In this document: positions 1-64,000 of the stretch, piece by piece
How the letters are laid out: each line of letters opens with the position of its first letter
Position numbering within the stretch: position 1 is the first letter of the stretch
Assembly: GCA_023131895.1 (NCBI GenBank)
Contig: JAGLYZ010000001.1
Location: 8,957 to 72,956, forward strand
Origin: Candidatus Parcubacteria bacterium
GTDB taxonomy: Bacteria > Patescibacteriota > Minisyncoccia > Minisyncoccales > JAGMDC01
Length of the DNA stretch: 64,000 nucleotides
Direction of reading: 5' to 3'
Program-made: the position numbers and the translations under genes
The notes under the pieces: generated by a model
What the model was told of the DNA's origin: nothing
Databases searched by the model: none
Seen by the model: only the letters and a program-made list of their open reading frames with translations

Positions 1-1
1 A

Positions 2-1048
2 ATTGTTCATGGAGCTTATTGCAGTAAAGAAAAAGATGTTCTTACTGATTCAAGGCCGTCAACTGTTTCAGACCATGAAATTTATTTTGTAACTCCTACT
101 GGAGTTGGGACTTCCACTGATACGATTATAATTTCCTTTGACGGATCAAATGATGGTTTTGATCTTAGTAGCATTGTTCTTGCTGACATTGATTTAGCTG
201 TTGACGATGATAATAATTGTGATGGCGGTTGGACTCAAAAAACATTAGCAGATACTGCCACATCAAGTGTCTGGGGAGTGTCTGTGTCTACCAGTACAGA
301 TCAGATTACTTTTACTCCTCCTACAGATGCGAGCGCAGGGGAAATTGCTGCTGATAGATGTGTTCAAATTGAGATTGGAACAAACGCTGGCGGCAGTAAT
401 CAGATTACTAATCCTGCTGCCGGAGGCTGTGAAGGCGCTAGCAGTGTTTGCGATATTGATATATCAGGAGCTTTTGGAGACACTGGCAAGACCAAAGTAG
501 CGATTATTGCCGGGATAGCAGTTTCAGCAACTGTTTCTGAAACATTAACTTTTACTGCCACAGATAGCGCTATTGGTTTTGGTACATTAGATGCTAGTGA
601 AGTGCGTTATGCCACAGCGAATGAACAGGGCGCTACTAGTACTCCTGCAGCCGGCCAGCCAACACAGCTTTCTTTAACAACAAATGCTTCTGGCGGAGCG
701 ACCATTACTATAAAAGATGTGGGAAACGGAACAGATGCAGCTGGGTTATACAAATCAACAGCTACGGTAAAATTAATTCCTGCAGTAGCTTCCAGCCTTG
801 TAAGCACTAGTACAGAAGAGTATGGCGTGTATGGCAAGGATGCTTCCAGTTTGACCATTCATGAGGGATTTGATGATGATACAGTCTCTGATGTGGCAAT
901 CTCCAGGACCCCTCAAACTTTTGCCACTGCTGCAGCAGCTGTAAGCGGTGGTACGGTTGATGTTTCTATGAAAGCGTGCATTGCAGGCACTACTCCAGCT
1001 GGTTCCTATGCTGATACTGTTATTGTAATTGCTACGCCGACTTATTAA
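2..1048 (+). CDS. Secreted Thr/Ala/Gly-rich surface protein with a WxL-like C-terminal beta domain; 5' end cut by the window edge
   Basis: Frame 2 is open from base 2 to TAA at 1046-1048. The product is low-complexity and T/S/A/G-rich. The C-terminal layout (...VSETLTFTATDSAIGFGTL ... TITIKDVGNG ... AGSYADTVIVIATPTY*) resembles WxL-type surface domains but lacks the Trp residues. It lies next to a DUF916-like gene. Confidence 0.55.
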   Translation: MVHGAYCSKEKDVLTDSRPSTVSDHEIYFVTPTGVGTSTDTIIISFDGSNDGFDLSSIVLADIDLAVDDDNNCDGGWTQKTLADTATSSVWGVSVSTSTDQITFTPPTDASAGEIAADRCVQIEIGTNAGGSNQITNPAAGGCEGASSVCDIDISGAFGDTGKTKVAIIAGIAVSATVSETLTFTATDSAIGFGTLDASEVRYATANEQGATSTPAAGQPTQLSLTTNASGGATITIKDVGNGTDAAGLYKSTATVKLIPAVASSLVSTSTEEYGVYGKDASSLTIHEGFDDDTVSDVAISRTPQTFATAAAAVSGGTVDVSMKACIAGTTPAGSYADTVIVIATPTY

Positions 1049-1168
1049 GGTAAATAAACTTAAGGCGAAAAATCCCTTTGGGTGCGATTTTTAGTTGGCA
1101 TCAGATTTGGACTTTATGCTAATAAAGATTGATTTTTTGCCTAAGTTTTGGTATAAGAGCTTTATAAA

Positions 1169-2107
1169 ATGAAAAGTGTAAAAGCAATACTTTTAATAGG
1201 TGTTTTAATATTTGTAGGAATAACAGGATTAGTTTTAGCTTTTCAGGTTAATGCTCAAGCAACAGGTATTACTATTTCTCCTTTAACTTTTGAATTGACA
1301 GCAAATCCAGGAGATGTGATTTCAAACAAGCTTAAGGTTTATAATCCAACTGACAGCACTATTGGCATAAAAATGGAAGTAGAGGATTTCAGGCCGGTTG
1401 GTGAAACAGGTCAGGTAATAGTCAGCCCTGAAGAGGAAGTAACTTATTCTTTAAAAAGATGGGTGGAAACAATACCTCCTGAATTTACTTTAAAACCAAG
1501 AGAACAGAAGTTTGTTGATTTTACTATAAATGTTCCGGAAAATGCTGAGCCAGGAGGACATTATGGTTCAATTTTAGCTTGTGTAACTGGAGCTATAGGC
1601 GAAGAAGTTACTGGAGTAGCATTGACTCAAAAAGTAGGAGGTTTGATTTTGTTAATGGTTTCAGGAGAATTAAAAGAAGAGTTAATTGTTAAAGAATTTT
1701 CATCTCCTTCTTTTTTAGAATACGGACCAGTGCTGTTCACTATTAGGTTTGAGAATAAAGGAACTATTCATGTACGGCCAAAAGGTTTTGTAACTATTAG
1801 CGACTGGCGCGGGAAAAAAGTAGCTGATGTTGCTTTTCCGCAAAACAATGTTATTCCAGGAGCAATAAGAAAAATTGAGGCTTCTTGGGATAAAAAATGG
1901 TTAGTAGGCCGCTATACTGCCACATTAGTAGGCAGTTACGGCACTGCTAATGTTCCGTTTAATCCGCCTGTCTTAACTTTCTGGGTTTTTCCTTGGAAAT
2001 TAGGTTTAGGCGCTTTGATAGCTTTATTAATAATAATGATTTTCTTTTATAAAACCAGAAAAAGGTGGAGATTGGCAATGAGAATATTAGTTAAAGGAGA
2101 ACAATAA
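1169..2107 (+). CDS. DUF916/DUF3324 (CscA)-like cell-surface protein with signal peptide and C-terminal TM anchor
   Basis: N-terminal signal (LIGVLIFVGITGLVLAFQVNAQA). Two beta-sandwich-like halves (ISPLTFELTANPGDVISNKLKVYNPTD...; FTLKPREQKFVDFTINVPENAEPGGHYGSI; FTIRFENKGTIHVRPKG). C-terminal TM (LGLGALIALLIIMIFFY) followed by KTRKRWR. Confidence 0.6.
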   Translation: MKSVKAILLIGVLIFVGITGLVLAFQVNAQATGITISPLTFELTANPGDVISNKLKVYNPTDSTIGIKMEVEDFRPVGETGQVIVSPEEEVTYSLKRWVETIPPEFTLKPREQKFVDFTINVPENAEPGGHYGSILACVTGAIGEEVTGVALTQKVGGLILLMVSGELKEELIVKEFSSPSFLEYGPVLFTIRFENKGTIHVRPKGFVTISDWRGKKVADVAFPQNNVIPGAIRKIEASWDKKWLVGRYTATLVGSYGTANVPFNPPVLTFWVFPWKLGLGALIALLIIMIFFYKTRKRWRLAMRILVKGEQ

Positions 2108-2131
2108 TTTCTGAATCAATATTAAAAATGA

Positions 2132-3085
2132 ATGTTTTTTTTAAAGAAAAAGAAAAACCAAGAAATAGAGCTTGAAAAAAGAAAAAAAGATTTTTTTTCA
2201 CGGTTTTGTTTAACATATAAAGCCGTTTTTTTATTTTCAATTACATTTTCTATTTTATTATTTGCTTTTTCATTTTGCCAAGCCCTTGATCCAATAGAGG
2301 AAGGCATAAGTATTTCTGCAGTTGTAGAAGGCGTTGCTCCTCCTCCCTCTGCTGGAGGAGGGCCTATATTGCAATCCACAGTTGTTTTTAATGGAAAAGC
2401 ATATCCTGGAGCTTTAGTCACTATTTTAAGAAATGGCTCAATAGCTTCAACTTTAACAGCTGATTCTTCTGCTGAGTTTTCAGCAACCTTAACTGGAATT
2501 CCGTCTGGCTTTAGGATTTTTTCGCTTTGGGCTGAAGATAAAGAAGGGAAAAAATCACCAACTCTAAGTTTTAGTGTTTATTTAACAAACAGAACAAGCA
2601 CTACTTTTGCTGGATTATTTTTGGCACCGACTATTAATTTGAGTTCCTTTGAGATTTCTAAAGGAGAAGTTTTGGATATATACGGTTATACTGCTCCAAA
2701 AGCTGAAGTTAATATTTTTATCAATAATGGTTCAGAAGAAATTGTTTTGAGGACTAAATCTGATACTGATGGATTCTGGCTTTATTCGCTTGATACTTCT
2801 ATAATAAAAAAAGCAGGTTATTCGGTTAGAGCAAGATCAACATCTTCTACAGGAGAGATTTCAATGTTCTCCGAGTCTTTAGATTTTGAAGTTCTACCTG
2901 AAGGAATTGCTGTTTGCTGCGGAGCTGACATAAACTGCGATAACAGAATAGATATTGTTGATTTTTCAATTATGCTTTTCTGGTGGGAGTCAAAAGAAAT
3001 TAAAGACCCCTGCGTTGACATTAATTTAGACAATGAAGTAAATCTTGTTGACTTTTCCATTATGCTTTATTACTGGACAGGGTAA
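2132..3085 (+). CDS. Secreted protein with a C-terminal type I dockerin-like duplicated Ca-binding repeat
   Basis: Hydrophobic N-terminal segment ending ...FSFCQA. The C-terminus carries two tandem segments, DINCDNRIDIVDFSIMLFWW and DINLDNEVNLVDFSIMLYYW, matching the D-x-N-x-D-x-x-(I/V)-(D/N)-x-x-D-F pattern of dockerin F-hand repeats. Confidence 0.7.
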   Translation: MFFLKKKKNQEIELEKRKKDFFSRFCLTYKAVFLFSITFSILLFAFSFCQALDPIEEGISISAVVEGVAPPPSAGGGPILQSTVVFNGKAYPGALVTILRNGSIASTLTADSSAEFSATLTGIPSGFRIFSLWAEDKEGKKSPTLSFSVYLTNRTSTTFAGLFLAPTINLSSFEISKGEVLDIYGYTAPKAEVNIFINNGSEEIVLRTKSDTDGFWLYSLDTSIIKKAGYSVRARSTSSTGEISMFSESLDFEVLPEGIAVCCGADINCDNRIDIVDFSIMLFWWESKEIKDPCVDINLDNEVNLVDFSIMLYYWTG

Positions 3086-3110
3086 TTTAATTAAAAGTTT
3101 AAAGTTAAAA

Positions 3111-4283
3111 ATGCAAAGTTATAATTCAAAATTAAAAATTTCTTATTTTCTGATTTTAGTTTTTAGCTTTTCATTTTTAGTTTTTAATTATTGCCAAGCG
3201 GCGGTGTTTTATTTAATGCCTCAAGCGCAAACTGTTTATCAGGGCGATTCTTTTATTGTTGAAATAAGATTAGACACTGAAGAAGAAGAAATAAATACTG
3301 TTAAAGCAAATTTGATATTTCCTTCTGATTTGTTAGAAGTTGTTGATATTAATAAAGGAGGTTCTATATTGGCTCTTTGGCCTGAAGAGCCGGATGTTTC
3401 TAATAATGAAATATATTTTCTTGGAGGCGTTCCGGGCGGATTTAAAGGAGATGGAATAATTGCCAGAGTTATTTTTACAGGAAAAGAAATTAGCGGGGCA
3501 GAAGTTAGCTTTAAAGAAGCTTGCCATGTTTTATTAAATGACGGGCATGGCACTTCAGCTGATTTGAGTTTGCTTGGAGCGAGTTATGACATTATTGAAA
3601 AAACACAAGCTTGGCCGCTTATTTTTTCAACTACTCATCCAGACCAAAACAAATGGTCAAAATCAAGCACATTTCATATTCATTGGGATTTAGTTGAAGA
3701 AGCCGAATATAGTTATCTTTTAAGCCAGGACTCTTTGGCTGAACCTGATAATATTCTTGATAAGCCGGAAGGAGAATTGGTTTGGATGGGCGATATGAAG
3801 TATGTTGGTTTGGAAGACGGAATTTATTATTTTACTTTAAAGCAGAAAGACCCTGACCAGAGTTGGTCAGAGAAAATCACTTACAGGGCAATGATTGATT
3901 CTGCTGCTCCTGAAGAATTTAGTTTAAAGATTGCTCAAGACCAGAGTCTATTTGAAGAAAAATACTTTTTAAATTTTTTTACCACTGACAAGGGTTCAGG
4001 CATAGATTATTACAAAATAAAAGAAGGCAAAAGAGATTGGAAAACAATAAGCAGCCCTTATTTATTAGAAGACCAAGGACTACAGAGCATTATAAAAGTA
4101 GCAGCAGTAGATAAGGCTGGAAATGAAAGAATAGCAGAATATCTACCTTCAGAGACAAAGAAACTATTCCCTTGGCAGATAATTATTTTGATTCTGGCTG
4201 TGATTGGAGTAATTTGGTTGATTATTAAAAGAATTAGCGCGAAACCACTCGAAACAAAGACGCGAAACCACACAAAAGTTTAG
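3111..4283 (+). CDS. Membrane-anchored cohesin-like domain surface protein, paralogue 1
   Basis: I prefer the ATG at 3111 (MQSYNSKLKISYFLILVFSFSFLVFNYCQA signal) to the upstream 3045 start, which overlaps the previous gene. Cohesin-like module (VYQGDSFIVEIRLDTEEEEINTVKANLIFPSDLLEVVDI...GGVPGG...ARVIFTGKE...VLLNDGHGT), THPDQNKWS module, DGIYYF module, SGIDYY Ig-like module and C-terminal TM. Confidence 0.7.
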   Translation: MQSYNSKLKISYFLILVFSFSFLVFNYCQAAVFYLMPQAQTVYQGDSFIVEIRLDTEEEEINTVKANLIFPSDLLEVVDINKGGSILALWPEEPDVSNNEIYFLGGVPGGFKGDGIIARVIFTGKEISGAEVSFKEACHVLLNDGHGTSADLSLLGASYDIIEKTQAWPLIFSTTHPDQNKWSKSSTFHIHWDLVEEAEYSYLLSQDSLAEPDNILDKPEGELVWMGDMKYVGLEDGIYYFTLKQKDPDQSWSEKITYRAMIDSAAPEEFSLKIAQDQSLFEEKYFLNFFTTDKGSGIDYYKIKEGKRDWKTISSPYLLEDQGLQSIIKVAAVDKAGNERIAEYLPSETKKLFPWQIIILILAVIGVIWLIIKRISAKPLETKTRNHTKV

Positions 4284-4317
4284 CGTAGTTTAGCGTAAAG
4301 TTTAGCGTAGTTTAGCG
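4238..4317. repeat. Paralogue-junction element 1: cgcgaaac-type x3, then agtttagcg x4 (mutually complementary arms)
   Basis: cgcgaaac at 4238 and 4261, tcgaaac at 4249 (within ctcgaaac at 4248). gtttagcg at 4278, 4288, 4300 and 4310 (spacing 10/12/10). It spans the stop codon of paralogue 1. Confidence 0.8.
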
Positions 4318-4323
4318 ATTTTA

Positions 4324-5529
4324 ATGGAGAGATTGTTTTCTATATTATTTATCTTAATACTTTTTTTTATTATTCCATTCTCGGTTTCTGGGGCTTCGGC
4401 TTCGCTTTATCTTTCACCTTCTTCGGGAAGTTTTTTGGTAGGAAGCACTTTTACTGTTTCTATATTTTTAGATACTGAAGGAAATGACATAAACGTGGTT
4501 TGGGCAGAGTTAAAGTTTAATCCGGAAATTTTACAGATTACTTCGCCAACTGCTGGCAATTCTTTTATTTCTGAATGGATATTGCCTCCGAATTATTCAA
4601 ACAAAAAAGGGATAATAAGTTTCAGGGGAGGCATACCAGAAGGAATTAGCACTTCAGCAGGACTGGTTTCTTCTGTCGCTTTTCGGGCAAAGGCCTCTGG
4701 CACTGCAAAAATTGAGTTTACAAAAGAATCCAGAGTTCTTTTAAACGATGGAAAAGGCACGAATGTTCTTACTAATAAAATTAACGGAGAATATCAGGTT
4801 TTAATTCCAATGCCAGAGGGTCCAGTTGTTTTTTCTCCCACTCATCCGAGTCCAAATGTTTGGTATTCTGATTCAAGCCCGGCTTTTAGTTGGGAAAAAG
4901 AGCAAGGAATAAGTGATTTTTCCTGGAGTTTTGATGAAAATCCAAAGAGCAGGCCAGACACTAAAGGAGAAGGAATCCAAACAATGGCATCTTTTTCCGA
5001 TATAGAGGATGGAATTTGGTATTTTCATTTAAGGCAAAATAAAAAAGGAATTTGGGGCAAGACCTCTTCTGCGGCAGTGAGAATTGACACTAATCCTCCA
5101 AAGGAATTCTTTCCGAGAGTTGAAACATATTCACGTTTAGTTGGATATCAGACAATGGTTTATTTTGAGACAATTGATAATTTTTCAGGCATTGACCATT
5201 ACGAAGCAAGTATTATTGATTTAAGCTCTTCAGAATCTTTTCGTTCTTTTTTTTCTGAAGAAATAAGCCCTTATCGGGTTCCTTTTAAAAAAGCAGGCAA
5301 GTATAATGTCATTATAAAAGCAATAGACAGGGCTGGAAATATTAGAGAAAGCGAGGCCCGGTTTCGGATAATGACTCCTTTGATATCCCATATTGAAGGC
5401 AATGGATTGCAAATTAAAGGAGTTTTTTTACCTTGGTGGTTGATGGGATTTTTATTATCTTTTATAATTTTAGGACCAGTATTAATTGTTTGGTGGTTCT
5501 GGAAAAGATACCAGAAGTACACTCAATGA
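4324..5529 (+). CDS. Membrane-anchored cohesin-like domain surface protein, paralogue 2
   Basis: Same architecture as paralogue 1: signal peptide, ASLYLSPSSGSFLVGSTFTVSIFLDTEGNDINVVWAELKFNPEILQI..., THPSPNVWY, DGIWYFHL, SGIDHY and a C-terminal TM. Confidence 0.75.
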   Translation: MERLFSILFILILFFIIPFSVSGASASLYLSPSSGSFLVGSTFTVSIFLDTEGNDINVVWAELKFNPEILQITSPTAGNSFISEWILPPNYSNKKGIISFRGGIPEGISTSAGLVSSVAFRAKASGTAKIEFTKESRVLLNDGKGTNVLTNKINGEYQVLIPMPEGPVVFSPTHPSPNVWYSDSSPAFSWEKEQGISDFSWSFDENPKSRPDTKGEGIQTMASFSDIEDGIWYFHLRQNKKGIWGKTSSAAVRIDTNPPKEFFPRVETYSRLVGYQTMVYFETIDNFSGIDHYEASIIDLSSSESFRSFFSEEISPYRVPFKKAGKYNVIIKAIDRAGNIRESEARFRIMTPLISHIEGNGLQIKGVFLPWWLMGFLLSFIILGPVLIVWWFWKRYQKYTQ

Positions 5530-5547
5530 ATTTAATCCATCAATAGA

Positions 5548-5646
5548 CACTAATGACTAAACCACTAAAAAACACTAATATTAGACCAATAGGCACTAAA
5601 TATAAATTATTAGTGTTGATTAGTTTTATATTAGTGTGTATTAGCG
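5548..5646. repeat. Paralogue-junction element 2: cactaa-type x5, then ttagtg-type x4 (complementary arms)
   Basis: cactaa at 5548, 5563, 5573 and 5594, plus actaaa at 5556. ttagtg at 5610 and 5631, ttagtt at 5620, ttagcg at 5641. It spans the start codon and signal-peptide codons of paralogue 3. Confidence 0.8.
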
Positions 5647-6899
5647 GGCTGCCTTCTGTAGCAGAAGGAGCTGGCGCTTCTTTGTATTTTTCGCCAGGAA
5701 GCGGCACTTTTTTTATTGGAAGCACTTTTGATATTTCTATTTTTATCAACACAGGAGGCAATAATGTTAATGCTGTAAAAGTTGATTTAAAATTTGATCC
5801 AAAAAAACTGCAAATAGCCAGTCCAACAGCTGGAAAGTCATTTATTGCTGTTTGGGTTGCCCAGCCCGCTTATTCCAATATTGAAGGCACGGCTTCTTTC
5901 CAGGGAGGAGCGCCTTCTCCAGGAATTAATACTTCTTCTGGCTTAGTATCTACTATTACTTTCAGAGCTATTAGTCCGGGTGAAACCAGTATTTATTTTG
6001 CAGATTCTTCCAAGGTTCTTTTAGACGACGGTAAAGGAACCGACATTTTAACATCTTTAGGAAAAGGAGCTTATACATTAACTATTCCTCCGCCAGAAGG
6101 CCCTAAGATATTTTCCCATACACATCCTGACCAAAATAAATGGTATAAAAATAATACCCCGAATTTTAGCTGGGAAAAAGCAGAAATGGTAAATGCTTTT
6201 AGCTATAATATGAGCCGCAATTATTATGATGAACCAGATAATGTTTCTGAGGGGGAGCATAGTTCAATTTCTTTTGCTGATTTAGAAGATGGAATATGGT
6301 ATTTTTCTATAAAAGCAAGGCAAGGCGAACTTTGGGGCGGGATTAGCAGATATATTGTTCAGATTGATAAAAGCGCGCCAGCAAGTTTTGAACTCGTGTT
6401 TGATCCCGTGCTGCGTTCCCCGGTTTCTGTTTCTAAAGAACCAATAATTAGATTTATTACCACTGATGCGCTTTCAGGGCTTGAGCATTATACGTTAAAA
6501 CATATTGATTTGACTGGCAAAGAGAAAAAAGAAGGTTTTTTTGTGGAAGTGAGCAGTCCGTATAGAATGCCTGAGCTTGCCTTAGGAGAACATGAAATAA
6601 TAATTAGGGCTTTTGACGCAGCTGGCAATTATCAAGACAGTGCGGAGAAAATTGAAGTTATCCCGACTGAACAATTATTTTATGTTTCAAAAAATGGAAT
6701 AAATATTTTCAGCATTTTTATTTCTTGGTGGAAACTGATTTTAATCCTTATTATTATTCTAATTCTGATTTTGATATGTACATTTTTGTGGTGGCGCAAA
6801 AATAAGCGTTTAGAGCGAACAAAAAAATATCTCATAGGGGTTAAGGGAGAAGCAGAGAAAAATAGAGAGGAAATTAAAAGAAAATTAAATGGCATATGA
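5553..6899 (+). CDS. Membrane-anchored cohesin-like domain surface protein, paralogue 3
   Basis: ASLYFSPGSGTFFIGSTFDISIFINTGGNNVNAVKVDLKFDPKKLQI..., THPDQNKWY, DGIWYFSI, SGLEHY, a TM segment and a short basic/acidic tail. Its stop overlaps the next start (ATGA at 6896-6899). Confidence 0.75.
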   Translation: MTKPLKNTNIRPIGTKYKLLVLISFILVCISGLPSVAEGAGASLYFSPGSGTFFIGSTFDISIFINTGGNNVNAVKVDLKFDPKKLQIASPTAGKSFIAVWVAQPAYSNIEGTASFQGGAPSPGINTSSGLVSTITFRAISPGETSIYFADSSKVLLDDGKGTDILTSLGKGAYTLTIPPPEGPKIFSHTHPDQNKWYKNNTPNFSWEKAEMVNAFSYNMSRNYYDEPDNVSEGEHSSISFADLEDGIWYFSIKARQGELWGGISRYIVQIDKSAPASFELVFDPVLRSPVSVSKEPIIRFITTDALSGLEHYTLKHIDLTGKEKKEGFFVEVSSPYRMPELALGEHEIIIRAFDAAGNYQDSAEKIEVIPTEQLFYVSKNGINIFSIFISWWKLILILIIILILILICTFLWWRKNKRLERTKKYLIGVKGEAEKNREEIKRKLNGI

Positions 6900-8635
6900 T
6901 CACTAAACACATACAAAACCCATACACTAAACAGACACGAAACCTTTTACTTGGTGTCGGTTTAGTGTTTTGTTTAGTGTGGGTTTCTTGTTTTCTGCCT
7001 AGCGAAGCGAAGGCAGAAAGTGCTTCGCTTTTTCTTACACCTGCAAGCCAAAGCCTTGAAACAGGAGAGAGATTTTCAATGGAGGTAAATGTAGACACTG
7101 GCTCTATTCCTATTAATGCCGGACAGGCAATTATTCATTTCCCATATGATACATTAGAGATTGTCAGTATTTCCAAAGAAAATTCTATATTTTCTTTTTG
7201 GCCGGAAGAGCCGGTTTTTTCTAATTCAACAGGTGAAATTTCGTTTGTTGGCGGATTGCCTACGCCTGGCTTTACAGGAATAGGAAATTTAATTACTGTT
7301 GAATTTAAAGCAAGACAATTAGGTGTTTCAAATCTTACTTTCGGTGATGCCAGGGTTTTAGCTGACGACGGCAAAGGAACCAATGTTTTAGTTTATCTTA
7401 AAAGCGCCAAATATTTTATTCTTGAAAAAATAACTCTTTCTGGAAAAGAACCAGAAGCAGCTTTGCCTCAAATTTTTTCTCTAACTCATCCTCAAGAAGA
7501 CGAATGGTATAATAATAATTCCCCTTCTTTCAAATGGAATTTAACCCCTGGTATTACTGATGTTAGTTTTGATTTAAACCAAAAACCAGAAGCCATGCCT
7601 GATACAGTTTCTGAAGGCATAAAGGAATTTAAAAAGTATGAAAAAGTTTTAGATGGTATTTGGTATTTTCATTTAAGTTCAAAAGATGAAACAGGATGGT
7701 TGGAGCCTGTGCATTATAAAATTCAGATTGATACTACGCCGCCTAACCTTTTTGAATTGGTGATTGATAATGCCGGAGATCCTACTAATCCAAAGCCCAG
7801 TATTTATTTTGAAACCAGTGATGCTGCTTCAGGAATAAAGAATTATAAGCTTAAAATTGGACAAGGAGATTTTTCTAATTTAATGCTTGCGCAAATAAAT
7901 CCTGTTTTTTTATCGCTTCAAGATCCAGGCAGCCGTGAAATTATAGTAAGAGCTGTAGATAAAGCTGGAAATTCTGTTCAAGCTGAATCTTTTATTAATA
8001 TAGAATCTATTGAATCTCCTGAAATTAATGTCTGGCCCAAGAAATATATTGCAGGAGAAGAAGTGTTCTATATTGAAGGCAAATCCTTGCCTAATGCAGA
8101 AATTACAATTTTTTTAAAAAAAGACAATAAAGAAATTAGAAAATGGCAAACCATTAGCAACAATCAAGGAGAATGGTCTTTTTCAACAAGAGAATTCTTA
8201 AAATCCGGTAATTATTCCTTATCTGCTCTGGCTCAAGACAACAGGGGAGCAATAAGTGATTTTTCTGATGCAAAAGAAATAGAAATATTTTTCAGCGGGC
8301 TTTTTTTTGGACCATTAATGGTTTCTTTTAAAACATTGGTTCTATCCTTATTTTTAGTTTTGTGTTTAGGAATTATTATATTTGCTTATTTCTTTTATAA
8401 AAATCGTTTGGCTAAAAGAGTATTAATAAAAGAAACATGTGAAGCAAGAGAAATTCTTAAAGAAAATTTTGATTCCTTAGGAAAAGAAATAGAAAAGCGG
8501 ATTGAGATGGCTGATAATCAGCCTGGATTTAGTGAAGCGGAAAAAGATGTTTGTGAAAATATTAAAAAAGCGCTCAAAACCACTAAAAAGAAAATAGAAA
8601 AAGAAATTAAAGACATTGAAAGAGAGCTAAAATAA
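6896..8635 (+). CDS. Membrane-anchored cohesin-like domain surface protein, paralogue 4, with an extra beta domain and a cytoplasmic coiled-coil tail
   Basis: ASLFLTPASQSLETGERFSMEVNVDTGSIPINAGQAIIHFPYDTLEI..., THPQEDEWY, DGIWYFHL and SGIKNY. There is an additional ~100-aa domain before the TM. After the TM comes a ~75-aa K/E-rich tail (KEIEKRIEM...KKKIEKEIKDIERELK). Confidence 0.75.
   Translation: MITKHIQNPYTKQTRNLLLGVGLVFCLVWVSCFLPSEAKAESASLFLTPASQSLETGERFSMEVNVDTGSIPINAGQAIIHFPYDTLEIVSISKENSIFSFWPEEPVFSNSTGEISFVGGLPTPGFTGIGNLITVEFKARQLGVSNLTFGDARVLADDGKGTNVLVYLKSAKYFILEKITLSGKEPEAALPQIFSLTHPQEDEWYNNNSPSFKWNLTPGITDVSFDLNQKPEAMPDTVSEGIKEFKKYEKVLDGIWYFHLSSKDETGWLEPVHYKIQIDTTPPNLFELVIDNAGDPTNPKPSIYFETSDAASGIKNYKLKIGQGDFSNLMLAQINPVFLSLQDPGSREIIVRAVDKAGNSVQAESFINIESIESPEINVWPKKYIAGEEVFYIEGKSLPNAEITIFLKKDNKEIRKWQTISNNQGEWSFSTREFLKSGNYSLSALAQDNRGAISDFSDAKEIEIFFSGLFFGPLMVSFKTLVLSLFLVLCLGIIIFAYFFYKNRLAKRVLIKETCEAREILKENFDSLGKEIEKRIEMADNQPGFSEAEKDVCENIKKALKTTKKKIEKEIKDIERELK
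6901..6985. repeat. Paralogue-junction element 3: cactaaac x2 plus cgaaacc, then gtttagtg x2 (complementary arms)
   Basis: cactaaacacatacaaaacccatacactaaacagacacgaaacc ... ggtgtcggtttagtgttttgtttagtgtgggttt. It lies in the first ~30 codons of paralogue 4. Confidence 0.8.
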
Positions 8636-8663
8636 AAACAGAATCGGTAATAAATTAAGTTTA

Positions 8664-8678
8664 TGTTAGAATAAAAAT
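8664..8678 (+). promoter_or_regulatory. Extended -10 (TGtTAGAAT) followed by exactly 6 nt and the ATG of the CDF gene; leaderless-type start
   Basis: tg 8664-8665, tagaat 8667-8672, spacer aaaaat, ATG at 8679. No SD. Confidence 0.5.
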
Positions 8679-9911
8679 ATGAATAAAGAATCTGTCTCAA
8701 TTTTTAGCATTTTAGCCAATATCTTTTTAGGGATTAGCAAATTAGTGATTGGTTTGATGATTAACAGCGCTGCTTTGGTTGCTGATGGTATCCATTCAGC
8801 TACTGATTTTGTATCTTCTTTAGGTGTTTTTATTGGAATTAAAATTGCTAAAAAACCAGCTGATAAAGAGCATCCTTATGGCCATTATGCTGCAGAAACC
8901 TTAAGCGGGTTAGGCGTGGTTCTTCTTTTAATTCTTGCAGGCATATGGATTATGTATGATGGAGTAGGAAGTATTCTGAATAAAAATATTATTCAATTAA
9001 GTTCAATAGGAATTATAGTCGTTGTTTTTTCCATATTTTTAAATGAGGCAATGGCTCGTTTGAAATTAAGATACGGCCGCAAGGAGAATTCTCTGGCTTT
9101 AATTGCTGATGCCGAGCATTCGCGCGCTGACGCTATTTCTTCAGTTGGTGTTTTAATTGGCTTATTGATTGCTTCTTTGGGTTCAGGTTATTTTTTATAT
9201 GCAGATGGATTGATTGCTATTTTTATTGGTATGTATATTTTAAAAGAAAGCTATAAATTAGGCAGGGAAGTAGTTGATAATTTATTAGGAGTAAGGGACG
9301 AGAAAACTGAGGAAATGATTAAAGAATATTGTAAGCAAAAAAATATTTCTTTAATTGGTTTAAAAACGCGGAAAATTGGGCCAGTGATTTCTGCAGAAAT
9401 CACTATTAAATTAGACGCTCGTTTAAAAGTAGAGGAAGCAGAAGGGGTCTCTAAAAAATTACAAAATGATTTATTGGCCAAAATCAAAAATTTAAAATAT
9501 GTGGTTATTCAGGTTGAATCGCATAAAACAAGGCAGGGATTTATTAGGCAAAGATGGGGTAGAAGGATTGATTTTCGCGAGCGATTTAAACCATTAGGTC
9601 CGGAAAAGAAAGGTTATAGAATAGTCATTCCTTTTAAAGATGGAAAATTCTATTCAGATTTTGGAGCGCCGGAATATTTAGTGGTAGATCGCGAAGGCGG
9701 TCGCGCTAGCCGCATTTTAGAAAAACAAATCGTGGAAAATCCATTTTTCGCAGAAGGTATTGGCGGCGGTATGCGGTTTATTAAATCGCTTAATCCAGAT
9801 GAAGTTATTACTCAAAAAATAGGTCCAGGCGCTACAGAAAGATTAAAAGAATTAGGAATTAAGCTGACCATCATTAAAGACGAAAACGAAATAAAAGAAT
9901 TTTTACCCTGA
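8679..9911 (+). CDS. Cation diffusion facilitator (CDF) transporter fused to a C-terminal NifX/NifB-like (dinitrogenase FeMo-cofactor family) domain
   Basis: CDF hallmarks: HSATDFVSSLGVFIG, KPADKEHPYGHYAAE, HSRADAISSVG and a cytoplasmic ZT-dimer-like region. A ~115-aa extension (YRIVIPFKDGKFYSDFGAPEYLVVD ... GGGMRFIKSL ... VITQKIGPGATERLKELGIKLTI) resembles the PF02579-type fold. Confidence 0.7.
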   Translation: MNKESVSIFSILANIFLGISKLVIGLMINSAALVADGIHSATDFVSSLGVFIGIKIAKKPADKEHPYGHYAAETLSGLGVVLLLILAGIWIMYDGVGSILNKNIIQLSSIGIIVVVFSIFLNEAMARLKLRYGRKENSLALIADAEHSRADAISSVGVLIGLLIASLGSGYFLYADGLIAIFIGMYILKESYKLGREVVDNLLGVRDEKTEEMIKEYCKQKNISLIGLKTRKIGPVISAEITIKLDARLKVEEAEGVSKKLQNDLLAKIKNLKYVVIQVESHKTRQGFIRQRWGRRIDFRERFKPLGPEKKGYRIVIPFKDGKFYSDFGAPEYLVVDREGGRASRILEKQIVENPFFAEGIGGGMRFIKSLNPDEVITQKIGPGATERLKELGIKLTIIKDENEIKEFLP

Positions 9912-9950
9912 TATTATCGAAATCGGATTTTGATACTCCGAAAAAAATAT

Positions 9951-9980
9951 GGGCGTTTATACGTCCTTTTTTTTGTTTTC
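9951..9980 (+). terminator. Rho-independent terminator after the CDF gene
   Basis: gggcgt-ttat-acgtcc stem-loop (one G-U pair) followed by an almost uninterrupted T-run (ttttttttgtttt). Confidence 0.7.
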
Positions 9981-9989
9981 AAAAAAATG

Positions 9990-10004
9990 TGATATAATAC
10001 CATA
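9990..10004 (+). promoter_or_regulatory. Extended -10 (TGaTATAAT), N6, then the ATG of the SdpI-like gene; leaderless-type start
   Basis: tga 9990-9992, tataat 9993-9998, spacer accata, ATG at 10005. It follows the terminator at 9951-9980. Confidence 0.55.
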
Positions 10005-10649
10005 ATGAGAAAAACAGAAATTATTGCCTTAGGGATTATTTTAATATCATTTTTGATTGGCATTTATTTTTATAACAGGATGCCAGATATGATGGCTTCG
10101 CATTGGAATGCAAGAGGCGAAGTTAACGATTATATGTCCAAATTCTGGGCTTTGTTTTTAATGCCTTTAATGTCTTTGGGATTGTTTTTACTTTTTCTTG
10201 TGGTTCCTAAAATTGATCCATTAAAACAAAATATTGAAAAATTCAGAAAATACTTTGATACATTTATTGTCTTGATGCTCGGCTTTCTGTTTTATATTTA
10301 TCTTTTAACTATTTTTTGGAATCTTGGCATTAGATTCAGTATGATACAACTGATGATTCCAGCTATGGCTGCTTTATTTTATTACTGCGGAATTTTAGTA
10401 GAAAATGCCAAAAGAAACTGGTTTATTGGCATTAAAACTCCCTGGACATTGAGTAATGAAAATGTCTGGAATAAAACTCACAAACTGGGCGGTAAACTGT
10501 TTAAAAGTGCTGGCATAATTATTCTTTTAGGGATTGTCTTGGAAAGTTATGCTCCATATTTTGTTTTGGTTCCAATACTTTTTGTCAGTATTTATTTAGT
10601 TGTCTATTCCTATCTTGAATATCAGAAAGAAATAAAGATAAAGAAATGA
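10005..10649 (+). CDS. SdpI/DUF1648 family membrane protein
   Basis: The N-terminus FYNRMPDMMASHWNARGEVNDY is DUF1648-like. NWFIGIKTPWTLSNENVWNKTHKLGGKLF matches the SdpI signature. About 6 TM segments. A 4-nt ATGA overlap joins it to the next gene. Confidence 0.75.
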   Translation: MRKTEIIALGIILISFLIGIYFYNRMPDMMASHWNARGEVNDYMSKFWALFLMPLMSLGLFLLFLVVPKIDPLKQNIEKFRKYFDTFIVLMLGFLFYIYLLTIFWNLGIRFSMIQLMIPAMAALFYYCGILVENAKRNWFIGIKTPWTLSNENVWNKTHKLGGKLFKSAGIIILLGIVLESYAPYFVLVPILFVSIYLVVYSYLEYQKEIKIKK

Positions 10650-12178
10650 GCATTAAAATATTAAAAAAAACAATATCTGTTTGTCCTGAATGTTTTAGAG
10701 CAGGGAAAATTAAGAAAATAGACGCTCAAATTATTGAGGAGGAAGGAAAGGTGTGGATGAGAAAAGAGTGTTCCATACATGGTGTTTTTAAGTCAATATA
10801 CTTCAGTTCTCCAGAGCTTTATCGCAAATGGATGAAGTATCAAGCAGATGGCAGAGGGGTTGAAAATGTAGAGATTAAAAGCCTGCCTGATTCGCATTTT
10901 CTTTATCCAAAGCATTTTTCCCAAACAGTTCTGACAAATTTAATGGTTACCAACAGATGCAACCTAAGGTGCAGCTACTGCTTTATGAATGCCGGAGCCG
11001 CCGGTTATATTTATGAGCCGTCTTTAGAGATGCTGAAAAAGATGATGCAGGCAGTAAGATTAGAAAAACCTGTGCCCTCAAAGGCGCTGCAGATCACCGG
11101 TGGTGAGCCAACAATTAGAGATGATTTAATAAAGATTATCAAAATAGCTAAAAATATGGGCTTTGTTCATGTCCAGTTGAACACCAATGGCATACGGCTT
11201 TCTGAAGAGCCGGAATATTGTCAAAAGATTAAAAAGGCAGGAGTAAATACTATTTATATGAGCTTTGACGGAGTTTCAAAGCAAACCAACCCTTGGATAG
11301 AAGAAAATAAAAGAGCAATAGAGAATCTAAGAAAAGCAGGCATAGGCGTTGTTTTGGTTCCCACTGTTATCGCTGATTCCAATCTTCAAGAAGCAGGAGA
11401 GATTGTTAAATATGCCATAGAAAATATTGATATAGTAAGAGGGGTTAATTTCCAGCCCATTTCTTTTTGCGGAAGGGCAGGATTTGTGCCTGATGAGGTT
11501 AGAAAAAGAAAAAGAGTTGATTATGTAAAACTTTTTGAGGTCTTGGAGGATTCTTTTGGAGGACAAATAACAAGAGATGATTTTTATCCTGTACCCTTCG
11601 TTTATCCAATATCAAAATTAGTAGAAAGGCTAAGGGGTGAGCCCCAAGTTGAATTTACTGCTCACCCAGGCTGCGGCGGAGCAACTTATGTATTTGTTAA
11701 GAATGGGAATTTAGTGCCAATAACTAGATTTATTAATGTAGAGAGGCTAAGGAAGTTCATTGAAGAGCAATTAGAAAAATCAGGACCATTTTACAGGGCA
11801 AGAGTGACTGCTCTTTTTATCAAAAATATTTCTCAATTTATTAATCAAAATAAAGTGCCAGAAGGTTTAGATATTAAAAATATTTTAATAAGCGCTATTA
11901 CCAGAGGTCAATATAAATCATTGGGTAAATTCCATCACGAAGCCCTTTTTATCGGTTCAATGTGGTTTCAGGATGTTTGGAATCTTAATCTGGAACGGTT
12001 GAAAAGATGCGTTATTCATTATTCTACCCCGGAAGGCATAGTGCCTTTTTGCGCTTATAATGGTTTGGGATATGGCGATGAGATTCGTAAGAGGCATTCT
12101 ATGTCTGTGAAAGAATGGGAGGAAAAAACCGGCAGAAAAATGGAAGACGATCTTTGGAAAAACGGCCCTGTATCATAA
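10646..12178 (+). CDS. Radical SAM enzyme, MJ0619/tetraether-lipid-synthase (Tes/GDGT-MAS)-like architecture
   Basis: CNLRCSYCF is a CxxxCxxC radical SAM motif. N-terminal Cys/His knuckle (CPECF ... ECSIHG). GGEPT motif. Additional conserved Cys residues (HPGCGG, RCVIHY, PFCAYN). At 510 aa it matches the size of the archaeal MJ0619 family. The radical SAM call is solid; the subfamily call is from memory only. Confidence 0.6.
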   Translation: MSIKILKKTISVCPECFRAGKIKKIDAQIIEEEGKVWMRKECSIHGVFKSIYFSSPELYRKWMKYQADGRGVENVEIKSLPDSHFLYPKHFSQTVLTNLMVTNRCNLRCSYCFMNAGAAGYIYEPSLEMLKKMMQAVRLEKPVPSKALQITGGEPTIRDDLIKIIKIAKNMGFVHVQLNTNGIRLSEEPEYCQKIKKAGVNTIYMSFDGVSKQTNPWIEENKRAIENLRKAGIGVVLVPTVIADSNLQEAGEIVKYAIENIDIVRGVNFQPISFCGRAGFVPDEVRKRKRVDYVKLFEVLEDSFGGQITRDDFYPVPFVYPISKLVERLRGEPQVEFTAHPGCGGATYVFVKNGNLVPITRFINVERLRKFIEEQLEKSGPFYRARVTALFIKNISQFINQNKVPEGLDIKNILISAITRGQYKSLGKFHHEALFIGSMWFQDVWNLNLERLKRCVIHYSTPEGIVPFCAYNGLGYGDEIRKRHSMSVKEWEEKTGRKMEDDLWKNGPVS

Positions 12179-12185
12179 AATCTCT

Positions 12186-12194
12186 TGTGGATAA
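12186..12194 (-). promoter_or_regulatory. Perfect DnaA-box 9-mer (TTATCCACA on the minus strand) upstream of nrdD
   Basis: tgtggataa read directly at 12186-12194 in the intergenic region. Confidence 0.45.
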
Positions 12195-12206
12195 CCTCGG
12201 ATTTTC

Positions 12207-12240
12207 AACGGCGGAGGCAAAATTTGACGCCGTTTTTTTA
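12207..12240 (+). terminator. Rho-independent terminator after the radical SAM gene
   Basis: aacggcg ... cgccgtt 7-bp stem with a 14-nt loop, followed by tttttt. Confidence 0.55.
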
Positions 12241-12263
12241 TCGGAGTAAAATGGAATAATATC

Positions 12264-12275
12264 TATAAACCTCTT
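12264..12275 (+). promoter_or_regulatory. -10-like TATAAA, N6, then the ATG of nrdD; leaderless-type start
   Basis: tataaa 12264-12269, spacer cctctt, ATG at 12276. Confidence 0.4.
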
Positions 12276-14381
12276 ATGAAAAATAAAATTACTAAAATTA
12301 AAAAAAGAGACGGTAGAATAGTTGATTTTGACCAAGATAAAATTACAAAAGCGATTTATAAAGCTCTTACTTCCAGCGGCCAGGGCGATGGGAAGAAATC
12401 TAAGAGAATTTCCAATAGAATTGTTCAGATTTTGAACAGAAGATTTAAAAAAGATGAAGTTCCCACCGTAGAACATATTCAAGACATTGTCGAAGAAGTT
12501 TTAATATTAGAAAATTTAGTAGAAACAGCCAAGGCCTATATTTTATATCGTGAACAAAGAAGAAGAATTAGAGAAGCAATTACAGTAAGCGAGGAGGCAG
12601 TTAATCGAGTTGACCAGTATTTGGAAAAGCTGGACTGGGAGGTTCAGGAAAATGCTAATATGGCTTTTTCCTTGCAGGGTTTGAATCATTACGGCGTCAC
12701 TTATATCATAAAAAAATACTGGCTTAATAAAATTTATCCCAAGACGATAAGGGAAGTTGATGAATCAGGCGATCTGCATCTTCATGATTTGGATTCCTTA
12801 GCATGTTACTGCATGGGTTGGGATTTATATGACCTTTTATTAAAGGGATTTGGCGGCGTTTCAGGAAAGGTAGAAACAAAACCAGCAAAACATTTTAGAG
12901 CAATTTTAGGCCAGGCAGTGAATTTTTTATATACAGTCCAGGGCGAATGCGCGGGAGCGATCGCTTTTTCAAATTTTGATACTCTTTTAGCGCCTTTTAT
13001 TCGATATGACAATTTGAACTATCAACAGGTGAAACAATCGCTTCAGGAATTTTTATTTAATATGGCTGTGCCAACACGGGTCGGTTTCCAATGTCCTTTT
13101 AGTAATGTCACCTTAGACCTTAAGCCCTCTTCGGTTTTTGCTAAACAGCCAGTTATCATTGGCGGCAAGCCGCAAAAAGAAACATATGGCGAGTTTGCGG
13201 AAGAAATGAAAGTTTTTAATAGAGCTTTTTATGAAATAATGCTGGAAGGAGATAAATCAGGAAGACCCTTTCATTTCCCTATTCCAACTATAAACATTAC
13301 TAAAGATTTTCCCTGGGATGAACCAGCTTTTGATGGAATTTTTGAGGCCTCAGCAAAATACGGTACCAATTATTTTGCCAACTATATTAACTCGGAGATG
13401 GAGCCATCTGATGTACGTTCAATGTGTTGCAGGCTTAGGTTAAACCTGACAGATCTTTACAACCGTGGTGGAGGCGGGTTGTTCGGTTCAGGAACATTAA
13501 CCGGAAGTATTGGCGTGGTAACGGTTAATCTTCCAAGGATTGGTTATCTTTCAAAAACCAAGAAAGAATTCTTTGAACAACTTGGAAAAATGATGGATTT
13601 AGCAAGAGAAAGCTTAGAAATAAAAAGAAAAACTATTGAGGATTTTATTGAAAAAGGTTTGTATCCTTATTCAAAATTTTATTTGTCAGGAATAAAAAAA
13701 GCGCGCAATGCATATTTTGCCAATCATTTTTCAACCATAGGTTTAATAGGAACGAATGAAGCAATTTTAAATTTCTTAGGTGAAGATATTGGTTCCCGTA
13801 GAGGCAAAAAATTCGCCTTGGAAATTTTAGATTTTATGAGAGAAAAACTAGTTAAATATCAAAAAGAAACTGGCAATATTTATAACTTAGAACAAACACC
13901 GGCAGAAAGCACAAGTTATAGATTGGCTTTAAAAGATAGAGAGAAATATCCAGATATAATTACTGCTGGAACCAAGGAAAATCCCTACTACACCAATTCT
14001 ACCCAGCTTCCGGTTGATTATACAAATGATGCCTTTGAGGCATTAAAACTCCAAGACGAAATTCAAGCTAAGTATACAGGAGGCAGCGTACTCCATCTCT
14101 TTTTAGGTGAAAAAATTTCTGATATTCAAACCGTAAAAAGTTTAATTAAAAAAGTTTTTGAGAAGTTTCACCTTCCTTATATTACCATTACCCCAACTTT
14201 TTCTATTTGTCCGGTTCACGGTTATTTAAGCGGAGAACATTTTGAGTGCCCAAAATGTCTTGTTAAGCAGCCATGCGAAGTTTACTCCAGAGTCGTGGGA
14301 TATTACCGCCCCGTGACACAATACAATACTGGAAAACAGCAGGAGTTCAAGGAGAGAAAAGAATTTAAGATAAAGACATAA
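12276..14381 (+). CDS. nrdD: Anaerobic ribonucleoside-triphosphate reductase (class III RNR)
   Basis: N-terminal ATP-cone (KRDGRIVDFDQDKITKAIYKAL). C-terminal Zn ribbon (CPVHG...CPKC) and glycyl-radical motif (SRVVGYYRPV). 701 aa. Confidence 0.92.
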   Translation: MKNKITKIKKRDGRIVDFDQDKITKAIYKALTSSGQGDGKKSKRISNRIVQILNRRFKKDEVPTVEHIQDIVEEVLILENLVETAKAYILYREQRRRIREAITVSEEAVNRVDQYLEKLDWEVQENANMAFSLQGLNHYGVTYIIKKYWLNKIYPKTIREVDESGDLHLHDLDSLACYCMGWDLYDLLLKGFGGVSGKVETKPAKHFRAILGQAVNFLYTVQGECAGAIAFSNFDTLLAPFIRYDNLNYQQVKQSLQEFLFNMAVPTRVGFQCPFSNVTLDLKPSSVFAKQPVIIGGKPQKETYGEFAEEMKVFNRAFYEIMLEGDKSGRPFHFPIPTINITKDFPWDEPAFDGIFEASAKYGTNYFANYINSEMEPSDVRSMCCRLRLNLTDLYNRGGGGLFGSGTLTGSIGVVTVNLPRIGYLSKTKKEFFEQLGKMMDLARESLEIKRKTIEDFIEKGLYPYSKFYLSGIKKARNAYFANHFSTIGLIGTNEAILNFLGEDIGSRRGKKFALEILDFMREKLVKYQKETGNIYNLEQTPAESTSYRLALKDREKYPDIITAGTKENPYYTNSTQLPVDYTNDAFEALKLQDEIQAKYTGGSVLHLFLGEKISDIQTVKSLIKKVFEKFHLPYITITPTFSICPVHGYLSGEHFECPKCLVKQPCEVYSRVVGYYRPVTQYNTGKQQEFKERKEFKIKT

Positions 14382-15079
14382 TGCTTATTGGGGGACTGCA
14401 AAAAGTTACATTAATTGATTATCCGGGCAAGGTTGCTTGCACGGTTTTTTTAATGGGCTGTAATTTTCGCTGTCCTTTTTGTTATAGCGGTGAACTTGTT
14501 TTGCCAGAAGAAATAAAAAAACAGCCAATAATTCCAGAAAAAGTTTTTTTTGATTTTTTAAAAGAAAGAAAAGGATTATTAGAAGGAGTTGTCCTGTGCG
14601 GCGGTGAACCTACCATTTCTGAAGGTTTATTAGAATTCTGCCAGAAAATAAAAAAATTAGGATATTTGGTGAAATTAGATACTAATGGTTCAAGCCCAAA
14701 AATGATTGAGAAATTGATAAAAGAAAGATTGATAGATTATGTGGCAATGGATATTAAAGCACCGCAAAATAAATATAGTTTTTATTCAGGGAATAAATCA
14801 GATATCGAAAAGATTAAAAAAAGTGTTGATATCTTAAAGCAGAGAAGAATTGATTTTGAGTTCAGAACAACCGTGGCGCCTGGGTTGACAGAAAAGGACA
14901 TATTAAAAATTGCTGATTGGATCGGCGGTAAAAAAGTTAGTTATTTTTTTCAAGAGTTTAATTCTCAAAAGCCGATTTTAAATCCAGAGATTCTCAAACT
15001 CCCAGTTTTAAAAAAAGAAGAGATTGAGAAGGCTGTTGAAACAATGAAACCAAAATTTCAAATCTGCAAACTAAGATAA
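14381..15079 (+). CDS. nrdG: Anaerobic RNR activating protein (radical SAM)
   Basis: CNFRCPFCY motif and GGEPT motif. The start overlaps the nrdD stop (TAATG). Confidence 0.88.
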   Translation: MLIGGLQKVTLIDYPGKVACTVFLMGCNFRCPFCYSGELVLPEEIKKQPIIPEKVFFDFLKERKGLLEGVVLCGGEPTISEGLLEFCQKIKKLGYLVKLDTNGSSPKMIEKLIKERLIDYVAMDIKAPQNKYSFYSGNKSDIEKIKKSVDILKQRRIDFEFRTTVAPGLTEKDILKIADWIGGKKVSYFFQEFNSQKPILNPEILKLPVLKKEEIEKAVETMKPKFQICKLR

Positions 15080-16551
15080 TGACTGCCTCTAAAATATTGC
15101 TATGTTTTTGTCTTTCTTTTATTATAGGAATTTTTTTAAATTCCTTTTTTAATTTTTCTCTAGCTTTAATATTATTTTTTCTAATTTTGGGAATTTTGTT
15201 AATTTCCATTCCGCCTTTTTCTAAAAAAAAAGGATTAGTAATTCTGGGATTTTGTATTTTATTTTTATCTACTGGAATTTACCGCCAGGGGATTGCTGAA
15301 TTAAAAATTATAAATAATGAATTGAGAAAATATAATGATTTAGAGCAAAAAATAACCTTAACTGGAATAGTTGACGCAGAACCAGATACAAGGGAAAATC
15401 ATACACAATTAACAATTAAAATAAACAAGAGTAAAATTTTAGTTACTGCTGGCGCGTATCCTCAATATCAATATGGAGATAGGTTAGAAATTAAAGGAAG
15501 ATTAGAAACCCCTAAAGTTTTTGAGGACTTTAACTATAAAGATTATTTAGCCAAAGACGGAATTTATTCAGTAATGTATTACCCAGAAATCAGAAAGATT
15601 AACGAAGGTCGGGCCTTCGTTGGCTCTTTGGTTTATTCTAAGATTTTGGGTTTTAAAAATAAGTTGAGAGAATCAATTTTTCAAAATCTTTCGCCACCTC
15701 AATCATCAATCTTAGGAGCAATAATCTTAGGCGATAAAAGGCGGATTTCAGATGAGTGGAAGCAAAAATTAAACATTACCGGCACAAGGCATATTACCTG
15801 TGTTTCCGGCATGCATATAGTTATTTTAGCTGGTATTTTAATGTGGATTGGTATGGCTTTAGGCCTTTGGCGGACGCAGGCATTTTATTTTGCCATTGTT
15901 TTTTTGATTTTATTTATTATTATGGTTGGTTTTCCAGCGTCAGCAGTAAGGGCTGGTATTATGGGCGGTATGTTTCTTTTTGCCGAAAAAATAGGAAGGA
16001 TGAGAGTTGCTGACAGGGCATTGGTTTTTGCTGCTGCTTTAATGCTTTTTCATAATCCTCTTCTTTTAAGATATGATGTTGGATTTCAGCTTTCGTTTTT
16101 AGCTACTTTGGGAATAATTTATTTAATGCCTGTTTTTCAAGATTATTTAAAGAAAATTCCGATAGATTTTATTAAAAGCATTTTAGCAATGACTTTAGCT
16201 GCTCAAGTTTTTACTTTGCCGATTTTAATTTACAATTTTGGGTATATCTCTTTAGTTTCGCCAATTACCAATATTCTAATTGTGCCTTTTATTCCTTTTA
16301 TTATGATTTTTGGTTTTGTTTCTGGATTTTTAGGAATGGTTTGGCAGGCATTGGGCTGGATTTTTTCTTTGCCAGTATGGTTTTTACTAACCTATATTAC
16401 AAAAGTTGTTGATTTCTTTTCTCAATTGCCTTTTGCTTATCTGACAATAGAAAATATTTCCTGGCTCTGGCTTTTAATTGCTTATTTAATTTTAGCCATT
16501 ATTACCTGGCACCTAAACGAAAAACAAAAACTAAAATTTTTGGAATACTGA
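15079..16551 (+). CDS. comEC: ComEC/Rec2-like DNA internalisation channel protein, without the C-terminal metallo-beta-lactamase domain
   Basis: Polytopic membrane protein with an N-terminal OB-like (DUF4131-type) periplasmic segment and a Competence-domain motif (TGTRHITCVSGMHIVILAG). At 490 aa it ends before where a beta-lactamase domain would lie. The start overlaps the nrdG stop (TAATG). Confidence 0.75.
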   Translation: MTASKILLCFCLSFIIGIFLNSFFNFSLALILFFLILGILLISIPPFSKKKGLVILGFCILFLSTGIYRQGIAELKIINNELRKYNDLEQKITLTGIVDAEPDTRENHTQLTIKINKSKILVTAGAYPQYQYGDRLEIKGRLETPKVFEDFNYKDYLAKDGIYSVMYYPEIRKINEGRAFVGSLVYSKILGFKNKLRESIFQNLSPPQSSILGAIILGDKRRISDEWKQKLNITGTRHITCVSGMHIVILAGILMWIGMALGLWRTQAFYFAIVFLILFIIMVGFPASAVRAGIMGGMFLFAEKIGRMRVADRALVFAAALMLFHNPLLLRYDVGFQLSFLATLGIIYLMPVFQDYLKKIPIDFIKSILAMTLAAQVFTLPILIYNFGYISLVSPITNILIVPFIPFIMIFGFVSGFLGMVWQALGWIFSLPVWFLLTYITKVVDFFSQLPFAYLTIENISWLWLLIAYLILAIITWHLNEKQKLKFLEY

Positions 16552-16568
16552 TTTGCATAAAACTAATC

Positions 16569-16604
16569 CGTCACAAATTAGAACGATCGTTCTATTCTGT
16601 GACG
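16569..16604. repeat. 36-nt near-perfect palindrome between comEC and the GH1 gene
   Basis: cgtcaca-aat-tagaacg|cgttcta-ttc-tgtgacg, centred on cgatcg (16584-16589). Confidence 0.8.
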
Positions 16605-16644
16605 TAAGATTATTTGAAATGCGGGTTTAATATGGTTTTAATCG

Positions 16645-16659
16645 TGCTATAATTATTAA
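16645..16659 (+). promoter_or_regulatory. Extended -10 (TGcTATAAT), N6, then the ATG of the GH1 gene; leaderless-type start
   Basis: tgc 16645-16647, tataat 16648-16653, spacer tattaa, ATG at 16660. Confidence 0.55.
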
Positions 16660-17817
16660 ATGGTAAAAGTGCTAAGGTTTCCAAAATGGTTTTTATGGGG
16701 TTCGTCTACTTCAGCTTATCAGGTTGAAGGCGGAATTGAAAATTGTGATTGGGGGAGTAGAGCAGGAAAGGCCTGCGATTATTATAATAGATATGAACAA
16801 GATTTTGATTGGCTGGAAAAGTTTAATCAAAACGCATATCGTTTTTCTATTGAATGGTCTCGAATTGAGCCAAAACCAGGAAAATTTAATCAAAAAGAAA
16901 TTGAACATTACAGAAAAGTACTTTTAGCTCTAAAAGAAAGAAATATTAAATCAATAGTCACGCTTTGGCACTGGACAAATCCGATTTGGTTTATAAAAAT
17001 GGGCGGCTGGGCAGACAAAAAAGCAGTAAAACATTTTGAAAACTATACAAAAGTTATTGTCAAAGAATTAGGGGATTTAATTAATCTCTGGGTGACCTTG
17101 AATGAACCAATGGTTTATATCAGCGGATATTCAACAGGCAGGTTTCCGCCTTTTCAAAAAAGAAATATTTTAAAATTCAGAAAAGTTTTTAATAATTTAG
17201 TTAAAGCGCATAAAATCGCTTATCAATCTATTCATGCTCAATATCCTAATGCCCAAGTTAGTATATCCAAACTTACTAATTATTTTGAGCCGGCTAGAAA
17301 ATGGTGTGTTTTAGAAATATTTTTTGCTTGGCTCGGACATATTTTTTGGAATCATTTGTTTTTAAAAAGAATAAAAAGCCAGCTTGATTATATCGGTTTT
17401 GATTATTATTTTCACCACAGAATTGTTTGGTATCCGCCATTTATAAGAAATTTTAAAAAGGAAACAACTGATATGGGCTGGGAAATTTATCCAAAAGGAA
17501 TTTATTATGCTTTAAAATATTTAAATCAGTTTAAAAAACCGATTTATATTTTAGAAAACGGATTGGCTGATGCTCAAGACAAGCAAAGAAAAGATTTTAT
17601 TAAAGACCATCTTTTTTGGGTTCATAAAGCAATTGAAGAAGGGATTGATGTTAGGGGTTATTTCCACTGGTCCTTAATGGATAATCTGGAATGGAATAAA
17701 GGATTTGAGCCAAGATTTGGCTTAATTGAAATTGATTATAAAACAATGAAACGAAAACCAAGACCGAGCGCTTATTACTATGCTAAAATTTGTAGAAATA
17801 ATTATATAGAAATATAA
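16660..17817 (+). CDS. Glycoside hydrolase family 1 (beta-glucosidase-like), short form
   Basis: FLWGSSTSAYQVEGG N-terminal signature, acid/base TLNEP and nucleophile YILENG. At 385 aa it is shorter than typical GH1 enzymes. Confidence 0.85.
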   Translation: MVKVLRFPKWFLWGSSTSAYQVEGGIENCDWGSRAGKACDYYNRYEQDFDWLEKFNQNAYRFSIEWSRIEPKPGKFNQKEIEHYRKVLLALKERNIKSIVTLWHWTNPIWFIKMGGWADKKAVKHFENYTKVIVKELGDLINLWVTLNEPMVYISGYSTGRFPPFQKRNILKFRKVFNNLVKAHKIAYQSIHAQYPNAQVSISKLTNYFEPARKWCVLEIFFAWLGHIFWNHLFLKRIKSQLDYIGFDYYFHHRIVWYPPFIRNFKKETTDMGWEIYPKGIYYALKYLNQFKKPIYILENGLADAQDKQRKDFIKDHLFWVHKAIEEGIDVRGYFHWSLMDNLEWNKGFEPRFGLIEIDYKTMKRKPRPSAYYYAKICRNNYIEI

Positions 17818-17840
17818 TTTACGCTCGGCAGCGAAATTTT

Positions 17841-17996
17841 CAAATCAATTTATTGCTCCGAAAACAACCAATTTCAAATTCTCACGGTTTGCTCGGATTC
17901 TAAATTTTCCTTGCGCTTTACCCTAAAGGGCTCCGACGCGTCTTCGGAAAATTCAGAATCCTCGCCAACCTAATTTGAAAAATTTGTTTTCTTCAC
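17841..17996. repeat. Intergenic long-hairpin repeat, copy A (full, extended)
   Basis: The left arm caaatcaatttattgctccgaaaacaaccaatttcaaatt pairs with the right arm aatttgaaaaatttgttttcttcac. An inner 16-nt arm pair, ggattctaaattttcc / ggaaaattcagaatcc, has one mismatch. The core is G+C-rich. Confidence 0.8.
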
Positions 17997-18053
17997 AAGA
18001 ATTATTAATTAAAAATTTAGACATTAAAAATTAAAAATTAAAAATTTTATAAT

Positions 18054-18992
18054 ATGCTTTGGCTTTCAGCTATTATTTCAGCTTATTTTCTTTTAGCAAT
18101 ATGCGCTTTGGTTGATAAGTATCTTTTAACCGGACCCATCCCTCATCCAAGGGTCTATGCTTTTTATGTTGGCATAATGGGAATTTTGGTTCTATTTTTA
18201 ATTCCCTTTATTGATTTTTATATTCCATCAGCAAACCAAATTATTTTAAGTTTTTTGACTGGCTCTATTTTTGTTTTTGCCCTTTATTGTCTTTATAAGT
18301 CCCTTCATCTTTTTGAGGCATCCAGGGTAATTCCTGTTATTGGCGGATTGAGTCCAATTTTTGTTGTTATTTTAATTTATATTTTTTCTTCAGGCCAAGA
18401 ATTTTTGTCTTCTTCAAAAATAATTGCTTTTATTTTTTTGGTTTTAGGAAGTATATTAATTACTTTTAGGAAAGAAGCATTTATTACTTTAAGGGTTCTG
18501 AAGTATTCTGTTTTTACTGCTTTTTTATTTTCTTTGGTAATTGTTTTAACAAAATATGTTTATTTGTCCCAGCCATTTTGGAACGGCTATATTTGGATAA
18601 GAATAGGAGGGGTTTTAACTGCGTTTGGTTTTCTTCTAATCAGTTCAGAGCTAAAAAAGAAAATTTTTAAACCAAGAATTTCTATGATTTCTTTTTTTTC
18701 CACCCTGGGTTATAAAATAAGAACAACCGGCATTTTTCTTTTTAACAAAGGGATTGGAGCAATGGCCAATATCTTGCAGAATTGGGCAATTGCTTTGGCG
18801 CCAATAGGGTATATAGCAATTATTAACGCTCTTCAAGGAGTAGAATATGTTTTTATATTGATATTTGCCTTTATTATTTGTTTTAAGTATCCAAAAGTTC
18901 TAAAAGAAGAAATTTCAAAAAAAATTATCGTTCAAAAAACCATTGCTGTTCTATTCATCGGTTTAGGATTATTTATTTTGTTTTTGTTTTAA
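18054..18992 (+). CDS. Polytopic membrane protein (about 10 TM, DMT/EamA-like topology)
   Basis: Hydrophobicity pattern only; no diagnostic motif recognised. Confidence 0.4.
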   Translation: MLWLSAIISAYFLLAICALVDKYLLTGPIPHPRVYAFYVGIMGILVLFLIPFIDFYIPSANQIILSFLTGSIFVFALYCLYKSLHLFEASRVIPVIGGLSPIFVVILIYIFSSGQEFLSSSKIIAFIFLVLGSILITFRKEAFITLRVLKYSVFTAFLFSLVIVLTKYVYLSQPFWNGYIWIRIGGVLTAFGFLLISSELKKKIFKPRISMISFFSTLGYKIRTTGIFLFNKGIGAMANILQNWAIALAPIGYIAIINALQGVEYVFILIFAFIICFKYPKVLKEEISKKIIVQKTIAVLFIGLGLFILFLF

Positions 18993-18998
18993 TATAGT

Positions 18999-19997
18999 AT
19001 GAGAAGTCCTATAAAGTATTTTTTTGTTATTCTGATATTGTTTATTCTAATTATTGGCAGCTATTTTTTTATTGGTCAAGCACCTCAACAAGAAAAAATT
19101 ACTTGGGGAGTAAGTTTTTCCCAAAAGCATGCTCAAGCGTTAGGATTGAATTGGCAGGAAACATATATAGCCATATTAGATGATTTAAATGTAAAAAATT
19201 TACGACTGATTGCTTATTGGGATTTGATTGAACCAGAAAAAGATGATTATAATTTCCAGGATTTGGATTGGCAAATAGATGAGGCAGAGAAGAGAGATGT
19301 AGAAATTATTTTAGCAATGGGTATGAAAACTCCTCGCTGGCCAGAATGCCATATTCCTGATTGGGCAGAAAACTTATCAACAGAAAATAGAGAAAAAGAG
19401 ATTTTAGATTTATCAAAGCAAATAGTTTCAAAGTATGAAGATTCATCTTCAATAATCGCTTGGCAGGTTGAAAATGAACCATTTTTTGAATTTGGCGAGT
19501 GTCCGGAAATTAGCGAAGAGTTTTTAAAACAAGAGATAGATTTGGTAAAAATGCTTGACTATAAAGATAGACCTATTATTATTACAGAGAGCGGCACTGG
19601 TTCTTTTTGGTTTAAGGGGGCAGAATTAGGCGACATAGTAGGAATTTCTTTATACAGAAAGGTTTGGTTTCATAAACCTAAAATTTATGTGAGTTATCCT
19701 TCTCCCTCTGTTTTTTACTGGCGCAAGGCGCAGATTATCCAAAGATTATTTAATAAAGAAGTAATTTGCGCAGAATTACAGGCAGAGCCATGGGGTCCGG
19801 TTTTGCTCTATGATTTGCCTATTGAGGAGCAGAAAAAAACAATGGACTTGGAAAAATTCAAGGAAAATATTGCATTTGCCAGAAAAACCGGCTTAAAAGA
19901 ATTTTATCTTTGGGGAGGAGAATGGTGGTACTGGATGAAGGAAACACAAGGTGATAGTAGTATATGGGACGAAGTTAAACAAATAATTAATAACTAA
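18999..19997 (+). CDS. Membrane-anchored clan GH-A (GH5-like TIM-barrel) glycoside hydrolase
   Basis: N-terminal TM anchor. LRLIAYWDLIEPEKDDYNF and WQVENEPF (NEP acid/base motif) are typical of (beta/alpha)8 retaining glycosidases. The family-level call is tentative. Confidence 0.55.
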   Translation: MRSPIKYFFVILILFILIIGSYFFIGQAPQQEKITWGVSFSQKHAQALGLNWQETYIAILDDLNVKNLRLIAYWDLIEPEKDDYNFQDLDWQIDEAEKRDVEIILAMGMKTPRWPECHIPDWAENLSTENREKEILDLSKQIVSKYEDSSSIIAWQVENEPFFEFGECPEISEEFLKQEIDLVKMLDYKDRPIIITESGTGSFWFKGAELGDIVGISLYRKVWFHKPKIYVSYPSPSVFYWRKAQIIQRLFNKEVICAELQAEPWGPVLLYDLPIEEQKKTMDLEKFKENIAFARKTGLKEFYLWGGEWWYWMKETQGDSSIWDEVKQIINN

Positions 19998-20108
19998 AAT
20001 CAATTTATTGCTCCGAAAACAAGATTTTTCAAATTCAGCCCCCCTTCGCCCTTCGGGCTTCGCCACGCCCACGCCCCAGAATTTAAAAAATCTGTTTTCT
20101 CCGCTTCT
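19998..20108. repeat. Intergenic long-hairpin repeat, copy B (full)
   Basis: The left arm aaatcaatttattgctccgaaaacaagatttttcaaattc matches copy A. The right arm is gaatttaaaaaatctgttttctccgc. The ~45-nt core is G+C-rich (ccccccttcgcccttcgggcttcgccacgcccacgcccc). Confidence 0.8.
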
Positions 20109-20131
20109 AAATTGTAATAATTAAAAATTTT

Positions 20132-21703
20132 GTGAGTATTCCTTATTATTTAAAAATTGGAAAAGCTACTGATGTTAAAGGCTGGAAAGAGAGAATAATT
20201 TACCGGGCTTTTGAGATTTTCCCAGGCGTTTTGGTATGGCTTACCCTTATTGGAATGTTTGTTTGTTCTTGGCTGGCTCCTGTTTATGCCGCTTTTTTTA
20301 TTATTGCTTTTTGTGTTTATTGGCTGTTAAGAACTCTTTATTTTTCTACTTGTTTAATTTTTGCTTATAAACAGCTTTATAAAAATTTAAATATTGATTG
20401 GCAGGAAAAACTAAACAAATTATCATTTTTCAATCCTGAATTCAAAGTGGATCATTGGAGAGATATTTATCATTTGATTGTTTTCCCAATGTACAAGGAG
20501 GACATAAGAATAGCCAGAGAAAGTTTCCAAGCCCTGAAAGATTGCCATTATCCAAAGGATAAGATGATTGTTGTTTTAGCTATAGAAGAAAGAGCTGGAG
20601 AGCAGGCAAAGGCGACAGCTCAAAGAATAGAAAAAGAATTTAGAAACGTTTTTTATAGATTTTTAATTACTGAACATCCTAATAATATTCCAGGAGAGAT
20701 TGCGGGCAAGGGTTCTAATGAGTGCTGGGCCGGCTCTCAGGTAAAAAAAGAAATAATAGACCATGAGAAAATTCCTTATGAAAGCATTATTGTTTCCTCT
20801 TTTGATATTGACACCCAGGTTTACCCAGAGTATTTTTCCTGCTTAACTTATAATTATTTAACTGATCCTCAGCCATTCCATTCCAGCTTTCAGCCTATTC
20901 CTTTATATCTAAACAATCTTGAAGAGGCGCCTTTTTTTTCAAGGGTGGTTTCTTGTTGTAATGTTTTTTGGCAGATGATACAGCAGCAGCGCCCGGAAAA
21001 ATTAGTTACTTATTCTTCGCATTCTATGAGCTTTAAATCCCTGGTAGAAATGGATTTCTGGCAAAGCAATGTAGTTTCTGAAGACGCTGGCATATTTTGG
21101 AAATCTCTTTTATTTTTTGACGGCAACTACAAAACAGTTCCTCTTCATTATCCTATCTCCCAAGATAACTGCGTAGCTGACACATTATGGCAAACCGTTG
21201 TTAACCAATATAAACAGCAAAGGCGCTGGGCTTGGGGAAGCGAAGGTATTCCCTATTTTCTTTTTGGATTTTTTAAAAATAAAAAAATCTCCTTTAGAAA
21301 GAAATTCCACTATGGTTTTCTAATGGTGGAAGGTTGTTGGGCTTGGGCGACAAATGCTTTAATTATTCTTTTTTTAGGATGGCTGCCTATTGTTTTGGGC
21401 GGAGACGCATTTAAAGAAAGCGTTCTTTCATATAATCTTCCCGGCATTACCGGCGGTTTAATGAAAATAGCTCTCTTTGGGATAGTTGTTTTTATGGTTG
21501 TTAATACTTTAATTATTAACTCCCGCACTTTTAATTTTGGTAAAAGGAAAAGTTTTTTCATTCTTGCGCAATGGTTGTTTCTGCCTTTTAGTTTAATAGT
21601 TTTTGGAACCATACCTGCTATTGACGCTCAGACAAGATTGATGCTTGGCAAATATATGGGTTTTTGGGTTACAGAAAAAATCCGTTTTAAGAAAGATATT
21701 TGA
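20132..21703 (+). CDS. Processive family 2 glycosyltransferase (cellulose/chitin/hyaluronan-synthase-like); GTG start
   Basis: N- and C-terminal TM bundles, IVFPMYKE, a DxD-like SSFDIDTQ motif, and the QQRRWAWG (QxxRW) hallmark of processive beta-glycan synthases. Confidence 0.75.
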   Translation: MSIPYYLKIGKATDVKGWKERIIYRAFEIFPGVLVWLTLIGMFVCSWLAPVYAAFFIIAFCVYWLLRTLYFSTCLIFAYKQLYKNLNIDWQEKLNKLSFFNPEFKVDHWRDIYHLIVFPMYKEDIRIARESFQALKDCHYPKDKMIVVLAIEERAGEQAKATAQRIEKEFRNVFYRFLITEHPNNIPGEIAGKGSNECWAGSQVKKEIIDHEKIPYESIIVSSFDIDTQVYPEYFSCLTYNYLTDPQPFHSSFQPIPLYLNNLEEAPFFSRVVSCCNVFWQMIQQQRPEKLVTYSSHSMSFKSLVEMDFWQSNVVSEDAGIFWKSLLFFDGNYKTVPLHYPISQDNCVADTLWQTVVNQYKQQRRWAWGSEGIPYFLFGFFKNKKISFRKKFHYGFLMVEGCWAWATNALIILFLGWLPIVLGGDAFKESVLSYNLPGITGGLMKIALFGIVVFMVVNTLIINSRTFNFGKRKSFFILAQWLFLPFSLIVFGTIPAIDAQTRLMLGKYMGFWVTEKIRFKKDI

Positions 21704-21736
21704 ACAAGGTTTTTAAATAAGATATAATTAAAAATT

Positions 21737-21787
21737 GAAGCCCGCGCCTACACCCCAGAATTTGAAAAATCTGTTTTTTTTCGCTTT
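21737..21787. repeat. Intergenic long-hairpin repeat, copy C (right half only)
   Basis: gcccgcgcctacaccccagaatttgaaaaatctgtttttttcgcttt aligns with the right half of copy B and is followed by the same ataattaaaaatttt motif. Confidence 0.75.
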
Positions 21788-21813
21788 AAGCATAATTAAA
21801 AATTTTAAATAAT

Positions 21814-23127
21814 ATGTACGAGTTACCAAAATTGAAATTTCCAAAATTTATAAAAGCTCCTGGAAGCCAGAAAATAGAGAAAGGTTTTCTTTTTAGAATT
21901 TTAATATTAAGCATCCTTGTTTCTTCTCTTTTCGGTTTTTTAGCTGGAGGATTTTTCAGTTATTATTTTTATCAGGAGGTAAAAGATTATCTTTCAGAAT
22001 TAGATATTGAAATTCCGGAAACTGAAAAAATAATTGAAAAGCATATTACAGAAAAAGAGTATATTCCTCAAACCACTCAGGAAGAGAAAATTATTAAAGT
22101 CGTTGAAGAAAACGCCCCGGCTGTAGTAAGTATTATCATTACAAAAGATGTGCCTGTTATTGAGCAGTATTTTATTGATCCTTTTGGAGAGGACTGGCCG
22201 TTTGAAATTCAGATACCAGAGTACCGGCAAAAAGGATTTGAAAAGCAGGAGATCGGAGGCGGAACTGGCTTTATTATTTCTAAAGATGGAATGATTTTAA
22301 CTAACAAGCATGTTGTTTTAGATAAAGAAGCTGATTATACGGTTTTTACCAATGATGGCAGGAGTTTTCCTGCTAAGGTATTGGCTCGAGATCCTGTTCA
22401 GGATTTAGCTATTATTAAAATACAGGGAAACGAAAAGCTGATTAAAGAAAAACCATTTATTATGGTAAAGTTGGGCAATTCTTCTAATCTTCAAATTGGC
22501 CAGACAGTTATTGCCATTGGCAATGCTTTGGGAGAATTCAGGAATACTATTTCAGTAGGCGTTATTTCCGGCTTGGGCAGGACTATTACCGCTTCTGGCG
22601 GCGGATTAGTAGAAATTCTTGAAGATGTTATTCAGACAGACGCGGCAATTAACAAAGGGAATTCCGGCGGGCCGCTTTTAAATTTAAAGGGAGAGGTAAT
22701 AGGTATTAATACAGCTACTGTTATTGGCGCTCAAAGTATTGGTTTTGCTATTCCAGTAAATAACGCTAAAAAGGATATTGAGCAGGTTAAAGCAATAGGC
22801 AAGATTGTTTATCCTTTTTTAGGAGTCCGTTATGTTTTAATCAATGAAAAAATTAAGGAAGAGCAGGGTTTGTCAGTTGATTACGGCATTTTAATTGTTC
22901 CTGGAAAGCAAGGCGAATCAGCTATTTTTCCTGATTCGCCGGCAGAAACAGCTGGCTTAAAAGAAGGTGATATTATTTTGGAATTTAATAATGAAAAAAT
23001 CAGTATTAGCAATTCTTTGGCAAAGATTATTTTAAAGCACAATCCAGGCGATAAGGTAAAATTAAAAATCTTGTCTGGCGATAAAGAAAGAACAATCTGG
23101 GTAATCCTATCCGAACGCGAAGAATGA
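21814..23127 (+). CDS. htrA: HtrA/DegP-family serine protease with PDZ domain, membrane-anchored
   Basis: Catalytic triad contexts LTNKHVV, DLAIIKI and GNSGGPLLN. C-terminal PDZ-like region (GLKEGDIILEFNNEKI). Confidence 0.9.
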   Translation: MYELPKLKFPKFIKAPGSQKIEKGFLFRILILSILVSSLFGFLAGGFFSYYFYQEVKDYLSELDIEIPETEKIIEKHITEKEYIPQTTQEEKIIKVVEENAPAVVSIIITKDVPVIEQYFIDPFGEDWPFEIQIPEYRQKGFEKQEIGGGTGFIISKDGMILTNKHVVLDKEADYTVFTNDGRSFPAKVLARDPVQDLAIIKIQGNEKLIKEKPFIMVKLGNSSNLQIGQTVIAIGNALGEFRNTISVGVISGLGRTITASGGGLVEILEDVIQTDAAINKGNSGGPLLNLKGEVIGINTATVIGAQSIGFAIPVNNAKKDIEQVKAIGKIVYPFLGVRYVLINEKIKEEQGLSVDYGILIVPGKQGESAIFPDSPAETAGLKEGDIILEFNNEKISISNSLAKIILKHNPGDKVKLKILSGDKERTIWVILSEREE

Positions 23128-23132
23128 AAATT

Positions 23133-23156
23133 CCGAGAACGGTTCTCGGCATTTTG
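23133..23156 (+). terminator. Terminator-like hairpin after htrA
   Basis: The ccgagaacggttctcgg palindrome is followed by cattttg, a weak T-tract. Confidence 0.5.
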
Positions 23157-23197
23157 GGGTTGATATTTGGTTTTAGTTGTTTACTATAAATAATAGA

Positions 23198-23206
23198 TGT
23201 GGATAA
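23198..23206 (-). promoter_or_regulatory. Perfect DnaA-box 9-mer (minus orientation)
   Basis: tgtggataa at 23198-23206, in the intergenic region between htrA and the G+C-rich segment. Confidence 0.4.
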
Positions 23207-23239
23207 TATAGTTCTTTTTAGTTCTTTTATAATATAAAG

Positions 23240-23460
23240 TTGGGAGCAGTATTTTAGTTTATCACTAAATTGAATGTGATAGATTAAAACGCTGCTCCCT
23301 CAAAGATAGTTTCTCGGAAAAGGGGTATTAGTGATTGACTTGGGTCTAACAAACCCAAAAGCCAACAATCACACGTGATGACACGGGGAGATAACGTCTT
23401 CCACAGAGAACTAGGGTTAGCAGTATGGAGCAGCACACTATATTAAAAAAGAATAGGAGG
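23240..23460 (+). other. Structured, G+C-enriched leader or candidate ncRNA of unknown class
   Basis: Nested complementary segments: gggagcag/ctgctccc enclosing tatcac/gtgata; gtgattg/caatcac enclosing ttgggt/acccaa; caatcac can alternatively pair with the following gtgat. It ends at an AGGAGG motif. Confidence 0.35.
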
Positions 23461-23474
23461 TGATATGCGAAAAG

Positions 23475-23783
23475 ATGAAGACAATAGTTGCGTTAGTAAT
23501 AGGAATAGCAGTAATTATGGCTGCATTGTCTGGAGCACCGATGGCAGTAGAATCACTATTAGCGGGTGAGGCTACACCGGCGAAAACAGGCATCGGAAAA
23601 AGTGCCCAAGTAGAAGCATTAAATGGTAAAGGATTGGGACCACCGGAAGGTAGCGTTGAACTTCAACCCCAGGATGAGATAATGCTCGCTGAAGAAGATG
23701 AAGATGTGGATTTTGATGACAGTATAGTAATAAAAAACGCCTTACGACTCGGCACCGGAAACGCCATCACGGCAGCAGGATAG
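23475..23783 (+). CDS. Hypothetical small secreted acidic protein; coding status uncertain
   Basis: ATG at 23475 lies 14 nt after AGGAGG (23455-23460). N-terminal hydrophobic segment (MKTIVALVIGIAVIMAALSGAPMA) and an acidic stretch (EEDEDVDFDD). G+C is far above the window norm, and an antisense ORF is also open here, so this could be ORF noise over an RNA gene. Confidence 0.35.
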   Translation: MKTIVALVIGIAVIMAALSGAPMAVESLLAGEATPAKTGIGKSAQVEALNGKGLGPPEGSVELQPQDEIMLAEEDEDVDFDDSIVIKNALRLGTGNAITAAG

Positions 23784-23856
23784 TATAGTGGGAACAAAGC
23801 GCGAGGATTATTTCCGAAAGGATTTGGAGTCATAAAAAATATCTTCAAGATATATT

Positions 23857-23896
23857 GAGGTGGTAAACATTTTTTTTACCCCTCTCTTTTTATTTT
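23857..23896 (+). terminator. Rho-independent terminator closing the G+C-rich segment
   Basis: gaggtggtaaa / tttacccctc arms (one mismatch) followed by tctttttatttt. Confidence 0.65.
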
Positions 23897-23968
23897 AAAT
23901 GGGGTTGATTTTTCACCTATTTTATAGTAAAAAGAAATAAAGCATATAAACATTACGAATTAAAGTTT

Positions 23969-24000
23969 TGTTAAAATGTTAAAATGCTTAAATGTTAAAA
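23969..24000 (+). repeat. Tandem octamer array tgttaaaa x4 (third unit tgcttaaa) abutting the clpB start
   Basis: Units at 23969, 23977, 23985 and 23993, read directly. Confidence 0.85.
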
Positions 24001-24007
24001 TGATTTT
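23993..24007 (+). promoter_or_regulatory. Extended -10 (TGtTAAAAT), N6, then the ATG of clpB; leaderless-type start
   Basis: tgt 23993-23995, taaaat 23996-24001, spacer gatttt, ATG at 24008. It is the last unit of the tgttaaaa x4 array. Confidence 0.45.
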
Positions 24008-26707
24008 ATGATTGGCGCTAATTTTACACACAAAGCCCAAGAGGCAATATTATTGGCTCAAGATTCAGCAAGAGAAATGGGTCAGCAGCAGATAGATGCT
24101 CTTCATCTGCTTTTTGCTTTATGCTCGCAGGAAGACAGCGTAGTTTTAACTTTGCTTCAAAAAATAGGAGTTGACATAGATGGTTTAAAAAAGAAAACCA
24201 AAGGCGCTTTAAGCGGGATTTCCAGCATTGCTAATCCACAAGCATTTGGCCAGTTTTATTTGACCCAGGATATGGCAAAGGTTTTGGATAGGGCAAGGCA
24301 GGAGGCAGTAAAAATGAACGATGAGTTTATTTCTATAGAACATTTGTTTTTAGCCCTGATTGATGTCCCGACTAAAGCAAAAGAGATTTTAGAAAATGTT
24401 AATTTTATACCAGCGGCCGGAGGCGCGCCTGCTTTGGAATTCGGCAAATTAAGCTATCAAGAAGTTTTAAAACTTTTAAAGCAAATTAGAGGAGGCCAGA
24501 GAATTACTGACCCTGAACCAGAAACAAAATACCAGGTTTTAGAAAAATATGCCAGAAATTTAAACCAGTTGGCCCGCCAGGGCAAGCTTGATCCAGTAAT
24601 CGGCAGGGAAAATGAAATCAGGCGATTGATGCAGATTCTTTCCCGAAGGACAAAGAATAATCCGGTTTTAATCGGTGAGGCAGGCGTAGGCAAGACAGCT
24701 ATTGTTGAGGGTTTGGCTCAAAAAATTATTAGAAAAGATGTTCCAGAAAGCTTGAGGGGTAAAGAAATTATTTCTTTGGATTTAGGAAGTTTAATTGCCG
24801 GCACAAAGTATCGTGGAGAATTTGAGGACAGAATGAAGGCAATGATTAAAGAAATAAATCGCGCAGCAGGCCATTATATTTTATTTATTGATGAGCTTCA
24901 CACTTTAGTAGGGGCTGGAGCTGCTGAAGGAGCTATTGACGCTTCTAACTTGTTAAAACCATCCTTGGCCAAAGGCGAGCTTCGGGCAATTGGAGCCACT
25001 ACTTTAAAAGAATATCAGAAGTATATTGAAAGAGACGCTGCCTTGGAAAGGAGATTCCAGCCAATCTATGTATCAGAGCCGACAGTTGAAGACACTATTG
25101 CTATTTTGCGCGGCATTAAAGAAAAATACGAGCTTCATCACGGAGTCAAAATCAAGGATTCAGCTTTAGTAGCAGCAGCTGAGCTTTCTGCCCGCTATAT
25201 TTCAGACAGGTTCCTGCCTGACAAGGCAGTGGATTTAGTAGATGAGGCGACAAGCGCTCTCCGTCTGGAAATAGAGTCAGAGCCAACAGAATTTGATGAG
25301 TTCAGGAAAGAAATTCAGAAATTAGAAATTGAAAAACAGGCGTTGAATAAAGAGAAAGGAGCCGGGCTAAAAAGACGTTTAACAGTTATTAACCGCAAGT
25401 TAGCTGATTTGAATGAAAAAATAAAAGATATTGAAATGCGCTGGAAAACAGAGAAAGAATTAATTCAGGGAATTAGGGGCTTAAAAAAGGAAATTGATGA
25501 TTTAAATTTCCAAGCGGAAGTCAACCAGAGAGAAGGCAATCTTCAGAAAGTGGCAGAAATAAAATACGGCAGAGTTCCAGAGCTTCTGAAAGAAATAAGC
25601 AAAAAAGAGAAAGAGCTTACAATATTTCAAAGAAAAAAAGGAATGTTAAAACAAGAGGTTTCTGAAGAGGATGTTGCGCGAGTGGTTGCTAATTGGACTG
25701 GTATTTTGGTGACTCGGTTGATGGAAGAAGAAGCTAAGAAGCTGGAAAGAATGGAGGAAATTCTTTCTAAAAGAGTAGTTGGCCAGGAATCAGCCATTAA
25801 GGCTATTGCCAATGCTATCAGGCGTTCCCGCGCCGGAATTGCAGAAGAGAATCGGCCATTGGGTTCGTTTATGTTTTTGGGCCCGACTGGCGTTGGTAAA
25901 ACAGAGACAGCGCGGGCTTTGGCAGAGTTTCTTTTTAATGATGAAAATGCTTTAGTTCGCTTGGATATGTCTGAATATATGGAGAAACATACTGTTTCCA
26001 AGATTATTGGCGCGCCGCCAGGCTATGTTGGTTATGAGGAATCTGGCCAGCTGACAGAGAAAATAAGAAGAAGGCCTTACAGCGTGGTTTTATTAGATGA
26101 AGTTGAAAAAGCTCATCCCGAAGTTTTTAATATTCTGCTTCAAATTTTTGAAGACGGCCGTTTGACAGACGCCAAAGGCAGAAAAGTTTCTTTTAAAAAC
26201 ACTATTTTAATTATGACTTCAAATATTGGTTCAGAAGAGATTGCTGAAATAGGCGATATAAATTCAATAGGTTTTTTAGAAAAAAAAGAAGAAGTAAGCC
26301 AATCTTTGAAAGACAAAGTTATGCCTGCTTTGAAAGACAGTTTTAGGCCTGAATTTTTGAATAGAATTGATGAAATTATTATTTTTAATTATTTGGGCAA
26401 AAAAGAAATCAAAAAAATAGTAGAAATTGAATTAGGAAAAGTTGTTAACCGCTTAAAGAGCAAGAAAATTACTTTAAATGTTACCTCTAAGGCAAAAGAA
26501 TTTTTAGCAGAAAAAGGTTTTGATCCTAATTTAGGGGCAAGGCCATTGAAGAGAGTGATTCAAAAACTTGTTTTAGATCCTTTGGCTTTGAAAATAGTTG
26601 TTGGTTTATTAAAAGAAGGGGAAAGGATTACCGCTGATTTGAAAGATGGAAAAATTGTTTTAAACGGCGTTCAAGAAATTCGGAAAAAAATAAAAGCTTT
26701 AGCTTAA
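24008..26707 (+). CDS. clpB: ATP-dependent chaperone ClpB (AAA+ disaggregase)
   Basis: Clp_N repeats, Walker A motifs GEAGVGKT and GPTGVGKT, a long coiled-coil M-domain between the NBDs, and no ClpP-binding IGF loop noticed. 899 aa. Confidence 0.92.
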
Positions 26708-26710
26708 ATT

Positions 26711-27427
26711 ATGCCTAAATTAGCATTTCAAATAATAGTCATTTTTATAATCGGAACAATAGGCGGTATTTTTGCTGACCAGATTCTTTGGCCTTATTTT
26801 ATAGAAAGGCCTCTTTTTTTAGAATACCGATTGGACCAGCCGCCTGTTTATATCAATGAAATAAGAGAAACTATTATCCAAGAAAATACTGCCTTGGAAA
26901 ATGCAGTAGAAAAAGTGGAGAAAACAGTTATAGGGATAAAAACAATTAAAAAAACAGGGAAAATTTTATACGGCTCTGGTTTAATTTATACTTCTGACGG
27001 CATAGCAGTTTCTTTAGCCGAACTTGTGCCTCAGGGCTCAACATTTAATTTCTACATTAAAGATGGCTCTGATTTCAAAAAAGTTAACGGCAAGGTTGTA
27101 AAAAGAGATTTAAAAAATAATTTAGCGCAGATAAAGCTTGAAGCAGCAGATTTAGCCACCACTGGCTTTAATGGTTTTGAAAAGCTTAAATTAGGTGAAA
27201 GAGTTTTTCTTATAGGAGCAGAATTCCCAAAAACTTTTGTTAATCAAGGTATTATAAGCAGTTTTAGCCAGGATTTGATTGAGACAAATATTTTTGAAAA
27301 AAACAATGTCTTAGGCAGCCCATTATTTGATATTGAGGGCAATGTTTTGGGCTTAAACACAACTGACTCAGATGACAGGATTGTAACCATCCCAGTACTT
27401 AAAATCAAAACCTTCCTCGGATTTTAA
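26711..27427 (+). CDS. Membrane-anchored trypsin/HtrA-like domain protein with degenerate catalytic motifs (probable pseudo-protease)
   Basis: Aligns by eye to the HtrA protease core (GSGLIYTSDG..., DLAQIKL, LGSPLFDIEGNVLGLNT). The TNxHV His context is replaced (VSLAELV) and GNSGGP is replaced by VLGSPL. It starts 4 nt after the clpB stop. Confidence 0.5.
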   Translation: MPKLAFQIIVIFIIGTIGGIFADQILWPYFIERPLFLEYRLDQPPVYINEIRETIIQENTALENAVEKVEKTVIGIKTIKKTGKILYGSGLIYTSDGIAVSLAELVPQGSTFNFYIKDGSDFKKVNGKVVKRDLKNNLAQIKLEAADLATTGFNGFEKLKLGERVFLIGAEFPKTFVNQGIISSFSQDLIETNIFEKNNVLGSPLFDIEGNVLGLNTTDSDDRIVTIPVLKIKTFLGF

Positions 27428-27434
27428 AAAGATT

Positions 27435-27482
27435 TTACAATCTATTGAGATTACAATCTATTGAGGCTGAATTTCAATAGAC
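27435..27482 (+). promoter_or_regulatory. Operator-like repeats upstream of the MTase fusion: ttacaatctattgag x2 in tandem plus an inverted half-site
   Basis: Direct copies at 27435-27449 and 27451-27465. ctattga (27443 and 27459) is complementary to tcaatag (27474-27480). Confidence 0.6.
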
Positions 27483-27503
27483 TTCATAAAATTATAAATA
27501 ACA

Positions 27504-28703
27504 ATGGAAAACAAGCTTTGGAAAACCAATAAACTTATTTGTGGGGATAATTTAGAGGAGTTAGCTAAACTTCCTAAAGAGAATGTGGATTTAATTTACA
27601 TTGACCCACCATTTTTTACCCACAAACAATATGAGGTTGTCTGGGGTGATGAAGCAGAAGTTAGAAGTTATAGGGATAGATGGGAGGGCGGAGTAGAACA
27701 TTACATTGGTTGGTTAAAACCGAGAGTTCAAGCGATGTATGAAATACTGAAACCTACTGGTTCTTTTTATATTCACTGCGACTGGCACGCTAATGCTCAT
27801 ATAAGAATTATGTTAGATGAAATTTTTGGGCCAGAGAATTTTCAAAATGAGATAGTTTGGGCTTATAGAATTCAAGGTGTTGGTAAAAAAAGATGGGCAA
27901 GGAAACACGATAGCATTTTTTTCTACTCAAAAACAAAAAATTATATTTTTAATCCACAAAAAGAGAGATTGCGATATAAAAAATCATTTTATGATGCAAA
28001 AAAGGACAAAGAAGGATATTATAGAGATGTTTATATAAGAGATATTTGGGACGATATTAACGCTTTAATAAGTATATCAAAAGAGTTAGAAGGTTATCCT
28101 ACCCAAAAACCAGAGGCACTTTTAGAGAGAATAATAAAAGCGTCTTCAAATAAAAGCGATATAGTGTTAGATGCTTTTTGTGGTTGTGGGACAACAATGG
28201 CTGCAGCTCAAAAATTAGGTAGAAGATGGATAGGGATAGATATATCACCGACAGCCATTAAAATAATAGAACGCAGGCTAAAAAAGAATTTAAAAACAAT
28301 AGAGGGTATCAATTACGAGGTGATTGGTATGCCCACTACGGTAGAGGAAGTGAAAAAGTTAGAGCCTTTTGAATTTCAAAACTGGGTAGTGATAGATAAA
28401 ATGAGAGCCAATGCAAGCAGAAAAAAGGTAGGAGATATGGGGTTAGATGGTTATTATCCTGAAAGCATTTTAACCAAATCAGCAGGAATACAAGTAAAAC
28501 AATCTGATGGAGTGGGACGTAATATTGTAGATAATTTTGAAACTGCACTTAAAAGAGCGGATTATAAAAAAGGTTATATCGTAGCTTTTAGTTTTAGCAA
28601 GGGTGCTTATGAAGAAGTAGCACGGATTAAAAACAAAGAAGGATTAGAAATAAAATTGATTACAGTCAAGGATTTATTGGAAAAGAAAAAACCAATAATT
28701 TAG
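27504..28703 (+). CDS. Beta-class N6-adenine (or N4-cytosine) DNA methyltransferase fused to a C-terminal Mrr-cat/PD-(D/E)xK nuclease-like domain
   Basis: Motif IV DLIYIDPPF precedes motif I DAFCGCGTT, which is the beta-class order. The C-terminal ~120 aa (FEFQNWVV...GDMGLDGYY...GIQVKQSDG...GYIVAFSFSKGA) fits the restriction-endonuclease (Mrr_cat) pattern. Confidence 0.8.
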   Translation: MENKLWKTNKLICGDNLEELAKLPKENVDLIYIDPPFFTHKQYEVVWGDEAEVRSYRDRWEGGVEHYIGWLKPRVQAMYEILKPTGSFYIHCDWHANAHIRIMLDEIFGPENFQNEIVWAYRIQGVGKKRWARKHDSIFFYSKTKNYIFNPQKERLRYKKSFYDAKKDKEGYYRDVYIRDIWDDINALISISKELEGYPTQKPEALLERIIKASSNKSDIVLDAFCGCGTTMAAAQKLGRRWIGIDISPTAIKIIERRLKKNLKTIEGINYEVIGMPTTVEEVKKLEPFEFQNWVVIDKMRANASRKKVGDMGLDGYYPESILTKSAGIQVKQSDGVGRNIVDNFETALKRADYKKGYIVAFSFSKGAYEEVARIKNKEGLEIKLITVKDLLEKKKPII

Positions 28704-28903
28704 TAAGTATTTACCGATTTAAACCAAAAAAACCTTAATAAATTAGCGGTGTAATATTTTCCTTGATTTTTCGTCTTCTCTATAAGAAGCATCATTTGTT
28801 ATTGTTGTAAAATATGTTGTTATCATAAAATAAAAAAATCAAAATTTGCTTCCCATTTTGAAAACGAGGCATCAAGAGGAATAACCACTTGGTGCTTCAA
28901 GAG

Positions 28904-29248
28904 ATGGTAAATAACATATTTACCTCTTGGTGTTTCGTTTTCAGGCTGGGATTTTTTGTTAGCTTATTGATATTTTTATTTGGGGCGGTTGCAGAGGGAA
29001 AGTTAGCACCAAGAAAATTGATAATCAGAATTAATGAACTACCTTCTCAAATATGTTTTGCGAAAGATAAATTTATCTTTTGTAATTGGGTTCATCACCC
29101 AAACAAAATTGGATATGCTATTATTAGTAAATTTGGCAAATGGCTTCGTTTCGAGGCCACAACAGAAAAGATCGAAAACCTAATTAATGAGACAAAAAAA
29201 GAATCTCCAACCATAAAGGTTGAAGATTCTAAAACCATTAGTTATTAA
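28904..29248 (+). CDS. Hypothetical membrane-anchored protein
   Basis: ORF with one N-terminal TM (CFVFRLGFFVSLLIFLFGAV). No recognisable family. The start is ambiguous (TTG at 28889 or ATG at 28904). Confidence 0.35.
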   Translation: MVNNIFTSWCFVFRLGFFVSLLIFLFGAVAEGKLAPRKLIIRINELPSQICFAKDKFIFCNWVHHPNKIGYAIISKFGKWLRFEATTEKIENLINETKKESPTIKVEDSKTISY

Positions 29249-29361
29249 GTTAATTTAATTCAGTGCTAAAAGAACTTGCTGTAACTGCCCAAATAGACAC
29301 TGCAATTGTCCCAAATGAGAATATCTCTATTTTTATTATACCACCTTATTAAGATTTAACC

Positions 29362-29370
29362 TGTGGATAA
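29362..29370 (-). promoter_or_regulatory. Perfect DnaA-box 9-mer (minus orientation), within the 12-mer ctgtggataact
   Basis: Read at 29361-29372, intergenic. Confidence 0.4.
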
Positions 29371-29477
29371 CTTTTATCATGCCGATTATTAGTTGTCAAT
29401 GTTTTTTATTTTTTAATGAGTATCTCTATAATTAAATTATTAAAGGTCGATGGGATTAAATATAATTTTTAAATAAT

Positions 29478-29714
29478 ATGAGTTGTGAAAAATATATTCC
29501 AATTATGAGCAAAATAATGAATAAATGTATAAATTGTGGTGGACAGGAATGTGATGTTAGAAAGATGCCATTTATACTGTTTGCTCTTGATGATGAAACA
29601 AATGCGGTCAAAATGGGAGAAGGAGACAATGTTGTTGCGGTAATTTGTCGTGATTGCGGTTATATACACTTATTCAGCAAAAAATTTCTTGATGAAAAAC
29701 TAAAAACAGAATAG
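29478..29714 (+). CDS. Small zinc-ribbon protein
   Basis: CINCGG ... CRDCGY (CxxC-N43-CxxC). 78 aa. Internal alternative starts are possible. Confidence 0.45.
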   Translation: MSCEKYIPIMSKIMNKCINCGGQECDVRKMPFILFALDDETNAVKMGEGDNVVAVICRDCGYIHLFSKKFLDEKLKTE

Positions 29715-29874
29715 TTTTTTAATTATCAAGTTTAAAATTGTTGACCAACTAACTTTGCAGATAGAGTTATGGGTGTTGTATATATATAATTTCATATGAT
29801 ATATTTAAAATAATGGGGGCAGGAGGTCAAGAAAGGTTGATGCCCCCAATTATTCCACAAAGGAGGCAAATCAG

Positions 29875-29925
29875 ATGGAACACATTATTCTGATTTTGAT
29901 ACTCATCTACCTTTTAAAACAATGA
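29875..29925 (+). CDS. 16-aa hydrophobic mini-ORF (MEHIILILILIYLLKQ), type I toxin-like or small membrane peptide candidate
   Basis: AGGAGG at 29861-29866 lies 8 nt upstream of the ATG. A 7-bp hairpin (gggggca/tgccccc, 29815-29847) precedes it, and a UACG-tetraloop terminator follows at 29937-29962. Confidence 0.35.
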   Translation: MEHIILILILIYLLKQ

Positions 29926-29936
29926 GTATTACCAAG

Positions 29937-29962
29937 AAGCCCTACGGGGCTTTTTGGTTTTT
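29937..29962 (+). terminator. Rho-independent terminator after the 16-aa mini-ORF
   Basis: aagccc-tacg-gggctt (a UACG, UNCG-type tetraloop) followed by tttttggttttt. Confidence 0.65.
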
Positions 29963-30008
29963 ATAAAACTTTACTTGTTATAATGGTATATATGCCTTTT
30001 TAAAAGTA

Positions 30009-30036
30009 TTGACAGGTTTGGGTAAATAAGTAATAT
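30009..30036 (+). promoter_or_regulatory. Sigma-70-like promoter TTGACA-N16-TAATAT upstream of the 30082 ORF
   Basis: ttgaca 30009-30014 and taatat 30031-30036. AGGAGG at 30069-30074 follows. Confidence 0.55.
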
Positions 30037-30081
30037 CAAAGTTAGCACAAATCAGTACAAAATAAAAAAGGAGGTATAAAA

Positions 30082-30669
30082 ATGTCTGTAAAAGAAGAAT
30101 GGTTGAAGCCAGGATTGAGAGTTTTAACCCCTGATGGACCAGGAATAATCAAATCTTCAAGAGTTAACGGAGTTTGCAGGGTTAAATTAGACGACCCTGT
30201 AGCAAGAGAAAAGATAAGTGTTTTTCAAAGAGGAGAAGTAGTGGTTGAGAGCGACTTTACATTGGTTAGGTTGGTAAACCTTGGCTTTCTGGATTATTAT
30301 TTAATCAGTAGCGCTCAGAATTACCCAACCTGGGAAGAGTGTTTAGAGGCCTTAAAGCAGCCATTTAGTCAAGACGAGATTTTGATAGCTCTTAATTTCG
30401 AGAAAAAAGAGTTTAGAACCAACCGTTTATTGCCGCAAACAGAAAAGTATAATCTCATTCAGTGCTATTTCGATGTCCATCAACGCATGGAAGCTAAATT
30501 TTACGATTTTGTAGAAGAAGCAAAAAAGGCCTGGGAAAGAGTTAATAGATTAGATGGAATTACTAATTATATCCTTCTCTGCTGTATAATAGACCTGGAA
30601 ACTTCCCAGATCTTATCCAGAGCTCTTTTCTCAAGAATGAAAGTAATAGCCAAAGAAACTTACTGGTAA
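30082..30669 (+). CDS. Hypothetical protein (195 aa), N-terminal SH3/KOW-like beta segment
   Basis: Strong promoter-like TTGACA-N16-TAATAT (30009-30036) and AGGAGG (30069-30074) upstream. No family recognised. Confidence 0.6.
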   Translation: MSVKEEWLKPGLRVLTPDGPGIIKSSRVNGVCRVKLDDPVAREKISVFQRGEVVVESDFTLVRLVNLGFLDYYLISSAQNYPTWEECLEALKQPFSQDEILIALNFEKKEFRTNRLLPQTEKYNLIQCYFDVHQRMEAKFYDFVEEAKKAWERVNRLDGITNYILLCCIIDLETSQILSRALFSRMKVIAKETYW

Positions 30670-30769
30670 AAAACTCTTGCGAAAACTTGCGAAAAAAATA
30701 AAATCTCACAAAGGGCAATATAGTATTTACTTGAGCCCTATTTTTTTATTAAAAAAGTTAATTTATTAG

Positions 30770-30778
30770 TTATCCACA
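30770..30778 (+). promoter_or_regulatory. Perfect DnaA-box 9-mer (plus orientation), within the 12-mer agttatccacag
   Basis: Read at 30768-30779, intergenic. It is the exact reverse complement of the 12-mer at 29361-29372. Confidence 0.4.
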
Positions 30779-30888
30779 GTTGACTAAAAATGAGGTTTTC
30801 CTATTATATAAACAAGGATTTGTTCCTTTTTTTATTTTCTGGTATAGTGATTGTATAGAAAATCTTTTAAGGAGGAAAGCTTTTAATT

Positions 30889-31443
30889 ATGGATAAAGAA
30901 TATATTATCAATCTTAGTTTTACTGTTTATAAAGTGACAGAGCTTTTTCCAAAACAAGATCCATTGAGAGCAGAGATAAGGACAATGGTAAATGAGATTT
31001 TAAATGATTTATTATTTTTACAGAACAGCAAGGAATTAGGCATTAATGCAGATGAACTTGACAGGGAAATTGTTAAAAATATAGAAGATCTTAAAAAATA
31101 TTTTGAAATAGCTATAGTTAAAAAATTATCAAGCCCAACTAATTTTTTAGTGCTTCAGAGAGAATATGGTAAAATATATAATGAATTAAAAAAAGAAGAA
31201 TCTTTTGAAACCGAACCTCAAAAGATTAACGAAGAAGAGAATATTGGGGAATGGGTTTTGCAACGTCAAGAGCGGATATTAGATATTATTAGCAAAGAAC
31301 AAAAAATTCAGGTGCAGGGAATTCAAGATAGTCTTCCAGGAATTAGTAAAAGAACCATTCAAAGAGATTTAGGTTTTTTAGCAAATAAGGGTTTAGTAAA
31401 AGCGCATCACGATTTTAACAAAACATTCTATGAATTAGTATAA
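30889..31443 (+). CDS. Putative transcriptional regulator: N-terminal four-helix-bundle-like domain plus C-terminal DeoR-type winged HTH
   Basis: The C-terminus SKRTIQRDLGFLANKGLV is a DeoR-N-type HTH. The N-terminus VYKVTELFPKQDPLRAEIRTMVNEIL resembles the four-helix-bundle (23S rRNA IVS protein) family. AGGAGG lies at 30870-30875. Confidence 0.6.
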   Translation: MDKEYIINLSFTVYKVTELFPKQDPLRAEIRTMVNEILNDLLFLQNSKELGINADELDREIVKNIEDLKKYFEIAIVKKLSSPTNFLVLQREYGKIYNELKKEESFETEPQKINEEENIGEWVLQRQERILDIISKEQKIQVQGIQDSLPGISKRTIQRDLGFLANKGLVKAHHDFNKTFYELV

Positions 31444-31453
31444 TGTCATGACA

Positions 31454-31511
31454 AATGATACGACATTGATACGACAAAATTGAAAATGATACGACATTGA
31501 TACGACAAAAG
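31454..31511 (+). promoter_or_regulatory. Four copies of gatacgaca arranged as two 27-nt direct repeats upstream of the ECF sigma gene
   Basis: gatacgaca at 31457, 31468, 31488 and 31499. aatgatacgacattgatacgacaaaa occurs at 31454-31480 and 31485-31511. Confidence 0.8.
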
Positions 31512-31528
31512 TACAAATCATCAATTTT

Positions 31529-32026
31529 ATGGATAATTTAGAGGAAAAATTCAGTAAAATATACGATCAATATATTGATAAAATATACCGTTTTGTCTTT
31601 TTAAAGGTTAGTTCTCAAGAAATAGCTCAAGACCTATGTTCAGAGGTCTTTACCCGGGTTTGGCAGAGTTTGAATAAAGGGAATAATATTGAAAATCCCC
31701 AAGCATTTGCTTATCAGATTGCCAGGAATTTGATTGCTGACCATTATCGTCAAAATAGTAAAGCTAAGCTGGTTTCTATAGAAAATTGCAAGGAAATAGA
31801 GGATAATCAGCCTAATTTAGAAGAAAAAAGCTTGTTAATGTCTGACATCAACAGCGTGAAATTAGCTTTAAATAACATTAAACCAGAGTATCAGGATATT
31901 ATTATCTGCCATTATTTAGATGATTTATCTGTTCCAGAGCTTGCTAAAATGATGAATAAGCCGCAAGGCACGATTCGGGTTATGCTTCATCGCGGCTTAA
32001 AAGCCCTTAAAAAAGAGTTGAGTTAG
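31529..32026 (+). CDS. ECF-type RNA polymerase sigma-70 family factor
   Basis: Region 2 (IYRFVFLKV...AQDLCSEVFTRVW) and region 4 HTH (LSVPELAKMMNKPQGTIRVMLHRGLKALKKEL). Confidence 0.88.
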   Translation: MDNLEEKFSKIYDQYIDKIYRFVFLKVSSQEIAQDLCSEVFTRVWQSLNKGNNIENPQAFAYQIARNLIADHYRQNSKAKLVSIENCKEIEDNQPNLEEKSLLMSDINSVKLALNNIKPEYQDIIICHYLDDLSVPELAKMMNKPQGTIRVMLHRGLKALKKELS

Positions 32027-32106
32027 GGAGGAGGGGGTGTAACAAAAGAGCTTAAAATGCGTCATATATTATAGAAAGAAGCAATAATTTTGTATTTTTA
32101 GGTCTA

Positions 32107-32838
32107 ATGACCGAAAAAGAACTCATTAAAAAATTAAAAAAACTACAAGAAATCAAACCCAGTCAGGACTGGGTTGTTTTGACAAAAAATCAGATTTTGA
32201 GCGATAATAAAGATAATAAAGTAAAAGAATCTTTTATTTCCCAATTTATTTCAGTTTTTAATGTTAGGCCTTATCTAAAGCCGGCTTTTGCAACGGCTCT
32301 TTGTTTTTGTTTGTTATTCACGGTTTTCAGCTTTGCTGAAAACGCTTTACCCGGGGATTTGCTTTATTCAGTGAAGAAAATTGGCGAGAAAACTAAGTTG
32401 AGCCTAACTTCTGAAGAAGGCAGGACTAATGCTCAATTAGATCTAACACAAAGAAAATTAAATGAATTAACAATAATAGCTGAAGAAAATAGAGGTAAAA
32501 ACCTTGCTTCAGCTGTTCAAGAAGTGGAAAAAGCTATGAAAGAAGTAGCTGAAACATTGAAAAATACACTTGTTACAGCAGAAGTAAGAGAGAAAATTGA
32601 AGCCATAGAAGTACAGAAAGAAAAAGTAGAAGAGATATTAGCTGTAAAAATTGACAGCGAAGAGTTAGACGAGTCAATGAATGATTATTATAAGAGCTTG
32701 GTAGAGCAGGAGATAAAAAGTTTAGAGGGGAAAACCTTGAATGTTGAGCAAGAGACATTATTAAATGAAGCAGAAGAGCTGCTTGGACAAGGAGATTTTC
32801 AGCAAGCACTTGAAAAAATCTTACTTTTAAGTTATTAA
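32107..32838 (+). CDS. DUF5667-like single-pass membrane protein (candidate anti-sigma factor)
   Basis: Short cytoplasmic N-terminus, one TM (AFATALCFCLLFTVFSF), then LPGDLLYSVKKIGEKTKL and a helical E/K-rich ectodomain. It lies immediately downstream of the ECF sigma gene. Confidence 0.6.
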   Translation: MTEKELIKKLKKLQEIKPSQDWVVLTKNQILSDNKDNKVKESFISQFISVFNVRPYLKPAFATALCFCLLFTVFSFAENALPGDLLYSVKKIGEKTKLSLTSEEGRTNAQLDLTQRKLNELTIIAEENRGKNLASAVQEVEKAMKEVAETLKNTLVTAEVREKIEAIEVQKEKVEEILAVKIDSEELDESMNDYYKSLVEQEIKSLEGKTLNVEQETLLNEAEELLGQGDFQQALEKILLLSY

Positions 32839-32844
32839 GGATAT

Positions 32845-33063
32845 ATGGCAAACGAGAATATAACAAAACAAGATTTAGATAAAGTTGAAGAAAATTTAGG
32901 CGGGATGATAAATAAGAGCTTTGATGAGAATACTAAACAACATCAAGAGACGTTAGAGGTTCTGAATAGACATGGGGTAATGTTAATTGATCATACTGAA
33001 AGATTAAATAGGATGGAGACAAGATTAGATAGAATAGAAACAAGATTGGAAGGTATTGTTTGA
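32845..33063 (+). CDS. Small coiled-coil protein
   Basis: 72 aa with heptad-like LNRMETRLDRIETRLEGIV. A terminator-like hairpin follows. Confidence 0.45.
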   Translation: MANENITKQDLDKVEENLGGMINKSFDENTKQHQETLEVLNRHGVMLIDHTERLNRMETRLDRIETRLEGIV

Positions 33064-33069
33064 AGCATC

Positions 33070-33101
33070 AGCTATTAAAAAATAGCTTATATTATTTTTT
33101 T
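33070..33101 (+). terminator. Terminator-like hairpin after the sigma/anti-sigma/coiled-coil operon
   Basis: agctatt-aaaa-aatagct followed by a T-rich tail (tatattattttttt). Confidence 0.5.
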
Positions 33102-33352
33102 AAAAACAACTATTTTAAAAGTTGTTTATCCCGTTTAACGGGGTAAAGGTCGGCAAAAAGAAAAGAAAACAAAGAAAAGAACTATTAATAAACATCTTCT
33201 GAATGTTTGCTAAAAGCTAAAAAGAATTCTTTATATTCAAAAGATGTCATAAGGTCGATAATAGTTATAAAAGAATAAAAACATAAAAATCTTTAATAGA
33301 ATTACTTGTTTTTATAAAAAACAAGATAAGAATATTAAAGAAAAATTAATAA

Positions 33353-36300
33353 ATGTCTAAAATGAAAAAAATTATTGCTAGTATTACAACTTTGGCTTGC
33401 GCGTCAATGATGATGGGCTTGGTTGTTATGCCAGTTCAAGCAACAACTACTGAAGATCTGCAGGCTCAAATTGACCTATTATTAGCTCAATTAGCTGATT
33501 TGCAGACGCAGTTGGCTGGTCTTAGCGGCACAACAGGTACCATTGAAGGTTGTACAATTACCAGTTTTGACCGCAATCTTAGTGTAGGAATGACTGGCGA
33601 CGATGTTAAATGTTTACAGATTGTTTTAAACACTGATTCTGTAACAAAGTTAGGTACAACTGGAGCTGGTTCTCCAGGAAATGAAACTTCTTATTTTGGT
33701 CCTTTGACCAAAGCAGGAGTAATCAAATTCCAGGAACTATATGCTGATGAAGTATTAGCTTCTTGGGGTTTAACTTCTGGAACCGGTTATGTTGGTTCAA
33801 CAACCAGAACAAAGTTAAATGAGCTTTTAGTCAGTGGAGTAACTCCTACTGGCTGTAATTGTACTGCTTGGGTAGATGATGTCTGCGGTGGTGGAGATTG
33901 TTCTGCTACTCAGATGAATCAAACTCGAACTTGTACTCCAGAAACAGGAGCTGCAGCTGATGTTTGCGAAGGAGCAGCAACCAGTCAATGTGTAGCTGAT
34001 GCAAGTTGTAAAGACGCAGGAGTGGTTGAACCATTAAGCGTTGTGCTTTCTGACGAAACACCAGTTGCTGCTAACGTAATGAAAGGTTCTGCTTTAAACA
34101 CAGTAACCAAATTCATTATTTACGGCAGTGAAGATGAAGCTACAACCATTAATGGTTTAACACTAAAGAATTACGGAACTGCTGAAACAAACACTACTAC
34201 TATTGCCAAAGTCAAGATTCTTGACGAAAATGACGTTGAAATAGCCACAGAAAGGAATTTAGTTGGAGGAACAGCTACTTTTGTAATTGTCCCTCAACTA
34301 ACTATCGCACAGGCAGGAAGCCGAACTTTAAGCGTTGCTGTTAATGTTGACGCTTCTGGAACAACAATGTCCACTATTCAAATGGGTATTGATTCTGCTG
34401 ATGCAATAAACGGGGCAACCTTTACTGGCGATTTTCCAGTAAAAGGTGAAGTATTTACTGTTGTGCCAGCTGGTTCTCTTGGAACCTTGACTATAGCTGA
34501 ATACAGCTCTCTACCAAAAAGCACTGCTAAAATTGGAGAAACCGAGGTTGTTTTAGAGAAATTCACTGTTTCTGCTGGTTCTAACGAAGATGTAACAATT
34601 AACCAGATGACTTTCACCAATACTGGAACTATTTCTGCTTCTGATATTTCTAATCTTAAAGTTAGAAAAATCGGCGGAGATGCAGTTACTGATGCTGAAA
34701 CATTAGGCAGTAATGACAAAGTTACTTTCAATCTAACTTCTCCAGTAGCTCTAACTAAAGGTTATTCCCAGAGTTTTGAGTTGATTGCTGATATTGCAAG
34801 CGGTGATAACAGAACAATTTTAATGGCAATTGCTGCTGGCGCTGTAGTTGGTAATGGAGCTACTTCTGGAGTAAATATCTCCAGCACTGGAACAACTACT
34901 GCTGACACAGTTACTATTGGAACAGGTACAGTATCTGTTTCAATGTCTGCCAGCCATCCTCAAGGACAGGATGCTTTTATGATTCAATCAACCAGCCCTC
35001 AAACTTTGGCTGTGTTTGATGTAAAAGCAACTGGAGAGGATGTAATATTTGATACCATTAATATTCTGTTTGCTGGTACCCCTGATATTGACTCTACTAA
35101 TTATTTAAGCTCTGTTGGTCTTTATGAAATAACTGATACTGGTTTTAGCGGGGTTTCTACTGCTACATTAACCGTAAATGCTGAGACCGTGTCTCCTGGA
35201 GAAGTGTATTCTTTGTCTTGGACTGTTCCTGCTGGAACCACTAAGAAGTTAGCTGTTAGAGGAATTACTACTAATTTGGATGTTAATGATGATGTGATAA
35301 CTATTACTTTTAGTGGTTATTCTGGAACTGGTATGTCTTCTGGGGAAACCATTTCTTCTACTAATGATGTTGCCAGCACTGCGATTAAGATTTATGCTGC
35401 TGGAACATTTACAAGCGCGGCAAGCACTAACAAGACCTTGACCCATTATAATCAAGGTGTATTAACTCCAAGCGCTAATGTTGTTTTAGGTGCTTTAAAG
35501 ATTAGAGCAACTAGAGAGAATATGAAGCTAAAAGATTTGATTGTTACTCCATCAACTACTGGCAAACTTGGTGCTTTAAGGATTTTTGCTGATGATATCA
35601 ATGTCGATGGAACTCCTACTACTGCCTTAACTGATTCAGTTTCAGAAGCGAGTAGTGTATTCACCTTTGATTCTGACACATGGGACGATGATATTCTTTT
35701 TGAAAAGAATGTCTACAGAACAGTTCTATTAGTAGGTAATCCTACAAGCACTGCTGATGTTGGTAATTTCCATTTGACCGTATCCGCTACTACTTCTTTG
35801 ACCTTGACTGGTATTGAGAGTGGAACAGACGCAGACGCTAGCGCTGTTATTGATTTTGCTATTAGTTCTCCATTTAGCGGAGGTACATTCCAGTTAGATA
35901 CTAAAGTGGTAGAAATAACTAAAGCATCTGATTCGCCTTCTGGGACAATCAGCCCAACAAGCAACACAGTTGTTGGTAAATGGGATGTTGCAAATATGGA
36001 CGCTGAACTGGAAAACGCTGTTATAACAGCTATAACATTTACCACTGATAGTGGAATACCAACTGCTATTACTGGAACCACTGACGCAACATTGTTCAAG
36101 CTTTATGACGGAGATGGCACACAACTAACCACTAGTCGTGTTCTTACTCAGGGGGATGGAACCATTGCTTTTTCAGGCATTAGCACTAATTTGACTGTTG
36201 AAGTCGGCGTTCCTAAGACCATTGAATTAAGAGTTGACTTTACTGATTCTGATTGGGGAACAGTTGACTTGAGCCAGAAATGGTATATAGCGGCTTACAC

Positions 36301-36391
36301 TGATGTGACTATAACAGACGGTGAAGTTGGTTTCGGCGGAGATAACTGGAGCATTCAATCAGAAGCTAATACAATTACCATAAATCTGTAA
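33353..36391 (+). CDS. Large secreted S-layer-like/surface protein: coiled-coil plus PG-binding domain plus Cys-rich knot plus T/S/A/G-rich beta repeats
   Basis: Signal peptide (ACASMMMGLVVMPVQA), LQAQIDLLLAQLADLQTQLAGL, PG_binding_1-like segment (LSVGMTGDDVKCLQIVLN...GPLTKAGVIKFQELY), a 9-Cys segment, then ~800 aa of low-complexity beta-rich sequence. A strong terminator lies at 36427-36452. Confidence 0.75.
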   Translation: MSKMKKIIASITTLACASMMMGLVVMPVQATTTEDLQAQIDLLLAQLADLQTQLAGLSGTTGTIEGCTITSFDRNLSVGMTGDDVKCLQIVLNTDSVTKLGTTGAGSPGNETSYFGPLTKAGVIKFQELYADEVLASWGLTSGTGYVGSTTRTKLNELLVSGVTPTGCNCTAWVDDVCGGGDCSATQMNQTRTCTPETGAAADVCEGAATSQCVADASCKDAGVVEPLSVVLSDETPVAANVMKGSALNTVTKFIIYGSEDEATTINGLTLKNYGTAETNTTTIAKVKILDENDVEIATERNLVGGTATFVIVPQLTIAQAGSRTLSVAVNVDASGTTMSTIQMGIDSADAINGATFTGDFPVKGEVFTVVPAGSLGTLTIAEYSSLPKSTAKIGETEVVLEKFTVSAGSNEDVTINQMTFTNTGTISASDISNLKVRKIGGDAVTDAETLGSNDKVTFNLTSPVALTKGYSQSFELIADIASGDNRTILMAIAAGAVVGNGATSGVNISSTGTTTADTVTIGTGTVSVSMSASHPQGQDAFMIQSTSPQTLAVFDVKATGEDVIFDTINILFAGTPDIDSTNYLSSVGLYEITDTGFSGVSTATLTVNAETVSPGEVYSLSWTVPAGTTKKLAVRGITTNLDVNDDVITITFSGYSGTGMSSGETISSTNDVASTAIKIYAAGTFTSAASTNKTLTHYNQGVLTPSANVVLGALKIRATRENMKLKDLIVTPSTTGKLGALRIFADDINVDGTPTTALTDSVSEASSVFTFDSDTWDDDILFEKNVYRTVLLVGNPTSTADVGNFHLTVSATTSLTLTGIESGTDADASAVIDFAISSPFSGGTFQLDTKVVEITKASDSPSGTISPTSNTVVGKWDVANMDAELENAVITAITFTTDSGIPTAITGTTDATLFKLYDGDGTQLTTSRVLTQGDGTIAFSGISTNLTVEVGVPKTIELRVDFTDSDWGTVDLSQKWYIAAYTDVTITDGEVGFGGDNWSIQSEANTITINL

Positions 36392-36426
36392 CGACTATTT
36401 TCCTTTCCTTGTAGGGAAACTAAATT

Positions 36427-36452
36427 GCCGTTCCTTTTGGGACGGCTTTTTA
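36427..36452 (+). terminator. Rho-independent terminator after the S-layer-like gene
   Basis: gccgttcc-tttt-gggacggc (8 bp with one G-U pair) followed by ttttt. Confidence 0.75.
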
Positions 36453-36491
36453 GTTTGCATGGATTCTTGAATTATTATATAATTAAGTAAT

Positions 36492-37346
36492 ATGAACTAC
36501 TTAAAATTATTTTATTTTTTATTAATTTTTAGTTGTATTTTTTTAATAACAAATTCAGTCAGCGCGGCAGCGCCGAGCGCTATTACTGGTTTAAGGTGCA
36601 TTGAAGGCAAGGTTAATAATGGCGTTTGGCTGCGTTGGGTCATACCAAGCAACAGTCCTACCAGTTGGGAGGTAAAATATTCATTATCCAATATTAATGC
36701 TTCAAATTATAGCCAGGCAACAGAATTTTCCCAGAATTGGGAAGCTGAAACCACACAGGCCATAGTTTATGGCTTGCCTGATGATGCTACTTTGTTTTTT
36801 GCAATGAAAGCGATTAATAATGACGGCAGTTCAGGAATTTCCAATATTGTCCGTTGTTATGTTGTAGAGCTGGATGAAAATAAAGATGAAGAAGCGCCTG
36901 TTTCTTTGATAACTAATCTTGAACAAGACCAGGAAATTTTAGCTGAACAGGATTTTACTATTCAAGGACAAAGCACTGATACTGGCGGCTCTTCTGTGCA
37001 AAAAGTAGAAATCAGCTTTGACAATGGAGAAACATGGGTTTTAGCAAATCCGAAAACTAGCATTGAGACCGGTTTTACTTGGGAGTATGTTTGGGAAGAT
37101 CCAGCACAAGGAGATTACAATATCAAAACAAGAGCTATAGATTGGTGGAACAATACAGAAGAACCAAAAGAAGCAATTGCTATAACAGTTGTTTTAGAAA
37201 TTCAGGAACCAGAGCCAGAGCCAGAACCAGAACCTATTACACCAATGACAGCCGATGAGCTTAAAGAAAAAATCAAAGAAATCCAGCAGCAGATTATTGA
37301 ACTTATAACTCAATTAATTCAAAAACTTCAAGAGCAAATCACGTAA
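36492..37346 (+). CDS. Secreted FN3-like plus bacterial Ig-like domain protein with (EP)n linker and C-terminal coiled-coil
   Basis: Signal peptide, FN3-like segment (ITGLRCIEGKVNNGVWLRWVIP...), Ig-like segment (VQKVEISFDNGETWVLA...YNIKTRAIDWWNN), EPEPEPEPEPEP, and LKEKIKEIQQQIIELITQLIQKLQEQ. Confidence 0.65.
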   Translation: MNYLKLFYFLLIFSCIFLITNSVSAAAPSAITGLRCIEGKVNNGVWLRWVIPSNSPTSWEVKYSLSNINASNYSQATEFSQNWEAETTQAIVYGLPDDATLFFAMKAINNDGSSGISNIVRCYVVELDENKDEEAPVSLITNLEQDQEILAEQDFTIQGQSTDTGGSSVQKVEISFDNGETWVLANPKTSIETGFTWEYVWEDPAQGDYNIKTRAIDWWNNTEEPKEAIAITVVLEIQEPEPEPEPEPITPMTADELKEKIKEIQQQIIELITQLIQKLQEQIT

Positions 37347-37348
37347 TA

Positions 37349-39085
37349 ATGAAGACAAATAATTCAGTAAAAATATTTTTTGTTGGATTGGCGTTTTGCC
37401 TTTCTCCTTTTTTTGTTTCAGCTGACTATATTGGCCAAAACATTGATTTTTTTATTGATTCTTTATATGATTCGCAAGAAAGAGACCAGATTTCAGCCAC
37501 TTTGCGAGAGAGAAGCTCCCAGCTTTATTTTTATATTGACGACCAATACTGGAACCAGTTGAATGATGTCCAAAAACAGGAAAAGAGAAAAAAGTTAGAT
37601 GTATTAGCAGAAGAGTTTGAAGAACAGATTTATCCATTAATGACTCCAACTTTTGGCATAGAATGGAACACAGGAATTGATAATGACGGGCATATTACAG
37701 TGCTAATTCATAAGATGATTAATGATATAGCCGGTTATTTTAATGCTGGAGATGAGTATGAAAAAGCCCTGGTGCCAGCATCAAATGAAAGGGAAATGGT
37801 ATATCTTAGCTCTGATTTTATTGACAGCGCGAATCTAAAAGGTTTTTTGGCGCATGAATTTATGCATTTAATCACTTTTAACCAGAAAGATAACAGCTAT
37901 GGAATTTCTGAAGAAATATGGCTCAATGAAGCAAGGGCTGACCATACTTCCACTTTTTTGGGCTATGATGATGAGTATGAAAACAGCAATTTGTCCGCAA
38001 GAGTAAGAAGTTTTTTAAACTCTCCTGGCGATTCTTTGACAGAATGGCTTAATGAAAAATCTGACTATGCGGTTGTCAATCTTTTTACCCAATACTTGGT
38101 TGACCATTATGGTATAAAGATTTTAGTTGATTCGCTTACCTCGTCAAAAACAGGCATTGCCTCTTTAAACTATGCTTTGGAAAAAAACGGTTTTGACAAG
38201 GATTTTTCAGATGTATTTACTGACTGGACAATTACTGTTTTAATCAATGATTGTGAGCTCGGAGAAGAGTATTGTTATTTAAATGATAATTTAAGAAATT
38301 TAAAAATCTCACCCCGTATTATTTTTCTTCCTAAAAAAGGCGAGACAACTCTTTCTGTAAGTGATACCACTAAGGATTGGGCAGGGAACTGGCATAAGAT
38401 TATTGGAGGCAAAGATGCTTTAAAAGTTGAATTTGAAGATAATTCAGGGACTAATTTAATAGTGCCTTATTTGATAGAGTCAACAGATGATGAGTTTTCT
38501 ATTGGTTTTATTGAATTTGACGATGATAACAAAGCTGTTCTTTATGTTTCTGATTTCGGGACAAAGAATAAATCATTATTTCTTCTTCCTTCAGTCCAGG
38601 AAAAAACAGCCGGTTTTAACGGCGAAGAGGATTCCTATAAATATTCTTTTACTTTGTCAACAGTAAAGAGAACACCGGAGCAGGAAGAAGCAGAATTAAG
38701 GCAGGCGCTTCTTGCACAAATTGCTGAATTACAAGCTCAAATTGCCATGATTCAGGCAAAAATAAATGCTATTTTAGCAGAGAGAAATAAAAATGAATAT
38801 AACCAAACCTGCCAAAACATAGAAAACAATCTTTCCTTCGGCTTTCTGGACAACAATGAAGTGAGCTGCCTTCAAGAGTTTTTAAAATCACAGGGCCAGG
38901 ATGTTTATCCGGAAGGGTTGGTCACAGGCAATTTTCTCTCTCTAACAAAAAAAGCGGTTATCCGCTTTCAAGAAAAATATAAATCAGAGATATTGGAACC
39001 GCTTGGCTTGGAAAATGGAACTGGTTTTGTCGGTTCTTCCACGCGCGCAAAAATCAATGAATTGTTAAATAGGCAGGGTTCTTAG
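37349..39085 (+). CDS. Secreted HExxH zinc-metallopeptidase-like protein with coiled-coil and C-terminal PG-binding domain
   Basis: Signal peptide, LAHEFMHLITF (HExxH), LRQALLAQIAELQAQIAMIQAKINAIL, and PG_binding_1-like VSCLQEFLKSQGQ...TKKAVIRFQEKY. Confidence 0.65.
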   Translation: MKTNNSVKIFFVGLAFCLSPFFVSADYIGQNIDFFIDSLYDSQERDQISATLRERSSQLYFYIDDQYWNQLNDVQKQEKRKKLDVLAEEFEEQIYPLMTPTFGIEWNTGIDNDGHITVLIHKMINDIAGYFNAGDEYEKALVPASNEREMVYLSSDFIDSANLKGFLAHEFMHLITFNQKDNSYGISEEIWLNEARADHTSTFLGYDDEYENSNLSARVRSFLNSPGDSLTEWLNEKSDYAVVNLFTQYLVDHYGIKILVDSLTSSKTGIASLNYALEKNGFDKDFSDVFTDWTITVLINDCELGEEYCYLNDNLRNLKISPRIIFLPKKGETTLSVSDTTKDWAGNWHKIIGGKDALKVEFEDNSGTNLIVPYLIESTDDEFSIGFIEFDDDNKAVLYVSDFGTKNKSLFLLPSVQEKTAGFNGEEDSYKYSFTLSTVKRTPEQEEAELRQALLAQIAELQAQIAMIQAKINAILAERNKNEYNQTCQNIENNLSFGFLDNNEVSCLQEFLKSQGQDVYPEGLVTGNFLSLTKKAVIRFQEKYKSEILEPLGLENGTGFVGSSTRAKINELLNRQGS

Positions 39086-41371
39086 AAATTCTTCTGCCTG
39101 CGGCTTAAGATTTGGGTCAAGTTCTATTACTTTTAGGGCTTGTTTTTTTGCTTCTTTGTATTTGCCTGTTTCTTTGTATAAAATGGCTAAGTTGAGACGG
39201 TATGAAACATAATTAGGTTTTCGTTTGATTAGCTTTTCATACACTGCAACCATTTCTGCATAGTTTTTATTATAATAATAAGCTTTAGACAAATGTAGCA
39301 AGGATAATTCATTATTTACAGGATAACCTTTTTTAGAAGCAAGTTTTATATTTTCATTTGCTTGTTCAATATTGTTTAAATATGCCTGGGTTAAAGCCAT
39401 CATCCAAAAGCAATCCTTGAACTTTGGATTTATATCAATACACATCTGTGACTTTTCTTCTGCCTGCTGGAAGTTATGAGACAGTAAGTCGGTTTTTACC
39501 CATTCAGCAATGATTTCCTGCCTTTTCGGGCTTAATTGATTAGCTCTTTCAAAAGCAGAATTTGCTTCTTGCTTTATTTTTTCAAAATCTTCAGGAGAAT
39601 GTTTTTGCGTTTCCAAAGATATATTAAGATAAGCGCCTAATAAAAGCCAAGAACGGGCATAATTTTTGCGAATAGTTATATTTTTCCTTAAAATTTCTAT
39701 TGCTTTGTTAGTTTTTTCAGTTATTTCCTGGGGGGAAGGATTTGCGTTTTTAAAATATGCGCTGATAACGTCAATATATCTCAAGCCGGCATAATTGTCT
39801 ATAAAGCTGTGTTTGTTGTGTGCTTTTTCTATGTACTCAAAGCTCTTTTCAAAGTTTTTTTCGTTTGAATAATATCCAGCCAGTTTTAGATTTTTATTAA
39901 CCTGAAAAGCGCTTATATTAAACCAGATAAACCAGATTAGGAATAAAAATAAAATAACAATAATTGCCTTTTTGTATTTTTTTAAAAGTGTCCAAATTTT
40001 CACGATCGTGAGTTTTTGGACACTTCTGATTTCCATTTCATTTGGCTGGTTTATTAAACTTAGGCAATAACCGATTAGAAGAAAGGAAATTAAGTATGTA
40101 GAGAAAGTGTCAAAGCTGAAGAAATTAGCAGCCAAATAAGCTAAAAAAGTTGCCTGAATACCATGATACATTATTAGATTTTCTGGTTTTCTTTTTTTTA
40201 ATTTTTGCAGTTCATAAATTAAGACCCCAAAAAGTGACAAATAAACAATCAATCCTAAAATACCAGTATTAGTGCTAATATCAAGGAAAAAATTATGAGC
40301 CCTATCCCACCAGGAACCCCATGCCTCGTCAATTTTGGGCAGAGTAGGGTCATAATATTTGTCAAAACCGATAGAAAAGTTTTCCGGTCCATAACCAATG
40401 ATTGGCTTGTCTTTCAGCGCCTGCCAGCTGATTTTCCAGCCAGAGATGCGCGGGTCATCTAAAGCTCTTTCAATTGACAATCTGCTCACAGCTGATTTTA
40501 ATAATTTGTTTTCTTGAATAAATTGAGGCAGTTCTGAAGCAGTGTTTACATAATAAAGACCATAGATGCCTGAAATTAAAACTAAACTAGCTAAGATTTT
40601 AACAAGAATGATTTTTTTGCTTTTAGCAGGATAGAATAAAAAGAAATATACAAAACCTATAAAAAGACCAATAAAAGCAGCTCTTGTTTGAGTGACAATA
40701 AGGATAGTAAAGAGAAATAATGTAAAAGAAGAGAAATAAAAGATTTTTTTAAACAGATTTCTATCTTTAATTCCAAAAGCCAGAGTTAAAAAACTTAATA
40801 ATATAAGGTAGATAGCTAAAAATGTTGGTCCGCCGATTGTAGAAGGAGGCCGTCCATCAAAAGGGATTAAAATATTTTCAAAAAGTCCGTAAAGTTGGAA
40901 AATTGCAATAAAAGAGACCAAAATTCCAATAATTATGTTAAAAATCCATATTTTTTTCCAATCTCTGTCTTTCAAGATAAAAAAAGCTAAGATAGCGAAA
41001 ATAATACAAAAACCGAAATTTAAAAATCCGCCAGAGCGATGAGGCGAACCCCAAAAGCTAAAATAGGGTTCTTGAGATAATATTGTGGCTAAGAAAAAAA
41101 CTCCAAAGAGTGCGATTAAAGCAGAAAATGGCGATAGTAATGAAAATCCTGAAATTTTATTTTTAATATCAGCAGCAAAATCTTTTTTAGAAAGTATTTG
41201 GTAAATAAACAAAAAAATCAAAGCAGATAAAACAATCTTGAAAACAATTGTTTTTCCCCAATCAGGGGGCGAAAACCATGGCGGTAAATTCCAAAGCGGC
41301 AAAGTCAAAATCAAAAGAAAGCCGATTAAGTAAACTAATTTAAATTTATTTTCATTAACATTGTTTTCCAT
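39065..41371 (-). CDS. O-antigen ligase/polymerase (Wzy_C)-family membrane protein with C-terminal TPR repeats
   Basis: About 12 TM with the TQTRAAFIGLFIGFVYF loop motif. The C-terminal ~280 aa are TPR-like. It is the only minus-strand gene, and its 3' end overlaps the previous gene by 21 nt. Confidence 0.75.
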   Translation of the reverse strand: MENNVNENKFKLVYLIGFLLILTLPLWNLPPWFSPPDWGKTIVFKIVLSALIFLFIYQILSKKDFAADIKNKISGFSLLSPFSALIALFGVFFLATILSQEPYFSFWGSPHRSGGFLNFGFCIIFAILAFFILKDRDWKKIWIFNIIIGILVSFIAIFQLYGLFENILIPFDGRPPSTIGGPTFLAIYLILLSFLTLAFGIKDRNLFKKIFYFSSFTLFLFTILIVTQTRAAFIGLFIGFVYFFLFYPAKSKKIILVKILASLVLISGIYGLYYVNTASELPQFIQENKLLKSAVSRLSIERALDDPRISGWKISWQALKDKPIIGYGPENFSIGFDKYYDPTLPKIDEAWGSWWDRAHNFFLDISTNTGILGLIVYLSLFGVLIYELQKLKKRKPENLIMYHGIQATFLAYLAANFFSFDTFSTYLISFLLIGYCLSLINQPNEMEIRSVQKLTIVKIWTLLKKYKKAIIVILFLFLIWFIWFNISAFQVNKNLKLAGYYSNEKNFEKSFEYIEKAHNKHSFIDNYAGLRYIDVISAYFKNANPSPQEITEKTNKAIEILRKNITIRKNYARSWLLLGAYLNISLETQKHSPEDFEKIKQEANSAFERANQLSPKRQEIIAEWVKTDLLSHNFQQAEEKSQMCIDINPKFKDCFWMMALTQAYLNNIEQANENIKLASKKGYPVNNELSLLHLSKAYYYNKNYAEMVAVYEKLIKRKPNYVSYRLNLAILYKETGKYKEAKKQALKVIELDPNLKPQAEEFLRTLPI

Positions 41372-41418
41372 ATTATTTTATGATATAAAAAAGAAATAAA
41401 TAAAGCAAATTTTTTATT

Positions 41419-42366
41419 ATGAAGATATTAGTTACAGGCGGAGCCGGGTTCATAGGAAGCCATCTTGTAGATAGATTAGTAAAGGAGAGACACAAGGTAA
41501 TAGTTATTGATAATTTATCTACTGGAAGCAAAAAAAATCTTAATCCAAAAGCCAAATTTTATAAGCTGGATATCAGAAATCCAAAGGTTTCTGATGTTTT
41601 TAAGAAAGAAAAGCCAGAAGCAGTTTTTCATTTGGCAGCCCAGATTGATTTAAGAAAATCAGTTGAAAATCCCGTAGAGGATGCCAAAATCAATATTTTA
41701 GGTTCCCTTAATATTCTTCAAAATTTTATCCGTATAAATCAGTTAAATCCGCGTAAATCTGTGTCTAAGTTTATCTTTACTTCTACCGGCGGTGCTATTT
41801 ACGGTGACGCTGACATTATTCCTACTCCAGAAACATATCCTGAAATGCCGCTTTCGCCTTATGGAGTTGAAAAGTTAGTTTTTGATAAATATCTTAATTA
41901 CTATTATAAAGTTTTTGGTCTGCCTTATGTATCCCTGCGTTTATCAAATGTTTATGGTCCAAGGCAGAATTCAAAAGGAGAGGCAGGAGTAATAGCTATT
42001 TTTTGCGATAAGATGCTTGGAAACAAACAACCGATTATAAATGGTTCAGGCAAACAGACCAGAGATTATGTTTATGTTGATGATGTGGTTGAAGCAGGTA
42101 TTTTAGCCTTCAAAAAGAAAAAAATTGGAATTTTCAATATTGGAACTGCTCAAGAAACAGATGTTAATACTATTTTTAGAAAAATTAGAAAGTTGATTAA
42201 TTCAGATTGCAAGGAAATTCATGTTCCTGAAAAGCCAGGGGAGCAGAAAACAAGCTGTTTAGATTGTTCAAAAGCAAAAAAAGAGCTTGGCTGGCAGCCA
42301 AGATATGATTTAGATAAAGGATTAAAAGAAACCGTGGAATGGTTCAAGAATAAGTTAGCTTACTAA
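41419..42366 (+). CDS. NAD-dependent sugar-nucleotide epimerase/dehydratase (GalE-like SDR)
   Basis: MKILVTGGAGFIGSHL Rossmann motif and YxxxK context (SPYGVEKL). Confidence 0.8.
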   Translation: MKILVTGGAGFIGSHLVDRLVKERHKVIVIDNLSTGSKKNLNPKAKFYKLDIRNPKVSDVFKKEKPEAVFHLAAQIDLRKSVENPVEDAKINILGSLNILQNFIRINQLNPRKSVSKFIFTSTGGAIYGDADIIPTPETYPEMPLSPYGVEKLVFDKYLNYYYKVFGLPYVSLRLSNVYGPRQNSKGEAGVIAIFCDKMLGNKQPIINGSGKQTRDYVYVDDVVEAGILAFKKKKIGIFNIGTAQETDVNTIFRKIRKLINSDCKEIHVPEKPGEQKTSCLDCSKAKKELGWQPRYDLDKGLKETVEWFKNKLAY

Positions 42367-42402
42367 CTTATCAGCTCACCCTTGACACCTATTGACACTT
42401 TT

Positions 42403-42417
42403 TGATACAATAATATA
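42403..42417 (+). promoter_or_regulatory. Extended -10 (TGaTACAAT), N6, then the ATG of the HTH gene, with two TTGACA -35 candidates upstream
   Basis: ttgaca at 42382-42387 and 42392-42397, tga 42403-42405, tacaat 42406-42411, spacer aatata, ATG at 42418. Confidence 0.5.
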
Positions 42418-42663
42418 ATGCCTGAAATAAAACCAGATCAAGTATATACAACTGAGGAAGCTCGCGATTTTTTAAAAATAAGCGAAAGCACTATTAAGCG
42501 TCATTTAAAAAATGGCATTCTTAAAGCTAACAAAGTTGGCGGCAGATATAGGATCTGGGGCAAGGAAATTTTAAGATTGGTCTCGCCAAAAGTTGAAAAC
42601 AAGGCAGTTCAGGCATATCAAAAAGTAAAAAGAAAAGCCATAAAAACCATTGAAAAGTGGTAA
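42418..42663 (+). CDS. Excisionase/MerR-type helix-turn-helix DNA-binding protein
   Basis: YTTEEARDFLKISESTIKRHLKNGILKANKVGGRYRI matches the HTH_17/excisionase-family pattern. 81 aa. Confidence 0.65.
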   Translation: MPEIKPDQVYTTEEARDFLKISESTIKRHLKNGILKANKVGGRYRIWGKEILRLVSPKVENKAVQAYQKVKRKAIKTIEKW

Positions 42664-42679
42664 TTTCACTGAGGAAATT

Positions 42680-43756
42680 ATGAAAATTGCAATTATTTTA
42701 GGAACTCGGCCAGAAATAATCAAAATGGCTTCAGTAATTCGGGAATGTCAAAAAAAGCGTCTTGATTTTTTTATTCTTCATACAAACCAGCATTATTCAG
42801 AAAATTTAGATAAGATATTTTTTCAAGAATTAGAATTACCTCAACCCAAATACAATTTAAAAGTCGGTTCAGGAACTCACGGAGAAGAAACGGGAAAGAT
42901 GTTGATTAGAATTGAGAAAGTGTTAATAAAAGAAAAACCAGATATAGTTTTAGTAGAAGGGGACACCAATTCGGTCATTTCCGGAGCCTTAGCGGCAGTA
43001 AAACTCCATATAAAAGTTGGACACATAGAAGCAGGTCTTCGTTCATATTTTAGAGAAATGCCTGAGGAAATTAATAGAATTCTGACCGACCACTGTTCAA
43101 ATTTTCTTTTTGCGCCGACAAAAAAAGCAAAAGAAATTTTAATTAACGAAGGAATATCTGATAAAAAGATATTTATTACTGGTAATACAATCGTTGATGC
43201 GCTATATCAAGGCTTGGATTTGGCTAAAGAAAAATCAAGTATTTTAGATGATTTAAAATTATTAAAAGGAAATTACTTTTTGTTAACTCTTCACCGTCCA
43301 GAAAATGTTGATAAAAAAGAAAAATTAAAAGGGATTCTTAAAGGATTAGATTTAATTTATAAAAAGTTTAATTTACCAGTAGTTTATCCAATTCATCCTC
43401 GCACTAAAAAAATGATATCTAAGTTTAAATTAAAAATTCCGAAAGGAATAGGGATAATAGAGCCGATTGGATTTTTGAACTTTCTTCAGCTTGAGTCAAA
43501 TGCAAGGCTAGTTTTAACCGATTCCGGTGCTGTCCAGGAAGAAACTTGTATATTAAAGATTCCCTGCGTTACCTTAAGAGATAATACTGAAAGACCAGAA
43601 ACTATAGAAATAGGAAGTAATATTTTAGTTGGAGCTGATCCTCAAAATATTTTAAAGAATACCAAGAGAATGTTGAATATAAAAAGAATTTGGAAGCAAC
43701 CTTTTGGTGATGGTAAGACAGGGGAAAGAATAATAAATATTATTCAAAAAAAATGA
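42680..43756 (+). CDS. wecB: UDP-N-acetylglucosamine 2-epimerase (non-hydrolysing)
   Basis: MKIAIILGTRPEIIKMASVI, LHTNQHY, VEGDTNS and HRPENVD motifs. I prefer the ATG at 42680 (GAGGAA upstream) to 42650. Confidence 0.88.
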   Translation: MKIAIILGTRPEIIKMASVIRECQKKRLDFFILHTNQHYSENLDKIFFQELELPQPKYNLKVGSGTHGEETGKMLIRIEKVLIKEKPDIVLVEGDTNSVISGALAAVKLHIKVGHIEAGLRSYFREMPEEINRILTDHCSNFLFAPTKKAKEILINEGISDKKIFITGNTIVDALYQGLDLAKEKSSILDDLKLLKGNYFLLTLHRPENVDKKEKLKGILKGLDLIYKKFNLPVVYPIHPRTKKMISKFKLKIPKGIGIIEPIGFLNFLQLESNARLVLTDSGAVQEETCILKIPCVTLRDNTERPETIEIGSNILVGADPQNILKNTKRMLNIKRIWKQPFGDGKTGERIINIIQKK

Positions 43757-44994
43757 GAAAGAATAAAACAATTTGTGTTCTTGGTCTTGGTTATATAGGG
43801 TTACCTACAGCTCTTTTTTTAGCTAAAGCGGGCTATAAAGTTATTGGAGTTGATTCGAATAAAAATAAAATTGACGATTTAATTAAAAGAAAATTTCCTT
43901 TTCAAGAAGCTGGTTTTCCTAAACTTTTTAAAGAAGCGATAAAAAACCTTAGTTTTTCTTTGGTTCCGGAAAAGGCAGATGTATTTATAATTTCAGTTCC
44001 AACACCAATTACTAAAAATAGAAAGCCTGATTTAAGATTTGTGAAACAAGCAGCTGAGGATATAAATAAAATTTTAAATGATAAAAATTTAATAATTATT
44101 GAATCAACAATACCTCCTGGTACAGCTAAAGAAATTGTTCTGCCAATTTTTAAAAAAAGGCATAAAAACTATAGAATTTATCTATCACATGCTCCGGAAA
44201 GAGCAATTCCCGGGAAAACTTTAAAAGAAATGGTAGAAGACGATAGAGTTATTGGCGGGATTGATAAAAAATCAAGTAATTTAACAAAAGAAATATATTC
44301 ATCTTTTGTAAAAGGAAAAATTTATTTAACAGATACTACTACTGCTGAGTTTGTAAAAATCATTGAAAACACTTATAGAGATGTTAATATTGCTTTTGCT
44401 AATGAATTAGCAAAACTTTGCGATAAAATAAAAATAAATGTTTGGGAAGCAATAAAGCTAGCTAACTTGCATCCAAGAGTGAATATTAATCTGCCAGGCC
44501 CTGGAGTGGGAGGGCACTGTTTAGCAATCGATCCATGGTTTTTAGTAAGAAAAGATGATAATGGTACCCAAGCGATAAAACTGGCTAGAACTATTAACGA
44601 TTCAATGCCTGATTATGTAATAAACCTTATTTCTAAGACAGTAAAAAATATTAAAAAGCCCACCATCACTATTTTAGGAGCTGCATACAAGGCCAATATT
44701 GATGATTGGCGGGAGACCCCGGCTTTAAAAATAATAAAACTTGCCAAAAAAAAGGGTTGGCAGGTAAAAATTCACGATCCTTATATTAAGAATTTTCCCT
44801 ATAAATTATTAAACATAAAAGAAGCTTTAAAAAACTCTGATTGCGCAGTTTTAGTTACTAATCATGATTTTTATAAAGAAGTGGATTTCAAAAAATACGC
44901 AGTAAAAAATATAGTAGATACCCGTAATTTTTTAGATAAAAACAAACTTGAAGACATTAATTTAATAGTTCTTGGCGGAAAGAATAATATATAA
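43753..44994 (+). CDS. wecC: UDP-N-acetyl-D-mannosamine dehydrogenase
   Basis: ICVLGLGYIGLPTALFLAKAGYKVIGVD, a catalytic Cys context (GVGGHCL), and adjacency to wecB with a 4-nt overlap. Confidence 0.82.
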   Translation: MRKNKTICVLGLGYIGLPTALFLAKAGYKVIGVDSNKNKIDDLIKRKFPFQEAGFPKLFKEAIKNLSFSLVPEKADVFIISVPTPITKNRKPDLRFVKQAAEDINKILNDKNLIIIESTIPPGTAKEIVLPIFKKRHKNYRIYLSHAPERAIPGKTLKEMVEDDRVIGGIDKKSSNLTKEIYSSFVKGKIYLTDTTTAEFVKIIENTYRDVNIAFANELAKLCDKIKINVWEAIKLANLHPRVNINLPGPGVGGHCLAIDPWFLVRKDDNGTQAIKLARTINDSMPDYVINLISKTVKNIKKPTITILGAAYKANIDDWRETPALKIIKLAKKKGWQVKIHDPYIKNFPYKLLNIKEALKNSDCAVLVTNHDFYKEVDFKKYAVKNIVDTRNFLDKNKLEDINLIVLGGKNNI

Positions 44995-44998
44995 CTAT

Positions 44999-46402
44999 AT
45001 GCGAGATCTAATAAGAAAACTTCCTTATCCAATAAAACAAGGAATAAAACATATTTATGGGTTCATTCCTCCTAAAATAAGATTAGGCGAAGTATTTTGG
45101 GAGACCTATAATTTCCTTCAGAAATCGCAGTGGTGGAGCAGAGAAAAATTAGAAGAGTATCAGATGGAGCAACTAAGCAAACTTTTGCATCACGCCTACA
45201 AAAATGTGCCTTATTACAAAAGAATATTTGACGAAAGAGAATTAAAGCCAAAAGACATCCAGGATTTTGGTGATTTAACGAAACTGCCTTATTTGACGAA
45301 AGAGATTATTCGGGAAAACTTGCCAGACCTGGTAGCTCGTAATTATCCTAAATCTAAACTACAATATCTAACCACAGGTGGCTCTACTGGCATACCATTG
45401 GGATTTTATCTTGAAAGGGAGGTATCTGAAGCCAAGGAATGGGCTTTTATACTTACTCAGTGGAATAGAATTGGGTTTAAAATAGGTGATAGGTCAGTGG
45501 TGCTAAGAGGTAATATAGTTCCCTTCGCTAGTAAAAATAAGTTTTGGGAATACGATCCAAGAAACAAAGATCTTATTCTTTCGTCCTACCATATAACTGA
45601 CGAGACATTGCCAGAATATATTGCCAAAATCAGAGAGTTCAAACCTGATTTTATTCAGGCCTATCCTTCAGTAATCACCATTCTAGCTAGATTTATGGAG
45701 GAAAATAATATTGAGCCATTTTCTACCGTTAGAACATTACTGTGTGGTTCAGAAAATTTATATTTTTGGCAGCGAGAGTTATTAGAGAAGGTATTTCAAT
45801 GCCGGGTTTATAGTTGGTATGGGCATTCAGAGATGGTAGTATTAGCTGGAGAATGTGAAACAAGTACTTACTATCATATTTTTCCCGAATATGGATTTGT
45901 TGAGCTTATCGATAAAAAGGGCAATATAGTGACTGGTGAAAACAAAATGGGTGAAATCGTAGCTACAGGATTTAATAATTTTGCCTGTCCTTTTATAAGA
46001 TATCGTACGATGGATTTGGCGACACCTTCAAATACAAAATGTGAATGTGGGAGAAATTACTCGCTATTAACTAAAGTAGAAGGTAGATTGCAGGATTTAG
46101 TGGTCACTAAAGATAATAGGCTTATTACGTTAACGGCACTTATATTCGCACAGCATTTTGAAGCTTTTTTTAAGATAAGAGAAATACAACTTGTTCAAGA
46201 GAAGGAGGGAGAGGTAACAGTGAAAATAGTGAAAACCCCACAATATTCAATTGATGATGAACAAGAAATTCTTTCTAAAATGCAAAGAGCTGTTAGTAGT
46301 GGGCTAGATATAAATTTTGTATATGTAAACACTATTCCACGCACCCAAAGTGGTAAATACCGATTTTTAATTCAAAAACTACCAATTAAATTCGGAGATT
46401 AA
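44999..46402 (+). CDS. CapK/PaaK-like adenylate-forming ligase (phenylacetate-CoA ligase/F390 synthetase family)
   Basis: TTGGSTGIPL AMP-binding P-loop-like motif. The overall length and C-terminal SGKYRF are typical of CapK-type capsule enzymes. I prefer the ATG at 44999 to the TTG at 44972. Confidence 0.7.
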   Translation: MRDLIRKLPYPIKQGIKHIYGFIPPKIRLGEVFWETYNFLQKSQWWSREKLEEYQMEQLSKLLHHAYKNVPYYKRIFDERELKPKDIQDFGDLTKLPYLTKEIIRENLPDLVARNYPKSKLQYLTTGGSTGIPLGFYLEREVSEAKEWAFILTQWNRIGFKIGDRSVVLRGNIVPFASKNKFWEYDPRNKDLILSSYHITDETLPEYIAKIREFKPDFIQAYPSVITILARFMEENNIEPFSTVRTLLCGSENLYFWQRELLEKVFQCRVYSWYGHSEMVVLAGECETSTYYHIFPEYGFVELIDKKGNIVTGENKMGEIVATGFNNFACPFIRYRTMDLATPSNTKCECGRNYSLLTKVEGRLQDLVVTKDNRLITLTALIFAQHFEAFFKIREIQLVQEKEGEVTVKIVKTPQYSIDDEQEILSKMQRAVSSGLDINFVYVNTIPRTQSGKYRFLIQKLPIKFGD

Positions 46403-46415
46403 AAAATAAGTAAGT

Positions 46416-47336
46416 ATGAATATTAGGTTTAAAAAAAATTTAATTCTTGGAGGAGGAGGATTTATCGGATCTCATTTAAGTGAAGCATTAATAAAAAACA
46501 AGAATGATGTAGTAGTGATAGATCATTTTTCTGCCAGCTCAAAAAACATACTACCTTCTCAAGTAAAAATATATAATCTTGATATTTCTTCCCCCTTAGT
46601 TAAAAAGATTTTTCGGGAAGAAAAACCTGATTTCGTTTTCAATTTAGCAGGTCCAATCCATTTAAGAAGAGGAATTAGCGATCCCTTGTTTGAAAATGGC
46701 TTTGATGTAATAAAAGGATTTAAAAAGATTTTAGATTACTCTCATACTTTTCAGATTAAAAAATTAATTTTCGCATCATCAGGTGGAGCAATTTACGAAA
46801 GTGCAAAAATTTTACCTACTTCAGAAGATTATCCAGCTCATCCATCATCACTTTACGGTCGGGCAAATCTAATTCTTGAAAGGCTTCTAGAAGAATATTA
46901 TAAGTCCCATAAATTAAATTTTATAATTTTAAGATTAAGTAATGTATATGGACCTAGACAATGGGAAAGTGGAGCAATCCCTTCTTTTATAAATAGAATT
47001 AAAAAAGACAAATCGCCCATAATTTATAGCCATGGCCAAACGACTCGCGATTTCATTTTTATAGAAGATGTAATAAGAGCGTTTCTAATATCTGCTAAAA
47101 GTAAGGAAATAGGAATTTTTAATGTTGGTAGTTCTCAAGAGATTACCCTAAATGAGGTTATTCAAAAAATTTCAAAAATTTTGGGGAAAAATATAGAGCC
47201 AAAATATTATCCTAAAAAAAATGAAATTACTCGAAGTTTCCTTAATTATGCGAAGATAAAAAAACAGTTAAAATGGAAACCTTGCATAGATTTTGACGAA
47301 GGTCTCAAAAAAACTATTGATTGGTATTTATATTAA
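46416..47336 (+). CDS. NAD-dependent epimerase/dehydratase (SDR)
   Basis: LILGGGGFIGSHL and the SLYGRANL YxxxK-like context. Confidence 0.75.
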   Translation: MNIRFKKNLILGGGGFIGSHLSEALIKNKNDVVVIDHFSASSKNILPSQVKIYNLDISSPLVKKIFREEKPDFVFNLAGPIHLRRGISDPLFENGFDVIKGFKKILDYSHTFQIKKLIFASSGGAIYESAKILPTSEDYPAHPSSLYGRANLILERLLEEYYKSHKLNFIILRLSNVYGPRQWESGAIPSFINRIKKDKSPIIYSHGQTTRDFIFIEDVIRAFLISAKSKEIGIFNVGSSQEITLNEVIQKISKILGKNIEPKYYPKKNEITRSFLNYAKIKKQLKWKPCIDFDEGLKKTIDWYLY

Positions 47337-47365
47337 AAGCATAAAATAAATTAAAAAATAAAAAC

Positions 47366-48394
47366 ATGAATAAGCAAATCAAAAAATACTTTAATAATAA
47401 GAATATATTAATCACCGGAGGATTGGGAAGTATAGGATCAGCAATAGTAAAGGAGTTACTATTACTTAATCCGAAAAACATTAAAGTAATTGACAATCGA
47501 GAAACAGGGCTATTTTACGGAATTTATTATAACAAAAATAAAAAAATAGAATATTGTTTTATAGACATAAGAGATAGAGAATCTTTAGAAAAAGCTATGA
47601 AAAATGTCGATATTGTATTCCATGCGGCAGCTATGAAGCATGTTTTAGTTTGCGAAAGAAATCCCTTTGAGGCAGTAAAAACAAATGTAATAGGAACTCA
47701 AAATGTCATTGAAGCATGTGTAAATAACGGCATAAAAAAGATGATATTGATAAGCACAGATAAAGCAGTAAATCCAACAAACGTTATGGGGGCAAGTAAA
47801 TTATTAGCAGAAAGAATTGTAGCTGCCATATATAATCTAAGAAATGGAATTGATACCGAATTTGGGATGGTGAGGTTTGGTAATGTTTTGTATTCTAGAG
47901 GTTCTGTATTAGAAATTTGGGAGAATCAATTAAAAGAAGGAAGAAAAATTACAATAACAGATCCTGAAATGACAAGATTCTTTATGGGTATATCACAGAC
48001 TATAAGGTTAATACTTTCCGCTACTTATTACGCTAAAAATAGTGAGATTTTTATCTTTAAAATGCCTTCTTGCAAAATAAGCATATTAGCTGAGGCTTAT
48101 TTAGAGTTGAAGGGATACCCTTCAGATTATTATACCGTAACAGGGATTAAAGAGGGAGAAAAAAAGCACGAAGAATTATTATTTAAGGAAGATGGTAAAT
48201 TGTTAATGGAAAAAAATGAAATCCTTTTAAAATTACCATTACAATTAAAAAAAATTAATATGAAATATTATCATCAAATAAACTTTAAAAAATCTAAAAA
48301 AAATACTTTTATCTCAAATGATCCAAACTCTTTACTTAAAAAAGACCAAATTAAACAAGTACTCAAAGATTTTCTCAATAAAGATTTTATATAG
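47366..48394 (+). CDS. Polysaccharide biosynthesis protein, CapD/PseB/FlaA1-like UDP-GlcNAc 4,6-dehydratase family
   Basis: ILITGGLGSIGSAIV and ISTDKAVNPTNVMGASKLLAE (the Polysacc_synt_2 signature). Confidence 0.8.
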   Translation: MNKQIKKYFNNKNILITGGLGSIGSAIVKELLLLNPKNIKVIDNRETGLFYGIYYNKNKKIEYCFIDIRDRESLEKAMKNVDIVFHAAAMKHVLVCERNPFEAVKTNVIGTQNVIEACVNNGIKKMILISTDKAVNPTNVMGASKLLAERIVAAIYNLRNGIDTEFGMVRFGNVLYSRGSVLEIWENQLKEGRKITITDPEMTRFFMGISQTIRLILSATYYAKNSEIFIFKMPSCKISILAEAYLELKGYPSDYYTVTGIKEGEKKHEELLFKEDGKLLMEKNEILLKLPLQLKKINMKYYHQINFKKSKKNTFISNDPNSLLKKDQIKQVLKDFLNKDFI

Positions 48395-48408
48395 AAAAAG
48401 CTAGAAAT

Positions 48409-49500
48409 ATGTCAAAGATAAAATTAGCTTTAATTGGATCATATCCTCCACCCTATGGGGGGATTGCTATTCACATCCAAAGATTAAAAAGACAACTAGA
48501 AGAGAAAGAATATGAGTGTATAGTTTATGATCTGAAAGGACAAAATGAGTTGATAAAGGAAAATATCATATGTATCAAAAATGTAAAGAGATGGCTACTA
48601 AGATATTTCTTTTTCGCGAGAGAGAACATAATTCACTATCATAATTCGGATTGGAAGATGCGAGTAGTAATAGGATTAATGGGACTATTAGGGAAAAAAA
48701 CAATTATTTCAATTCAGGGAGCGAGTTTGGAGGATTCTTTAAAGTTGGCAAGCTGGTTTAAAAAGAAAATTATTATATTAGCGCTCAAACACACATCCTT
48801 TGTTATTGCCGCTAATAAAGAGACAGAGAATCTACTTTTATCGTCAAATATTCATTCTCAAAAGATAACAGTAATTCCAGCTTTTATTCCCCCAGTGATT
48901 AAAAAAGAAGATTATCAAGAAATTCCTAACCAGATGTGGAATTTCATAAAAGTTCACTATCCGATAATCTCTGCAAATGCTTTTAAGATAAACTTTTATC
49001 ATAACCAAGATCTGTATGGGATTGATATGTGTATAGATTTATGCTCCCACTTAAAAAATACTTATCCTCAAATTGGTTTTATTTTTTGTCTTCCAAATAT
49101 TGGAGATTATAATTATTTTCATAAAATGAAGCATAGAATTATAGAGATGGGGATAGAGAATAATTTTTTATTTCAAACCAAACCTTATCAAATGTACCCG
49201 ATTATTATAAAGAGTGATTTGTTTGTAAGACCAACAAATAGCGACGGAGATGCAGTTTCACTTCGTGAAGCATTATATTTTAAGATACCCTCTATAGCTA
49301 GTAATATTGTTCTTCGACCCGAAGGCACTATTTTATTTAAAAATCGAGATATGAATGATTTCACTTTAAAAGTGAAAGATGCGTTAGATAATTACGAAAA
49401 ATATAAAGAAAGATTGAAGACAGTGAAAATTGAGGATAATTCTGAAAAAATACTGAAAATTTATAGAAAAGTGATTAATCCTAAAAATAATGAATATTGA
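48409..49500 (+). CDS. Glycosyltransferase (GT-B, GT4-like)
   Basis: N-terminal IGSYPPPYGGIAIH and a C-terminal DGDAVSLREALYFKIPSIASN E-x7-E-like region. Confidence 0.65.
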   Translation: MSKIKLALIGSYPPPYGGIAIHIQRLKRQLEEKEYECIVYDLKGQNELIKENIICIKNVKRWLLRYFFFARENIIHYHNSDWKMRVVIGLMGLLGKKTIISIQGASLEDSLKLASWFKKKIIILALKHTSFVIAANKETENLLLSSNIHSQKITVIPAFIPPVIKKEDYQEIPNQMWNFIKVHYPIISANAFKINFYHNQDLYGIDMCIDLCSHLKNTYPQIGFIFCLPNIGDYNYFHKMKHRIIEMGIENNFLFQTKPYQMYPIIIKSDLFVRPTNSDGDAVSLREALYFKIPSIASNIVLRPEGTILFKNRDMNDFTLKVKDALDNYEKYKERLKTVKIEDNSEKILKIYRKVINPKNNEY

Positions 49501-50362
49501 TAAGGTTAAAAATATAAAATGTAGATTATGTGATTCAGAAAAAACACAGTTTTTGTTTTCAAAGCAAACATTTTTAAACTATGATGATAAGATATGGAAT
49601 ATTTATGAATGTCTTGATTGTGGACTTAAATTTATTCAATATGATCAATATCCTAATTTTGATTACGAAAAATTTTACAATTTTAGATATAAAAATAGAG
49701 CCATTAATGATGATTATATTTATAAAGGAAGTAAATACTGGAAAAGTGAGGTTCAAATATTAAAGCATTTATTACCAAAAAAGAACATTCGAATTTTAGA
49801 TGTTGGATGTAATACAGGAAATTTTTTATATTATGCTCCTAAATCTTGGGAGAAGTGTGGGGTAGAATTATCTGATCTCGCAGCTATTGGTCGAAAACAC
49901 GGTCTTAATATTCTACAGCAAAACATAGAAGATATAGAGATAAAAGAAAATTTTTTTGATATTATTACAATGTATGCTTTAATCGAACACTTGATAGATA
50001 TTCATAAAGTGTTTAATAAAATTCAATCTGTTCTCAAACCTGAAAGCGTATTAGCCGTTATGACTTCTGATTCTAATAGTTTAAAAGCAAAGATAAAAAG
50101 AGAGGGTTGGCATATGTATTCTCCTCCCGAGCATCAATTTTTCTTTACTGCTAATTCGTTGGATAAATTTTTAGCCAAATATGGTTTTCAATTAATTTAT
50201 AGATATTATACCGGAGGCGGTATGGTTGATTATTTTAAGAATAAATATCTTACAAGAGTAATGAGCATAATTCAAAACAAAATTTTAGACAAAAGTTTTG
50301 TTAAAAAATTTCCTATATTTGATCATATGTATAGCTATTATAAATTAGAAAAGACATTATGA
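49490..50362 (+). CDS. Class I SAM-dependent methyltransferase with N-terminal zinc ribbon
   Basis: CRLCDS...CLDCGLKF, then motif I ILDVGCNTGNFL. Confidence 0.75.
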   Translation: MNIDKVKNIKCRLCDSEKTQFLFSKQTFLNYDDKIWNIYECLDCGLKFIQYDQYPNFDYEKFYNFRYKNRAINDDYIYKGSKYWKSEVQILKHLLPKKNIRILDVGCNTGNFLYYAPKSWEKCGVELSDLAAIGRKHGLNILQQNIEDIEIKENFFDIITMYALIEHLIDIHKVFNKIQSVLKPESVLAVMTSDSNSLKAKIKREGWHMYSPPEHQFFFTANSLDKFLAKYGFQLIYRYYTGGGMVDYFKNKYLTRVMSIIQNKILDKSFVKKFPIFDHMYSYYKLEKTL

Positions 50363-50383
50363 AAAAGAACATTCAATAATATT

Positions 50384-51859
50384 ATGATACGAGCACTTGT
50401 GAAAGATACGATTAAATATATTCCTTCGCAGATCATTCCCGCCGCAGTAGGGCTTATTAGTATCCCAATTATTACTCGTCTTTTTTCGCCAGCAGATTAC
50501 GGAAATTATATTTTAGTTTTAAGTATCATTACAGTGCTAACGGTTATTGTTGGCTGGTTGGGTTCGGGAATCGTTAGATTTTATCCTGCCTATGAACGCG
50601 ATAAAAAATTAAACACATTTTATAGTACAATACTAAAATGGCTTTTTGTTTCTATTTTTATTATAAGTGTTTTCTTTTTGGCAATAATTTTAATCGGTAG
50701 AAATTATATTTCTCAGAACTTTTATAATCTAATGCTGATTGGTTTGGGAGTTTTTATTTTTTTAAGCATTTTTCAAACCCTGCTTGCTTTTCTTCGGATA
50801 AAACGCCTAGTAGGTTGGTATAGCAATTTTGTAGTTTGGAAAAGCATTACTGCTATTGGCTTTGGATTAATTCTGGTAATAATTTTTAAACTTGGAGTTG
50901 AGGGCTTACTTTTAGGAGTAATTTTAAGTATAGTTTTAGTTATTCCTTGGCTTTGGAAAAAAGTAGTAGATAAAATTCACTTAAAAGAAAAAATCTCAAA
51001 ACCTCTTACCTTAAAAATGGTAAAGTTTAGTCTTCCTTTAATTATTGGAAACTTATCTTATTGGATATTAACTTTATCTGATAGGTATATACTCGAATTT
51101 TTTCGAGGGGCCCAGGAAGTAGGAATCTATTCAGCAAGTTATGCAATCGGAGAAAACAGTATCTTACTTCTCGTTTCTTTTTTTCTATTAGCTTCGAGTC
51201 CGATAGGGGTAACTATTTGGGAAAAAAAGGGAAAAAAGGAAAGCCAAGAATTTGTAAGCAAACTCACAAGATACTTTTTAATAGTTTGCTTACCAGCAAC
51301 AATAGGATTAAGTGTTCTGTCAAAGCCTATAATTGATATCTTTACCGGACAAGAATATTTTGAGGGTTATCGAATTTTTCCCTTTATTGCCTTAAGTATT
51401 TTTTTTCTAGGACTTTCTCAAAAATTTGGTCACGGATTAGGTTTCTACAGAAAAACAAAATATATTATGTGGTCTTTGATAATCGCTGGTTTAATTAATT
51501 TAGAACTTAATTTTATCTTTATACCAAAATACGGCTATATAGCAGCAGCAATTACTACTCTTATTGGATATGCGGTAATGCTAATATTAGAAATCTATTT
51601 TTCAAGAAAGTTTTTCATTTGGAAGTTTCCCTTGAAAACGTTAATAAAATGCATCTTTGCCTCAATAATTATGGGAGGAGGAATATATTTTTTAGTAAAT
51701 AATTTACATTTCTCTGCTTTGGTAAGTTTAATTTTAGGAATTTTAGTTGGTGTAGTAATTTATTCTATTTTAATTTTTTTGTTAAAGGAGATTTTACCTG
51801 AAGAAAAAGCACTATTAAGACAAATTATCCAAAAGTATGTTTTTAAAAGAAATAATTAG
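50384..51859 (+). CDS. wzx: Wzx-type oligosaccharide flippase (MOP superfamily)
   Basis: 491 aa with about 14 TM. The N-terminal IKYIPSQIIPAAVGLISIPIITRLFSPADYGNY is typical of Polysacc_synt flippases. Confidence 0.8.
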   Translation: MIRALVKDTIKYIPSQIIPAAVGLISIPIITRLFSPADYGNYILVLSIITVLTVIVGWLGSGIVRFYPAYERDKKLNTFYSTILKWLFVSIFIISVFFLAIILIGRNYISQNFYNLMLIGLGVFIFLSIFQTLLAFLRIKRLVGWYSNFVVWKSITAIGFGLILVIIFKLGVEGLLLGVILSIVLVIPWLWKKVVDKIHLKEKISKPLTLKMVKFSLPLIIGNLSYWILTLSDRYILEFFRGAQEVGIYSASYAIGENSILLLVSFFLLASSPIGVTIWEKKGKKESQEFVSKLTRYFLIVCLPATIGLSVLSKPIIDIFTGQEYFEGYRIFPFIALSIFFLGLSQKFGHGLGFYRKTKYIMWSLIIAGLINLELNFIFIPKYGYIAAAITTLIGYAVMLILEIYFSRKFFIWKFPLKTLIKCIFASIIMGGGIYFLVNNLHFSALVSLILGILVGVVIYSILIFLLKEILPEEKALLRQIIQKYVFKRNN

Positions 51860-53585
51860 AGATGCAGATGAAATTTGCAATCACTATTTTGATTTACTTG
51901 GATCTGGAAAGATTAATTTAGGGTCAAAAATTAACTGGCATCAGGACTTTAAATCTAAAAAAATTTGGCCTTATTGGTTACCGTCTTGGCTGATAAGGTA
52001 TGAATTTGGCAAAGGATTTGATATTAAAGTACCGTGGGAACTATCTCGTTTTTATCATCTTCCGATTTTAGCTAAAGCTTATAATTTAACAGGCAATAAG
52101 AAGTATATCCAAGAAATTCAAGAAGAAATTTTAGATTGGATAAAAAAGAATCCCTATGGTTTTGGAGTCAACTGGAAATGTACAATGGAGGTTGCTATTA
52201 GAGCGTGTAATTGGTGTTTGATATGGCAATATATCAAGGATTTAGATGAATTGGATAGAAAATTTATTAAAATATTCCTTAATTCTCTTTATCAACACGG
52301 CAAATTTATTTATTCTCATTTAGAATCTGGTCATAGTAATCATTATTTATCTAATTTGGTTGGTCTTGTTTATTTGGGTATTTTTTTTCCTGATTTCAAG
52401 GAATCAAAAAAATGGCTAAAAAAAGGGATTAAGGGATTAGAGGAAGAAATAAGAACACAAGTAAATGAAGACGGCTGTAATTGGGAAAACTCTATTTCTT
52501 ATCACCGGTTAGTCACTGAATTATTTGGTTATTCGGCCCTTTTTTGTAAATTAAATAATATAGAGCTTTCGGATTATTTTTGGAATAAACTAAGAAAAAT
52601 GTTTGATTTCGCGGCTTATTATATAAAACCAAACGGTCGAATACCCCAACTTGGCGATAACGACAACGGACGACTTCACATTTTTAATGATTATTATAAT
52701 TGGACTGTTAATGACCATCGCTACCTGCTTGATTTGGCTCGCGAAATTTGGAAAGATTATAAATCCCCGGAAGTTAAAAGTAAAAGTTTTTTTCATAGTG
52801 GTTACTATATTATTCGACATAATGATAATTATATGTTTATTACTGCTAATAAAGTTGGAACCGGTGAGCTTGGCAATCATAAACACAATGACATTTTGAG
52901 TTTTGAACTGCAAATAAATGGTCGGGACTTTATTGTTGATCCAGGAACTTATGTTTATACTTCATATCCAGAATGGCGGAATAAATTCCGTTCTACTGTT
53001 TTTCACAATACAGTAGTTGTAGATAATGAAGAACAGAATAGATTTGTTAAAAATAATTTATTTTCTCTTAGAAGTGACGCAAAAATTAAGATTAACAAAT
53101 GGGAGATTCACAAAGATTTTGATATCTTAGATGCTGAACATAATGGGTATGCAAGATTAAGAGACCCAGTAATACATCGAAGGCAAATAATTTTTAATAA
53201 AAAAGATAATTACTGGATAATCAAAGATATTTTAACGGGAAGGGGCAGACATTCTTTTGATTTATATTTTCATTTTTCCCAAATAGCATTAGAGAGAGAT
53301 TCTGAAAATTCATTGTTTATTAGAACTAAAAATGTTTCTGGATTAAATTTAGCAGTTTTTCCCCTGAAAACTAAAGATCTAAATTTATCTATTAGAAAAA
53401 GTTGGATTTCTCCAAGCTATGGAATAAAAATCCCAGCACCAGTAGTTAAATATTCTAAAATTACAGAAACCCCTACAGAATTTGTGACCCTTTTTCTTCC
53501 TTTTAAAAATTTTATGCCAGATATAGACAGCATCAAAAAAACGGTAAAAGATTTTTTAGAAAATAACGAGAAACTAAAAATATGA
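51837..53585 (+). CDS. Heparinase II/III-like family protein
   Basis: GNHKHNDILSFELQINGRDFIVDPGTYVYT...FRSTVFHNTVVVDNEEQ matches the Hepar_II_III C-terminal signature. The N-terminal region is alpha/alpha-toroid-like. Confidence 0.75.
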   Translation: MFLKEIIRDADEICNHYFDLLGSGKINLGSKINWHQDFKSKKIWPYWLPSWLIRYEFGKGFDIKVPWELSRFYHLPILAKAYNLTGNKKYIQEIQEEILDWIKKNPYGFGVNWKCTMEVAIRACNWCLIWQYIKDLDELDRKFIKIFLNSLYQHGKFIYSHLESGHSNHYLSNLVGLVYLGIFFPDFKESKKWLKKGIKGLEEEIRTQVNEDGCNWENSISYHRLVTELFGYSALFCKLNNIELSDYFWNKLRKMFDFAAYYIKPNGRIPQLGDNDNGRLHIFNDYYNWTVNDHRYLLDLAREIWKDYKSPEVKSKSFFHSGYYIIRHNDNYMFITANKVGTGELGNHKHNDILSFELQINGRDFIVDPGTYVYTSYPEWRNKFRSTVFHNTVVVDNEEQNRFVKNNLFSLRSDAKIKINKWEIHKDFDILDAEHNGYARLRDPVIHRRQIIFNKKDNYWIIKDILTGRGRHSFDLYFHFSQIALERDSENSLFIRTKNVSGLNLAVFPLKTKDLNLSIRKSWISPSYGIKIPAPVVKYSKITETPTEFVTLFLPFKNFMPDIDSIKKTVKDFLENNEKLKI

Positions 53586-53613
53586 AGAAAGAAAATAAAT
53601 AAAATAATTTTTT

Positions 53614-55092
53614 ATGACACTATTATCTTCATTATCAAAAAAAAATATTTCGTTAGCTTTTTTTGTTTTTATTGTTGCTATAATAATAAGTATAGTATCA
53701 GTTTATTTTATAGAATATATTCAATGGTTGTTTGCCGCGTTAATTTTTATTGCATTAGTTCTTTTTGCTTTTCGTTTTCCTTTTTACTCTTTTTTGCTTT
53801 TTATAATTACTCTTCCTTTTGAGGCTGCTTTTGTAATTGAAGCAGATTTTACTATCCGAATAAGTTATATTTTATTAATAATAACTATATTGGGTTTATT
53901 CTTTTCAGGAAGAAAACTGCATTTTAAATCAAACTTGAATATCCCCATCTTCATTTTTTTAGCTGTTTCCACTCTTTCTTTACTGATGACTGTTTTTTCT
54001 TCTCCACCCTTAGTAGAGCTTGGAAAGGAAGCAGGTTATAGGGGAACTCAATTGAGATCTATTATACAGTTACTTTTTTTATTTTTCTTTGTTTCGGCTT
54101 ATTTTCTAACTCTTCATTTTTGTTCTGACAAGAAAAGATTAAAAAAGGTCTTAAAGGCCTATATTGGAATAGCTTTAGTCGTTTCAATATATGGAGTCTA
54201 TCAGTTTTTTGCTGTTAAGTTTGGTTTGCCCTTTGTAGATATAACTAGTGCTATTTCAACTGGTGGACATAGCTATGGAGTGAGTTATTATACTGACCCT
54301 TCTCTTTTTAGGGCTCATGCTACTTTTCAAGAGCCCCTTAATTTCGGCCATTATTTGCTTTCAGTTATTCCTTTTTTGCTGACAATGTATATTTTTAAAA
54401 ATAAAAGCAAGACTACTCAAAAAGTTTTTTTAAACGTTAAATGGTTTCCTATTTTAATTTTTATTATGCTGTTTGCTTTGTTTCTTACAAAATCTAGAGG
54501 AGCTTGGATAGGTTTTTTGGCTAGTATGTTTTTTTTATTGATAATGATAAAAACAAAATATAAGTTGAAATTGGTTGCTATCTTTTTTTTAATTGCGTTG
54601 ATTATCGGTCTTTTTTTCTTTTTTTATTCTCCAGGAGTTTATCAAACTATCTCTGAAGAATTTACTCACAGATTTTCAGCAGGGCCAAGATTGACTTATT
54701 ATTCTTTTATATTTGATCTTTGGAAAGAGTATCCTATTTTAGGGGTGGGTATTGGCAATTATGGATGGTATGGAGCTTCTTATTTTTCTTCTTCTGCCTT
54801 AGTAAGCGCTCATGGAGTATTTCAAAATACTTTAGTTGAGACTGGTATTTTAGGTTTTTTGTCTCTTATTTTTTTAGTATCTGTCTATTATCGAATAATA
54901 ATGCGCACTTTAGGAAAAGTTAAGGACAGTTTTTGGTATCCATATTGTCTTGGATTTTTAGCCAGTTTTATCGCCATGACAGTTCAATATTTTACATTTG
55001 GAGACCATTTTAATTTATACTTTTGGGTTTTTTTAGGAATGTCTATGGCTGCCATTAAAATAATTAAAAAAAAGAAAATTTTAGCAAAATGA
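53614..55092 (+). CDS. O-antigen polymerase/ligase (Wzy-like) membrane protein
   Basis: About 12 TM with the LTKSRGAWIGFLASMFF loop motif (Wzy_C). Confidence 0.75.
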   Translation: MTLLSSLSKKNISLAFFVFIVAIIISIVSVYFIEYIQWLFAALIFIALVLFAFRFPFYSFLLFIITLPFEAAFVIEADFTIRISYILLIITILGLFFSGRKLHFKSNLNIPIFIFLAVSTLSLLMTVFSSPPLVELGKEAGYRGTQLRSIIQLLFLFFFVSAYFLTLHFCSDKKRLKKVLKAYIGIALVVSIYGVYQFFAVKFGLPFVDITSAISTGGHSYGVSYYTDPSLFRAHATFQEPLNFGHYLLSVIPFLLTMYIFKNKSKTTQKVFLNVKWFPILIFIMLFALFLTKSRGAWIGFLASMFFLLIMIKTKYKLKLVAIFFLIALIIGLFFFFYSPGVYQTISEEFTHRFSAGPRLTYYSFIFDLWKEYPILGVGIGNYGWYGASYFSSSALVSAHGVFQNTLVETGILGFLSLIFLVSVYYRIIMRTLGKVKDSFWYPYCLGFLASFIAMTVQYFTFGDHFNLYFWVFLGMSMAAIKIIKKKKILAK

Positions 55093-56255
55093 TTAAAAAT
55101 CAAAATATTATTTGTATTTCAACACAGGATTGGAATGATCTTTGGACAAGAAAGCAAAGATTTATGCAGAGATTTTCCAGACAGGGAAATAGAGTTTTAT
55201 ATATTGAAGCTCAAACAAGTATTTTAAGTTTTAATATTATTAAATCAAACTGGAAAAGAATTTTCCAATGGTTAAAGGGTCCGAGAAAAATTGAAGAAAA
55301 TTTACATGTAGCTACTTTACCATTGGTTTTACCATTTTTCCAAACTTATTTTTTTATAAACAAGATAAATAATTGGTTTCTTTTGAAACTATTAAAGTAC
55401 TGGGCGAAAAAGCTTAACCTTCAACACCTTATTTTCTGGACATATACACCATATTCTGATTATTTTGTTGGAAAATTCAAAGAAAAGTTAGCTATTTATG
55501 ATTGTGTAGATGAATTTTCAGCAAGTAAGGGTTTAGTTAAACAAAAAACAATAACACTATTAGAAGAAAAATTAATTAGAAAAGTAGGACTTATCATTGT
55601 CACTCATGAAAAAATATTTCAAGCTAAAAAAGAATTTAATAAAAATATTTATCTTATTCCTAATGGCGTTGAAGTAGAACACTTTAAAAAAGCATTTTTA
55701 CCCAAAACGTCTATTGCTGAAGAAATAAAAAAAATTCCTAAACCAATTATTGGTTTCATAGGCACTATTCAGTATTGGATTGACTTAGATTTAATAAAAT
55801 TTATAGCTGTAACAAAACCAAACTGGTCTATTGTTTTAATTGGACCGATTGCCCGGCTTGCTGAGATAGAAAAGATTAAAAATTTAAAAAACGTTTATCT
55901 TCTTGGTCGAAAAAAATATCAGTTATTGCCTTTCTATATTAAGGCATTTGATGTTTGTATAAATCCATATAAAAGAGACAAAGTGGCTGAACATTGCAGT
56001 CCGCTTAAACTTTATGAATATTTGGCTGCGGGAAAACCTATTGTTTCTGTAAATATGCCCGAAGCAAGAAAGTTTGAAGAATTTATTGAGATTGGATTAG
56101 ATTACAAAGATTTTTTGAGAAAAATCCAAAAAATTCTTGACCATTTTCCAGAAGATTCAACTAAAATAGAAGCCAGATTAAAAGAAGCTGAAAAGCATTC
56201 TTGGAATTTACGTTTTTTTAAATTGGAGAAAATATTGGAACTTTATTTAAAATAA
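55089..56255 (+). CDS. Glycosyltransferase (GT4, TuaH-like)
   Basis: The N-terminus IICISTQDWNDLWTRKQRFMQRFSRQGNRVLYIE is typical of TuaH-type GT-B enzymes. 4-nt overlap with the previous gene. Confidence 0.65.
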   Translation: MIKNQNIICISTQDWNDLWTRKQRFMQRFSRQGNRVLYIEAQTSILSFNIIKSNWKRIFQWLKGPRKIEENLHVATLPLVLPFFQTYFFINKINNWFLLKLLKYWAKKLNLQHLIFWTYTPYSDYFVGKFKEKLAIYDCVDEFSASKGLVKQKTITLLEEKLIRKVGLIIVTHEKIFQAKKEFNKNIYLIPNGVEVEHFKKAFLPKTSIAEEIKKIPKPIIGFIGTIQYWIDLDLIKFIAVTKPNWSIVLIGPIARLAEIEKIKNLKNVYLLGRKKYQLLPFYIKAFDVCINPYKRDKVAEHCSPLKLYEYLAAGKPIVSVNMPEARKFEEFIEIGLDYKDFLRKIQKILDHFPEDSTKIEARLKEAEKHSWNLRFFKLEKILELYLK

Positions 56256-56285
56256 GAACCTGCTCACTATGTTCACAGAACCTTG

Positions 56286-56322
56286 TTTCGCTACTTCATC
56301 CCTGGGGCATTTTGTAGCGAAA
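56286..56322. repeat. 9-bp inverted repeat (tttcgctac / gtagcgaaa) with a 19-nt G+C-rich loop between two GT genes
   Basis: Read at 56286-56294 and 56314-56322. No T-run follows. Confidence 0.7.
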
Positions 56323-56334
56323 TAAACAAATATT

Positions 56335-57462
56335 ATGAAAATTGCTATTATTAATATAACTGGCGGTGGGATGAGCGGAGGATATAAAAAATATCTACAA
56401 AATATTATTCCTCGAATGGCCAAGAACCCTAAAATAGAAAGTATACTTTGTGCTTTTCCAAAATCCATAAATATTCAAGATTGGCTTGGTTCGTTTCTAA
56501 ACGTTAAATTTGTGAATTGCTTGCCATTTCAGTTTTTTTTTAATAAACATGATTCAGTATTAATTGATAACTTAGAAGAATTTTCTCCTGATGTCATATT
56601 TATTCCCTTAGAGCGCTTTTTAAAATTTAAAAATGTGCCAATTGTGAATATGATTCAAAATATGGAGCCCTTTGTTAATATTGGCGATAATCCCTTGATT
56701 GAACAGTTTCGAATATGGGTTCGTAAAACAGAAGGTAAGAAATCATTTAAAAAATCAAAAAGAATTATAGTTCCTTCTAAATACGCCCGCGATTTTCTTA
56801 TTAAATATTGCGGGATAGAAAGTGACAAAATCAGTTTAGTTTATCACGGAAAAGATTTACCTGAAAAAGATGTTCGCAGGCCGGAAATTATTCCAAAAGA
56901 ATTGAGTAATAAATTTTTATTTACAGCTGGTTCAATTAGACCGACAAGAGGATTAGAGGATTTATTTTATGCTTTTAAAAAACTTTCTGATGATTATTCG
57001 GATACTTCTTTTTTAGTGATTGCTGGAGAAATCAGTCCCGGAATGGAAGGCTACAGGCAAAGATTAAAAAATTGGCTGAGAAAGCATAAGTTATCTTCAA
57101 AAGTTATTTGGGCGGGGGATTTAAATGATAAGGAAATGGCTTGGTGTTATAAAAATTGTCAAATGTTTGTAATGACTAGTCAAGTTGAATCATTTGGAAT
57201 GGTTGCCACAGAGGCAATGTCTTACGGCTGTCTTTGTATTTCCAGTGATAGTTCTTGTTTGCCAGAGATTTTTAATGAAACTGCTCTTTTTTATCCAGGT
57301 AAAAATCCAAAAATTTTAACTGAAAAAATCTTGGAAACTTTAAATTGGTCGGAAGTAAAAAAACAGGAAATGCGTCAAAAAGCATTAAGAAGAGCTTCTT
57401 ACTTTAACTGGGATAAATGTGTTCAACAAACTATATCTGAATTAGAGAAAGCTATTTATTGA
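56335..57462 (+). CDS. Glycosyltransferase family 4 (GT-B)
   Basis: ESFGMVATEAMSYGCLCISSD (E-x7-E motif). Confidence 0.75.
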   Translation: MKIAIINITGGGMSGGYKKYLQNIIPRMAKNPKIESILCAFPKSINIQDWLGSFLNVKFVNCLPFQFFFNKHDSVLIDNLEEFSPDVIFIPLERFLKFKNVPIVNMIQNMEPFVNIGDNPLIEQFRIWVRKTEGKKSFKKSKRIIVPSKYARDFLIKYCGIESDKISLVYHGKDLPEKDVRRPEIIPKELSNKFLFTAGSIRPTRGLEDLFYAFKKLSDDYSDTSFLVIAGEISPGMEGYRQRLKNWLRKHKLSSKVIWAGDLNDKEMAWCYKNCQMFVMTSQVESFGMVATEAMSYGCLCISSDSSCLPEIFNETALFYPGKNPKILTEKILETLNWSEVKKQEMRQKALRRASYFNWDKCVQQTISELEKAIY

Positions 57463-57495
57463 TAAATTAAAAAAAATAATGTAAAATACTAAATT

Positions 57496-58494
57496 ATGAG
57501 ATATAATCCAAATCAAAAAAAGAGAATACTTATTACGGGCGGTTCCGGTTTTATCGGGACCAATTACATTGAATTTTTATTAAAAGATAAAAATTATGAT
57601 TTTATTAATCTAGATGTTGATTTGCCGCGAAATCTTACCCAAAAAGATTTTTGGAGAAAATGTGATTTATTGGATTTGGATAATCTAAAAAAAATAATCA
57701 AAGATTTTTCGCCTAATTATGTTGTCCATTTGGCAGCAAAAACTGGTGTAGATGAAAAAAAATTGAGTGATTTCAAAGCAAATACAGAAGGAGTGGAGAA
57801 TTTATTAGATATCTTTAAAGAAATTCCTTGTCTTGAAAGAGTAATATTTACTTCTTCTTTGCTTGTTTGTGAAATGGGATATGTACCAAAACATGATACA
57901 GATTACAATCCTTCTACGCCTTATGGTTTGAGCAAGGTAAAAATGGAGGAGATTGTTAGAAAACAGAAAAACCTGCCTTATACTTGGACAATTATCAGAC
58001 CTATATCTATTTGGGGTCCATGGTTCGATGAACCATATAAGAACTTTTTTAAAGCTGTTGTGCAGGGATGGTATTTTCATATTGGTTCTGGCCATTACAA
58101 AAGGTCGCTTGGCTATGTAGAAAATATTATTTATCAGATTCATAGATTGCTGTTAGCTCCTTTAAAAAAAGTAGATAAAAAAACTTTCTATTTAGCAGAT
58201 AATAAGCCAGCAGATTTATATGATTTTGCTAATGAAATCGAAAAAGTTTCTGGCGCAAAAAAGATTAGGCATATACCTTTATGGTTTGCCAAGTCATGTG
58301 CAAAGATTGGTGATGTTTTAAAATATTTAGGATGGAAAAGCGTTCCGTTAACAAGCTTCCGCCTTAATAATATTCTTACAGAATATGTGTTTGACATGCA
58401 TCCTATTATGGAAATTTCCGGGTTTCTGCCGTATAATTTTAAGACGGGCGTAAGACGAACTATTCAATGGATGCATCAAGTTGGCGAAATTTAA
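57496..58494 (+). CDS. NAD-dependent epimerase/dehydratase (SDR)
   Basis: ILITGGSGFIGTNY and TPYGLSKV (YxxxK). Confidence 0.75.
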   Translation: MRYNPNQKKRILITGGSGFIGTNYIEFLLKDKNYDFINLDVDLPRNLTQKDFWRKCDLLDLDNLKKIIKDFSPNYVVHLAAKTGVDEKKLSDFKANTEGVENLLDIFKEIPCLERVIFTSSLLVCEMGYVPKHDTDYNPSTPYGLSKVKMEEIVRKQKNLPYTWTIIRPISIWGPWFDEPYKNFFKAVVQGWYFHIGSGHYKRSLGYVENIIYQIHRLLLAPLKKVDKKTFYLADNKPADLYDFANEIEKVSGAKKIRHIPLWFAKSCAKIGDVLKYLGWKSVPLTSFRLNNILTEYVFDMHPIMEISGFLPYNFKTGVRRTIQWMHQVGEI

Positions 58495-58528
58495 CAATAA
58501 TTATTTAATTTTTTTAAAAAGAACTAAA

Positions 58529-60712
58529 ATGAAACAAGTTGTTCAAAATTACAAAACAAGAGAATTAGAAGTGCAGGAAGTTCCAGCCCCAATTATTAGA
58601 CCGGGAGGAGTTTTAGTAAGAAATATTAATTCTTTAATTAGTATTGGTACGGAAAAGTTAATGATTAATTTGGCGAAAAAGAATCTTTTCGCTAAAGTTA
58701 AATCCCGTCCTGATTTAGTTAAAAAAGTTATTAATAAAGTAAAACAAGAGGGTTTATTTGAGGCTTATCGACAAGCAATGGCTAGACTTGAAGAACCTTT
58801 ACCTTTGGGTTACAGTTCAGCAGGTAAGCTGATCGAAGTTGGGCAAGGGGCTGATGAATTTCAAGTAGGAGATAGGGTGGCTTGCGCTGGTCACAAGTTT
58901 GCCTCTCATGCTGAAATTATTTATGTTCCCAGAAACCTCTGTGTTAAAATTCCAGAAAATGTCAGTTTTGAAGAAGCTTGTTTTGTGGATTTGGGAGCCA
59001 TTGCTCTTCATGGAGTGAGAACAGGAGAACCAACCCTTGGCGAGAAAGCAGTAGTTATCGGATTAGGACTCTTAGGACAAATTGCTGTTCAAATTTTAAA
59101 AGCTTCGGGTCTTAGAGTTTTTGGAGTGGATATCAATGAGGATAAAACTAAGTTAGCCAAAGAATTAGGCGCTGATGAGGTAGCAGTAATTAATAAGGAT
59201 GATATTCAGAACAGGGTAAAAAGTTTTTCTCAAGGGGTTGGAGCAGATATTGTTTATATTTTTGCTAGTACCTATAGTAATCAACCGATTGAATTAGCTG
59301 GAGAAATTGCCAGGGAAAGAGGCAAAGTGGTGATTACAGGGGAAATAACAATTAATATTCCCAGGAAAGTTTATTACGAAAAAGAGTTGAAAGTAGTTGT
59401 TTCTCGTTCTTCCGGACCTGGTATTTATGACTCTTTGTACGAGAAAAAAGGCATAGATTATCCCATTGCCTATGTTCGTTGGACATTGAGACGTAATCTT
59501 GAAGAATTTTTAAAATTAATTGGAGAAAAAAAAGTAAGACTAGAACCACTTATAACACACAGGTTTAAAATTGACGATGCTTTAAAGGCCTATGAGATGA
59601 TTTTAGGGGAAACAAAAGAAAATTATATAGGAGTTTTATTAAAATATGAAGAGAACAAGAAAGAGATTCAGAAAATAAATTTGAATGAAACAAAAATTAT
59701 TAAGAAAAGCAAAAAAGAAGAGATAAATGTAGGGTTAATTGGGGCTGGTCTTCATTCTAAAGGGGTAATCCTTCCTACAATAAAACAAATTCCCAAAATT
59801 AATCTTTTAGGAATAGCTGATGCCGAAGGTGTGAATGCTCGTTTTATAGGTGAAAAATTTGATTTTAAATATTGTACAACAAATTATAAACAAATTCTTA
59901 ATGATACGGATATTGATGCAGTAGTAATTGCCACCCCTCATAATCTTCATGCTAAAATGTTGAAAGATGCCTTAGGAGCAGGGAAAGATATTTTTATTGA
60001 AAAACCTTTAGCTATGAATGAAGTGCAGCTTAAAGAAATAATCAAAATTTATAATCAAACTTCTGCCCGCGTAATGGTTGGTCTTAATAGACGTTTTTCT
60101 CCTTTTAGTGTTTTAGTAAAAGAATTGTTTAGTTGGTATAAAGGTCCTTTTGCTGTAAATTGCCGTGTTAATATCGGTTATATTCCTCCAGATCATTGGA
60201 CTCACGATCTATCTGTCGGAGGTGGAAGTATTATTGGAGAGGGTTGCCATTTTATAGATTTAATTCAATTTTTAACAGGATCTTTACCAATGGAAGTTTA
60301 TGCTAAAACTATTTCTGGTAAAATCAACGAACATATTTCTAATGATAATGTTTTAATAAATCTTAAGATGAGCTCAGGTTCAATAGCTTCAATAGTTTAC
60401 ACAGCGCTTGGAACCAGAGCTTATCCTCGCGAGAGAATTGAAATTTTTGGAGGAGGAGCAGTGGCGGTAATTGATAATTTTAAATCTATGCTTTATGTAC
60501 AGAACGGCAGAAAGAAAAAGAAAAGTACTTTTGACATAGATAAAGGTTACAAAGATGAATTTCGGCTGTTCTTTGAGGCAATTCAAAAAGGCGAAGAGAC
60601 ACCAGTTAAGTTCAAGGAATATCTTTTTACCACTCTTACTACTTTTAAAATAATAGAATCGATTCAAAAAAATACCCCTCAAATTATTGATATCAATGTA
60701 TTAAATTCATGA
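58529..60712 (+). CDS. Bi-domain oxidoreductase: zinc-type alcohol dehydrogenase (MDR) fused to Gfo/Idh/MocA oxidoreductase
   Basis: The N-terminal half is MDR-like (VVIGLGLLGQIAVQILKASG). The C-terminal half is Gfo/Idh/MocA-like (INVGLIGAGLHSKGVILP..., IEKPLA). I prefer the ATG at 58529 to 58481, which overlaps the upstream gene. Confidence 0.75.
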   Translation: MKQVVQNYKTRELEVQEVPAPIIRPGGVLVRNINSLISIGTEKLMINLAKKNLFAKVKSRPDLVKKVINKVKQEGLFEAYRQAMARLEEPLPLGYSSAGKLIEVGQGADEFQVGDRVACAGHKFASHAEIIYVPRNLCVKIPENVSFEEACFVDLGAIALHGVRTGEPTLGEKAVVIGLGLLGQIAVQILKASGLRVFGVDINEDKTKLAKELGADEVAVINKDDIQNRVKSFSQGVGADIVYIFASTYSNQPIELAGEIARERGKVVITGEITINIPRKVYYEKELKVVVSRSSGPGIYDSLYEKKGIDYPIAYVRWTLRRNLEEFLKLIGEKKVRLEPLITHRFKIDDALKAYEMILGETKENYIGVLLKYEENKKEIQKINLNETKIIKKSKKEEINVGLIGAGLHSKGVILPTIKQIPKINLLGIADAEGVNARFIGEKFDFKYCTTNYKQILNDTDIDAVVIATPHNLHAKMLKDALGAGKDIFIEKPLAMNEVQLKEIIKIYNQTSARVMVGLNRRFSPFSVLVKELFSWYKGPFAVNCRVNIGYIPPDHWTHDLSVGGGSIIGEGCHFIDLIQFLTGSLPMEVYAKTISGKINEHISNDNVLINLKMSSGSIASIVYTALGTRAYPRERIEIFGGGAVAVIDNFKSMLYVQNGRKKKKSTFDIDKGYKDEFRLFFEAIQKGEETPVKFKEYLFTTLTTFKIIESIQKNTPQIIDINVLNS

Positions 60713-61935
60713 AGATTCTTATTTTGGTTAATTCTTTCCCTCCTGAAATTAGATCTGCTTCTCATCTTTTTTATGAACTTGCTGAAAGTTTAGTTGAAAA
60801 TGGCCATAAAGTTACAGTAATTACTGGACTGCCAAAGTATAATATTCCTAACTTAGATAAAAAATATAAAAGAAAAATATTGTTCCGAGAGAAGATGAAA
60901 GGAATAGAGGTGGTAAGATTGGCTACTTTGCCTTTTCCTCGCGGTATTCCAGCCGCAAGAACTTTTGAACAGTTTCTTTTATCTTCCCTCTTTTTTATTA
61001 GAGGACTTTTTTTAGAAAAGATGGATATAATTTTGGTTTATTCTCCACCATTGCCCTTAGGACTTTCTGCTTCTTTAATTAAGTTTTTTAGAAAAACACC
61101 TTTTATTTTTAATGTTCAGGATATTTATCCTCAAACCGCTATTGATTTAGGATTGCTTAAGAGTGGCTTCTTAATAAAAATAGCCAGGGCGATGGAAAAA
61201 TTTATTTATAAAAAAGCTTCTTTTATTACAGTTCATTCCAAAGGAAATCTTGATTATTTAGTTTCTGATGGCCTAAATCCTAATAAAATATCAGTAGTGC
61301 CTAACTGGGTAGATACTGGTTTAATAAAACCAGAAAATAGGATAAACGATTTTCGCCAGAGGTATAATTTAGGAAATAGCTTTGTGGTTTCCTATGCCGG
61401 AGTTATGGGTTTTGCCCAGGACTTAGAAACAGTGGTTGAGAGCGCTAAACTTCTTGATAGCTACAAAGATATAATATTTCTTTTAGTTGGTGAGGGCGTG
61501 GCAAAAGAAAAACTTCAGAATAAAGCAAAAGAGCTTCAATTAAAAAATGTTAAGTTTTTACAAATGCAGCCGCGTAGAATTTATCCACAGGTTTTAGCTG
61601 CTTCTGATATTTGTCTGGCAACCCTAAAAAAAGAAGTGAAAACACCAGTTGTGCCTGGAAAAATTATGAGCATTATGGCTGCCGGAAGGCCTATTATCGC
61701 AAGCTTGCCCTTAGAAGGAGATGCTTCAAAGATAATTAAGCAAGCGCAGGCAGGAATAGTTGTGGAGCCTGAAAATCCAAAAGCTATGTCACAGGCAATT
61801 TTAGAGCTTTATAAAAACAAAGAAAAAAGAGAAGAATTCAGTAGGAATGCGAGAAAATATGCAGAAAAGAATTTTTCCCGGGAAATCTGCGTTGGCAAAT
61901 ATGAAAATTTATTCTTGAAAATAATTAAAAAATAA
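60709..61935 (+). CDS. Glycosyltransferase family 4, WbuB-like
   Basis: MKILILVNSFPPEIRSASHLFYELAESLVENGHKVTVIT is a characteristic WbuB-type N-terminus. ATGA overlap with the previous gene. Confidence 0.75.
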   Translation: MKILILVNSFPPEIRSASHLFYELAESLVENGHKVTVITGLPKYNIPNLDKKYKRKILFREKMKGIEVVRLATLPFPRGIPAARTFEQFLLSSLFFIRGLFLEKMDIILVYSPPLPLGLSASLIKFFRKTPFIFNVQDIYPQTAIDLGLLKSGFLIKIARAMEKFIYKKASFITVHSKGNLDYLVSDGLNPNKISVVPNWVDTGLIKPENRINDFRQRYNLGNSFVVSYAGVMGFAQDLETVVESAKLLDSYKDIIFLLVGEGVAKEKLQNKAKELQLKNVKFLQMQPRRIYPQVLAASDICLATLKKEVKTPVVPGKIMSIMAAGRPIIASLPLEGDASKIIKQAQAGIVVEPENPKAMSQAILELYKNKEKREEFSRNARKYAEKNFSREICVGKYENLFLKIIKK

Positions 61936-61951
61936 GATATTATTAAATATT

Positions 61952-63004
61952 ATGGAAGATTATATTCAATATTATAAAGACAAAACAATATTAGTCACTG
62001 GCGGAGCTGGAGCTATTGGTACTAATTTAGTTAAAGCACTTTCTAATGCTGGAGCAAAACTTATAATTATTTTAGATAATTTATCTTCATCTTATAAATG
62101 GAATATTCTTTCTTTGCAGAATGTTATGTTTATAAAGGGGAATGTAACTGATGATATAGATTTAAAACGAGTTTTTAACGAAAAACCGGAAATAGTGTTT
62201 CATTTAGCTGCTTTTTTTGCCAACCAAAACTCGGTTGACTATCCTGAAAGAGATTTACAAGTAAATGGATTTGGAACTTTAAAAATGCTTGAATATTCAA
62301 ACTTAACTGGAATTAAGAAATTTATATATGTTTCTTCTGGATGTTCTATTTACGGAAGTGCATCTCCCCTGCCTTTGAAGGAAGATTTTATGTCAATGAA
62401 TTTAAGTACTCCTTATCAAGTAACAAAAATGTTGGGAGAGCTATATTGTAATTTTTTCTATAATCATTATGATTTGCCAGTAGTAAAAACAAGGTTTTTT
62501 AATTCTTATGGTCCTGGGGAAGTGCCGGGACAGTATAGAAACGTAATCCCTAACTTTATTTATTGGGCAAAAAAAGGATTACCATTGCCAATTACCGGAA
62601 GCGGAGAAGAAACAAGAGATTTTACATATGTTGGAGATTTAGTTGACGGGCTTTTAAGAGCAGGCTTTTATGAAAAAGCAATAAATAAAGAATTTAACCT
62701 TGCTTCAGGCAAGGAAACGAAGATTATTGACTTAGCAAATATGATAAATGAAATAATAGGGAATAAGACAGGAGTAAGATTTGCCAGTAGGCGAAAGTGG
62801 GATACTAAAGATAGATTATTGGCTTCAGTGGACAAAGCCAAAGAATTAGTCGGTTACGAACCTAAGACAGAGTTTAAACAAGGCCTTATAAATACTATTG
62901 ATTGGTTTAAAGAAAATTGGGATAATATAGAAAAATCTGCTAAATTCGGACCTGGTATTTCTTCAGCAGTTCGAGAAATTTATACTAATAGTTTTCAAAA
63001 ATAA
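61952..63004 (+). CDS. NAD-dependent epimerase/dehydratase (UDP-sugar 4,6-dehydratase/decarboxylase-like SDR)
   Basis: ILVTGGAGAIGTNL and TPYQVTKM (YxxxK). Confidence 0.75.
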   Translation: MEDYIQYYKDKTILVTGGAGAIGTNLVKALSNAGAKLIIILDNLSSSYKWNILSLQNVMFIKGNVTDDIDLKRVFNEKPEIVFHLAAFFANQNSVDYPERDLQVNGFGTLKMLEYSNLTGIKKFIYVSSGCSIYGSASPLPLKEDFMSMNLSTPYQVTKMLGELYCNFFYNHYDLPVVKTRFFNSYGPGEVPGQYRNVIPNFIYWAKKGLPLPITGSGEETRDFTYVGDLVDGLLRAGFYEKAINKEFNLASGKETKIIDLANMINEIIGNKTGVRFASRRKWDTKDRLLASVDKAKELVGYEPKTEFKQGLINTIDWFKENWDNIEKSAKFGPGISSAVREIYTNSFQK

Positions 63005-63007
63005 TTT

Positions 63008-64000
63008 ATGTCAGACAAAAAGAGTCTTCTTAAATGTATTTTAATTATAGGAGATATTATTTTAATGTATGGAGCATTATTTTTGGCTTTAGCTATAAGG
63101 TATGGTGATTTTTCTTTTTTGCCCGGTCCGCGAACACAAGCTTTTATTTTTCATTTTTCAATTATTGCTATATTTTGGATTTTACTTCTCTTTGCTTTTG
63201 ATTTTTATGAGATACCTCCTTTAAGAAAGATATTTGATGTTTTACGTAATTTAGTAATTTTTATTTTTTTGGCCGGAATTTTCGGGGTCGTTTATTTTTA
63301 TTTAAAACCTCAATCAGTTATTACCCCTAAAACAATTTTGGTCTTAGATATTTTAATATTTTCTTCTTTTATTTTTATTTGGCGATATATTCTAAACCGT
63401 GTCATCAAAACAAGAGGTTTTAAAGAAAAAATAGTTATTATAGGGCTTAGCTCACAATTTAAAGAACTAATATCAAATTACATCAATCAAAGCAATTATG
63501 AAGTAGTTTCCTTTTTTGACCCTGCAGAAAATATTACTAAACTAAAAGAAATTATAGAGAAAAATAGGGTAGATACAATCGTTTTTGCTTTGGATATTCA
63601 TAAAGACAAAGAGTTATCTCAAAAAATATTTTCAACATTACCTCTGAAATTAAATTATATTAGTTTTATTACTTTTTATGAAACAATAACAAAGAAAGTG
63701 CCATTAGAAGATATTGATGAATTATGGTTCTTGCAAAATATTTCACAATCAAAGAGAAGAATTTACGAAATATCAAAAAGAACATTTGATATAGTTTTTT
63801 CTTTTATCGGGCTTTTAATCACAATAATTCTTTTCCCTTTTATTGCTTTGGCTATAAAAATAGATTCTCCTGGTTCTATTTTCTATATTCATAGAAGAAT
63901 AGGCAAAAATAGAAAGGTATTTAGGCATTATAAATTTAGAAGTATGAAAGAAACGCCAGACCAGTATAAAGAACCCTGGAGAGAAAGAGATCCAGGCCAA
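63008..64000 (+). CDS. Polyprenyl-phosphate glycosyl-1-phosphate transferase (WbaP/EPS sugar transferase family); 3' end cut by the window edge
   Basis: Not in the supplied ORF track because there is no stop in the window. My own translation from the ATG at 63008 gives 331 codons open to the window end: N-terminal TMs, a Rossmann-like linker, then KRTFDIVFSFIGLLITIILFPFIALAIKIDSPGSIFYIHRRIGKNRKVFRHYKFRSM, the Bac_transf signature. Confidence 0.8.
   Translation, partial: MSDKKSLLKCILIIGDIILMYGALFLALAIRYGDFSFLPGPRTQAFIFHFSIIAIFWILLLFAFDFYEIPPLRKIFDVLRNLVIFIFLAGIFGVVYFYLKPQSVITPKTILVLDILIFSSFIFIWRYILNRVIKTRGFKEKIVIIGLSSQFKELISNYINQSNYEVVSFFDPAENITKLKEIIEKNRVDTIVFALDIHKDKELSQKIFSTLPLKLNYISFITFYETITKKVPLEDIDELWFLQNISQSKRRIYEISKRTFDIVFSFIGLLITIILFPFIALAIKIDSPGSIFYIHRRIGKNRKVFRHYKFRSMKETPDQYKEPWRERDPGQ

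Follow-up and report, generated by a model that had tools for sequence, protein, structure and literature searches.

Alignment and covariance modelling showed that the three junctions between four tandem cohesin paralogues (genes g1 to g4), located in the 64-kb stretch of DNA analyzed here (the window), carry copies of a single palindromic element of approximately 100-106 nt. The copies at the g1/g2 and g3/g4 junctions (J1-2 and J3-4) are unambiguous, and that at the g2/g3 junction (J2-3) is diverged. The element is not specific to the cohesin paralogue family and belongs to the class of palindromic intervening sequences (IVSs) of rRNA genes. Our preferred explanation, to which we assign a probability of about 60%, is that dispersed palindromes of about 100 nt, of the type known from 23S rRNA IVSs, were inserted in the operon and are present in its mRNA, where they are likely cut by RNase III.

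Complementary repeat arrays between cohesin genes

At all three junctions, a left array of short units (CGCGAAAC, CACTAAAC, or CACTAA) is followed by a right array of their reverse complements (GTTTAGCG, GTTTAGTG, or TTAGTG). The arms have a common architecture, in which 8-nt units recur every 10-12 nt, the left arm being built from CRCKAAAC and the right arm from the complementary GTTTAGYG. The J1-2 element (4230-4325, + strand) is ORF-less; its left arm (4238-4268) consists of CGCGAAAC at 4238 and 4261 with CTCGAAAC at 4248 between them, and its noncoding right arm (4278-4317) comprises four copies of GTTTAGCG (4278, 4288, 4300, and 4310). In the diverged J2-3 variant (5542-5655, + strand), the left units lie at 5548-5599 and the right units at 5610-5646 (TTAGTG at 5610 and 5631, TTAGTT at 5620, and TTAGCG at 5641). 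The J3-4 element (6893-6998, + strand) has a left arm (6901-6944) with CACTAAAC at 6901 and 6925 and CACGAAAC at 6936, and a right arm (6951-6991) with GTTTAGTG at 6960 and 6972 plus GGGTTTCTTG. Tandem Repeats Finder reported periods of 10/22 for J1-2, where a 22-nt unit is present twice with 100% identity, 10 for J2-3, and 11-12 for J3-4. A previous sequence-only reading of this DNA had described such arrays at every paralogue junction, and this was confirmed, including the unit positions at J1-2 and J3-4; its five CACTAA copies at J2-3 proved to be four exact ones (5548, 5563, 5573, and 5594) and a GACTAA variant at 5555. A sliding scan of the 64-kb window found no further motif clusters outside the three junctions. 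The motif GTTTAGYG occurs nine times in the window (2.6 expected), eight of them inside the junctions, and a count of nine was reached in none of 100 shuffles.

The element was shown to have been absorbed into the reading frames of the operon. The last 14 codons (AKPLETKTRNHTKV) of g1 (3111-4283, + strand; a cohesin-like paralogue of 390 aa) are the J1-2 left arm, and its TAG stop sits in the first right-arm unit (AAAGTTTAG). Downstream of this element, g2 (4324-5529, + strand; a cohesin paralogue of 401 aa, PF00963) has an ordinary short signal peptide. The product of g3 (5553-6899, + strand; a cohesin paralogue of 448 aa, PF00963) begins with MTKPLKNTNIRP from the ATG at 5553, its n-region being encoded by the J2-3 left arm and its hydrophobic core, LLVLISFILVCIS, by the right arm. 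Similarly, g4 (6896-8635, + strand; a cohesin-like paralogue of 579 aa with a Big_13 domain), whose start overlaps the g3 stop (ATGA), encodes a protein beginning with MITKHIQNPYTKQTRN, in which the J3-4 left arm specifies the n-region and the right arm GVGLVFCLVWV. The ends of g1, g3, and g4 are thus as they had been read before. The A/C-rich arm is free of stop codons and specifies hydrophilic residues, which form the C-terminal tail of g1 and the n-regions of g3 and g4, while the T/G-rich arm encodes runs of L, V, F, C, and S that form a signal-peptide core or, where noncoding, provides the TAG that ends the upstream ORF. The paralogues share only 31-36% identity, and the gene order g1-g4 is kept across many genomes.

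At J2-3 and J3-4, inverted arms of 25-38 nt enclose loops of 9-10 nt (loops in the window overall measure 9-14 nt); at J2-3, arms of 38 nt are 76% complementary around a 10-nt loop. Folding was assessed against a stricter null, in which each arm was shuffled separately so that its A/C-rich or T/G-rich composition was kept. The proposal that a stem-loop can form at each junction held for J2-3 (z of -4.0 on both strands), J3-4 (-2.3 on the + strand and -3.2 on the - strand), and the - strand of J1-2 (-4.8), but not for the + strand of J1-2, where 35 of 400 arm-shuffles were equally stable (z of -1.4, not significant). Arm complementarity therefore exceeds what composition gives. Because each of its units contains a G.A mismatch, J1-2 forms only a weak hairpin as sense RNA; its antisense strand folds better. 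Every unit retains this single-base mismatch (G.A or C.U, depending on the strand) in either orientation to transcription, which points to a DNA-level property rather than to selection for RNA pairing. Among 46 related hairpins, the sense strand was more stable in 26 and the antisense strand in 12 (Wilcoxon p 0.002), which is weak evidence for the preferred explanation. The roles suggested earlier, namely attenuation, processing, start occlusion, and recombination among paralogues, are only candidates. Neither terminator-like nor promoter-like signals are enriched at the junctions; the region 900-9100 has 12 terminator-like sites (a T run preceded by a G+C-rich stem), all of them outside the junction arrays, and we rejected intrinsic terminators as the identity of the element.

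Homologous copies in rRNA and ribosomal protein genes

Seven copies from four kinds of context could be aligned over about 106 nt. Their right arms are near-identical (GTTTAGYGTC-AGTTTAGTG-TTTT-GTTTAGYGTC-AGTTTAGYG), and the RNAalifold consensus is a single hairpin with 27 pairs. At the R/Y positions of CRC...GYG, five of these pairs have undergone compensatory A-U/G-C changes, with G.U intermediates. A covariance model (R1), whose E-values are rough, was trained on sequences that included J1-2 and J3-4, and its only matches in the window are the three junctions. The two training copies scored 80.9 bits (J1-2, E 4.5e-16) and 114 bits (J3-4), and J2-3, which was not used for training, gave a weak score of 28.2 bits at 5554-5655 (E 0.005, again a rough value).

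The J1-2 and J3-4 copies align with an array insertion of about 126 nt in the 23S rRNA gene of L116, which is located in the terminal loop of helix 25 (LSU model positions 573-600). The 23S rRNA gene of L166, also absent from the training set, contains four R1 matches (42-75 bits), one of them an inverted copy; judging from their sequences, the ORFs that interrupt this gene look like LAGLIDADG homing endonucleases. In L099 and L167, the element lies between the genes for ribosomal proteins S17 (PF00366, rpsQ) and L14 (PF00238, rplN), and its left arm extends the S17 reading frame by a C-terminal tail of 30 aa; in L099, this gene shows the same read-through and KV* stop as g1. Homologous copies were also detected at cohesin junctions in other metagenomes, in several reading contexts, and, in other genomes, at the 5' ends of genes for secreted proteins belonging to this operon. 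The occurrence of the element in 23S rRNA, in the S17-L14 spacer, and in varied cohesin reading contexts bears out the earlier suggestion that the nucleotides, and not the peptide, are conserved, and it speaks against hairpins invented as regulators of these particular paralogues.

The literature describes rRNA IVSs as stem-loop structures that RNase III cleaves; excision by this enzyme has been established for the IVS of Coxiella, which carries an S23p ORF and tandem heptamers of strain-variable number in its 5' stem region (PMC4990558), and the rRNA genes of CPR bacteria contain short IVS-like insertions and 23S_rRNA_IVP ORFs (PMC11270868). Like the 23S rRNA IVSs of Salmonella, Leptospira, Coxiella, and CPR bacteria, the window copies have complementary termini that would form one extended stem-loop within a transcript (at J1-2, more stable than arm-preserving shuffles on the - strand only). 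Some of these IVSs have a 23S_rRNA_IVP (S23p) ORF in the loop, whereas others are short and ORF-less like the copies described here; the window loops contain no PF05635 ORF, which many IVSs also lack. The window element also has homologues by sequence that are inserted in hairpin loops of 23S rRNA, a relationship that is evident for J1-2 and J3-4 and weak (28 bits) for J2-3. There are also several differences. IVSs are defined functionally by RNase III excision, whereas the window copies are assigned to the class by sequence and structure. The latter interrupt no rRNA gene (no rRNA or other Rfam family was found in the window) but are situated at the junctions of protein-coding genes in an operon, with arms that are translated and that consist of 8-nt unit arrays at 10-12 nt rather than of a simple inverted repeat. 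Moreover, GxxExxY genes, too, occupy the loop in relatives.

Loop ORFs, lost arms, and swapped arrays in relatives

In related genomes, arrays of the same architecture flank a gene encoding either a GxxExxY protein (PD-(D/E)XK) or a 23S_rRNA_IVP four-helix bundle, which sits in the hairpin loop directly upstream of the same surface-protein genes. Loop ORFs of PF05635/TIGR02436 (E 1e-26 to 1e-42) were found in L001, L025, L031, L075, L047, L017, and L004, and those of GxxExxY (TIGR04256) in L082, L023, L078, L015, L013, L025, and L019; in every case, a left array lies on one side of the ORF and its reverse complement on the other. A search of all frames of the window detected no homologue of IVP or GxxExxY. 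Since relatives enclose an ORF in the loop and the window loops are devoid of one, the window copies are ORF-less, miniature forms.

Among the relatives in which the operon was compared, L082 is the closest, its g3 being 79% identical. Its GxxExxY gene is flanked by the same units as in the window (CACGAAAC/CACTAAAC on one side and four copies of GTTTAGTG on the other), and the J3-4 copy is conserved, with C-to-U changes that keep G.U pairs. T-rich-arm-first hairpins also occur in L082, so both polarities exist. The left arm is duplicated at the g1/g2 junction of L082. Left arms have been lost and right arms kept in g3 of L082 and in L083; because the genes themselves are kept, the hairpin is dispensable for at least some paralogues. 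Arrays have been swapped between paralogues in relatives; g4 of L083 carries a J2-3-type right arm. The J2-3-type variant also follows a GxxExxY ORF in L019. Units of 7 nt are repeated four times inside the signal-peptide coding region in L005, L004, L025, L070, and L075, and in other lineages the same architecture is built from entirely different unit sequences.

The junction between the dockerin gene and g1 contains a fourth pair of arrays, which had not been described before. These AT-rich heptamer arrays around the g1 start (3089-3186, + strand) comprise AATTAAA x7.6 (3089-3140) followed by TTTTAGT x4.7 (3154-3186), the latter encoding the signal-peptide core of g1. They gave no match to R1 and a z of -3.5 on the + strand against arm-preserving shuffles, and the same site in L082 has an intact element with a GxxExxY gene. 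It is possible that they represent a decayed copy of the element.

Proposed mechanism and alternative explanations

According to our preferred explanation, the element would have spread by insertion, as its distribution suggests. Once transcribed in the operon mRNA, it would fold into a long imperfect stem, which, by analogy with rRNA IVSs, RNase III would probably cut. A cut after g1 would separate and stabilize the g1 message, and a stem just inside the g3 and g4 ORFs would lower or gate their expression. Cutting within these two ORFs would destroy their mRNAs, and how this could be beneficial is not readily apparent. An equally plausible view is that the element is an almost neutral passenger and that its right arm is retained today because it functions as a signal peptide. 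No RNase III gene was found among the window ORFs checked (278-51859).

A more far-reaching version, which is possible although we hold it only tentatively, regards these sequences as a family of mobile elements with autonomous and miniature members, whose T/G-rich arm has been repeatedly domesticated. Autonomous forms would carry a GxxExxY nuclease or 23S_rRNA_IVP gene in the loop and miniatures would be ORF-less; their targets would be heavily transcribed loci, such as rRNA helices, the S10/spc operon, and the main surface-protein operon. In a single-stranded hairpin intermediate, the strand would be identified by the conserved mismatch in each unit. Signal peptides would repeatedly have recruited the T/G-rich arm as their hydrophobic core, turning a selfish palindrome into an origin of new secretion signals and, via altered unit numbers, of surface-protein variation. 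Comparable short dispersed palindromes in operon spacers are the REP/BIME sequences of Escherichia coli and the Correia elements of Neisseria, which fold in mRNA, alter its stability or are cut by RNase III, and typically have conserved palindrome imperfections. However, these are intergenic and genome-wide, whereas all three copies in the 64-kb window lie within one operon, and the element described here also occurs in rRNA helices and in ORF-bearing GxxExxY/IVP forms, with, to our knowledge, no transposase known for it.

Intercistronic regulatory hairpins that evolved in the host and set the expression of the paralogues without any mobility, acting via mRNA stability, partial termination, or translational coupling, are an unlikely explanation, which overlaps the functional half of the preferred one. 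A hairpin is present at every junction, the overlap of the g3 stop and g4 start (ATGA) fits coupling, and the sense strand tends to give the more stable fold. Similar roles have been proposed for the REP elements of E. coli and for cyanobacterial repeat arrays. [quoted passage not shown] STRR units are 7 bp long, whereas the junction periods are 10/22, 10, and 11-12 and period 7 is confined in the window to the arrays at the g1 start, and we rejected identity with STRRs. Upstream of the hmw adhesin gene of Haemophilus influenzae, a long imperfect hairpin, one arm of which is a repeat array, is cut by RNase III and influences both expression and repeat-number change (PMC12721329); unlike the window elements, it lies in an untranslated 5' UTR, pairs at least 10 repeats with a G-rich stretch, and is restricted to a single locus. 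Against purely regulatory hairpins, the copies in rRNA helices and in a ribosomal protein operon are hard to account for unless the element spreads, left-arm loss and exchange of arrays among the paralogues are seen in relatives, the junctions show no terminator-like signal, and J1-2 is weak as sense RNA.

We consider it quite improbable that the arrays form a contingency locus, in which slippage in unit number would switch or modulate individual surface proteins, as in the leader repeats of Neisseria opa genes or in the hmw repeats of H. influenzae. The genes do encode surface proteins, the tandem arrays are near-perfect (the 22-nt unit pair of J1-2), the gain or loss of one unit in the 7-nt x4 arrays of relatives would shift the frame, a left arm is duplicated in L082, and the heptamers of the Coxiella IVS vary between strains (PMC4990558). 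Nevertheless, the coding arrays in the window have periods that are multiples of three (21 nt at J2-3 and 12 nt at J3-4), the J1-2 right arm is noncoding, arrays have only two to four copies, and slippage explains neither the complementary arm nor the rRNA copies.

Even less credit can be given to two further possibilities. One is that the palindromes are recombination sites for cassette shuffling or gene conversion of the paralogues, similar to integron attC or shufflon sites, as the sequence-only reading had allowed. Imperfect palindromes do bound paralogous genes, their conserved mismatch recalls the strand-marking bases that attC sites carry, and the J2-3-type right arm on g4 of L083 hints at paralogue exchange. 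But no integrase, invertase, transposase, or other recombinase domain was found among the window ORFs located between 278 and 51859, gene order is conserved, paralogues of 31-36% identity are not being homogenized, and the same element occurs in rRNA and between ribosomal protein genes, where cassettes are absent; identity with attC or another site-specific recombination site was therefore rejected. The other, equally improbable, is that the arrays are binding sites for a DNA-binding protein (a regulator, an iteron-like system, or a transposase recognizing subterminal repeats). This would fit 8-mers that recur about once per helical turn, as direct copies on one side and inverted copies on the opposite side, with left and right units consistently differing because of the mismatch (CGAAAC versus CTAAAC), but not the entirely different units of other lineages, the compensatory changes that keep pairing, or the occurrence of both polarities; we also know of no candidate protein. 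Finally, a chance by-product of coding, in which A/C-rich n-region codons (K, N, T, H, and Q) complement T/G-rich h-region codons (L, V, F, and C), can practically be dismissed: although these codon sets are indeed complementary and cohesin gene starts as a class are, by crude measures, no more structured than other membrane-protein starts, the rRNA and intergenic copies already refute it, and it is further contradicted by the arm-preserving shuffles (z of -2.3 to -4.8, apart from -1.4 on the + strand of J1-2), the noncoding J1-2 right arm, and the different frames of the J2-3 left-arm units.

Implications

Intervening sequences in rRNA have been known since about 1990, and how they arose, how they move, and what their small ORFs do still call for explanation. 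The presence of the same element in rRNA, a ribosomal protein operon, and the reading frames of surface proteins shows that it is not a peculiarity of rRNA. Related genomes contain ORF-bearing forms together with miniature ones and thus offer a comparative system for studying the movement of these elements and the functions of the GxxExxY and IVP proteins. Junction hairpins of this kind should not be taken as dedicated regulators of paralogues. The junctions also provide a concrete route from a palindromic repeat to protein, one arm supplying hydrophilic tails and the other signal-peptide cores, and this affects the annotation of start codons and signal peptides in Patescibacteria.

Organization of the junction arrays

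The four tandem cohesin-like paralogue genes, g1 (3111-4283), g2 (4324-5529), g3 (5553-6899), and g4 (6896-8635), all on the + strand, belong to an operon of secreted-protein genes (1169-8635, + strand) that also contains a WxL-interacting-like protein gene and a gene for a Big_6 protein with a dockerin-like C-terminus. The counterpart of the latter in the related locus L082 (L-numbers designate related or metagenome loci compared with the window) has a faint PF00404 (Dockerin_1) match on record. Both g2 and g3 match Pfam Cohesin, the pairwise identity among the four paralogues is 31-36%, and two- to five-member tandem arrays of such paralogues are widespread in Patescibacteria genomes. The window (33% G+C) is identical in sequence to part of DAOVNT010000001.1 from the metagenome-assembled genome GCA_030630045.1, and g2 was found on four contigs by a contig search.

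All repeat units listed for the junctions (J1-2, stem at 4238-4317; J2-3, stem at 5548-5646; and J3-4, stem at 6901-6991) by the sequence-only reading are present, except that exact CACTAA occurs four times rather than five at J2-3, the fifth unit being GACTAA. Nine occurrences of GTTTAGYG were detected in the 64 kb (2.6 expected), eight of them within junctions, and a sliding scan of the window confined the motif clusters to the three junctions. The array periods reported by Tandem Repeats Finder are 10/22 nt (J1-2), 10 nt (J2-3), and 11-12 nt (J3-4). Promoter and terminator scans gave no signal at the junctions, and the possibility that the arrays are intrinsic terminators was rejected on the latter result. 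No known RNA families were found in the window by Rfam.

At the start of g1 (3089-3186), 7.6 copies of AATTAAA lie upstream of and over the ATG, followed by 4.7 copies of TTTTAGT encoding the signal-peptide core. The + strand fold of these heptamer arrays beats arm-preserving shuffles (z -3.5), and they may represent a decayed copy of the element described below; the matching site in L082 is occupied by an intact copy that carries a GxxExxY gene.

Among the other genes of the window, the segment 10646-15079 encodes, in this order, a radical-SAM protein containing an HMPTM zinc ribbon, NrdD with an ATP-cone (the anaerobic ribonucleotide reductase), and the radical-SAM activase of this reductase; a ComEC-like competence protein gene comes next (15079-16551). 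One ORF (27504-28703) encodes both an N6_N4 DNA methylase domain and, C-terminally, an Mrr_cat restriction-endonuclease domain. Two stretches, 23128-24007 (0.9 kb, with CACTAA at 23263 on the + and 23328 on the - strand) and 28704-30081 (1.4 kb), contain no ORF of at least 120 aa, no Rfam match, and no match to R1, the covariance model introduced below. RNase III, recombinase, and transposase genes were not found among the window ORFs checked, which covered those before 51837.

Folding of the junctions

With whole-segment shuffles as controls, + strand RNA gave z values of -3.7 at both J2-3 and J3-4 and -0.6 at J1-2, and - strand RNA gave -3.9 to -6.1 across the junctions. This null is biased because the polar n-region and the hydrophobic h-region of signal peptides use reverse-complementary codon sets, and the test was therefore repeated with each arm shuffled separately. 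The resulting z values were -4.0 on both strands at J2-3, -2.3 (+) and -3.2 (-) at J3-4, and -1.4 (+, not significant) and -4.8 (-) at J1-2; DNA-parameter folds behaved in the same way. Thus, the long stem-loop proposed for every junction proved more stable than shuffled controls on both strands at J2-3 and J3-4, but not on the sense strand of J1-2. J1-2 forms a poor sense-RNA hairpin because the pairing of CGCGAAAC with GTTTAGCG in each unit includes a G.A mismatch. The arm complementarity of the junctions is real, and a pure artefact of codon complementarity was rejected, since arm-separate shuffles still give complementarity beyond composition.

Among 46 related hairpins, the sense fold was more stable than the antisense fold in 26 and less stable in 12 (p 0.002), which is weak evidence for RNA-level selection; RNA duplex-fold energies were too inflated for use. 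Each unit retains its mismatch (G.A on one strand, C.U on the other) whatever the orientation of the element to transcription, and at J1-2 the antisense strand folds better than the sense strand. Both findings point to conservation that is partly at the DNA level.

Array architecture and turnover in related loci

In other genomes, the same array architecture is built at matching positions from entirely different units, such as TACGAAA x7 with TTTCGTA x4 (L019), GAGACAAG with CTTGTTG x4 (L005), ACACAGA with TCTGTGT (L049 g1/g2), and GGATATAGAATTTAGG with CCTAAATCC (L060). The left array may be noncoding, or it may code for the C-terminal tail of the gene before it or the n-region of the gene after it; the right array, its reverse complement, in most cases codes for the signal-peptide core. 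In 80 related loci, cohesin gene starts taken together were not more structured than other genes by local minimum free energy, exact 7-mer inverted-repeat counts, or best self-complementary local alignment. Upstream terminators of other genes score as high, and the arrays are sporadic among the loci. A modest difference was observed in the tail, with inverted-repeat scores of at least 10 in 12 of 206 cohesin starts versus 4 of 257 and 6 of 217 in two control classes.

At a dockerin-like gene start in L007 (5014-5145), about seven tandem heptamers (GACAAGC/GACAAGA), similar to the Coxiella IVS heptamers GACAGAT, form the left arm; CACGAAAT and then a right arm of the GTTTAGTG type come after them. 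A perfect DnaA-box-like TTATCCACA directly follows arrays in L025 (~1950-1965), L019 (~1860-1875), and L017 (~1860-1875), none of which adjoins cohesin genes.

The arrays change rapidly between the window and its close relatives L082 and L083, whose g3 is 79% and 77% identical to the window orthologue, respectively. When the motifs were compared, as the sequence-only reading had suggested, J3-4 was found to be kept in L082, with C-to-U changes preserving G.U pairs, and arms were lost or duplicated at other junctions: L082 g3 has lost its left arm and retained the right arm as signal peptide, and the left arm is duplicated at the g1/g2 junction. L082 also contains two additional hairpins between genes, with reversed polarity (TTTCGCG.../...CGCGAAT; ~3270-3370 and ~4880-4975). 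In L083, right arms remain without left arms, and g4 carries a J2-3-type arm. L082, the closest of the relatives compared, has five paralogues at this locus (1985-4852) rather than four, the extra one being a g2-like gene at 3407-4852.

ORFs in the hairpin loop

The decisive clue to the nature of the element is the identity of ORFs located in the loop in some relatives. A ~120-aa gene lies exactly between the left array and its complement in L001, L025, L031, L075, L047, L017, and L004, either directly upstream of the first paralogue or as an in-frame fusion with it, and encodes a 23S_rRNA_IVP/four-helix-bundle protein (PF05635, E 1e-26 to 1e-42; TIGR02436). A GxxExxY gene (TIGR04256; PF13366, PD-(D/E)XK) is found instead in L082, L023, L078, L015, L013, L025, and L019. 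In L082, this gene (429-827) lies just before g1 and is flanked by CACGAAAC/CACTAAAC units on one side and four GTTTAGTG units on the other, all of them the same units as in the window.

In L001 (5557-7065) and L025 (5584-7122), the IVP ORF is in frame with a cohesin paralogue without a stop. Just the first 16 IVP codons are left at L025 8654-10054, joined directly to the repeat-encoded hydrophobic core, which suggests that the loop ORF has been deleted there.

Copies in rRNA genes and a ribosomal-protein operon

A metagenome scan for three GTTTAGYG units yielded 120 stretches, most of them tandem repeats without relation to the element, in organisms of 19-72% G+C. Matching left-arm units were present in five of them (L099, L116, L167, L195, and L202), and L166 was added by R1. 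In L116, the array CGCGAAAC...GTTTAGTG/GTTTAGCG is inserted, over ~126 nt, into the terminal loop of a hairpin that corresponds to positions 573-600 in the bacterial LSU rRNA model; from its flanking sequence, this hairpin is read as helix 25 of the 23S rRNA, a classical IVS site. In L099 and L167, the element lies between the S17 and L14 genes, and the S17 ORF continues through the left arm, gains 30 residues, and stops at AAAGTTTAG, which is exactly the pattern of the window g1 end (...HTKV*). L195 and L202 are additional cohesin junctions carrying the element.

Seven copies from the rRNA, S17-L14, and cohesin contexts can be aligned over ~106 nt as a single element whose right arm hardly varies, and their consensus hairpin has 27 pairs, five with compensatory changes. 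R1, built from this alignment, scored J3-4 at 114 bits and J1-2 at 81 bits, both being training sequences. J2-3, absent from training, scored 28 bits (E about 0.005, the model E-values being rough) and is a weakly placed, tentative member of the family. No further R1 matches were found in the window; in other loci, copies were detected at the starts of dockerin-like, WxL-like, and cohesin genes.

The L166 23S rRNA gene has four R1 copies, one inverted. In this locus (1-9823), the gene is interrupted by at least three ORFs (3004-3504, 4946-5545, and 5885-6553) that look like LAGLIDADG homing endonucleases; additional ~135-nt insertions are present besides the four copies, and the 5S rRNA lies at 9706-9823.

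Nature and possible effects of the element

We interpret the window junction arrays as ORF-less copies of an IVS-type palindromic element residing within mRNA. In rRNA, IVSs form stem-loops flanked by inverted repeats, and RNase III excises them. In Coxiella, the IVS loop contains an S23p ORF, and three or four tandem heptamers (GACAGAT), variable in number among strains, lie on the 5' side of the stem (PMC4990558). Many short non-intron insertions occupy known IVS sites in CPR rRNA genes, and some hold 23S_rRNA_IVP ORFs (PMC11270868). Searches of the literature on PF05635, S23p, GxxExxY, and PF13366 turned up little else than the Coxiella paper. Integron attC sites were rejected, as no integrase was found among the window ORFs checked, and so was an invertible segment, the window loops being just ~10 nt.

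The A/C-rich left arm is stop-free and encodes K, T, N, H, Q, R, and P, and the T/G-rich right arm encodes L, V, F, C, and S or supplies TAG. The reading-frame pattern is explained by this composition: one element can therefore serve as a C-terminal tail at J1-2 and as a signal peptide at J2-3 and J3-4, and right arms survive where left arms have been lost.

A nearly neutral passenger role of the element is compatible with the data. Repeat-based hairpins are known elsewhere: cyanobacterial STRR heptamers form intercistronic hairpins whose function the source gives as unknown (PMC2670836), and in the 5' UTR of H. influenzae hmw a heptamer-repeat hairpin is cut by RNase III and is required for adhesin expression and repeat-number change (PMC12721329). 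For the IVS-type element within the cohesin transcript, cleavage of the stems by RNase III would be the likeliest event, with possible stabilisation of the g1 message and possible reduction of g3 and g4 expression.

Follow-up and report, generated by a model that had tools for sequence, protein, structure and literature searches.

A variant tetraether lipid synthase-family radical SAM protein encoded in a Parcubacteria genome

The 64-kb stretch of DNA analyzed here (the window) encodes, at positions 10646-12178, a protein of 510 amino acids (aa) that GenBank annotates only as "radical SAM protein" (MCK4520256.1; this and all features described below are on the + strand). Its sequence places this open reading frame (ORF) in the family of tetraether synthases (Tes/GDGT-MAS). 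On balance, we favor the reading that the product is a functional radical SAM enzyme of this family, which was acquired from anaerobic archaea by a lineage of the candidate phyla radiation (CPR; Parcubacteria/Minisyncoccales/"Nealsonbacteria"), whose members are tiny and depend on hosts, and that it has been kept under purifying selection, with diether lipids as candidate substrates.

Family membership and fold

The best NCBIfam match of the protein was the Tes equivalog NF045702 (tetraether lipid synthase); the score of 577.8 bits exceeds the cut-off of 450, and the alignment spans profile positions 1 to 485 of 486. The CPR and archaeal relatives tested scored 545 to 639 bits against the same profile, and the Methanocaldococcus jannaschii enzyme (Mj) scored 744 bits. 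The runner-up family, TrsS (NF045646), did not reach its cut-off (306.6 versus 490 bits), and its best stretch covered residues 8 to 315 only. Likewise, PDB entry 7TOL (GDGT-MAS) was the best match among solved structures (E value, 1.7e-125 over residues 6 to 496), and identity to the Mj enzyme was 43.8%. The AlphaFold2 model of the 510-aa protein (pLDDT, 91.3) matched 7TOL/7TOM in Foldseek with TM scores of 0.89 to 0.92 and rmsd values of 2.5 to 2.9 Å, while the next fold, MoaA, scored 0.35. A first-pass annotation of this DNA had placed the ORF in the MJ0619/Tes subfamily, and both the profile and the structure comparisons bear out that call over the other radical SAM subfamilies.

No transmembrane (TM) segment was found in the Tes protein by hydropathy (maximum KD19 score, 1.2). 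The possibility of a pseudogene or relic was ruled out by dN/dS values of 0.07 to 0.09 against close relatives and by the intact catalytic residues. [quoted passage not shown] As this cluster has no established role, the protein is best filed as a probable variant member of the family. No member of the subclade without this cluster is characterized, and none of the approximately 240 relatives listed stems from a cultured organism. Another homology search, started from a Thermoplasmatales metagenome-assembled genome (MAG) protein, likewise returned uncultured sequences only. Activity is therefore extrapolated from an enzyme that is only about 44% identical.

Metal sites and catalytic residues

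The N-terminal rubredoxin-like zinc-ribbon domain (aa 5 to 53; positions 10658-10804) matched Pfam PF23545 (Zn_ribbon_HMPTM; 1.2e-16). Its CX2C...CX2H ligands are kept, with C13, C16, C42, and H45 aligning with C9, C12, C33, and H36 of the Mj enzyme, whose ligand identities come from its structural study (PMC9433317). The radical SAM cluster motif C105-x3-C109-x2-C112 is located at 10958-10981 (Pfam PF04055, 7.9e-28, and alignment). The motifs named in the first-pass annotation, C13-P-E-C16-F, E-C42-S-I-H45-G, and C105-NLR-C109-SY-C112-F, can indeed be read from the translation. Residues contacting SAM or 5'-deoxyadenosine (5'-dA) were also kept, as G153, Y204, D208, V238, Q270, S273, and R277 correspond to Mj G145, Y195, D199, V236, Q268, S271, and R275.

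The C-terminal auxiliary [4Fe-4S]C domain (positions 11672-12052) contains C343, M439 (the labile Met ligand), C455, Y459, and C469, which align with Mj C338, M439, C455, Y459, and C470 and are invariant in a 42-sequence alignment. The roles of these Cys residues, of Met439 and Tyr459, and of the SAM contacts are those described for the Mj enzyme (PMC9433317).

The segment that holds the N-terminal auxiliary [4Fe-4S] cluster in M. jannaschii aligns with aa 80 to 90 (positions 10883-10915), where Mj C73, C77, and C80 are replaced by L80, H84, and Y87 and only the His is kept (H90, equivalent to Mj His83). Model confidence is lower in this segment (pLDDT, 77 to 81). The [4Fe-4S]N Cys residues were absent from all 120 nearest homologues and present in about 90% of wider family representatives (approximately 93 of 104 at 50% clustering); across the subclade without the cluster, Y87 is nearly invariant and H90 invariant. 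With the three Cys missing, the protein probably carries three metal sites rather than four. As this surface-exposed cluster is lost from the subclade, electron delivery must differ from that of the solved enzyme, for which redox tuning and electron transfer are suggested as roles of the cluster (PMC9433317). Earlier mention of several further conserved Cys residues, and the suggested check of the auxiliary-cluster cysteines, was thus upheld for the C-terminal ligands C343, C455, and C469 but not for [4Fe-4S]N, one of the four Tes metal sites, which has lost its Cys ligands.

Host and evolutionary origin

The host is a bacterium, represented by a Parcubacteria/Minisyncoccales MAG. Genes for ComEC, ClpB, and HtrA are located inside the window and those for MurB, SecA, and SecDF just outside it, in agreement with the earlier description of the enzyme as a bacterial homologue. 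A 266-kb contig of GCA_030630045.1 bears Tes together with all six of these markers, and a matching gene arrangement was found in independent MAGs and metagenomes on contigs of 169 kb and 176 kb. A further relative (L019) adjoins genes for RF-1, L25, and a lytic transglycosylase. Contamination with, or mis-binning of, an archaeal contig was ruled out by the 266-kb contig with ComEC, ClpB, MurB, and SecA, by recurrence in independent assemblies, and by the GC content of the Tes gene, which equals that of its neighbors.

In a neighbor-joining (NJ) tree, CPR clade 1, which includes the window protein, was monophyletic together with sequence P0005, whose context is not established (100/100 bootstraps), as was the whole subclade without the N cluster (100/100). 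The named relatives at 57 to 65% identity are archaeal, and the nearest NJ group occurs in archaeal gene context (Pelota, eRF1, CarS, Rpb6, FEN1), with a sister support of only 32/100. This phylogeny, which the first-pass annotation had proposed as a check, nests the CPR clade inside an otherwise mostly archaeal subclade. We therefore infer that the CPR lineage likely acquired Tes from archaea. As the backbone of the tree is weak, it fixes neither the donor nor the number of transfers.

Locus structure and the SdpI-like neighbor

The Tes ORF follows an ORF at 10005-10649 (214 aa; GenBank MCK4520255.1) that encodes a DUF1648 plus SdpI/YfhL-family integral membrane protein, and the two share a stop/start ATGA at 10646-10649. 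The ORF coordinates, strand, and lengths and the overlap had been described correctly before. So had the membrane protein, as both Pfam domains exceeded their gathering scores (PF07853 [DUF1648], 1.7e-19, 69.7 bits; PF13630 [SdpI], 1.5e-18, 67.1 bits) and about six hydrophobic, putatively TM segments were found by hydropathy. Its dN/dS values against close relatives were 0.13 to 0.17.

Terminators had been claimed on both sides of the gene pair, and both were recovered. Upstream, the terminator scan found an intrinsic-terminator-like hairpin with a T run at 9951-9974, which ends the CDF transporter gene (8679-9911); its stem (9951-9966) folds with -9.8 kcal/mol (z = -3.8; none of 200 shuffles as good). 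Downstream, a terminator-like hairpin (ACGGCGG...CCGCCGT) followed by T7 occupies 12207-12241, 3' of the Tes stop codon and 5' of nrdD (12276), and its hairpin (12207-12234) folds with -14.2 kcal/mol (z = -2.0). It was missed by the simple terminator scan because its 14-nt apical loop, which is partly paired in the fold, exceeds the 8-nt limit. The nrdDG genes adjoining the Tes locus indicate an anaerobe and fit an O2-sensitive enzyme.

A promoter had also been proposed, and a perfect extended -10 promoter-like box, TGATATAAT, is present at 9990-9998, 6 nt 5' of the SdpI-like ATG, a spacing that suggests a leaderless or very short-leader transcript. However, sigma-70-like matches in the region were no more common than in shuffled sequences (8 observed versus 10 expected). 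The extended -10 motif itself occurred 7 times in the window against 5.5 expected, which is not above chance, so that position is what speaks for the box. An extended -10 box of identical geometry was observed at 16645-16653, before an ORF starting at 16660. Rfam and tRNA scans of the 64-kb window gave no matches.

The overlap of the two genes had been taken to link the enzyme to a membrane partner. A dedicated module, in which the membrane protein recruits the enzyme, supplies its lipids, or senses or protects against its product, would agree with the ATGA overlap and the terminators on both sides in the window, and a soluble Tes protein devoid of TM segments needs access to membrane lipids. 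The same gene order recurs in four relatives (L002-L004 and L023). However, when gene order was compared across 20 Tes loci of genomic and metagenomic origin, this adjacency was confined to relatives with 89 to 93% Tes identity, which share the whole neighborhood, as expected of synteny by descent. Even among these the spacing varies: a 47-nt spacer holding a terminator-like hairpin separates the genes in L002 and L003, and 540 nt with an extra 144-aa ORF in L023. Genes inserted 5' of SdpI in relatives encode PyrD, PyrF, and a PRTase-like ORF (pyrimidine), an IS200 transposase, and a DUF92 protein. CPR relatives at 72 to 76% Tes identity have no SdpI gene beside Tes. None was found within ±6 kb of Tes in the CPR clade 1 loci L005 and L019, nor beside Tes in the lineage 2 loci L007 and L016 or in nine archaeal loci (L008-L015 and L018); in L006, the contig ends 240 nt before Tes. 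As the link is limited to at least 89% Tes identity and absent at 72 to 76% and from the archaeal loci, it supports no functional partnership, and characterized Tes enzymes function without such a partner. The survey of co-occurrence suggested earlier therefore did not recover a conserved two-gene operon across diverged relatives. A dedicated module is thus largely refuted by synteny, and we hold it to be very improbable. The co-oriented, overlapping SdpI-like gene looks like a chance neighbor, specific to the lineage rather than required.

Proposed function and alternative substrates

From the chemistry of the M. jannaschii enzyme, we infer how the window protein may act. The CX3CX2C cluster would split SAM to yield a 5'-deoxyadenosyl radical, which would take a hydrogen from a lipid tail, at its terminal carbon, inside a hydrophobic tunnel. 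Through a C-S linkage, the C-terminal [4Fe-4S] cluster (three Cys plus the labile Met) would hold the resulting lipid radical as an adduct. Another tail, made radical in turn with SAM, would then attack this adduct, and the C(sp3)-C(sp3) bond so formed would give a membrane-spanning or macrocyclic lipid.

By analogy, mature, saturated isoprenoid diether phospholipids of the archaeol type are the most likely candidate substrates. Saturated archaetidylglycerol is a substrate of Tes, whose binding of head groups is unspecific (PMC9433317). As the enzyme takes the final step and needs only finished polar lipids, one gene could be enough for a lipid-auxotrophic bacterium to convert diethers obtained from an archaeal host or neighbor. 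Lipid synthesis is reportedly missing from CPR bacteria; both Nealsonbacteria and Minisyncoccus are found attached to methanogens, and related Minisyncoccia parasitize methanogens. In a second CPR lineage, a GGPP-synthase-like gene is located immediately 5' of Tes at five loci, which supports the archaeol-type reading. GGGPS and DGGGPS have been described in one Parcubacteria genome (PMC7852524). In Escherichia coli engineered with the archaeal lipid pathway, Tes made GDGT (PMC12042123). However, the same source describes GDGT as toxic to E. coli, which counts against this explanation. No isoprenoid or archaeal lipid synthesis genes were found in the 64-kb window plus about 20 kb of flanks (approximately 10 kb at each end), and this, together with the missing [4Fe-4S]N Cys residues, also weighs against it. 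So does "Ca. Nealsonbacteria" DGGOD1a, whose growth on E. coli lysate was taken as an argument that this strain does not need archaeal lipids.

The growth of DGGOD1a instead favors a reading in which the chemistry is the same and the substrate bacterial: the enzyme would couple the tails of fatty-acyl or alkyl glycerolipids to give diabolic acid-type or brGDGT-like membrane-spanning lipids. The host is itself bacterial, and it could scavenge such lipids from bacteria or draw on a partial FAS/PlsY/PlsC set as reported for some Nealsonbacteria, whose fatty acid and phospholipid genes are near complete (PMC7242380). Products of this type have been suggested for the Tes homologues of Acidobacteria and demonstrated for Mss, an unrelated enzyme, and iso-branched acyl termini resemble phytanyl termini, as noted by Zeng et al. 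in their proposal for bacterial Tes homologues (PMC8941075). Moreover, the Mj enzyme takes up bacterial phosphatidic acid, binding the dipalmitoyl form in both pockets (PMC9433317), so that acyl lipids are conceivable substrates. However, the accessible parts of the Mj and E. coli studies report no product from bound E. coli lipids. The window protein is 57 to 65% identical to archaeal enzymes and nested among them, whereas the bacterial homologues linked to brGDGTs are just 28 to 42% identical to the archaeal Tes MA_1486 (PMC8941075), and the gene adjoining Tes in the second CPR lineage encodes a short-chain prenyl-diphosphate synthase rather than an acyl-lipid enzyme. We therefore regard a bacterial substrate as rather unlikely.

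The loss of one of four metal sites in a monophyletic subclade (100/100) with no characterized member could alternatively mark a functionally diverged paralogue that does not couple tails, such as a pterin methyltransferase, the old assignment of MJ0619, or an enzyme carrying out another radical modification of lipids or of other hydrophobic substrates. Some sources do name relatives "7,8-dihydro-6-hydroxymethylpterin dimethyltransferase." However, structural evidence led to the withdrawal of the pterin assignment (PMC9433317). Moreover, within the subclade the [4Fe-4S]C ligands, Met439, Tyr459, and the SAM contacts show little or no variation, and the NF045702 score exceeds the equivalog cut-off. 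Lipid genes also occur near Tes, with CDP-archaeol synthase 2.3 kb away in one archaeal member and the GGPP-synthase-like gene alongside in the second CPR lineage. CPR bacteria are not known to make methanopterin, which counts against the pterin reading. Functional divergence of this kind is in our judgment very improbable.

Implications

A conserved archaeal-type Tes in a CPR bacterium means that membranes of the archaeal style may be made or remodeled by some bacteria as well. Tentatively, and aware that the odds are not in its favor, we propose that at least two CPR lineages (class Minisyncoccia) may use an archaeal-derived Tes with three metal sites to make isoprenoid membrane-spanning tetraether or macrocyclic lipids, from diethers stolen from archaeal hosts in the lineage of the window and by a prenyl pathway of their own in the lineage whose GGPP-synthase-like gene has joined the gene string of Tes. 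If true, GDGT-type membranes would be known from bacteria for the first time, and some "archaeal" isoGDGT biomarkers of anoxic sediments would have an unrecognized bacterial source. GDGTs are taken as archaeal signatures and form the basis of palaeotemperature proxies and of the concept that a "lipid divide" separates bacteria from archaea. As Tes works on finished polar lipids, one acquired gene could let a parasite turn stolen bilayer lipids into monolayer lipids.

Distant bacterial Tes homologues with a putative role have been known since 2022. The Tes described here is of clearly archaeal type, and it is fixed and strongly conserved in bacteria whose group reportedly cannot make its own lipids and whose relatives live attached to methanogens. 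The very large, uncultured, sediment-dwelling Tes subclade without one of the four cofactors also bears on the cofactor needs of C(sp3)-C(sp3) coupling.

Comparison with known systems

The gene upstream of Tes resembles sdpI/yfhL of Bacillus subtilis in its pair of PF13630 and DUF1648 domains and its multi-pass topology. Unlike the SdpI locus, it has no sdpABC- or sdpR-like neighbors and is flanked by the CDF transporter gene and Tes. SdpI of B. subtilis has an immunity and signaling role, which is not implied for the window gene.

The window protein shares full-length homology, the four-domain fold, the rubredoxin-like site, the CX3CX2C motif, the C-terminal cluster, and the SAM residues with GDGT-MAS/Tes of M. 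jannaschii (MJ0619; 7TOL, 7TOM; Lloyd et al. 2022, PMC9433317). It differs in lacking equivalents of C73, C77, and C80 and in its host, a CPR bacterium rather than a methanogen, and its activity is a prediction. The genetically verified archaeal Tes enzymes, including MA_1486 of Methanosarcina acetivorans and Saci_0703 of Sulfolobus acidocaldarius, belong to the same NF045702 family and turn archaeol-type diethers into GDGT, GTGT, and macrocyclic archaeol (Zeng et al. 2022, PMC8941075). As about 90% of family representatives keep the N cluster, these enzymes probably differ from the window protein at that site.

The Tes homologues of Acidobacteria and other bacteria (PMC8941075) are likewise Tes-family genes in bacteria and candidate makers of membrane-spanning lipids. 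Unlike these homologues, with their distant relationship to MA_1486, the window protein falls within an archaeal subclade and has a CPR host. Mss of Thermotoga/Thermoanaerobacter (Sahonero-Canavesi et al. 2022, PMC13159169) is also a radical SAM enzyme that couples lipids tail to tail, and it is anaerobic and present in many candidate phyla. Unlike Tes, Mss acts on fatty acyl chains. BLAST searches with Tes queries do not detect Mss (PMC13159169), so that the two represent separate radical SAM lineages rather than close relatives.

Identity and metal sites of the window protein

By HMM, fold, and catalytic residues, the 510-amino-acid radical SAM protein of the window is supported as a member of the tetraether lipid synthase (Tes, or GDGT-MAS) family; it lacks one defining cofactor site and occurs in an unexpected host. 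The first-pass annotation had proposed this family from motif patterns, and all three Cys/His motifs that it quoted (C13PEC16F, EC42SIH45G, and C105NLRC109SYC112F) were read in the translation. The NCBIfam equivalog NF045702 ("tetraether lipid synthase Tes") matched the protein end to end with 577.8 bits against a curated cutoff of 450. A better match to a different radical SAM family, named earlier as the evidence that would speak against a Tes assignment, was looked for; the next family, TrsS, reached 307 bits against a cutoff of 490. The sole close solved relative was Methanocaldococcus jannaschii GDGT-MAS (MJ0619, PDB 7TOL; E value 1.7e-125, residues 6 to 496, 43.8% identity). An AlphaFold2 model built with 42 homologues (pLDDT 91.3, pTM 0.91) superimposed on 7TOL and 7TOM with TM scores of 0.89 to 0.92, the next fold being MoaA at 0.35.

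Metal ligands were assigned following Lloyd et al. 2022 (PMC9433317) by mapping from the M. jannaschii enzyme, and every residue tied to catalysis was conserved by this comparison. Retained were the ligands of the rubredoxin-like Fe site (C13, C16, C42, and H45), the radical SAM cluster (C105, C109, and C112), and the C-terminal [4Fe-4S]C cluster (C343, C455, and C469 plus the labile Met, M439), together with the strictly conserved Tyr (Y459) and the contacts to SAM or 5'-dA (G153, Y204, D208, V238, Q270, S273, and R277). [quoted passage not shown] In the M. jannaschii enzyme this cluster lies at the surface, and a role in electron transfer has been suggested for it (PMC9433317). The retained sites would account for about 9 Fe (two [4Fe-4S] clusters and one Fe), compared with 13 in the M. 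jannaschii enzyme.

The GenBank name of the window protein (MCK4520256.1) is just "radical SAM protein," despite its passing NCBI's current Tes equivalog model, and some relatives (P0094 and P0315) still carry the name "7,8-dihydro-6-hydroxymethylpterin dimethyltransferase," from the MJ0619 assignment that has since been withdrawn.

A Tes subclade without the N-terminal cluster

The three N-cluster Cys were absent from all 120 nearest homologues (58 to 92% identity). In a survey of a 50%-identity clustering with 1.84 billion representatives, the Tes family comprised 370 clusters at an E value of ≤1e-30, and the radiation holding the window protein formed one single cluster (that of P0001). C73, C77, C80, and the His were retained in approximately 93 of the 104 full-length family representatives aligned (compared within P0136 to P0284), and when set against cluster-retaining representatives the subclade was monophyletic in 100 of 100 neighbor-joining bootstraps. 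Within this radiation are thousands of sequences of sediment Thermoplasmatota, Aenigmarchaeota, Hadarchaeota, MSBL1, and CPR bacteria. Its named members, from Thermoplasmatota, Aenigmarchaeota, MSBL1, Hadarchaeota, "Thermococci," Parvarchaeota, and CPR bacteria, were all metagenome-assembled genomes (MAGs), and a second search for cultured members, seeded with a Thermoplasmatales MAG protein, gave uncultured sequences only; thus, no characterized or cultured member of the subclade was found. The predicted function of the window protein is accordingly an extrapolation from the M. jannaschii enzyme.

Bacterial host and origin of the gene

The gene had been described as a bacterial homologue, and its surroundings bear this out. 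The window lies within a 266-kb contig (DAOVNT010000001.1, GCA_030630045.1) labeled "Candidatus Parcubacteria bacterium"; the Tes gene is accompanied in the window by nrdD, nrdG, genes for ComEC, ClpB, HtrA, and a DNA methylase, and a large polysaccharide cluster, and MurB, SecA, and SecDF are encoded just outside. The GC content of the Tes gene (0.36) equals that of its surroundings. The same gene was found at 74 to 93% identity in five species-representative CPR MAGs labeled Nealsonbacteria, Parcubacteria, or Minisyncoccales, on contigs of up to 176 kb, and a further relative at 72% identity (L019) adjoins genes for RF-1, ribosomal protein L25, and a lytic transglycosylase. The window protein and its closest CPR relatives (CPR clade 1) were monophyletic in 100 of 100 bootstraps together with P0005, which comes from a 2.8-kb contig. 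Tes of this clade evolves at a dN/dS of 0.07 to 0.09 and is conserved at least as well as the adjacent housekeeping genes. The nearest outgroup by neighbor joining has archaeal surroundings (Pelota, eRF1, CDP-archaeol synthase, Rpb6, and FEN1), its sister relation to the CPR clade being weak (32 of 100 bootstraps). Given the tree placement of the CPR clade and this archaeal-context outgroup, one or more gene transfers from archaea to CPR bacteria make up the likeliest history.

Genes of mobile elements occur near clade 1 Tes and are possible vehicles or traces of transfer. A VirD4/TraG-like coupling protein is encoded approximately 0.5 to 2 kb downstream of Tes in relatives of 72 to 74% identity (L006:3813-6239 and L019:2777-5200), and IS200-type transposases lie upstream in L002 (2655-3506) and in the window's contig (L022:1830-2549). 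The anaerobic ribonucleotide reductase locus beside Tes (L002:7620-11021 and L003:9754-12235) is a recurrent site of selfish elements: in close relatives NrdD measures 1133 versus 701 amino acids, suggesting an intein-like insert, and nrdD and nrdG of another relative are separated by two ORFs, one of them for a NUMOD3/LAGLIDADG homing endonuclease.

Elsewhere in the window, nearly all genes from 1 to 64000 are on the plus strand, and GC skew is positive over the whole length; the sole long minus-strand gene encodes a Wzy_C/TPR protein (39065-41371). One ORF (27504-28703) joins an N6/N4 DNA methylase to an Mrr-type restriction endonuclease domain. Neither tRNA genes nor Rfam matches at gathering score were detected in the 64 kb. 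At 1169-8635 and upstream of the window (L022:1-9880), a series of genes encodes large proteins, secreted or on the surface, that gave weak matches to Cohesin, Big_13, Big_6, and WxL-interacting domains, with ORFs of 2766 and 1644 amino acids just outside the window; this run may represent the attachment machinery of an episymbiont.

The SdpI-Tes locus and its conservation

Two plus-strand ORFs had been described, at 10005-10649 (214 amino acids) and 10646-12178 (Tes, 510 amino acids), and both were present, as was the ATGA overlap between them. The first encodes a DUF1648/SdpI membrane protein (Pfam DUF1648, 1.7e-19; SdpI, 1.5e-18) with about six hydrophobic segments. Both proposed flanking terminators were likewise recovered: upstream, a hairpin plus T-run at 9951-9974 was reported by the terminator scan and folds much better than shuffled sequences (z = -3.8), and downstream a hairpin at 12207-12234 followed by T7 has a folding energy of -14.2 kcal/mol (z = -2.0) and was missed by the simple scan because of its long loop. 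Generic sigma-70 matches were not enriched (8 found versus 10 expected). A perfect extended -10 box, TGATATAAT (9990-9998), ends 6 nt 5' of the SdpI start codon, a spacing that suggests a leaderless SdpI transcript. Such a box (TGnTATAAT) also occurs at 16645-16653, again exactly 6 nt before an ATG (16660; 10005 for SdpI), and this paired geometry suggests that the organism may use leaderless transcripts; the total count of the motif in the window was not above chance. The CDF cation-efflux transporter encoded upstream (8679-9911) ends in a fused domain similar to the dinitrogenase FeMo-cofactor-binding fold (PF02579; E value 1e-4, under the gathering score).

The operon had also been read as linking the enzyme to a membrane partner. 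This reading was not supported, as the pairing is limited to relatives with at least 89% Tes identity, which share the whole neighborhood, including the CDF transporter, nrdDG, and comEC. Even there the junction varies: the ATGA overlap of the window recurs in L004, a 47-nt spacer with a terminator-like hairpin is present in L002 and L003, and L023 has a 540-nt gap containing a 144-amino-acid membrane ORF. In the 72 to 76% identity group, Tes has other neighbors: RelA/SpoT, an MFS fragment, and PolX in L005, and a VirD4-like coupling protein in L006 and L019, beyond which lie NYN in L006 and FBPase and DeoC in L019. A survey reaching 6 kb to either side of Tes found no SdpI homologue at L005, L019, L007, and L016, nor at nine archaeal loci; L006, whose contig ends 240 nt before Tes, was left out of the upstream survey. 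With the pairing absent from these loci and its junction variable, a functional SdpI-Tes module is disfavored, and recent shared ancestry best explains the pairing. In one close relative, a DUF92 integral membrane protein that is not in the window is encoded 4 kb upstream of SdpI-Tes (L002:777-1538, minus strand; TIGR00297, 127 bits, under the cutoff); its family is that of the plant phytyl-phosphate kinase VTE6.

A prenyl synthase beside Tes in a second CPR lineage

One bacterial gene string is common to five further CPR loci, L007 ("Saccharibacteria"), L016/L017 ("Nealsonbacteria"), L030, L031, and L032. Tes of L016 and Tes of L007, the two compared directly, share only 57% identity. The string runs from FtsZ through an NTP-transferase, a carbohydrate kinase, a TrxR-like protein, GT2/enolase, and a polyprenyl synthase to Tes, followed by MiaA on the opposite strand and then MiaB, ThrRS, and DnaE. 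The polyprenyl synthase-Tes pair occupies L007:4866-7530, L016:6857-9530, L030:5957-8521, L031:5863-8521, and L032:5862-8521. The best models for the 340-amino-acid synthase, directly upstream of Tes, were archaeal short-chain IdsA and GGPP synthase, both below their cutoffs, and its sequence has Tyr at -5 relative to the first DDxxD motif, as is typical of C20-limited prenyl synthases. Another archaeal-flavored gene of this lineage encodes an archaeal-type PurP (formate-dependent FAICAR synthetase, DUF1246/DUF1297; L016:10535-11683), two genes downstream of Tes, with miaA in between.

Predicted reaction and substrate

By analogy with the M. jannaschii enzyme, the radical SAM cluster would generate a 5'-dA radical that abstracts a hydrogen at the end carbon of one lipid tail; the lipid radical would be held on [4Fe-4S]C in the form of a C-S adduct, and a second SAM-derived radical, on another tail, would attack the adduct to form the C-C bond (PMC9433317 and a 2026 preprint). 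Known Tes substrates are fully saturated polar diethers, with unspecific head-group binding (PMC9433317), and Tes produces GDGT in Escherichia coli carrying an engineered archaeal lipid pathway (PMC12042123). CPR bacteria are reported to lack lipid biosynthesis, and methanogens serve as hosts of Nealsonbacteria, Minisyncoccus, and Yanofskyibacterium; no lipid-pathway genes were seen in approximately 84 kb around the window Tes gene. As Tes acts on finished diethers and makes GDGT in E. coli, a single acquired tes gene could remodel diethers scavenged from archaea in a CPR host without lipid synthesis. The main rival explanation is that Tes acts on bacterial acyl lipids instead: the M. jannaschii enzyme binds phosphatidic acid (PMC9433317), some Nealsonbacteria have partial fatty acid pathways (PMC7242380), and one Nealsonbacteria strain grew on E. 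coli lysate. Independently, the conserved prenyl synthase adjacency links CPR Tes circumstantially to isoprenoid rather than acyl lipids, in a lineage other than that of the window.

Comparison with known systems

Previous research identified 456 bacterial Tes homologues with CPR among the groups searched (Zeng et al., PMC8941075), with no discussion specific to CPR in the text consulted; bacterial homologues were also noted by Lloyd et al. (PMC9433317). In a Black Sea survey, 3 of 428 Patescibacteria MAGs were reported to carry Mss, the bacterial membrane-spanning lipid synthase, rather than Tes, and GGGPS and DGGGPS have been described from a Parcubacteria genome (PMC7852524). We found no literature on archaeal-type Tes in CPR bacteria or on a Tes subclade without the N-cluster. 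Whether CPR bacteria have tetraether membranes is now a testable question, and the window Tes, with its predicted substrate and activity, flags a possible bacterial contributor to "archaeal" GDGT pools. Compared with the M. jannaschii enzyme, the window protein is probably a natural three-cofactor Tes.

Follow-up and report, generated by a model that had tools for sequence, protein, structure and literature searches.

Between htrA and clpB lies a G+C-rich stretch that, as judged by comparative sequence analysis, is not an RNA gene but an orphan protein gene, whose product is small, acidic and exported. It lies within a 64,000-nucleotide stretch of DNA from a Candidatus Parcubacteria bacterium, referred to here as the window, and all positions given are those of the window. 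We consider it likely that the segment is a monocistronic small-protein gene with a 5' hairpin leader, in which a fixed expression frame holds exchanged contents, and that a single narrow Nealsonbacteria-like lineage of Patescibacteria (CPR) acquired it by insertion between htrA and clpB. The proposed layout runs from one or two promoters through the hairpin, a leader of about 170 nt, a 10-nt Shine–Dalgarno (SD) sequence, an ORF of 102 codons (ORF A) and a 3'-UTR block to a terminator. The features are:

23133–23149, + strand: short G+C-rich hairpin just past the htrA stop codon, terminator-like, with a weak T-tail on the + strand
23160–23187, + strand: putative sigma-70-like promoter P1, TTGATA-N16-TACTAT, from a promoter scan
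23198–23206, + strand: DnaA-box consensus TGTGGATAA, between P1 and the 5' hairpin
23219–23233, + strand: conserved block TAGTTCTTTTATAAT with a –10-like TATAAT at 23228–23233 (candidate promoter P2)
23239–23302, + strand: 5' RNA hairpin of 23–24 bp with one internal mismatch, from folding and comparison of five diverged versions
23303–23426, + strand: leader type 1, including a second helix, shared only with locus L002
23427–23474, + strand: conserved SD block, consisting of GGAGCAG, an A-rich spacer and the extended SD sequence AGGAGGTGAT (23455–23464)
23475–23783, + strand: ORF A, a predicted 102-aa pre-protein, from homologues, dN/dS and a stop-free frame
23788–23830, + strand: conserved 3'-UTR block GTGGGAACAAAGCGCGAGGATTATTTCCGAAAGGATTTGGAGT, with its core ATTTCCGAAAGGATTTG at 23810–23826
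23835–23896, + strand: constant 3' end, consisting of AAAAATATCTTCA followed by the intrinsic terminator 23857–23896 (stem GAGGTGGTAAA/TTTACCCCTC and U-tract)
23901–23934, + strand: clpB promoter block GGGGTTGATTTTTCACCTATTTTATAGTAAAAAG, part of the backbone outside the cassette

Base composition and coding evidence

Segment 23230–23896 contains 40.9% G+C compared with 33.3% for the whole window, and so ranks among the top 3.2% of 667-nt windows. The richest 300 nt anywhere in the 64 kb (48%) also fall within it. An earlier reading of the DNA, made from the sequence alone, had counted G+C by hand in four 60-nt lines, and its counts (28/60, 25/60, 33/60 and 14/60) are exact on recount. It had also described ORFs open on both strands, and both are there within the window (+ 23460..23783 and – 23663..23848). 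These observations, the elevated G+C in an A+T-rich genome and the open frames on both strands, favor a view of the whole 0.6 kb as a structured noncoding RNA gene of an unclassified family, with accidental ORFs, as does the folding of the 5' 240 nt (z –5.3). We consider this extremely unlikely, for several reasons. The z score of –5.3 is due to the single hairpin at 23239–23302, and the strong self-complementarity that had been attributed to the full 0.6 kb is confined to these 64 nt. The leader without the hairpin folds like its shuffles (z –1.1), and ORF A does not differ from shuffled sequence (z +0.10). The leaders are moreover interchangeable, and unrelated between copies.

Searches for RNA families gave the same result. 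An Rfam 15 covariance scan of the whole 64-kb window at gathering thresholds, covering riboswitches, tmRNA, RNase P, SRP and 6S RNAs, leaders and sRNAs, returned zero matches. At E ≤ 10, the region 22900–24200 gave on both strands only chance miRNA-like or terminator-like matches, far below threshold, and scans of the homologous and cassette-free loci returned nothing. ARAGORN found neither a tRNA nor a tmRNA. The sequence-only reading had proposed the Rfam scan as a check for an RNA gene, and had itself been unable to place the segment as tmRNA, RNase P, SRP RNA or a riboswitch; Rfam 15 and ARAGORN agree with it on the latter point. A CIRCE heat-shock operator was likewise not found in the window.

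The base composition of ORF A differs sharply between codon positions (GC1 0.62, GC2 0.43, GC3 0.33). Its excess of G+C is supplied by codons for Ala, Gly, Glu, Pro and Val, at positions 1 and 2. GC3 is 0.28 in htrA and 0.33 in clpB, and 0.28–0.33 for htrA, clpB and the glycosyltransferase gene together. Because the GC3 of ORF A equals that of the neighboring genes, its composition is not foreign, and a G+C-rich donor is ruled out. The earlier suggestion of a foreign gene holds to the extent that the gene is a lineage-specific insertion, absent in approximately 25 related species; it fails on third-position composition, which matches that of the host genes. We conclude that the G+C richness of the segment comes from the amino-acid composition of the protein, and not from RNA structure or foreign DNA. 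Amino-acid composition alone can thus create G+C islands in A+T-rich CPR genomes.

ORF A had previously been read as a 103-aa product. The codon GTG at 23460 overlaps the SD sequence and is therefore not a credible start; the start is placed instead at ATG 23475, which gives 102 aa. Among about 15 billion proteins (5.8e9 and 1.84e9-representative searches), the only homologues are P0001, P0002 and P0003. Four further candidates from the exhaustive protein search, P0004–P0007, were rejected as repeat-inflated artefacts; a peptide-pattern scan of JGI metagenomes found no further homologues, and ORF A was carried by none of 80 species-representative htrA loci.

The dN/dS between ORF A copies is 0.31–0.43, a coarse estimate given just four distinct sequences. 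Differences fall preferentially at third codon positions (40–46 compared with 21–28 at positions 1 and 2, for example 42 against 27 and 21), and every one of the five or more indels is a multiple of three. Frame 0 of the + strand is the sole frame of six that is free of stop codons in all copies, with a pN/pS of 0.31–0.47 that is the lowest or equal lowest. Frame 1 of the – strand has a similar pN/pS (0.36–0.50) but contains stop codons; the antisense ORFs were rejected because of stop codons in the homologues. Between the window and L003, about 50% of synonymous sites in the ORF have diverged. The earlier reading had proposed dN/dS as an analysis that could count against RNA, and the substitutions and indels are indeed of the coding type. 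From these alignments, ORF A is judged to be a protein-coding gene under purifying selection. What appeared as a mystery RNA island would then be an ordinary object, namely a small exported-protein gene with a structured leader.

The predicted products of ORF A and ORF B

The ORF A product is predicted to consist of an N-terminal signal or anchor helix (residues 1 to about 24) followed by a 78-aa acidic part with a pI of 4.05 and a charge of –10. The n- and h-regions are found in all copies, with a maximum KD15 of 3.1–3.3, and the mature parts have pI values of 4.05–5.05 and no second hydrophobic stretch. The AF2 model contains only a helix at residues 2–18 (pLDDT 55), and the acidic tail is probably disordered. 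The suggestion of a leader plus a small exported protein, which the sequence-only reading had offered as equally possible, is thus supported by the extended SD sequence, the hydrophobic N-terminal helix, the positive n-region, the acidic remainder, and an AxA-type site in two homologues. Sec-type signal peptides have small residues at –3 and –1 of the cleavage site. In the two homologues, the proteins of L003 and L084, a positive n-region is combined with the cleavage motif AVSA↓, which aligns with APMA↓ in the window protein. Because of the Pro at –3 of this predicted site, the N-terminus of the window protein may be a membrane anchor instead of a cleaved signal. In either case, a Sec-type signal or anchor helix would export the acidic part of approximately 78 residues, so that the protein is expected to act outside the cytoplasm. 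Predicted tryptic peptides of the mature protein include SAQVEALNGK and a long acidic one beginning GLGPPEGSVELQPQDEIMLAEEDEDVDFDDSIVIK.

ORF B, which occupies the same position in other cassettes of the lineage, encodes a predicted multi-TM membrane protein of 111–117 aa. A protein search with ORF B returned only itself. No family was found for either ORF using Pfam, NCBIfam, PADLOC or a PDB profile search. The only matches were below threshold (TafE, E 0.03–0.06; Phage_holin_2_3, E 0.004, below cutoff), and are attributable to transmembrane segments or the signal peptide.

A type I toxin–antitoxin system, which consists of a very small hydrophobic toxin of fewer than 60 aa and a cis-encoded antisense RNA, was considered and rejected: ORF A is 102 aa long, is acidic and hydrophilic past the signal helix, and has no conserved antisense promoter or ORF. 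ORF B was rejected as a type I toxin, being at 111–117 aa longer than typical toxins and having no family match. The secreted and membrane proteins of Patescibacteria are poorly known, and families A and B, with only a handful of known members each, enlarge this repertoire by two orphan small-protein families.

Promoters, hairpin, leader and 3' end

The terminator that the earlier reading had placed after htrA is represented by the hairpin at 23133–23149, which forms the upstream edge of the inserted unit. It has a 7-bp stem (–8.9 kcal/mol, z –1.4), and the terminator scan flags it on the – strand. Arrangements resembling P1 can be read in L086 (TTGACA-N16-TATTAT) and in L084 and L085 (TTGACA-N16-TAGGAT). 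The DnaA box noted previously upstream of the segment is also present; it is kept in L002 and L086 and absent from L084 and L085, and hence is not a constant part of the unit. The block TAGTTCTTTTATAAT is identical in the window, L086, L084 and L085, and the exact 15-mer occurs once in the window. Its TATAAT ends about 6–9 nt upstream of the hairpin stem. We infer that transcription starts from this element at the base of the stem, so that the 23–24-bp hairpin would open the transcript or lie very close to its 5' end. A start at P1, about 50 nt farther upstream, would leave about 45 unpaired nt before the hairpin, weakening the idea of 5' protection.

The pairing of gggagcag with ctgctccc around tatcac/gtgata, described previously, is real, and forms one continuous helix of 23–24 bp at 23242–23299 (–33.1 kcal/mol, z = –9). 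The left arm (23242–23265) is conserved in sequence and the right arm (23276–23299) is variable. The five diverged versions have predicted energies of –29 to –34 kcal/mol on the + strand (z –8.5 to –10.6) and –11.5 to –25 kcal/mol on the – strand; the + strand is thus more stable by 8–22 kcal/mol, owing to G–U pairs, which argues that the hairpin works as + strand RNA. Of the 23 pairs found by Alifold, 12 do not vary, 6 show one-sided changes that preserve pairing through wobble, and 2 are compensatory. Formal covariation is weak, with only these two compensatory pairs, an almost invariant left arm, and 41 of 500 shuffles reaching the observed score. A covariance model of the hairpin, scanned over 346 kb, gave matches nowhere but at the 5' ends of the six cassettes; in viral collections the hairpin, the terminator and the protein were all without a match. 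On the comparative evidence, the 5' hairpin is genuinely a conserved RNA structure, within an mRNA leader.

The hairpin might alternatively serve as an RNase III processing or regulatory site, where cleavage of the stem triggers decay or matures the leader and so controls the small protein. RNase III cleaves perfect duplexes of 24 bp, and a stem of 23–24 bp is long enough for it. The pairs are contiguous except for a single conserved 1×1 mismatch, and apart from this mismatch no position of the left arm varies freely; a start at P1 would also make the hairpin internal, not terminal. The conserved TATAAT, however, puts a plausible start right at the stem, and we regard the RNase III role as rather unlikely. 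We favor the proposal that the hairpin most likely shields the mRNA from 5'-end-dependent decay. It would act jointly with the ribosome-binding site, which is very strong; the leaders of ompA and aprE are the precedents.

Stabilizing stem-loops at the 5' terminus are known from the 5' UTRs of ompA and papA in E. coli and from the aprE leader of B. subtilis, where the stem-loop is combined with ribosome binding (primary papers: refs 92–95 and 109 of the review PMC3997798). As in ompA and aprE, a stable hairpin opens a long leader, with a strong ribosome-binding site next, on an mRNA for an exported protein. Only a few nt separate the hairpin from the –10 element, so that few or no unpaired 5' nucleotides are expected. 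The stem-loop is conserved in five diverged versions, and stabilization is predicted here by analogy. Compared with the ompA and aprE hairpins, the stem in the window (23–24 bp, about –30 kcal/mol) looks unusually long and stable. Two further differences are that the left arm of this cassette is also a recombination boundary, and that the host belongs to the CPR. A very stable 5' hairpin combined with a 10-nt SD sequence would be a candidate portable expression or stability element for such organisms.

The leaders downstream of the hairpin fall into three types: type 1 in the window and L002, type 2 in L003, L084 and L086, and type 3 in L085. Type 1 is 40–46% identical to types 2 and 3, which is the level of unrelated sequences, and it is represented by only one further copy (L002), which is near-identical. 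The second helix that had been pointed out here (gtgattg/caatcac around ttgggt/acccaa) exists at 23331–23372; taken alone it is not significant (z = –1.75, with 14 of 200 shuffles equally good). The alternative pairing of caatcac with gtgat, proposed as the basis of a switch, is sterically poor, as its loop would have only 2 nt, and comparison between copies gives it no support. A riboswitch or other switch in the leader was rejected, since the leader folds like its shuffles, the second helix is not significant, and the leader types are unrelated.

The SD block is 61–88% identical in all six loci, regardless of the type of leader or ORF, and GGRAGCAG occurs 30–45 nt ahead of the SD in every leader type, including the otherwise unrelated leader of L085. 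The AGGAGG noted ahead of the + ORF is present at 23455–23460, at a distance of 14–15 nt from the ATG, which is long by E. coli standards. All 10 nt of AGGAGGTGAT are complementary to the canonical 3' end of 16S rRNA. By analogy with the STAB-SD of B. thuringiensis cryIIIA (Agaisse & Lereclus 1996, ref 106 in PMC3997798), the extended SD sequence might protect the mRNA by keeping a 30S subunit bound. Unlike STAB-SD, which is a separate upstream element, AGGAGGTGAT is itself the sole SD sequence of ORF A, 14–15 nt ahead of its start codon.

The 3'-UTR block is identical to that of L003 at 40 of 43 positions, whereas the ORFs are 66% identical. Its core is also kept in L084, where the block as a whole is only partly kept, and it is not found in the ORF-B cassettes. 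The high identity of the block despite synonymous divergence, together with the recurrence of GGRAGCAG across the leader types, would suit a dual-function transcript, whose RNA also acts as a regulator or protein sponge via the GGRAGCAG repeat, the 3'-UTR ATTTCCGAAAGGRTTTG motif and GGA-containing loops. We think this improbable: the block is missing or partial in other cassettes, the 3' UTR lacks excess folding (z –0.9 and –0.5), no target or binding protein can be named, and recent recombination could also explain the identity.

The intrinsic terminator at 23857–23896, reported earlier as a good one, is so (–11.3 kcal/mol, z –3.5, followed by the U-tract UCUUUUUAUUUU). Its stem has 10 bp with one bulge, and because of the bulge a simple scanner missed it. 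The constant 3' end is 80–100% identical across all six loci. The clpB promoter block beyond it is kept in L003 and L086, and also in two loci that have no cassette, L006 and L004. The first 9 nt of this block recur at 23156–23164. A target-site duplication via the direct repeat GGGGTTGAT was rejected; 12 of 100 shuffles are as good, and the repeat is not shared by L084 and L085.

Cassette exchange and comparison with known systems

The htrA–clpB synteny is found in about 25 relatives, most of which have gaps of 30–170 nt and no cassette; in other species the gap holds unrelated cargo. The cassette was found only in a narrow Nealsonbacteria-like subclade. In its six loci the leaders and ORFs are exchanged around a constant set of elements: promoter plus left hairpin arm, SD block, and terminator. 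The clearest comparison is that of L084 and L085. Over 2903 nt upstream their identity is 99.7%, and the right hairpin arm contains all five mismatches; their interiors (approximately 650 nt) are unrelated; and identity resumes at the constant 3' end (99.3% over 149 nt). The breakpoint lies inside the hairpin: identity is 100% in the left arm and 77% in the right arm, and past the hairpin the two sequences are unrelated. L003 and L086 have a left crossover point at the SD block: their leaders are 77% identical and their terminator-to-clpB regions 92%, and their ORFs are unrelated. The main difference between L002 and the window is a patch in the SD block that resembles L085. L084 and L085 are metagenome contigs, for which an assembly switch at the conserved handles retains a small probability, although both cassette types are corroborated in other loci. 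Exchange of leaders and ORFs between close relatives is shown by these alignments, as far as assembled sequences can show it. The frame itself (promoter plus left arm, SD block, terminator) is constant, and the cassettes would be swapped within it by homologous recombination on short conserved handles.

A different mechanism is site-specific recombination of a cassette, integron-like or with a hairpin-binding recombinase, with strand exchange in or near the hairpin loop. In its favor are the L084/L085 breakpoint inside the hairpin, the promoter outside the exchanged part, and the GTTGGG...CCCAAC that flanks the stem, the outermost pairs being GTT/AAC. As in integron cassettes, the promoter lies outside the unit, the boundary hairpin is imperfect, and the cargo is a small ORF with no promoter. 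In integrons, however, attC is a hairpin 3' of the ORF, with boxes in the order R''-L''...L'-R' (RYYYAAC...GTTRRRY). Here the hairpin is 5' of the ORF, after the promoter, and is transcribed; the box arrangement is absent and GTT/AAC form the outermost and not the inner pairs. Integrase, recombinase and transposase Pfam domains are absent from the called genes within ±10 kb and from L085 and L086. Furthermore, the left breakpoint of L003/L086 is in the SD block and not in the hairpin, there is a single slot and no array, and the G–U-dependent strand asymmetry indicates RNA. We consider site-specific recombination very unlikely. No silent donor copies were found in the 64-kb window, which also argues against a pilS-like system.

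Homologous recombination, which we prefer, has a parallel in the minimal mobile elements of Neisseria (Saunders & Snyder 2002; Snyder 2007), defined in PMC3787668 as variable genes between conserved flanking genes, swapped by homologous recombination after transformation. Similarly, the closest relatives have differing genes at one site without mobility genes, 99.7% and 99.3% identical flanks surround unrelated interiors, and the gap is mostly empty in relatives. A ComEC-like competence gene is present in the window at 15079–16551. Unlike in Neisseria, the breakpoints lie in the gene's own signals (hairpin loop, SD block and terminator) and not in the flanking genes, with handles of about 40–50 nt, the cargo is one small ORF, and leader and ORF are swapped independently. 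The loci provide a clean natural case of leaders and ORFs shuffled inside a fixed promoter–hairpin–SD–terminator frame with flanks of approximately 99.7% identity.

A more speculative proposal, which we put forward tentatively and regard as rather unlikely, is that the site is a dedicated expression slot beside the envelope-stress genes htrA and clpB. In this slot, a population of ultra-small episymbionts would swap envelope or secreted proteins (A acidic and secreted, B a membrane protein) as well as alternative leaders, and the hairpin and ribosome-binding site would double as recombination handles. This would amount to population-level variation of a surface or host-interaction factor, and such a strategy would offer a simple model of surface-factor variation in uncultured episymbionts. 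A ComEC-like competence gene is present in the window at 15079–16551.

Coding selection and the nature of the product

The flagged segment lies between an htrA-like gene and clpB, and contains the following features.

21814–23127, + strand: htrA-like serine protease gene, upstream neighbour of the segment
3' of htrA: hairpin
23198–23206: DnaA box
23242–23299: long hairpin
23331–23372: second helix
23455–23460: AGGAGG
From ATG 23475, + strand: ORF A, encoding a 102-aa product
23857–23896: intrinsic terminator
24008–26707, + strand: clpB, downstream neighbour of the segment

All the motifs named in the sequence-only reading were found (hairpin, second helix, AGGAGG, ORFs, terminator, DnaA box and post-htrA hairpin), its hand counts of G+C were exact on recount, and ORFs are open on both strands. 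The region is 40.9% G+C compared with 33.3% for the window, which places it in the top 3.2% of equal-size windows, and the most G+C-rich 300 nt of the entire 64 kb lie inside it. In ORF A the G+C fraction is 0.62, 0.43 and 0.33 at codon positions 1, 2 and 3 respectively. The excess is confined to positions 1 and 2, and GC3 is similar to that of htrA (0.28), clpB (0.33) and the upstream glycosyltransferase gene (0.30). The composition therefore reflects a protein rich in Ala, Gly, Glu, Pro and Val rather than structured RNA or a donor of high G+C.

Protein searches (word-indexed, 5.8 billion proteins; exhaustive HMM, 1.84 billion cluster representatives) together gave only three relatives of the ORF A product: P0001, 98% identical, on locus L002, which has the same synteny as the window; P0002, 57% identical, on L003; and P0003, on L084. 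Four additional matches were artefacts caused by long repeat proteins. Comparison of the three diverged copies gives dN/dS of 0.31–0.43, with 40–46 differences at third positions against 21–28 at positions 1 and 2, and the indels (24, 6, 6, 3 and 15 nt, among others) all keep the frame. Within the ungapped core, + frame 0 is the sole frame of six that no copy interrupts with a stop, and no other frame has a lower pN/pS; an antisense frame with similar pN/pS contains stops. On these sequence comparisons it is clear that ORF A is a real gene under coding selection.

This evidence of coding selection is the outcome that the sequence-only reading had itself named as refuting its first proposal, a noncoding RNA gene. 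Its observation was largely correct and that interpretation wrong; its second proposal, a leader plus a small exported protein, was right. No Rfam family matched the flagged region, the window or the homologous loci, and ARAGORN found nothing. A pure noncoding RNA is the least likely of the alternatives that we considered.

The N-terminus of the ORF A product is a hydrophobic helix (residues 2–18 in the AF2 model; maximum hydropathy 3.1–3.3), and the n-region is basic in the L003 and L084 proteins, whose predicted cleavage site carries an AVSA motif. The window copy has Pro at −3 of this site, so that its cleavage is uncertain. The remaining 78–82 residues are acidic (pI 4.05–5.05; net charge approximately −10 in two copies), contain no second hydrophobic segment, and appear in the AF2 model as low-confidence coil. 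The motifs ATPAKTGI-KS, GKGLGPPE, LQPQ-EIML-E and a C-terminal A-G are kept. Nothing significant was found in Pfam, NCBIfam, PADLOC or the PDB. We read the product as a small acidic protein, predicted to be Sec-exported or N-terminally anchored, which would act in the cell envelope or outside the cell.

The 5' hairpin and the leader

The segment had been described as 0.6 kb of highly self-complementary sequence, and this holds for one element, the 64-nt hairpin (−33.1 kcal/mol, z = −9.1). The 5' 241 nt as a whole give z = −5.3, falling to −1.1 when the hairpin is removed; the second helix on its own gives −1.75 (14 of 200 shuffles are equally good), ORF A +0.10 and the 3' UTR −0.9.

A stem of 23–25 bp with one internal mismatch is present in all five diverged versions (window, L003, L084, L085 and L086). 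As + strand RNA these fold at −29 to −34 kcal/mol (z −8.5 to −10.6), whereas the complementary strand reaches no more than −11.5 to −25 kcal/mol because many of the pairs are G-U; this asymmetry suggests that the element works in the + strand transcript and not as duplex DNA. The left arm, GGGAGYAGNATTT(T)AGTTYATCA, hardly varies; the right arm is variable, with mostly transitions that preserve wobble pairing. Among the 23 pairs, 12 are invariant, six vary on one side only and two are compensatory, and 95.7% of aligned cells are paired compared with 34–51% after sliding the partners. Covariation does not reach significance by a formal score (41 of 500 shuffles do as well), so that the argument for the hairpin is its folding energy, the strand asymmetry and the fact that it persists where leaders are otherwise unrelated. 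In 346 kb of related DNA a covariance model matched the six cassette sites and nowhere else.

In all loci for which upstream sequence exists, a conserved TAGTTCTTTTATAAT ends 6–9 nt 5' of the stem, and a transcript initiated after it would open with the hairpin; a promoter scan placed a better sigma-70-like promoter approximately 50 nt upstream of TAGTTCTTTTATAAT. The unit comprises a selected ORF with a signal or anchor helix, a conserved RNA hairpin of the + strand, an extended SD and an intrinsic terminator. It would be transcribed as its own monocistronic mRNA with the hairpin at the 5' terminus, where hairpin and 10-nt SD may protect the message from decay that depends on the 5' end. Such protection is modelled on the 5' stem-loops of ompA and papA and on the leader of aprE (references in PMC3997798), and by function the leader may be likened to these 5'-terminal stabilisers. 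The main rival reading takes the hairpin for a site of processing by RNase III. Next in likelihood is a dual-function RNA.

In the promoter region a 10-nt tandem duplication, TAGTTCTTTT TAGTTCTTTT (23209–23228), occurs in the window and L002, the sequence being single-copy in L086, L084 and L085; it displaces any −35 element relative to the conserved TATAAT.

Insertion between htrA and clpB

The htrA-clpB synteny is kept in approximately 20 species representatives (57–69% HtrA identity), with gaps mostly of 30–170 nt. The unit is present only in the window and L002, L003, L084, L085 and L086, among which the clpB 5' DNA is at least 84% identical to the window (loci with enough clpB sequence). 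Six relatives with approximately 80% ClpB N-terminal identity (L087 to L092) are without it, as is L006, where the gap is 68 nt and aligns with the window's clpB promoter block. From these alignments the unit is a lineage-specific insertion. Unrelated cargo occupies the gap in other species (L004 6339–8223, L007 6327–8343, L008 6303–7181, L016, L018 and L019), and by the same comparison this clade has a general hot spot for insertion at the intergenic site. No link of the unit to viral contigs was found.

The cargo of L004 and L007 includes an ORF of approximately 340 aa, DAHP-synthase-like by eye; among L008, L016, L018 and L019 there are orphan ORFs of 239, 142, 86 and 94 aa. In L084 (636–2640) and L085 (1476–3480) the stretch from htrA to the cassette encodes two secreted proteins, for which Pfam gives weak cohesin-like and dockerin-like matches; a CIRCE-like inverted repeat, GAGCACTC-N10-GAGTGCTC (L085 ~3526–3551), follows them in this backbone, and the window has no such site. 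L087, without the cassette, has a 230-nt G+C-rich spacer (905–1134) with evident complementary segments (…CCCCTAAAGCTGCCTGCAGGGATGATG…CCCTGTGGCAGCAAGC…) and no Rfam match.

The inserted unit as a whole lies between two copies of a 9-nt direct repeat, GGGGTTGAT (23156–23164 and 23901–23909), of which the downstream one is the start of the clpB promoter block. The window has no further copy; at least two occur in 12 of 100 shuffles, and the repeat is missing from L084 and L085. It could reflect duplication of a promoter start, or chance. At its exact position L086 carries an element of ~150 nt (2905–3055) with terminal inverted repeats of ~25 nt (GGGGTCAACCCCGCACCTTTAATGGAT ... ATCCATTAAAGGTGCGGGGTTGAC), which looks like a MITE insertion; the sole Rfam match there is a chance match to a miRNA precursor (E 0.4). 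Immediately 5' of the clpB start codon are tandem octamers (23969–24000; three exact copies of TGTTAAAA and one variant, TGCTTAAA), absent at the matching position in L003 and L086, which may be an operator or a slippage product.

Module exchange between relatives

L085 came from a metagenome scan for the left-arm pattern, and carries an alternative occupant of the slot:

L085 3857–4192; L086 3438–3791: ORF B, orphan membrane protein of 111–117 aa

Upstream, through the end of the hairpin, L084 and L085 share 99.7% identity over 2903 nt, with all five mismatches in the right arm; downstream, starting just before the terminator stem, they share 99.3% over 149 nt. The interiors (~650 nt) are unrelated, that of L085 containing a short, different leader and ORF B, here a 111-aa multi-TM protein. 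L086 combines a leader of the L003/L084 type (68–72% identical; 77% over the part aligned by blastn) with an ORF B homologue and a terminator-to-clpB stretch 92% identical to L003. Across the loci there are three unrelated leader types and two unrelated ORF families, and the 3' UTR tracks the ORF type. Identity is 85–100% in the left arm, 80–100% in the terminator and 61–88% in the SD block, and L002, 98% identical to the window overall, has a cluster of SD-block changes resembling L085. The crossover points are therefore the hairpin, SD block and terminator, and sequence comparison shows modular exchange between close relatives.

Within ±10 kb of the unit no gene encodes a recombinase, and there are no silent cassette copies in the window. 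The simplest mechanism would be homologous recombination on short conserved handles, possibly aided by natural competence, in view of a ComEC-like gene at 15079–16551. The unit fails the defining tests for integron cassettes, and an integron-like site-specific system is less likely again than a dual-function RNA. By population genetics the locus is similar to the minimal mobile elements of Neisseria (PMC3787668), unlike which its breakpoints lie inside the gene's own expression signals. The unit is a new, very small protein family with a conserved leader hairpin. That the conserved promoter/left arm, SD block and terminator form an expression slot for swapping small proteins seems to us rather unlikely; were cassette exchange a mechanism of population-level variation, the interest of the locus would grow.

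ORF B has a conserved C-terminus, TSPQNL…S-PRN(I/L), with dN 0.50 and dS 1.04 between L085 and L086. The sole signal in its family search was a sub-threshold match to Phage_holin_2_3 (E 0.004; score 17.6 bits, cutoff 28.8).

A short upstream ORF in the window (23465–23569; 34 codons, out of frame) has its ATG 4 nt past the SD. L003 has one of 4 codons (MPGR; 313–327) whose TGA overlaps the main ATG (ATGA), and the corresponding ATG of L086 shares the frame of ORF B. This ATG is missing from L084 and L085, and the upstream ORF is therefore probably non-functional.

The DnaA-box 9-mer TGTGGATAA occurs in perfect form five times in the window (12186–12194, 23198–23206, 29362–29370, 30770–30778 (−) and 61581–61589 (−)), compared with 0.69 expected and a count reached by none of 100 shuffles. 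GC skew climbs monotonically through the sampled 20–27 kb, so that there is no sign of a replication origin there. Four of the five copies are intergenic, one directly upstream of an nrdD-like gene (12276–14381), and DnaA may act as a transcription factor in this organism.
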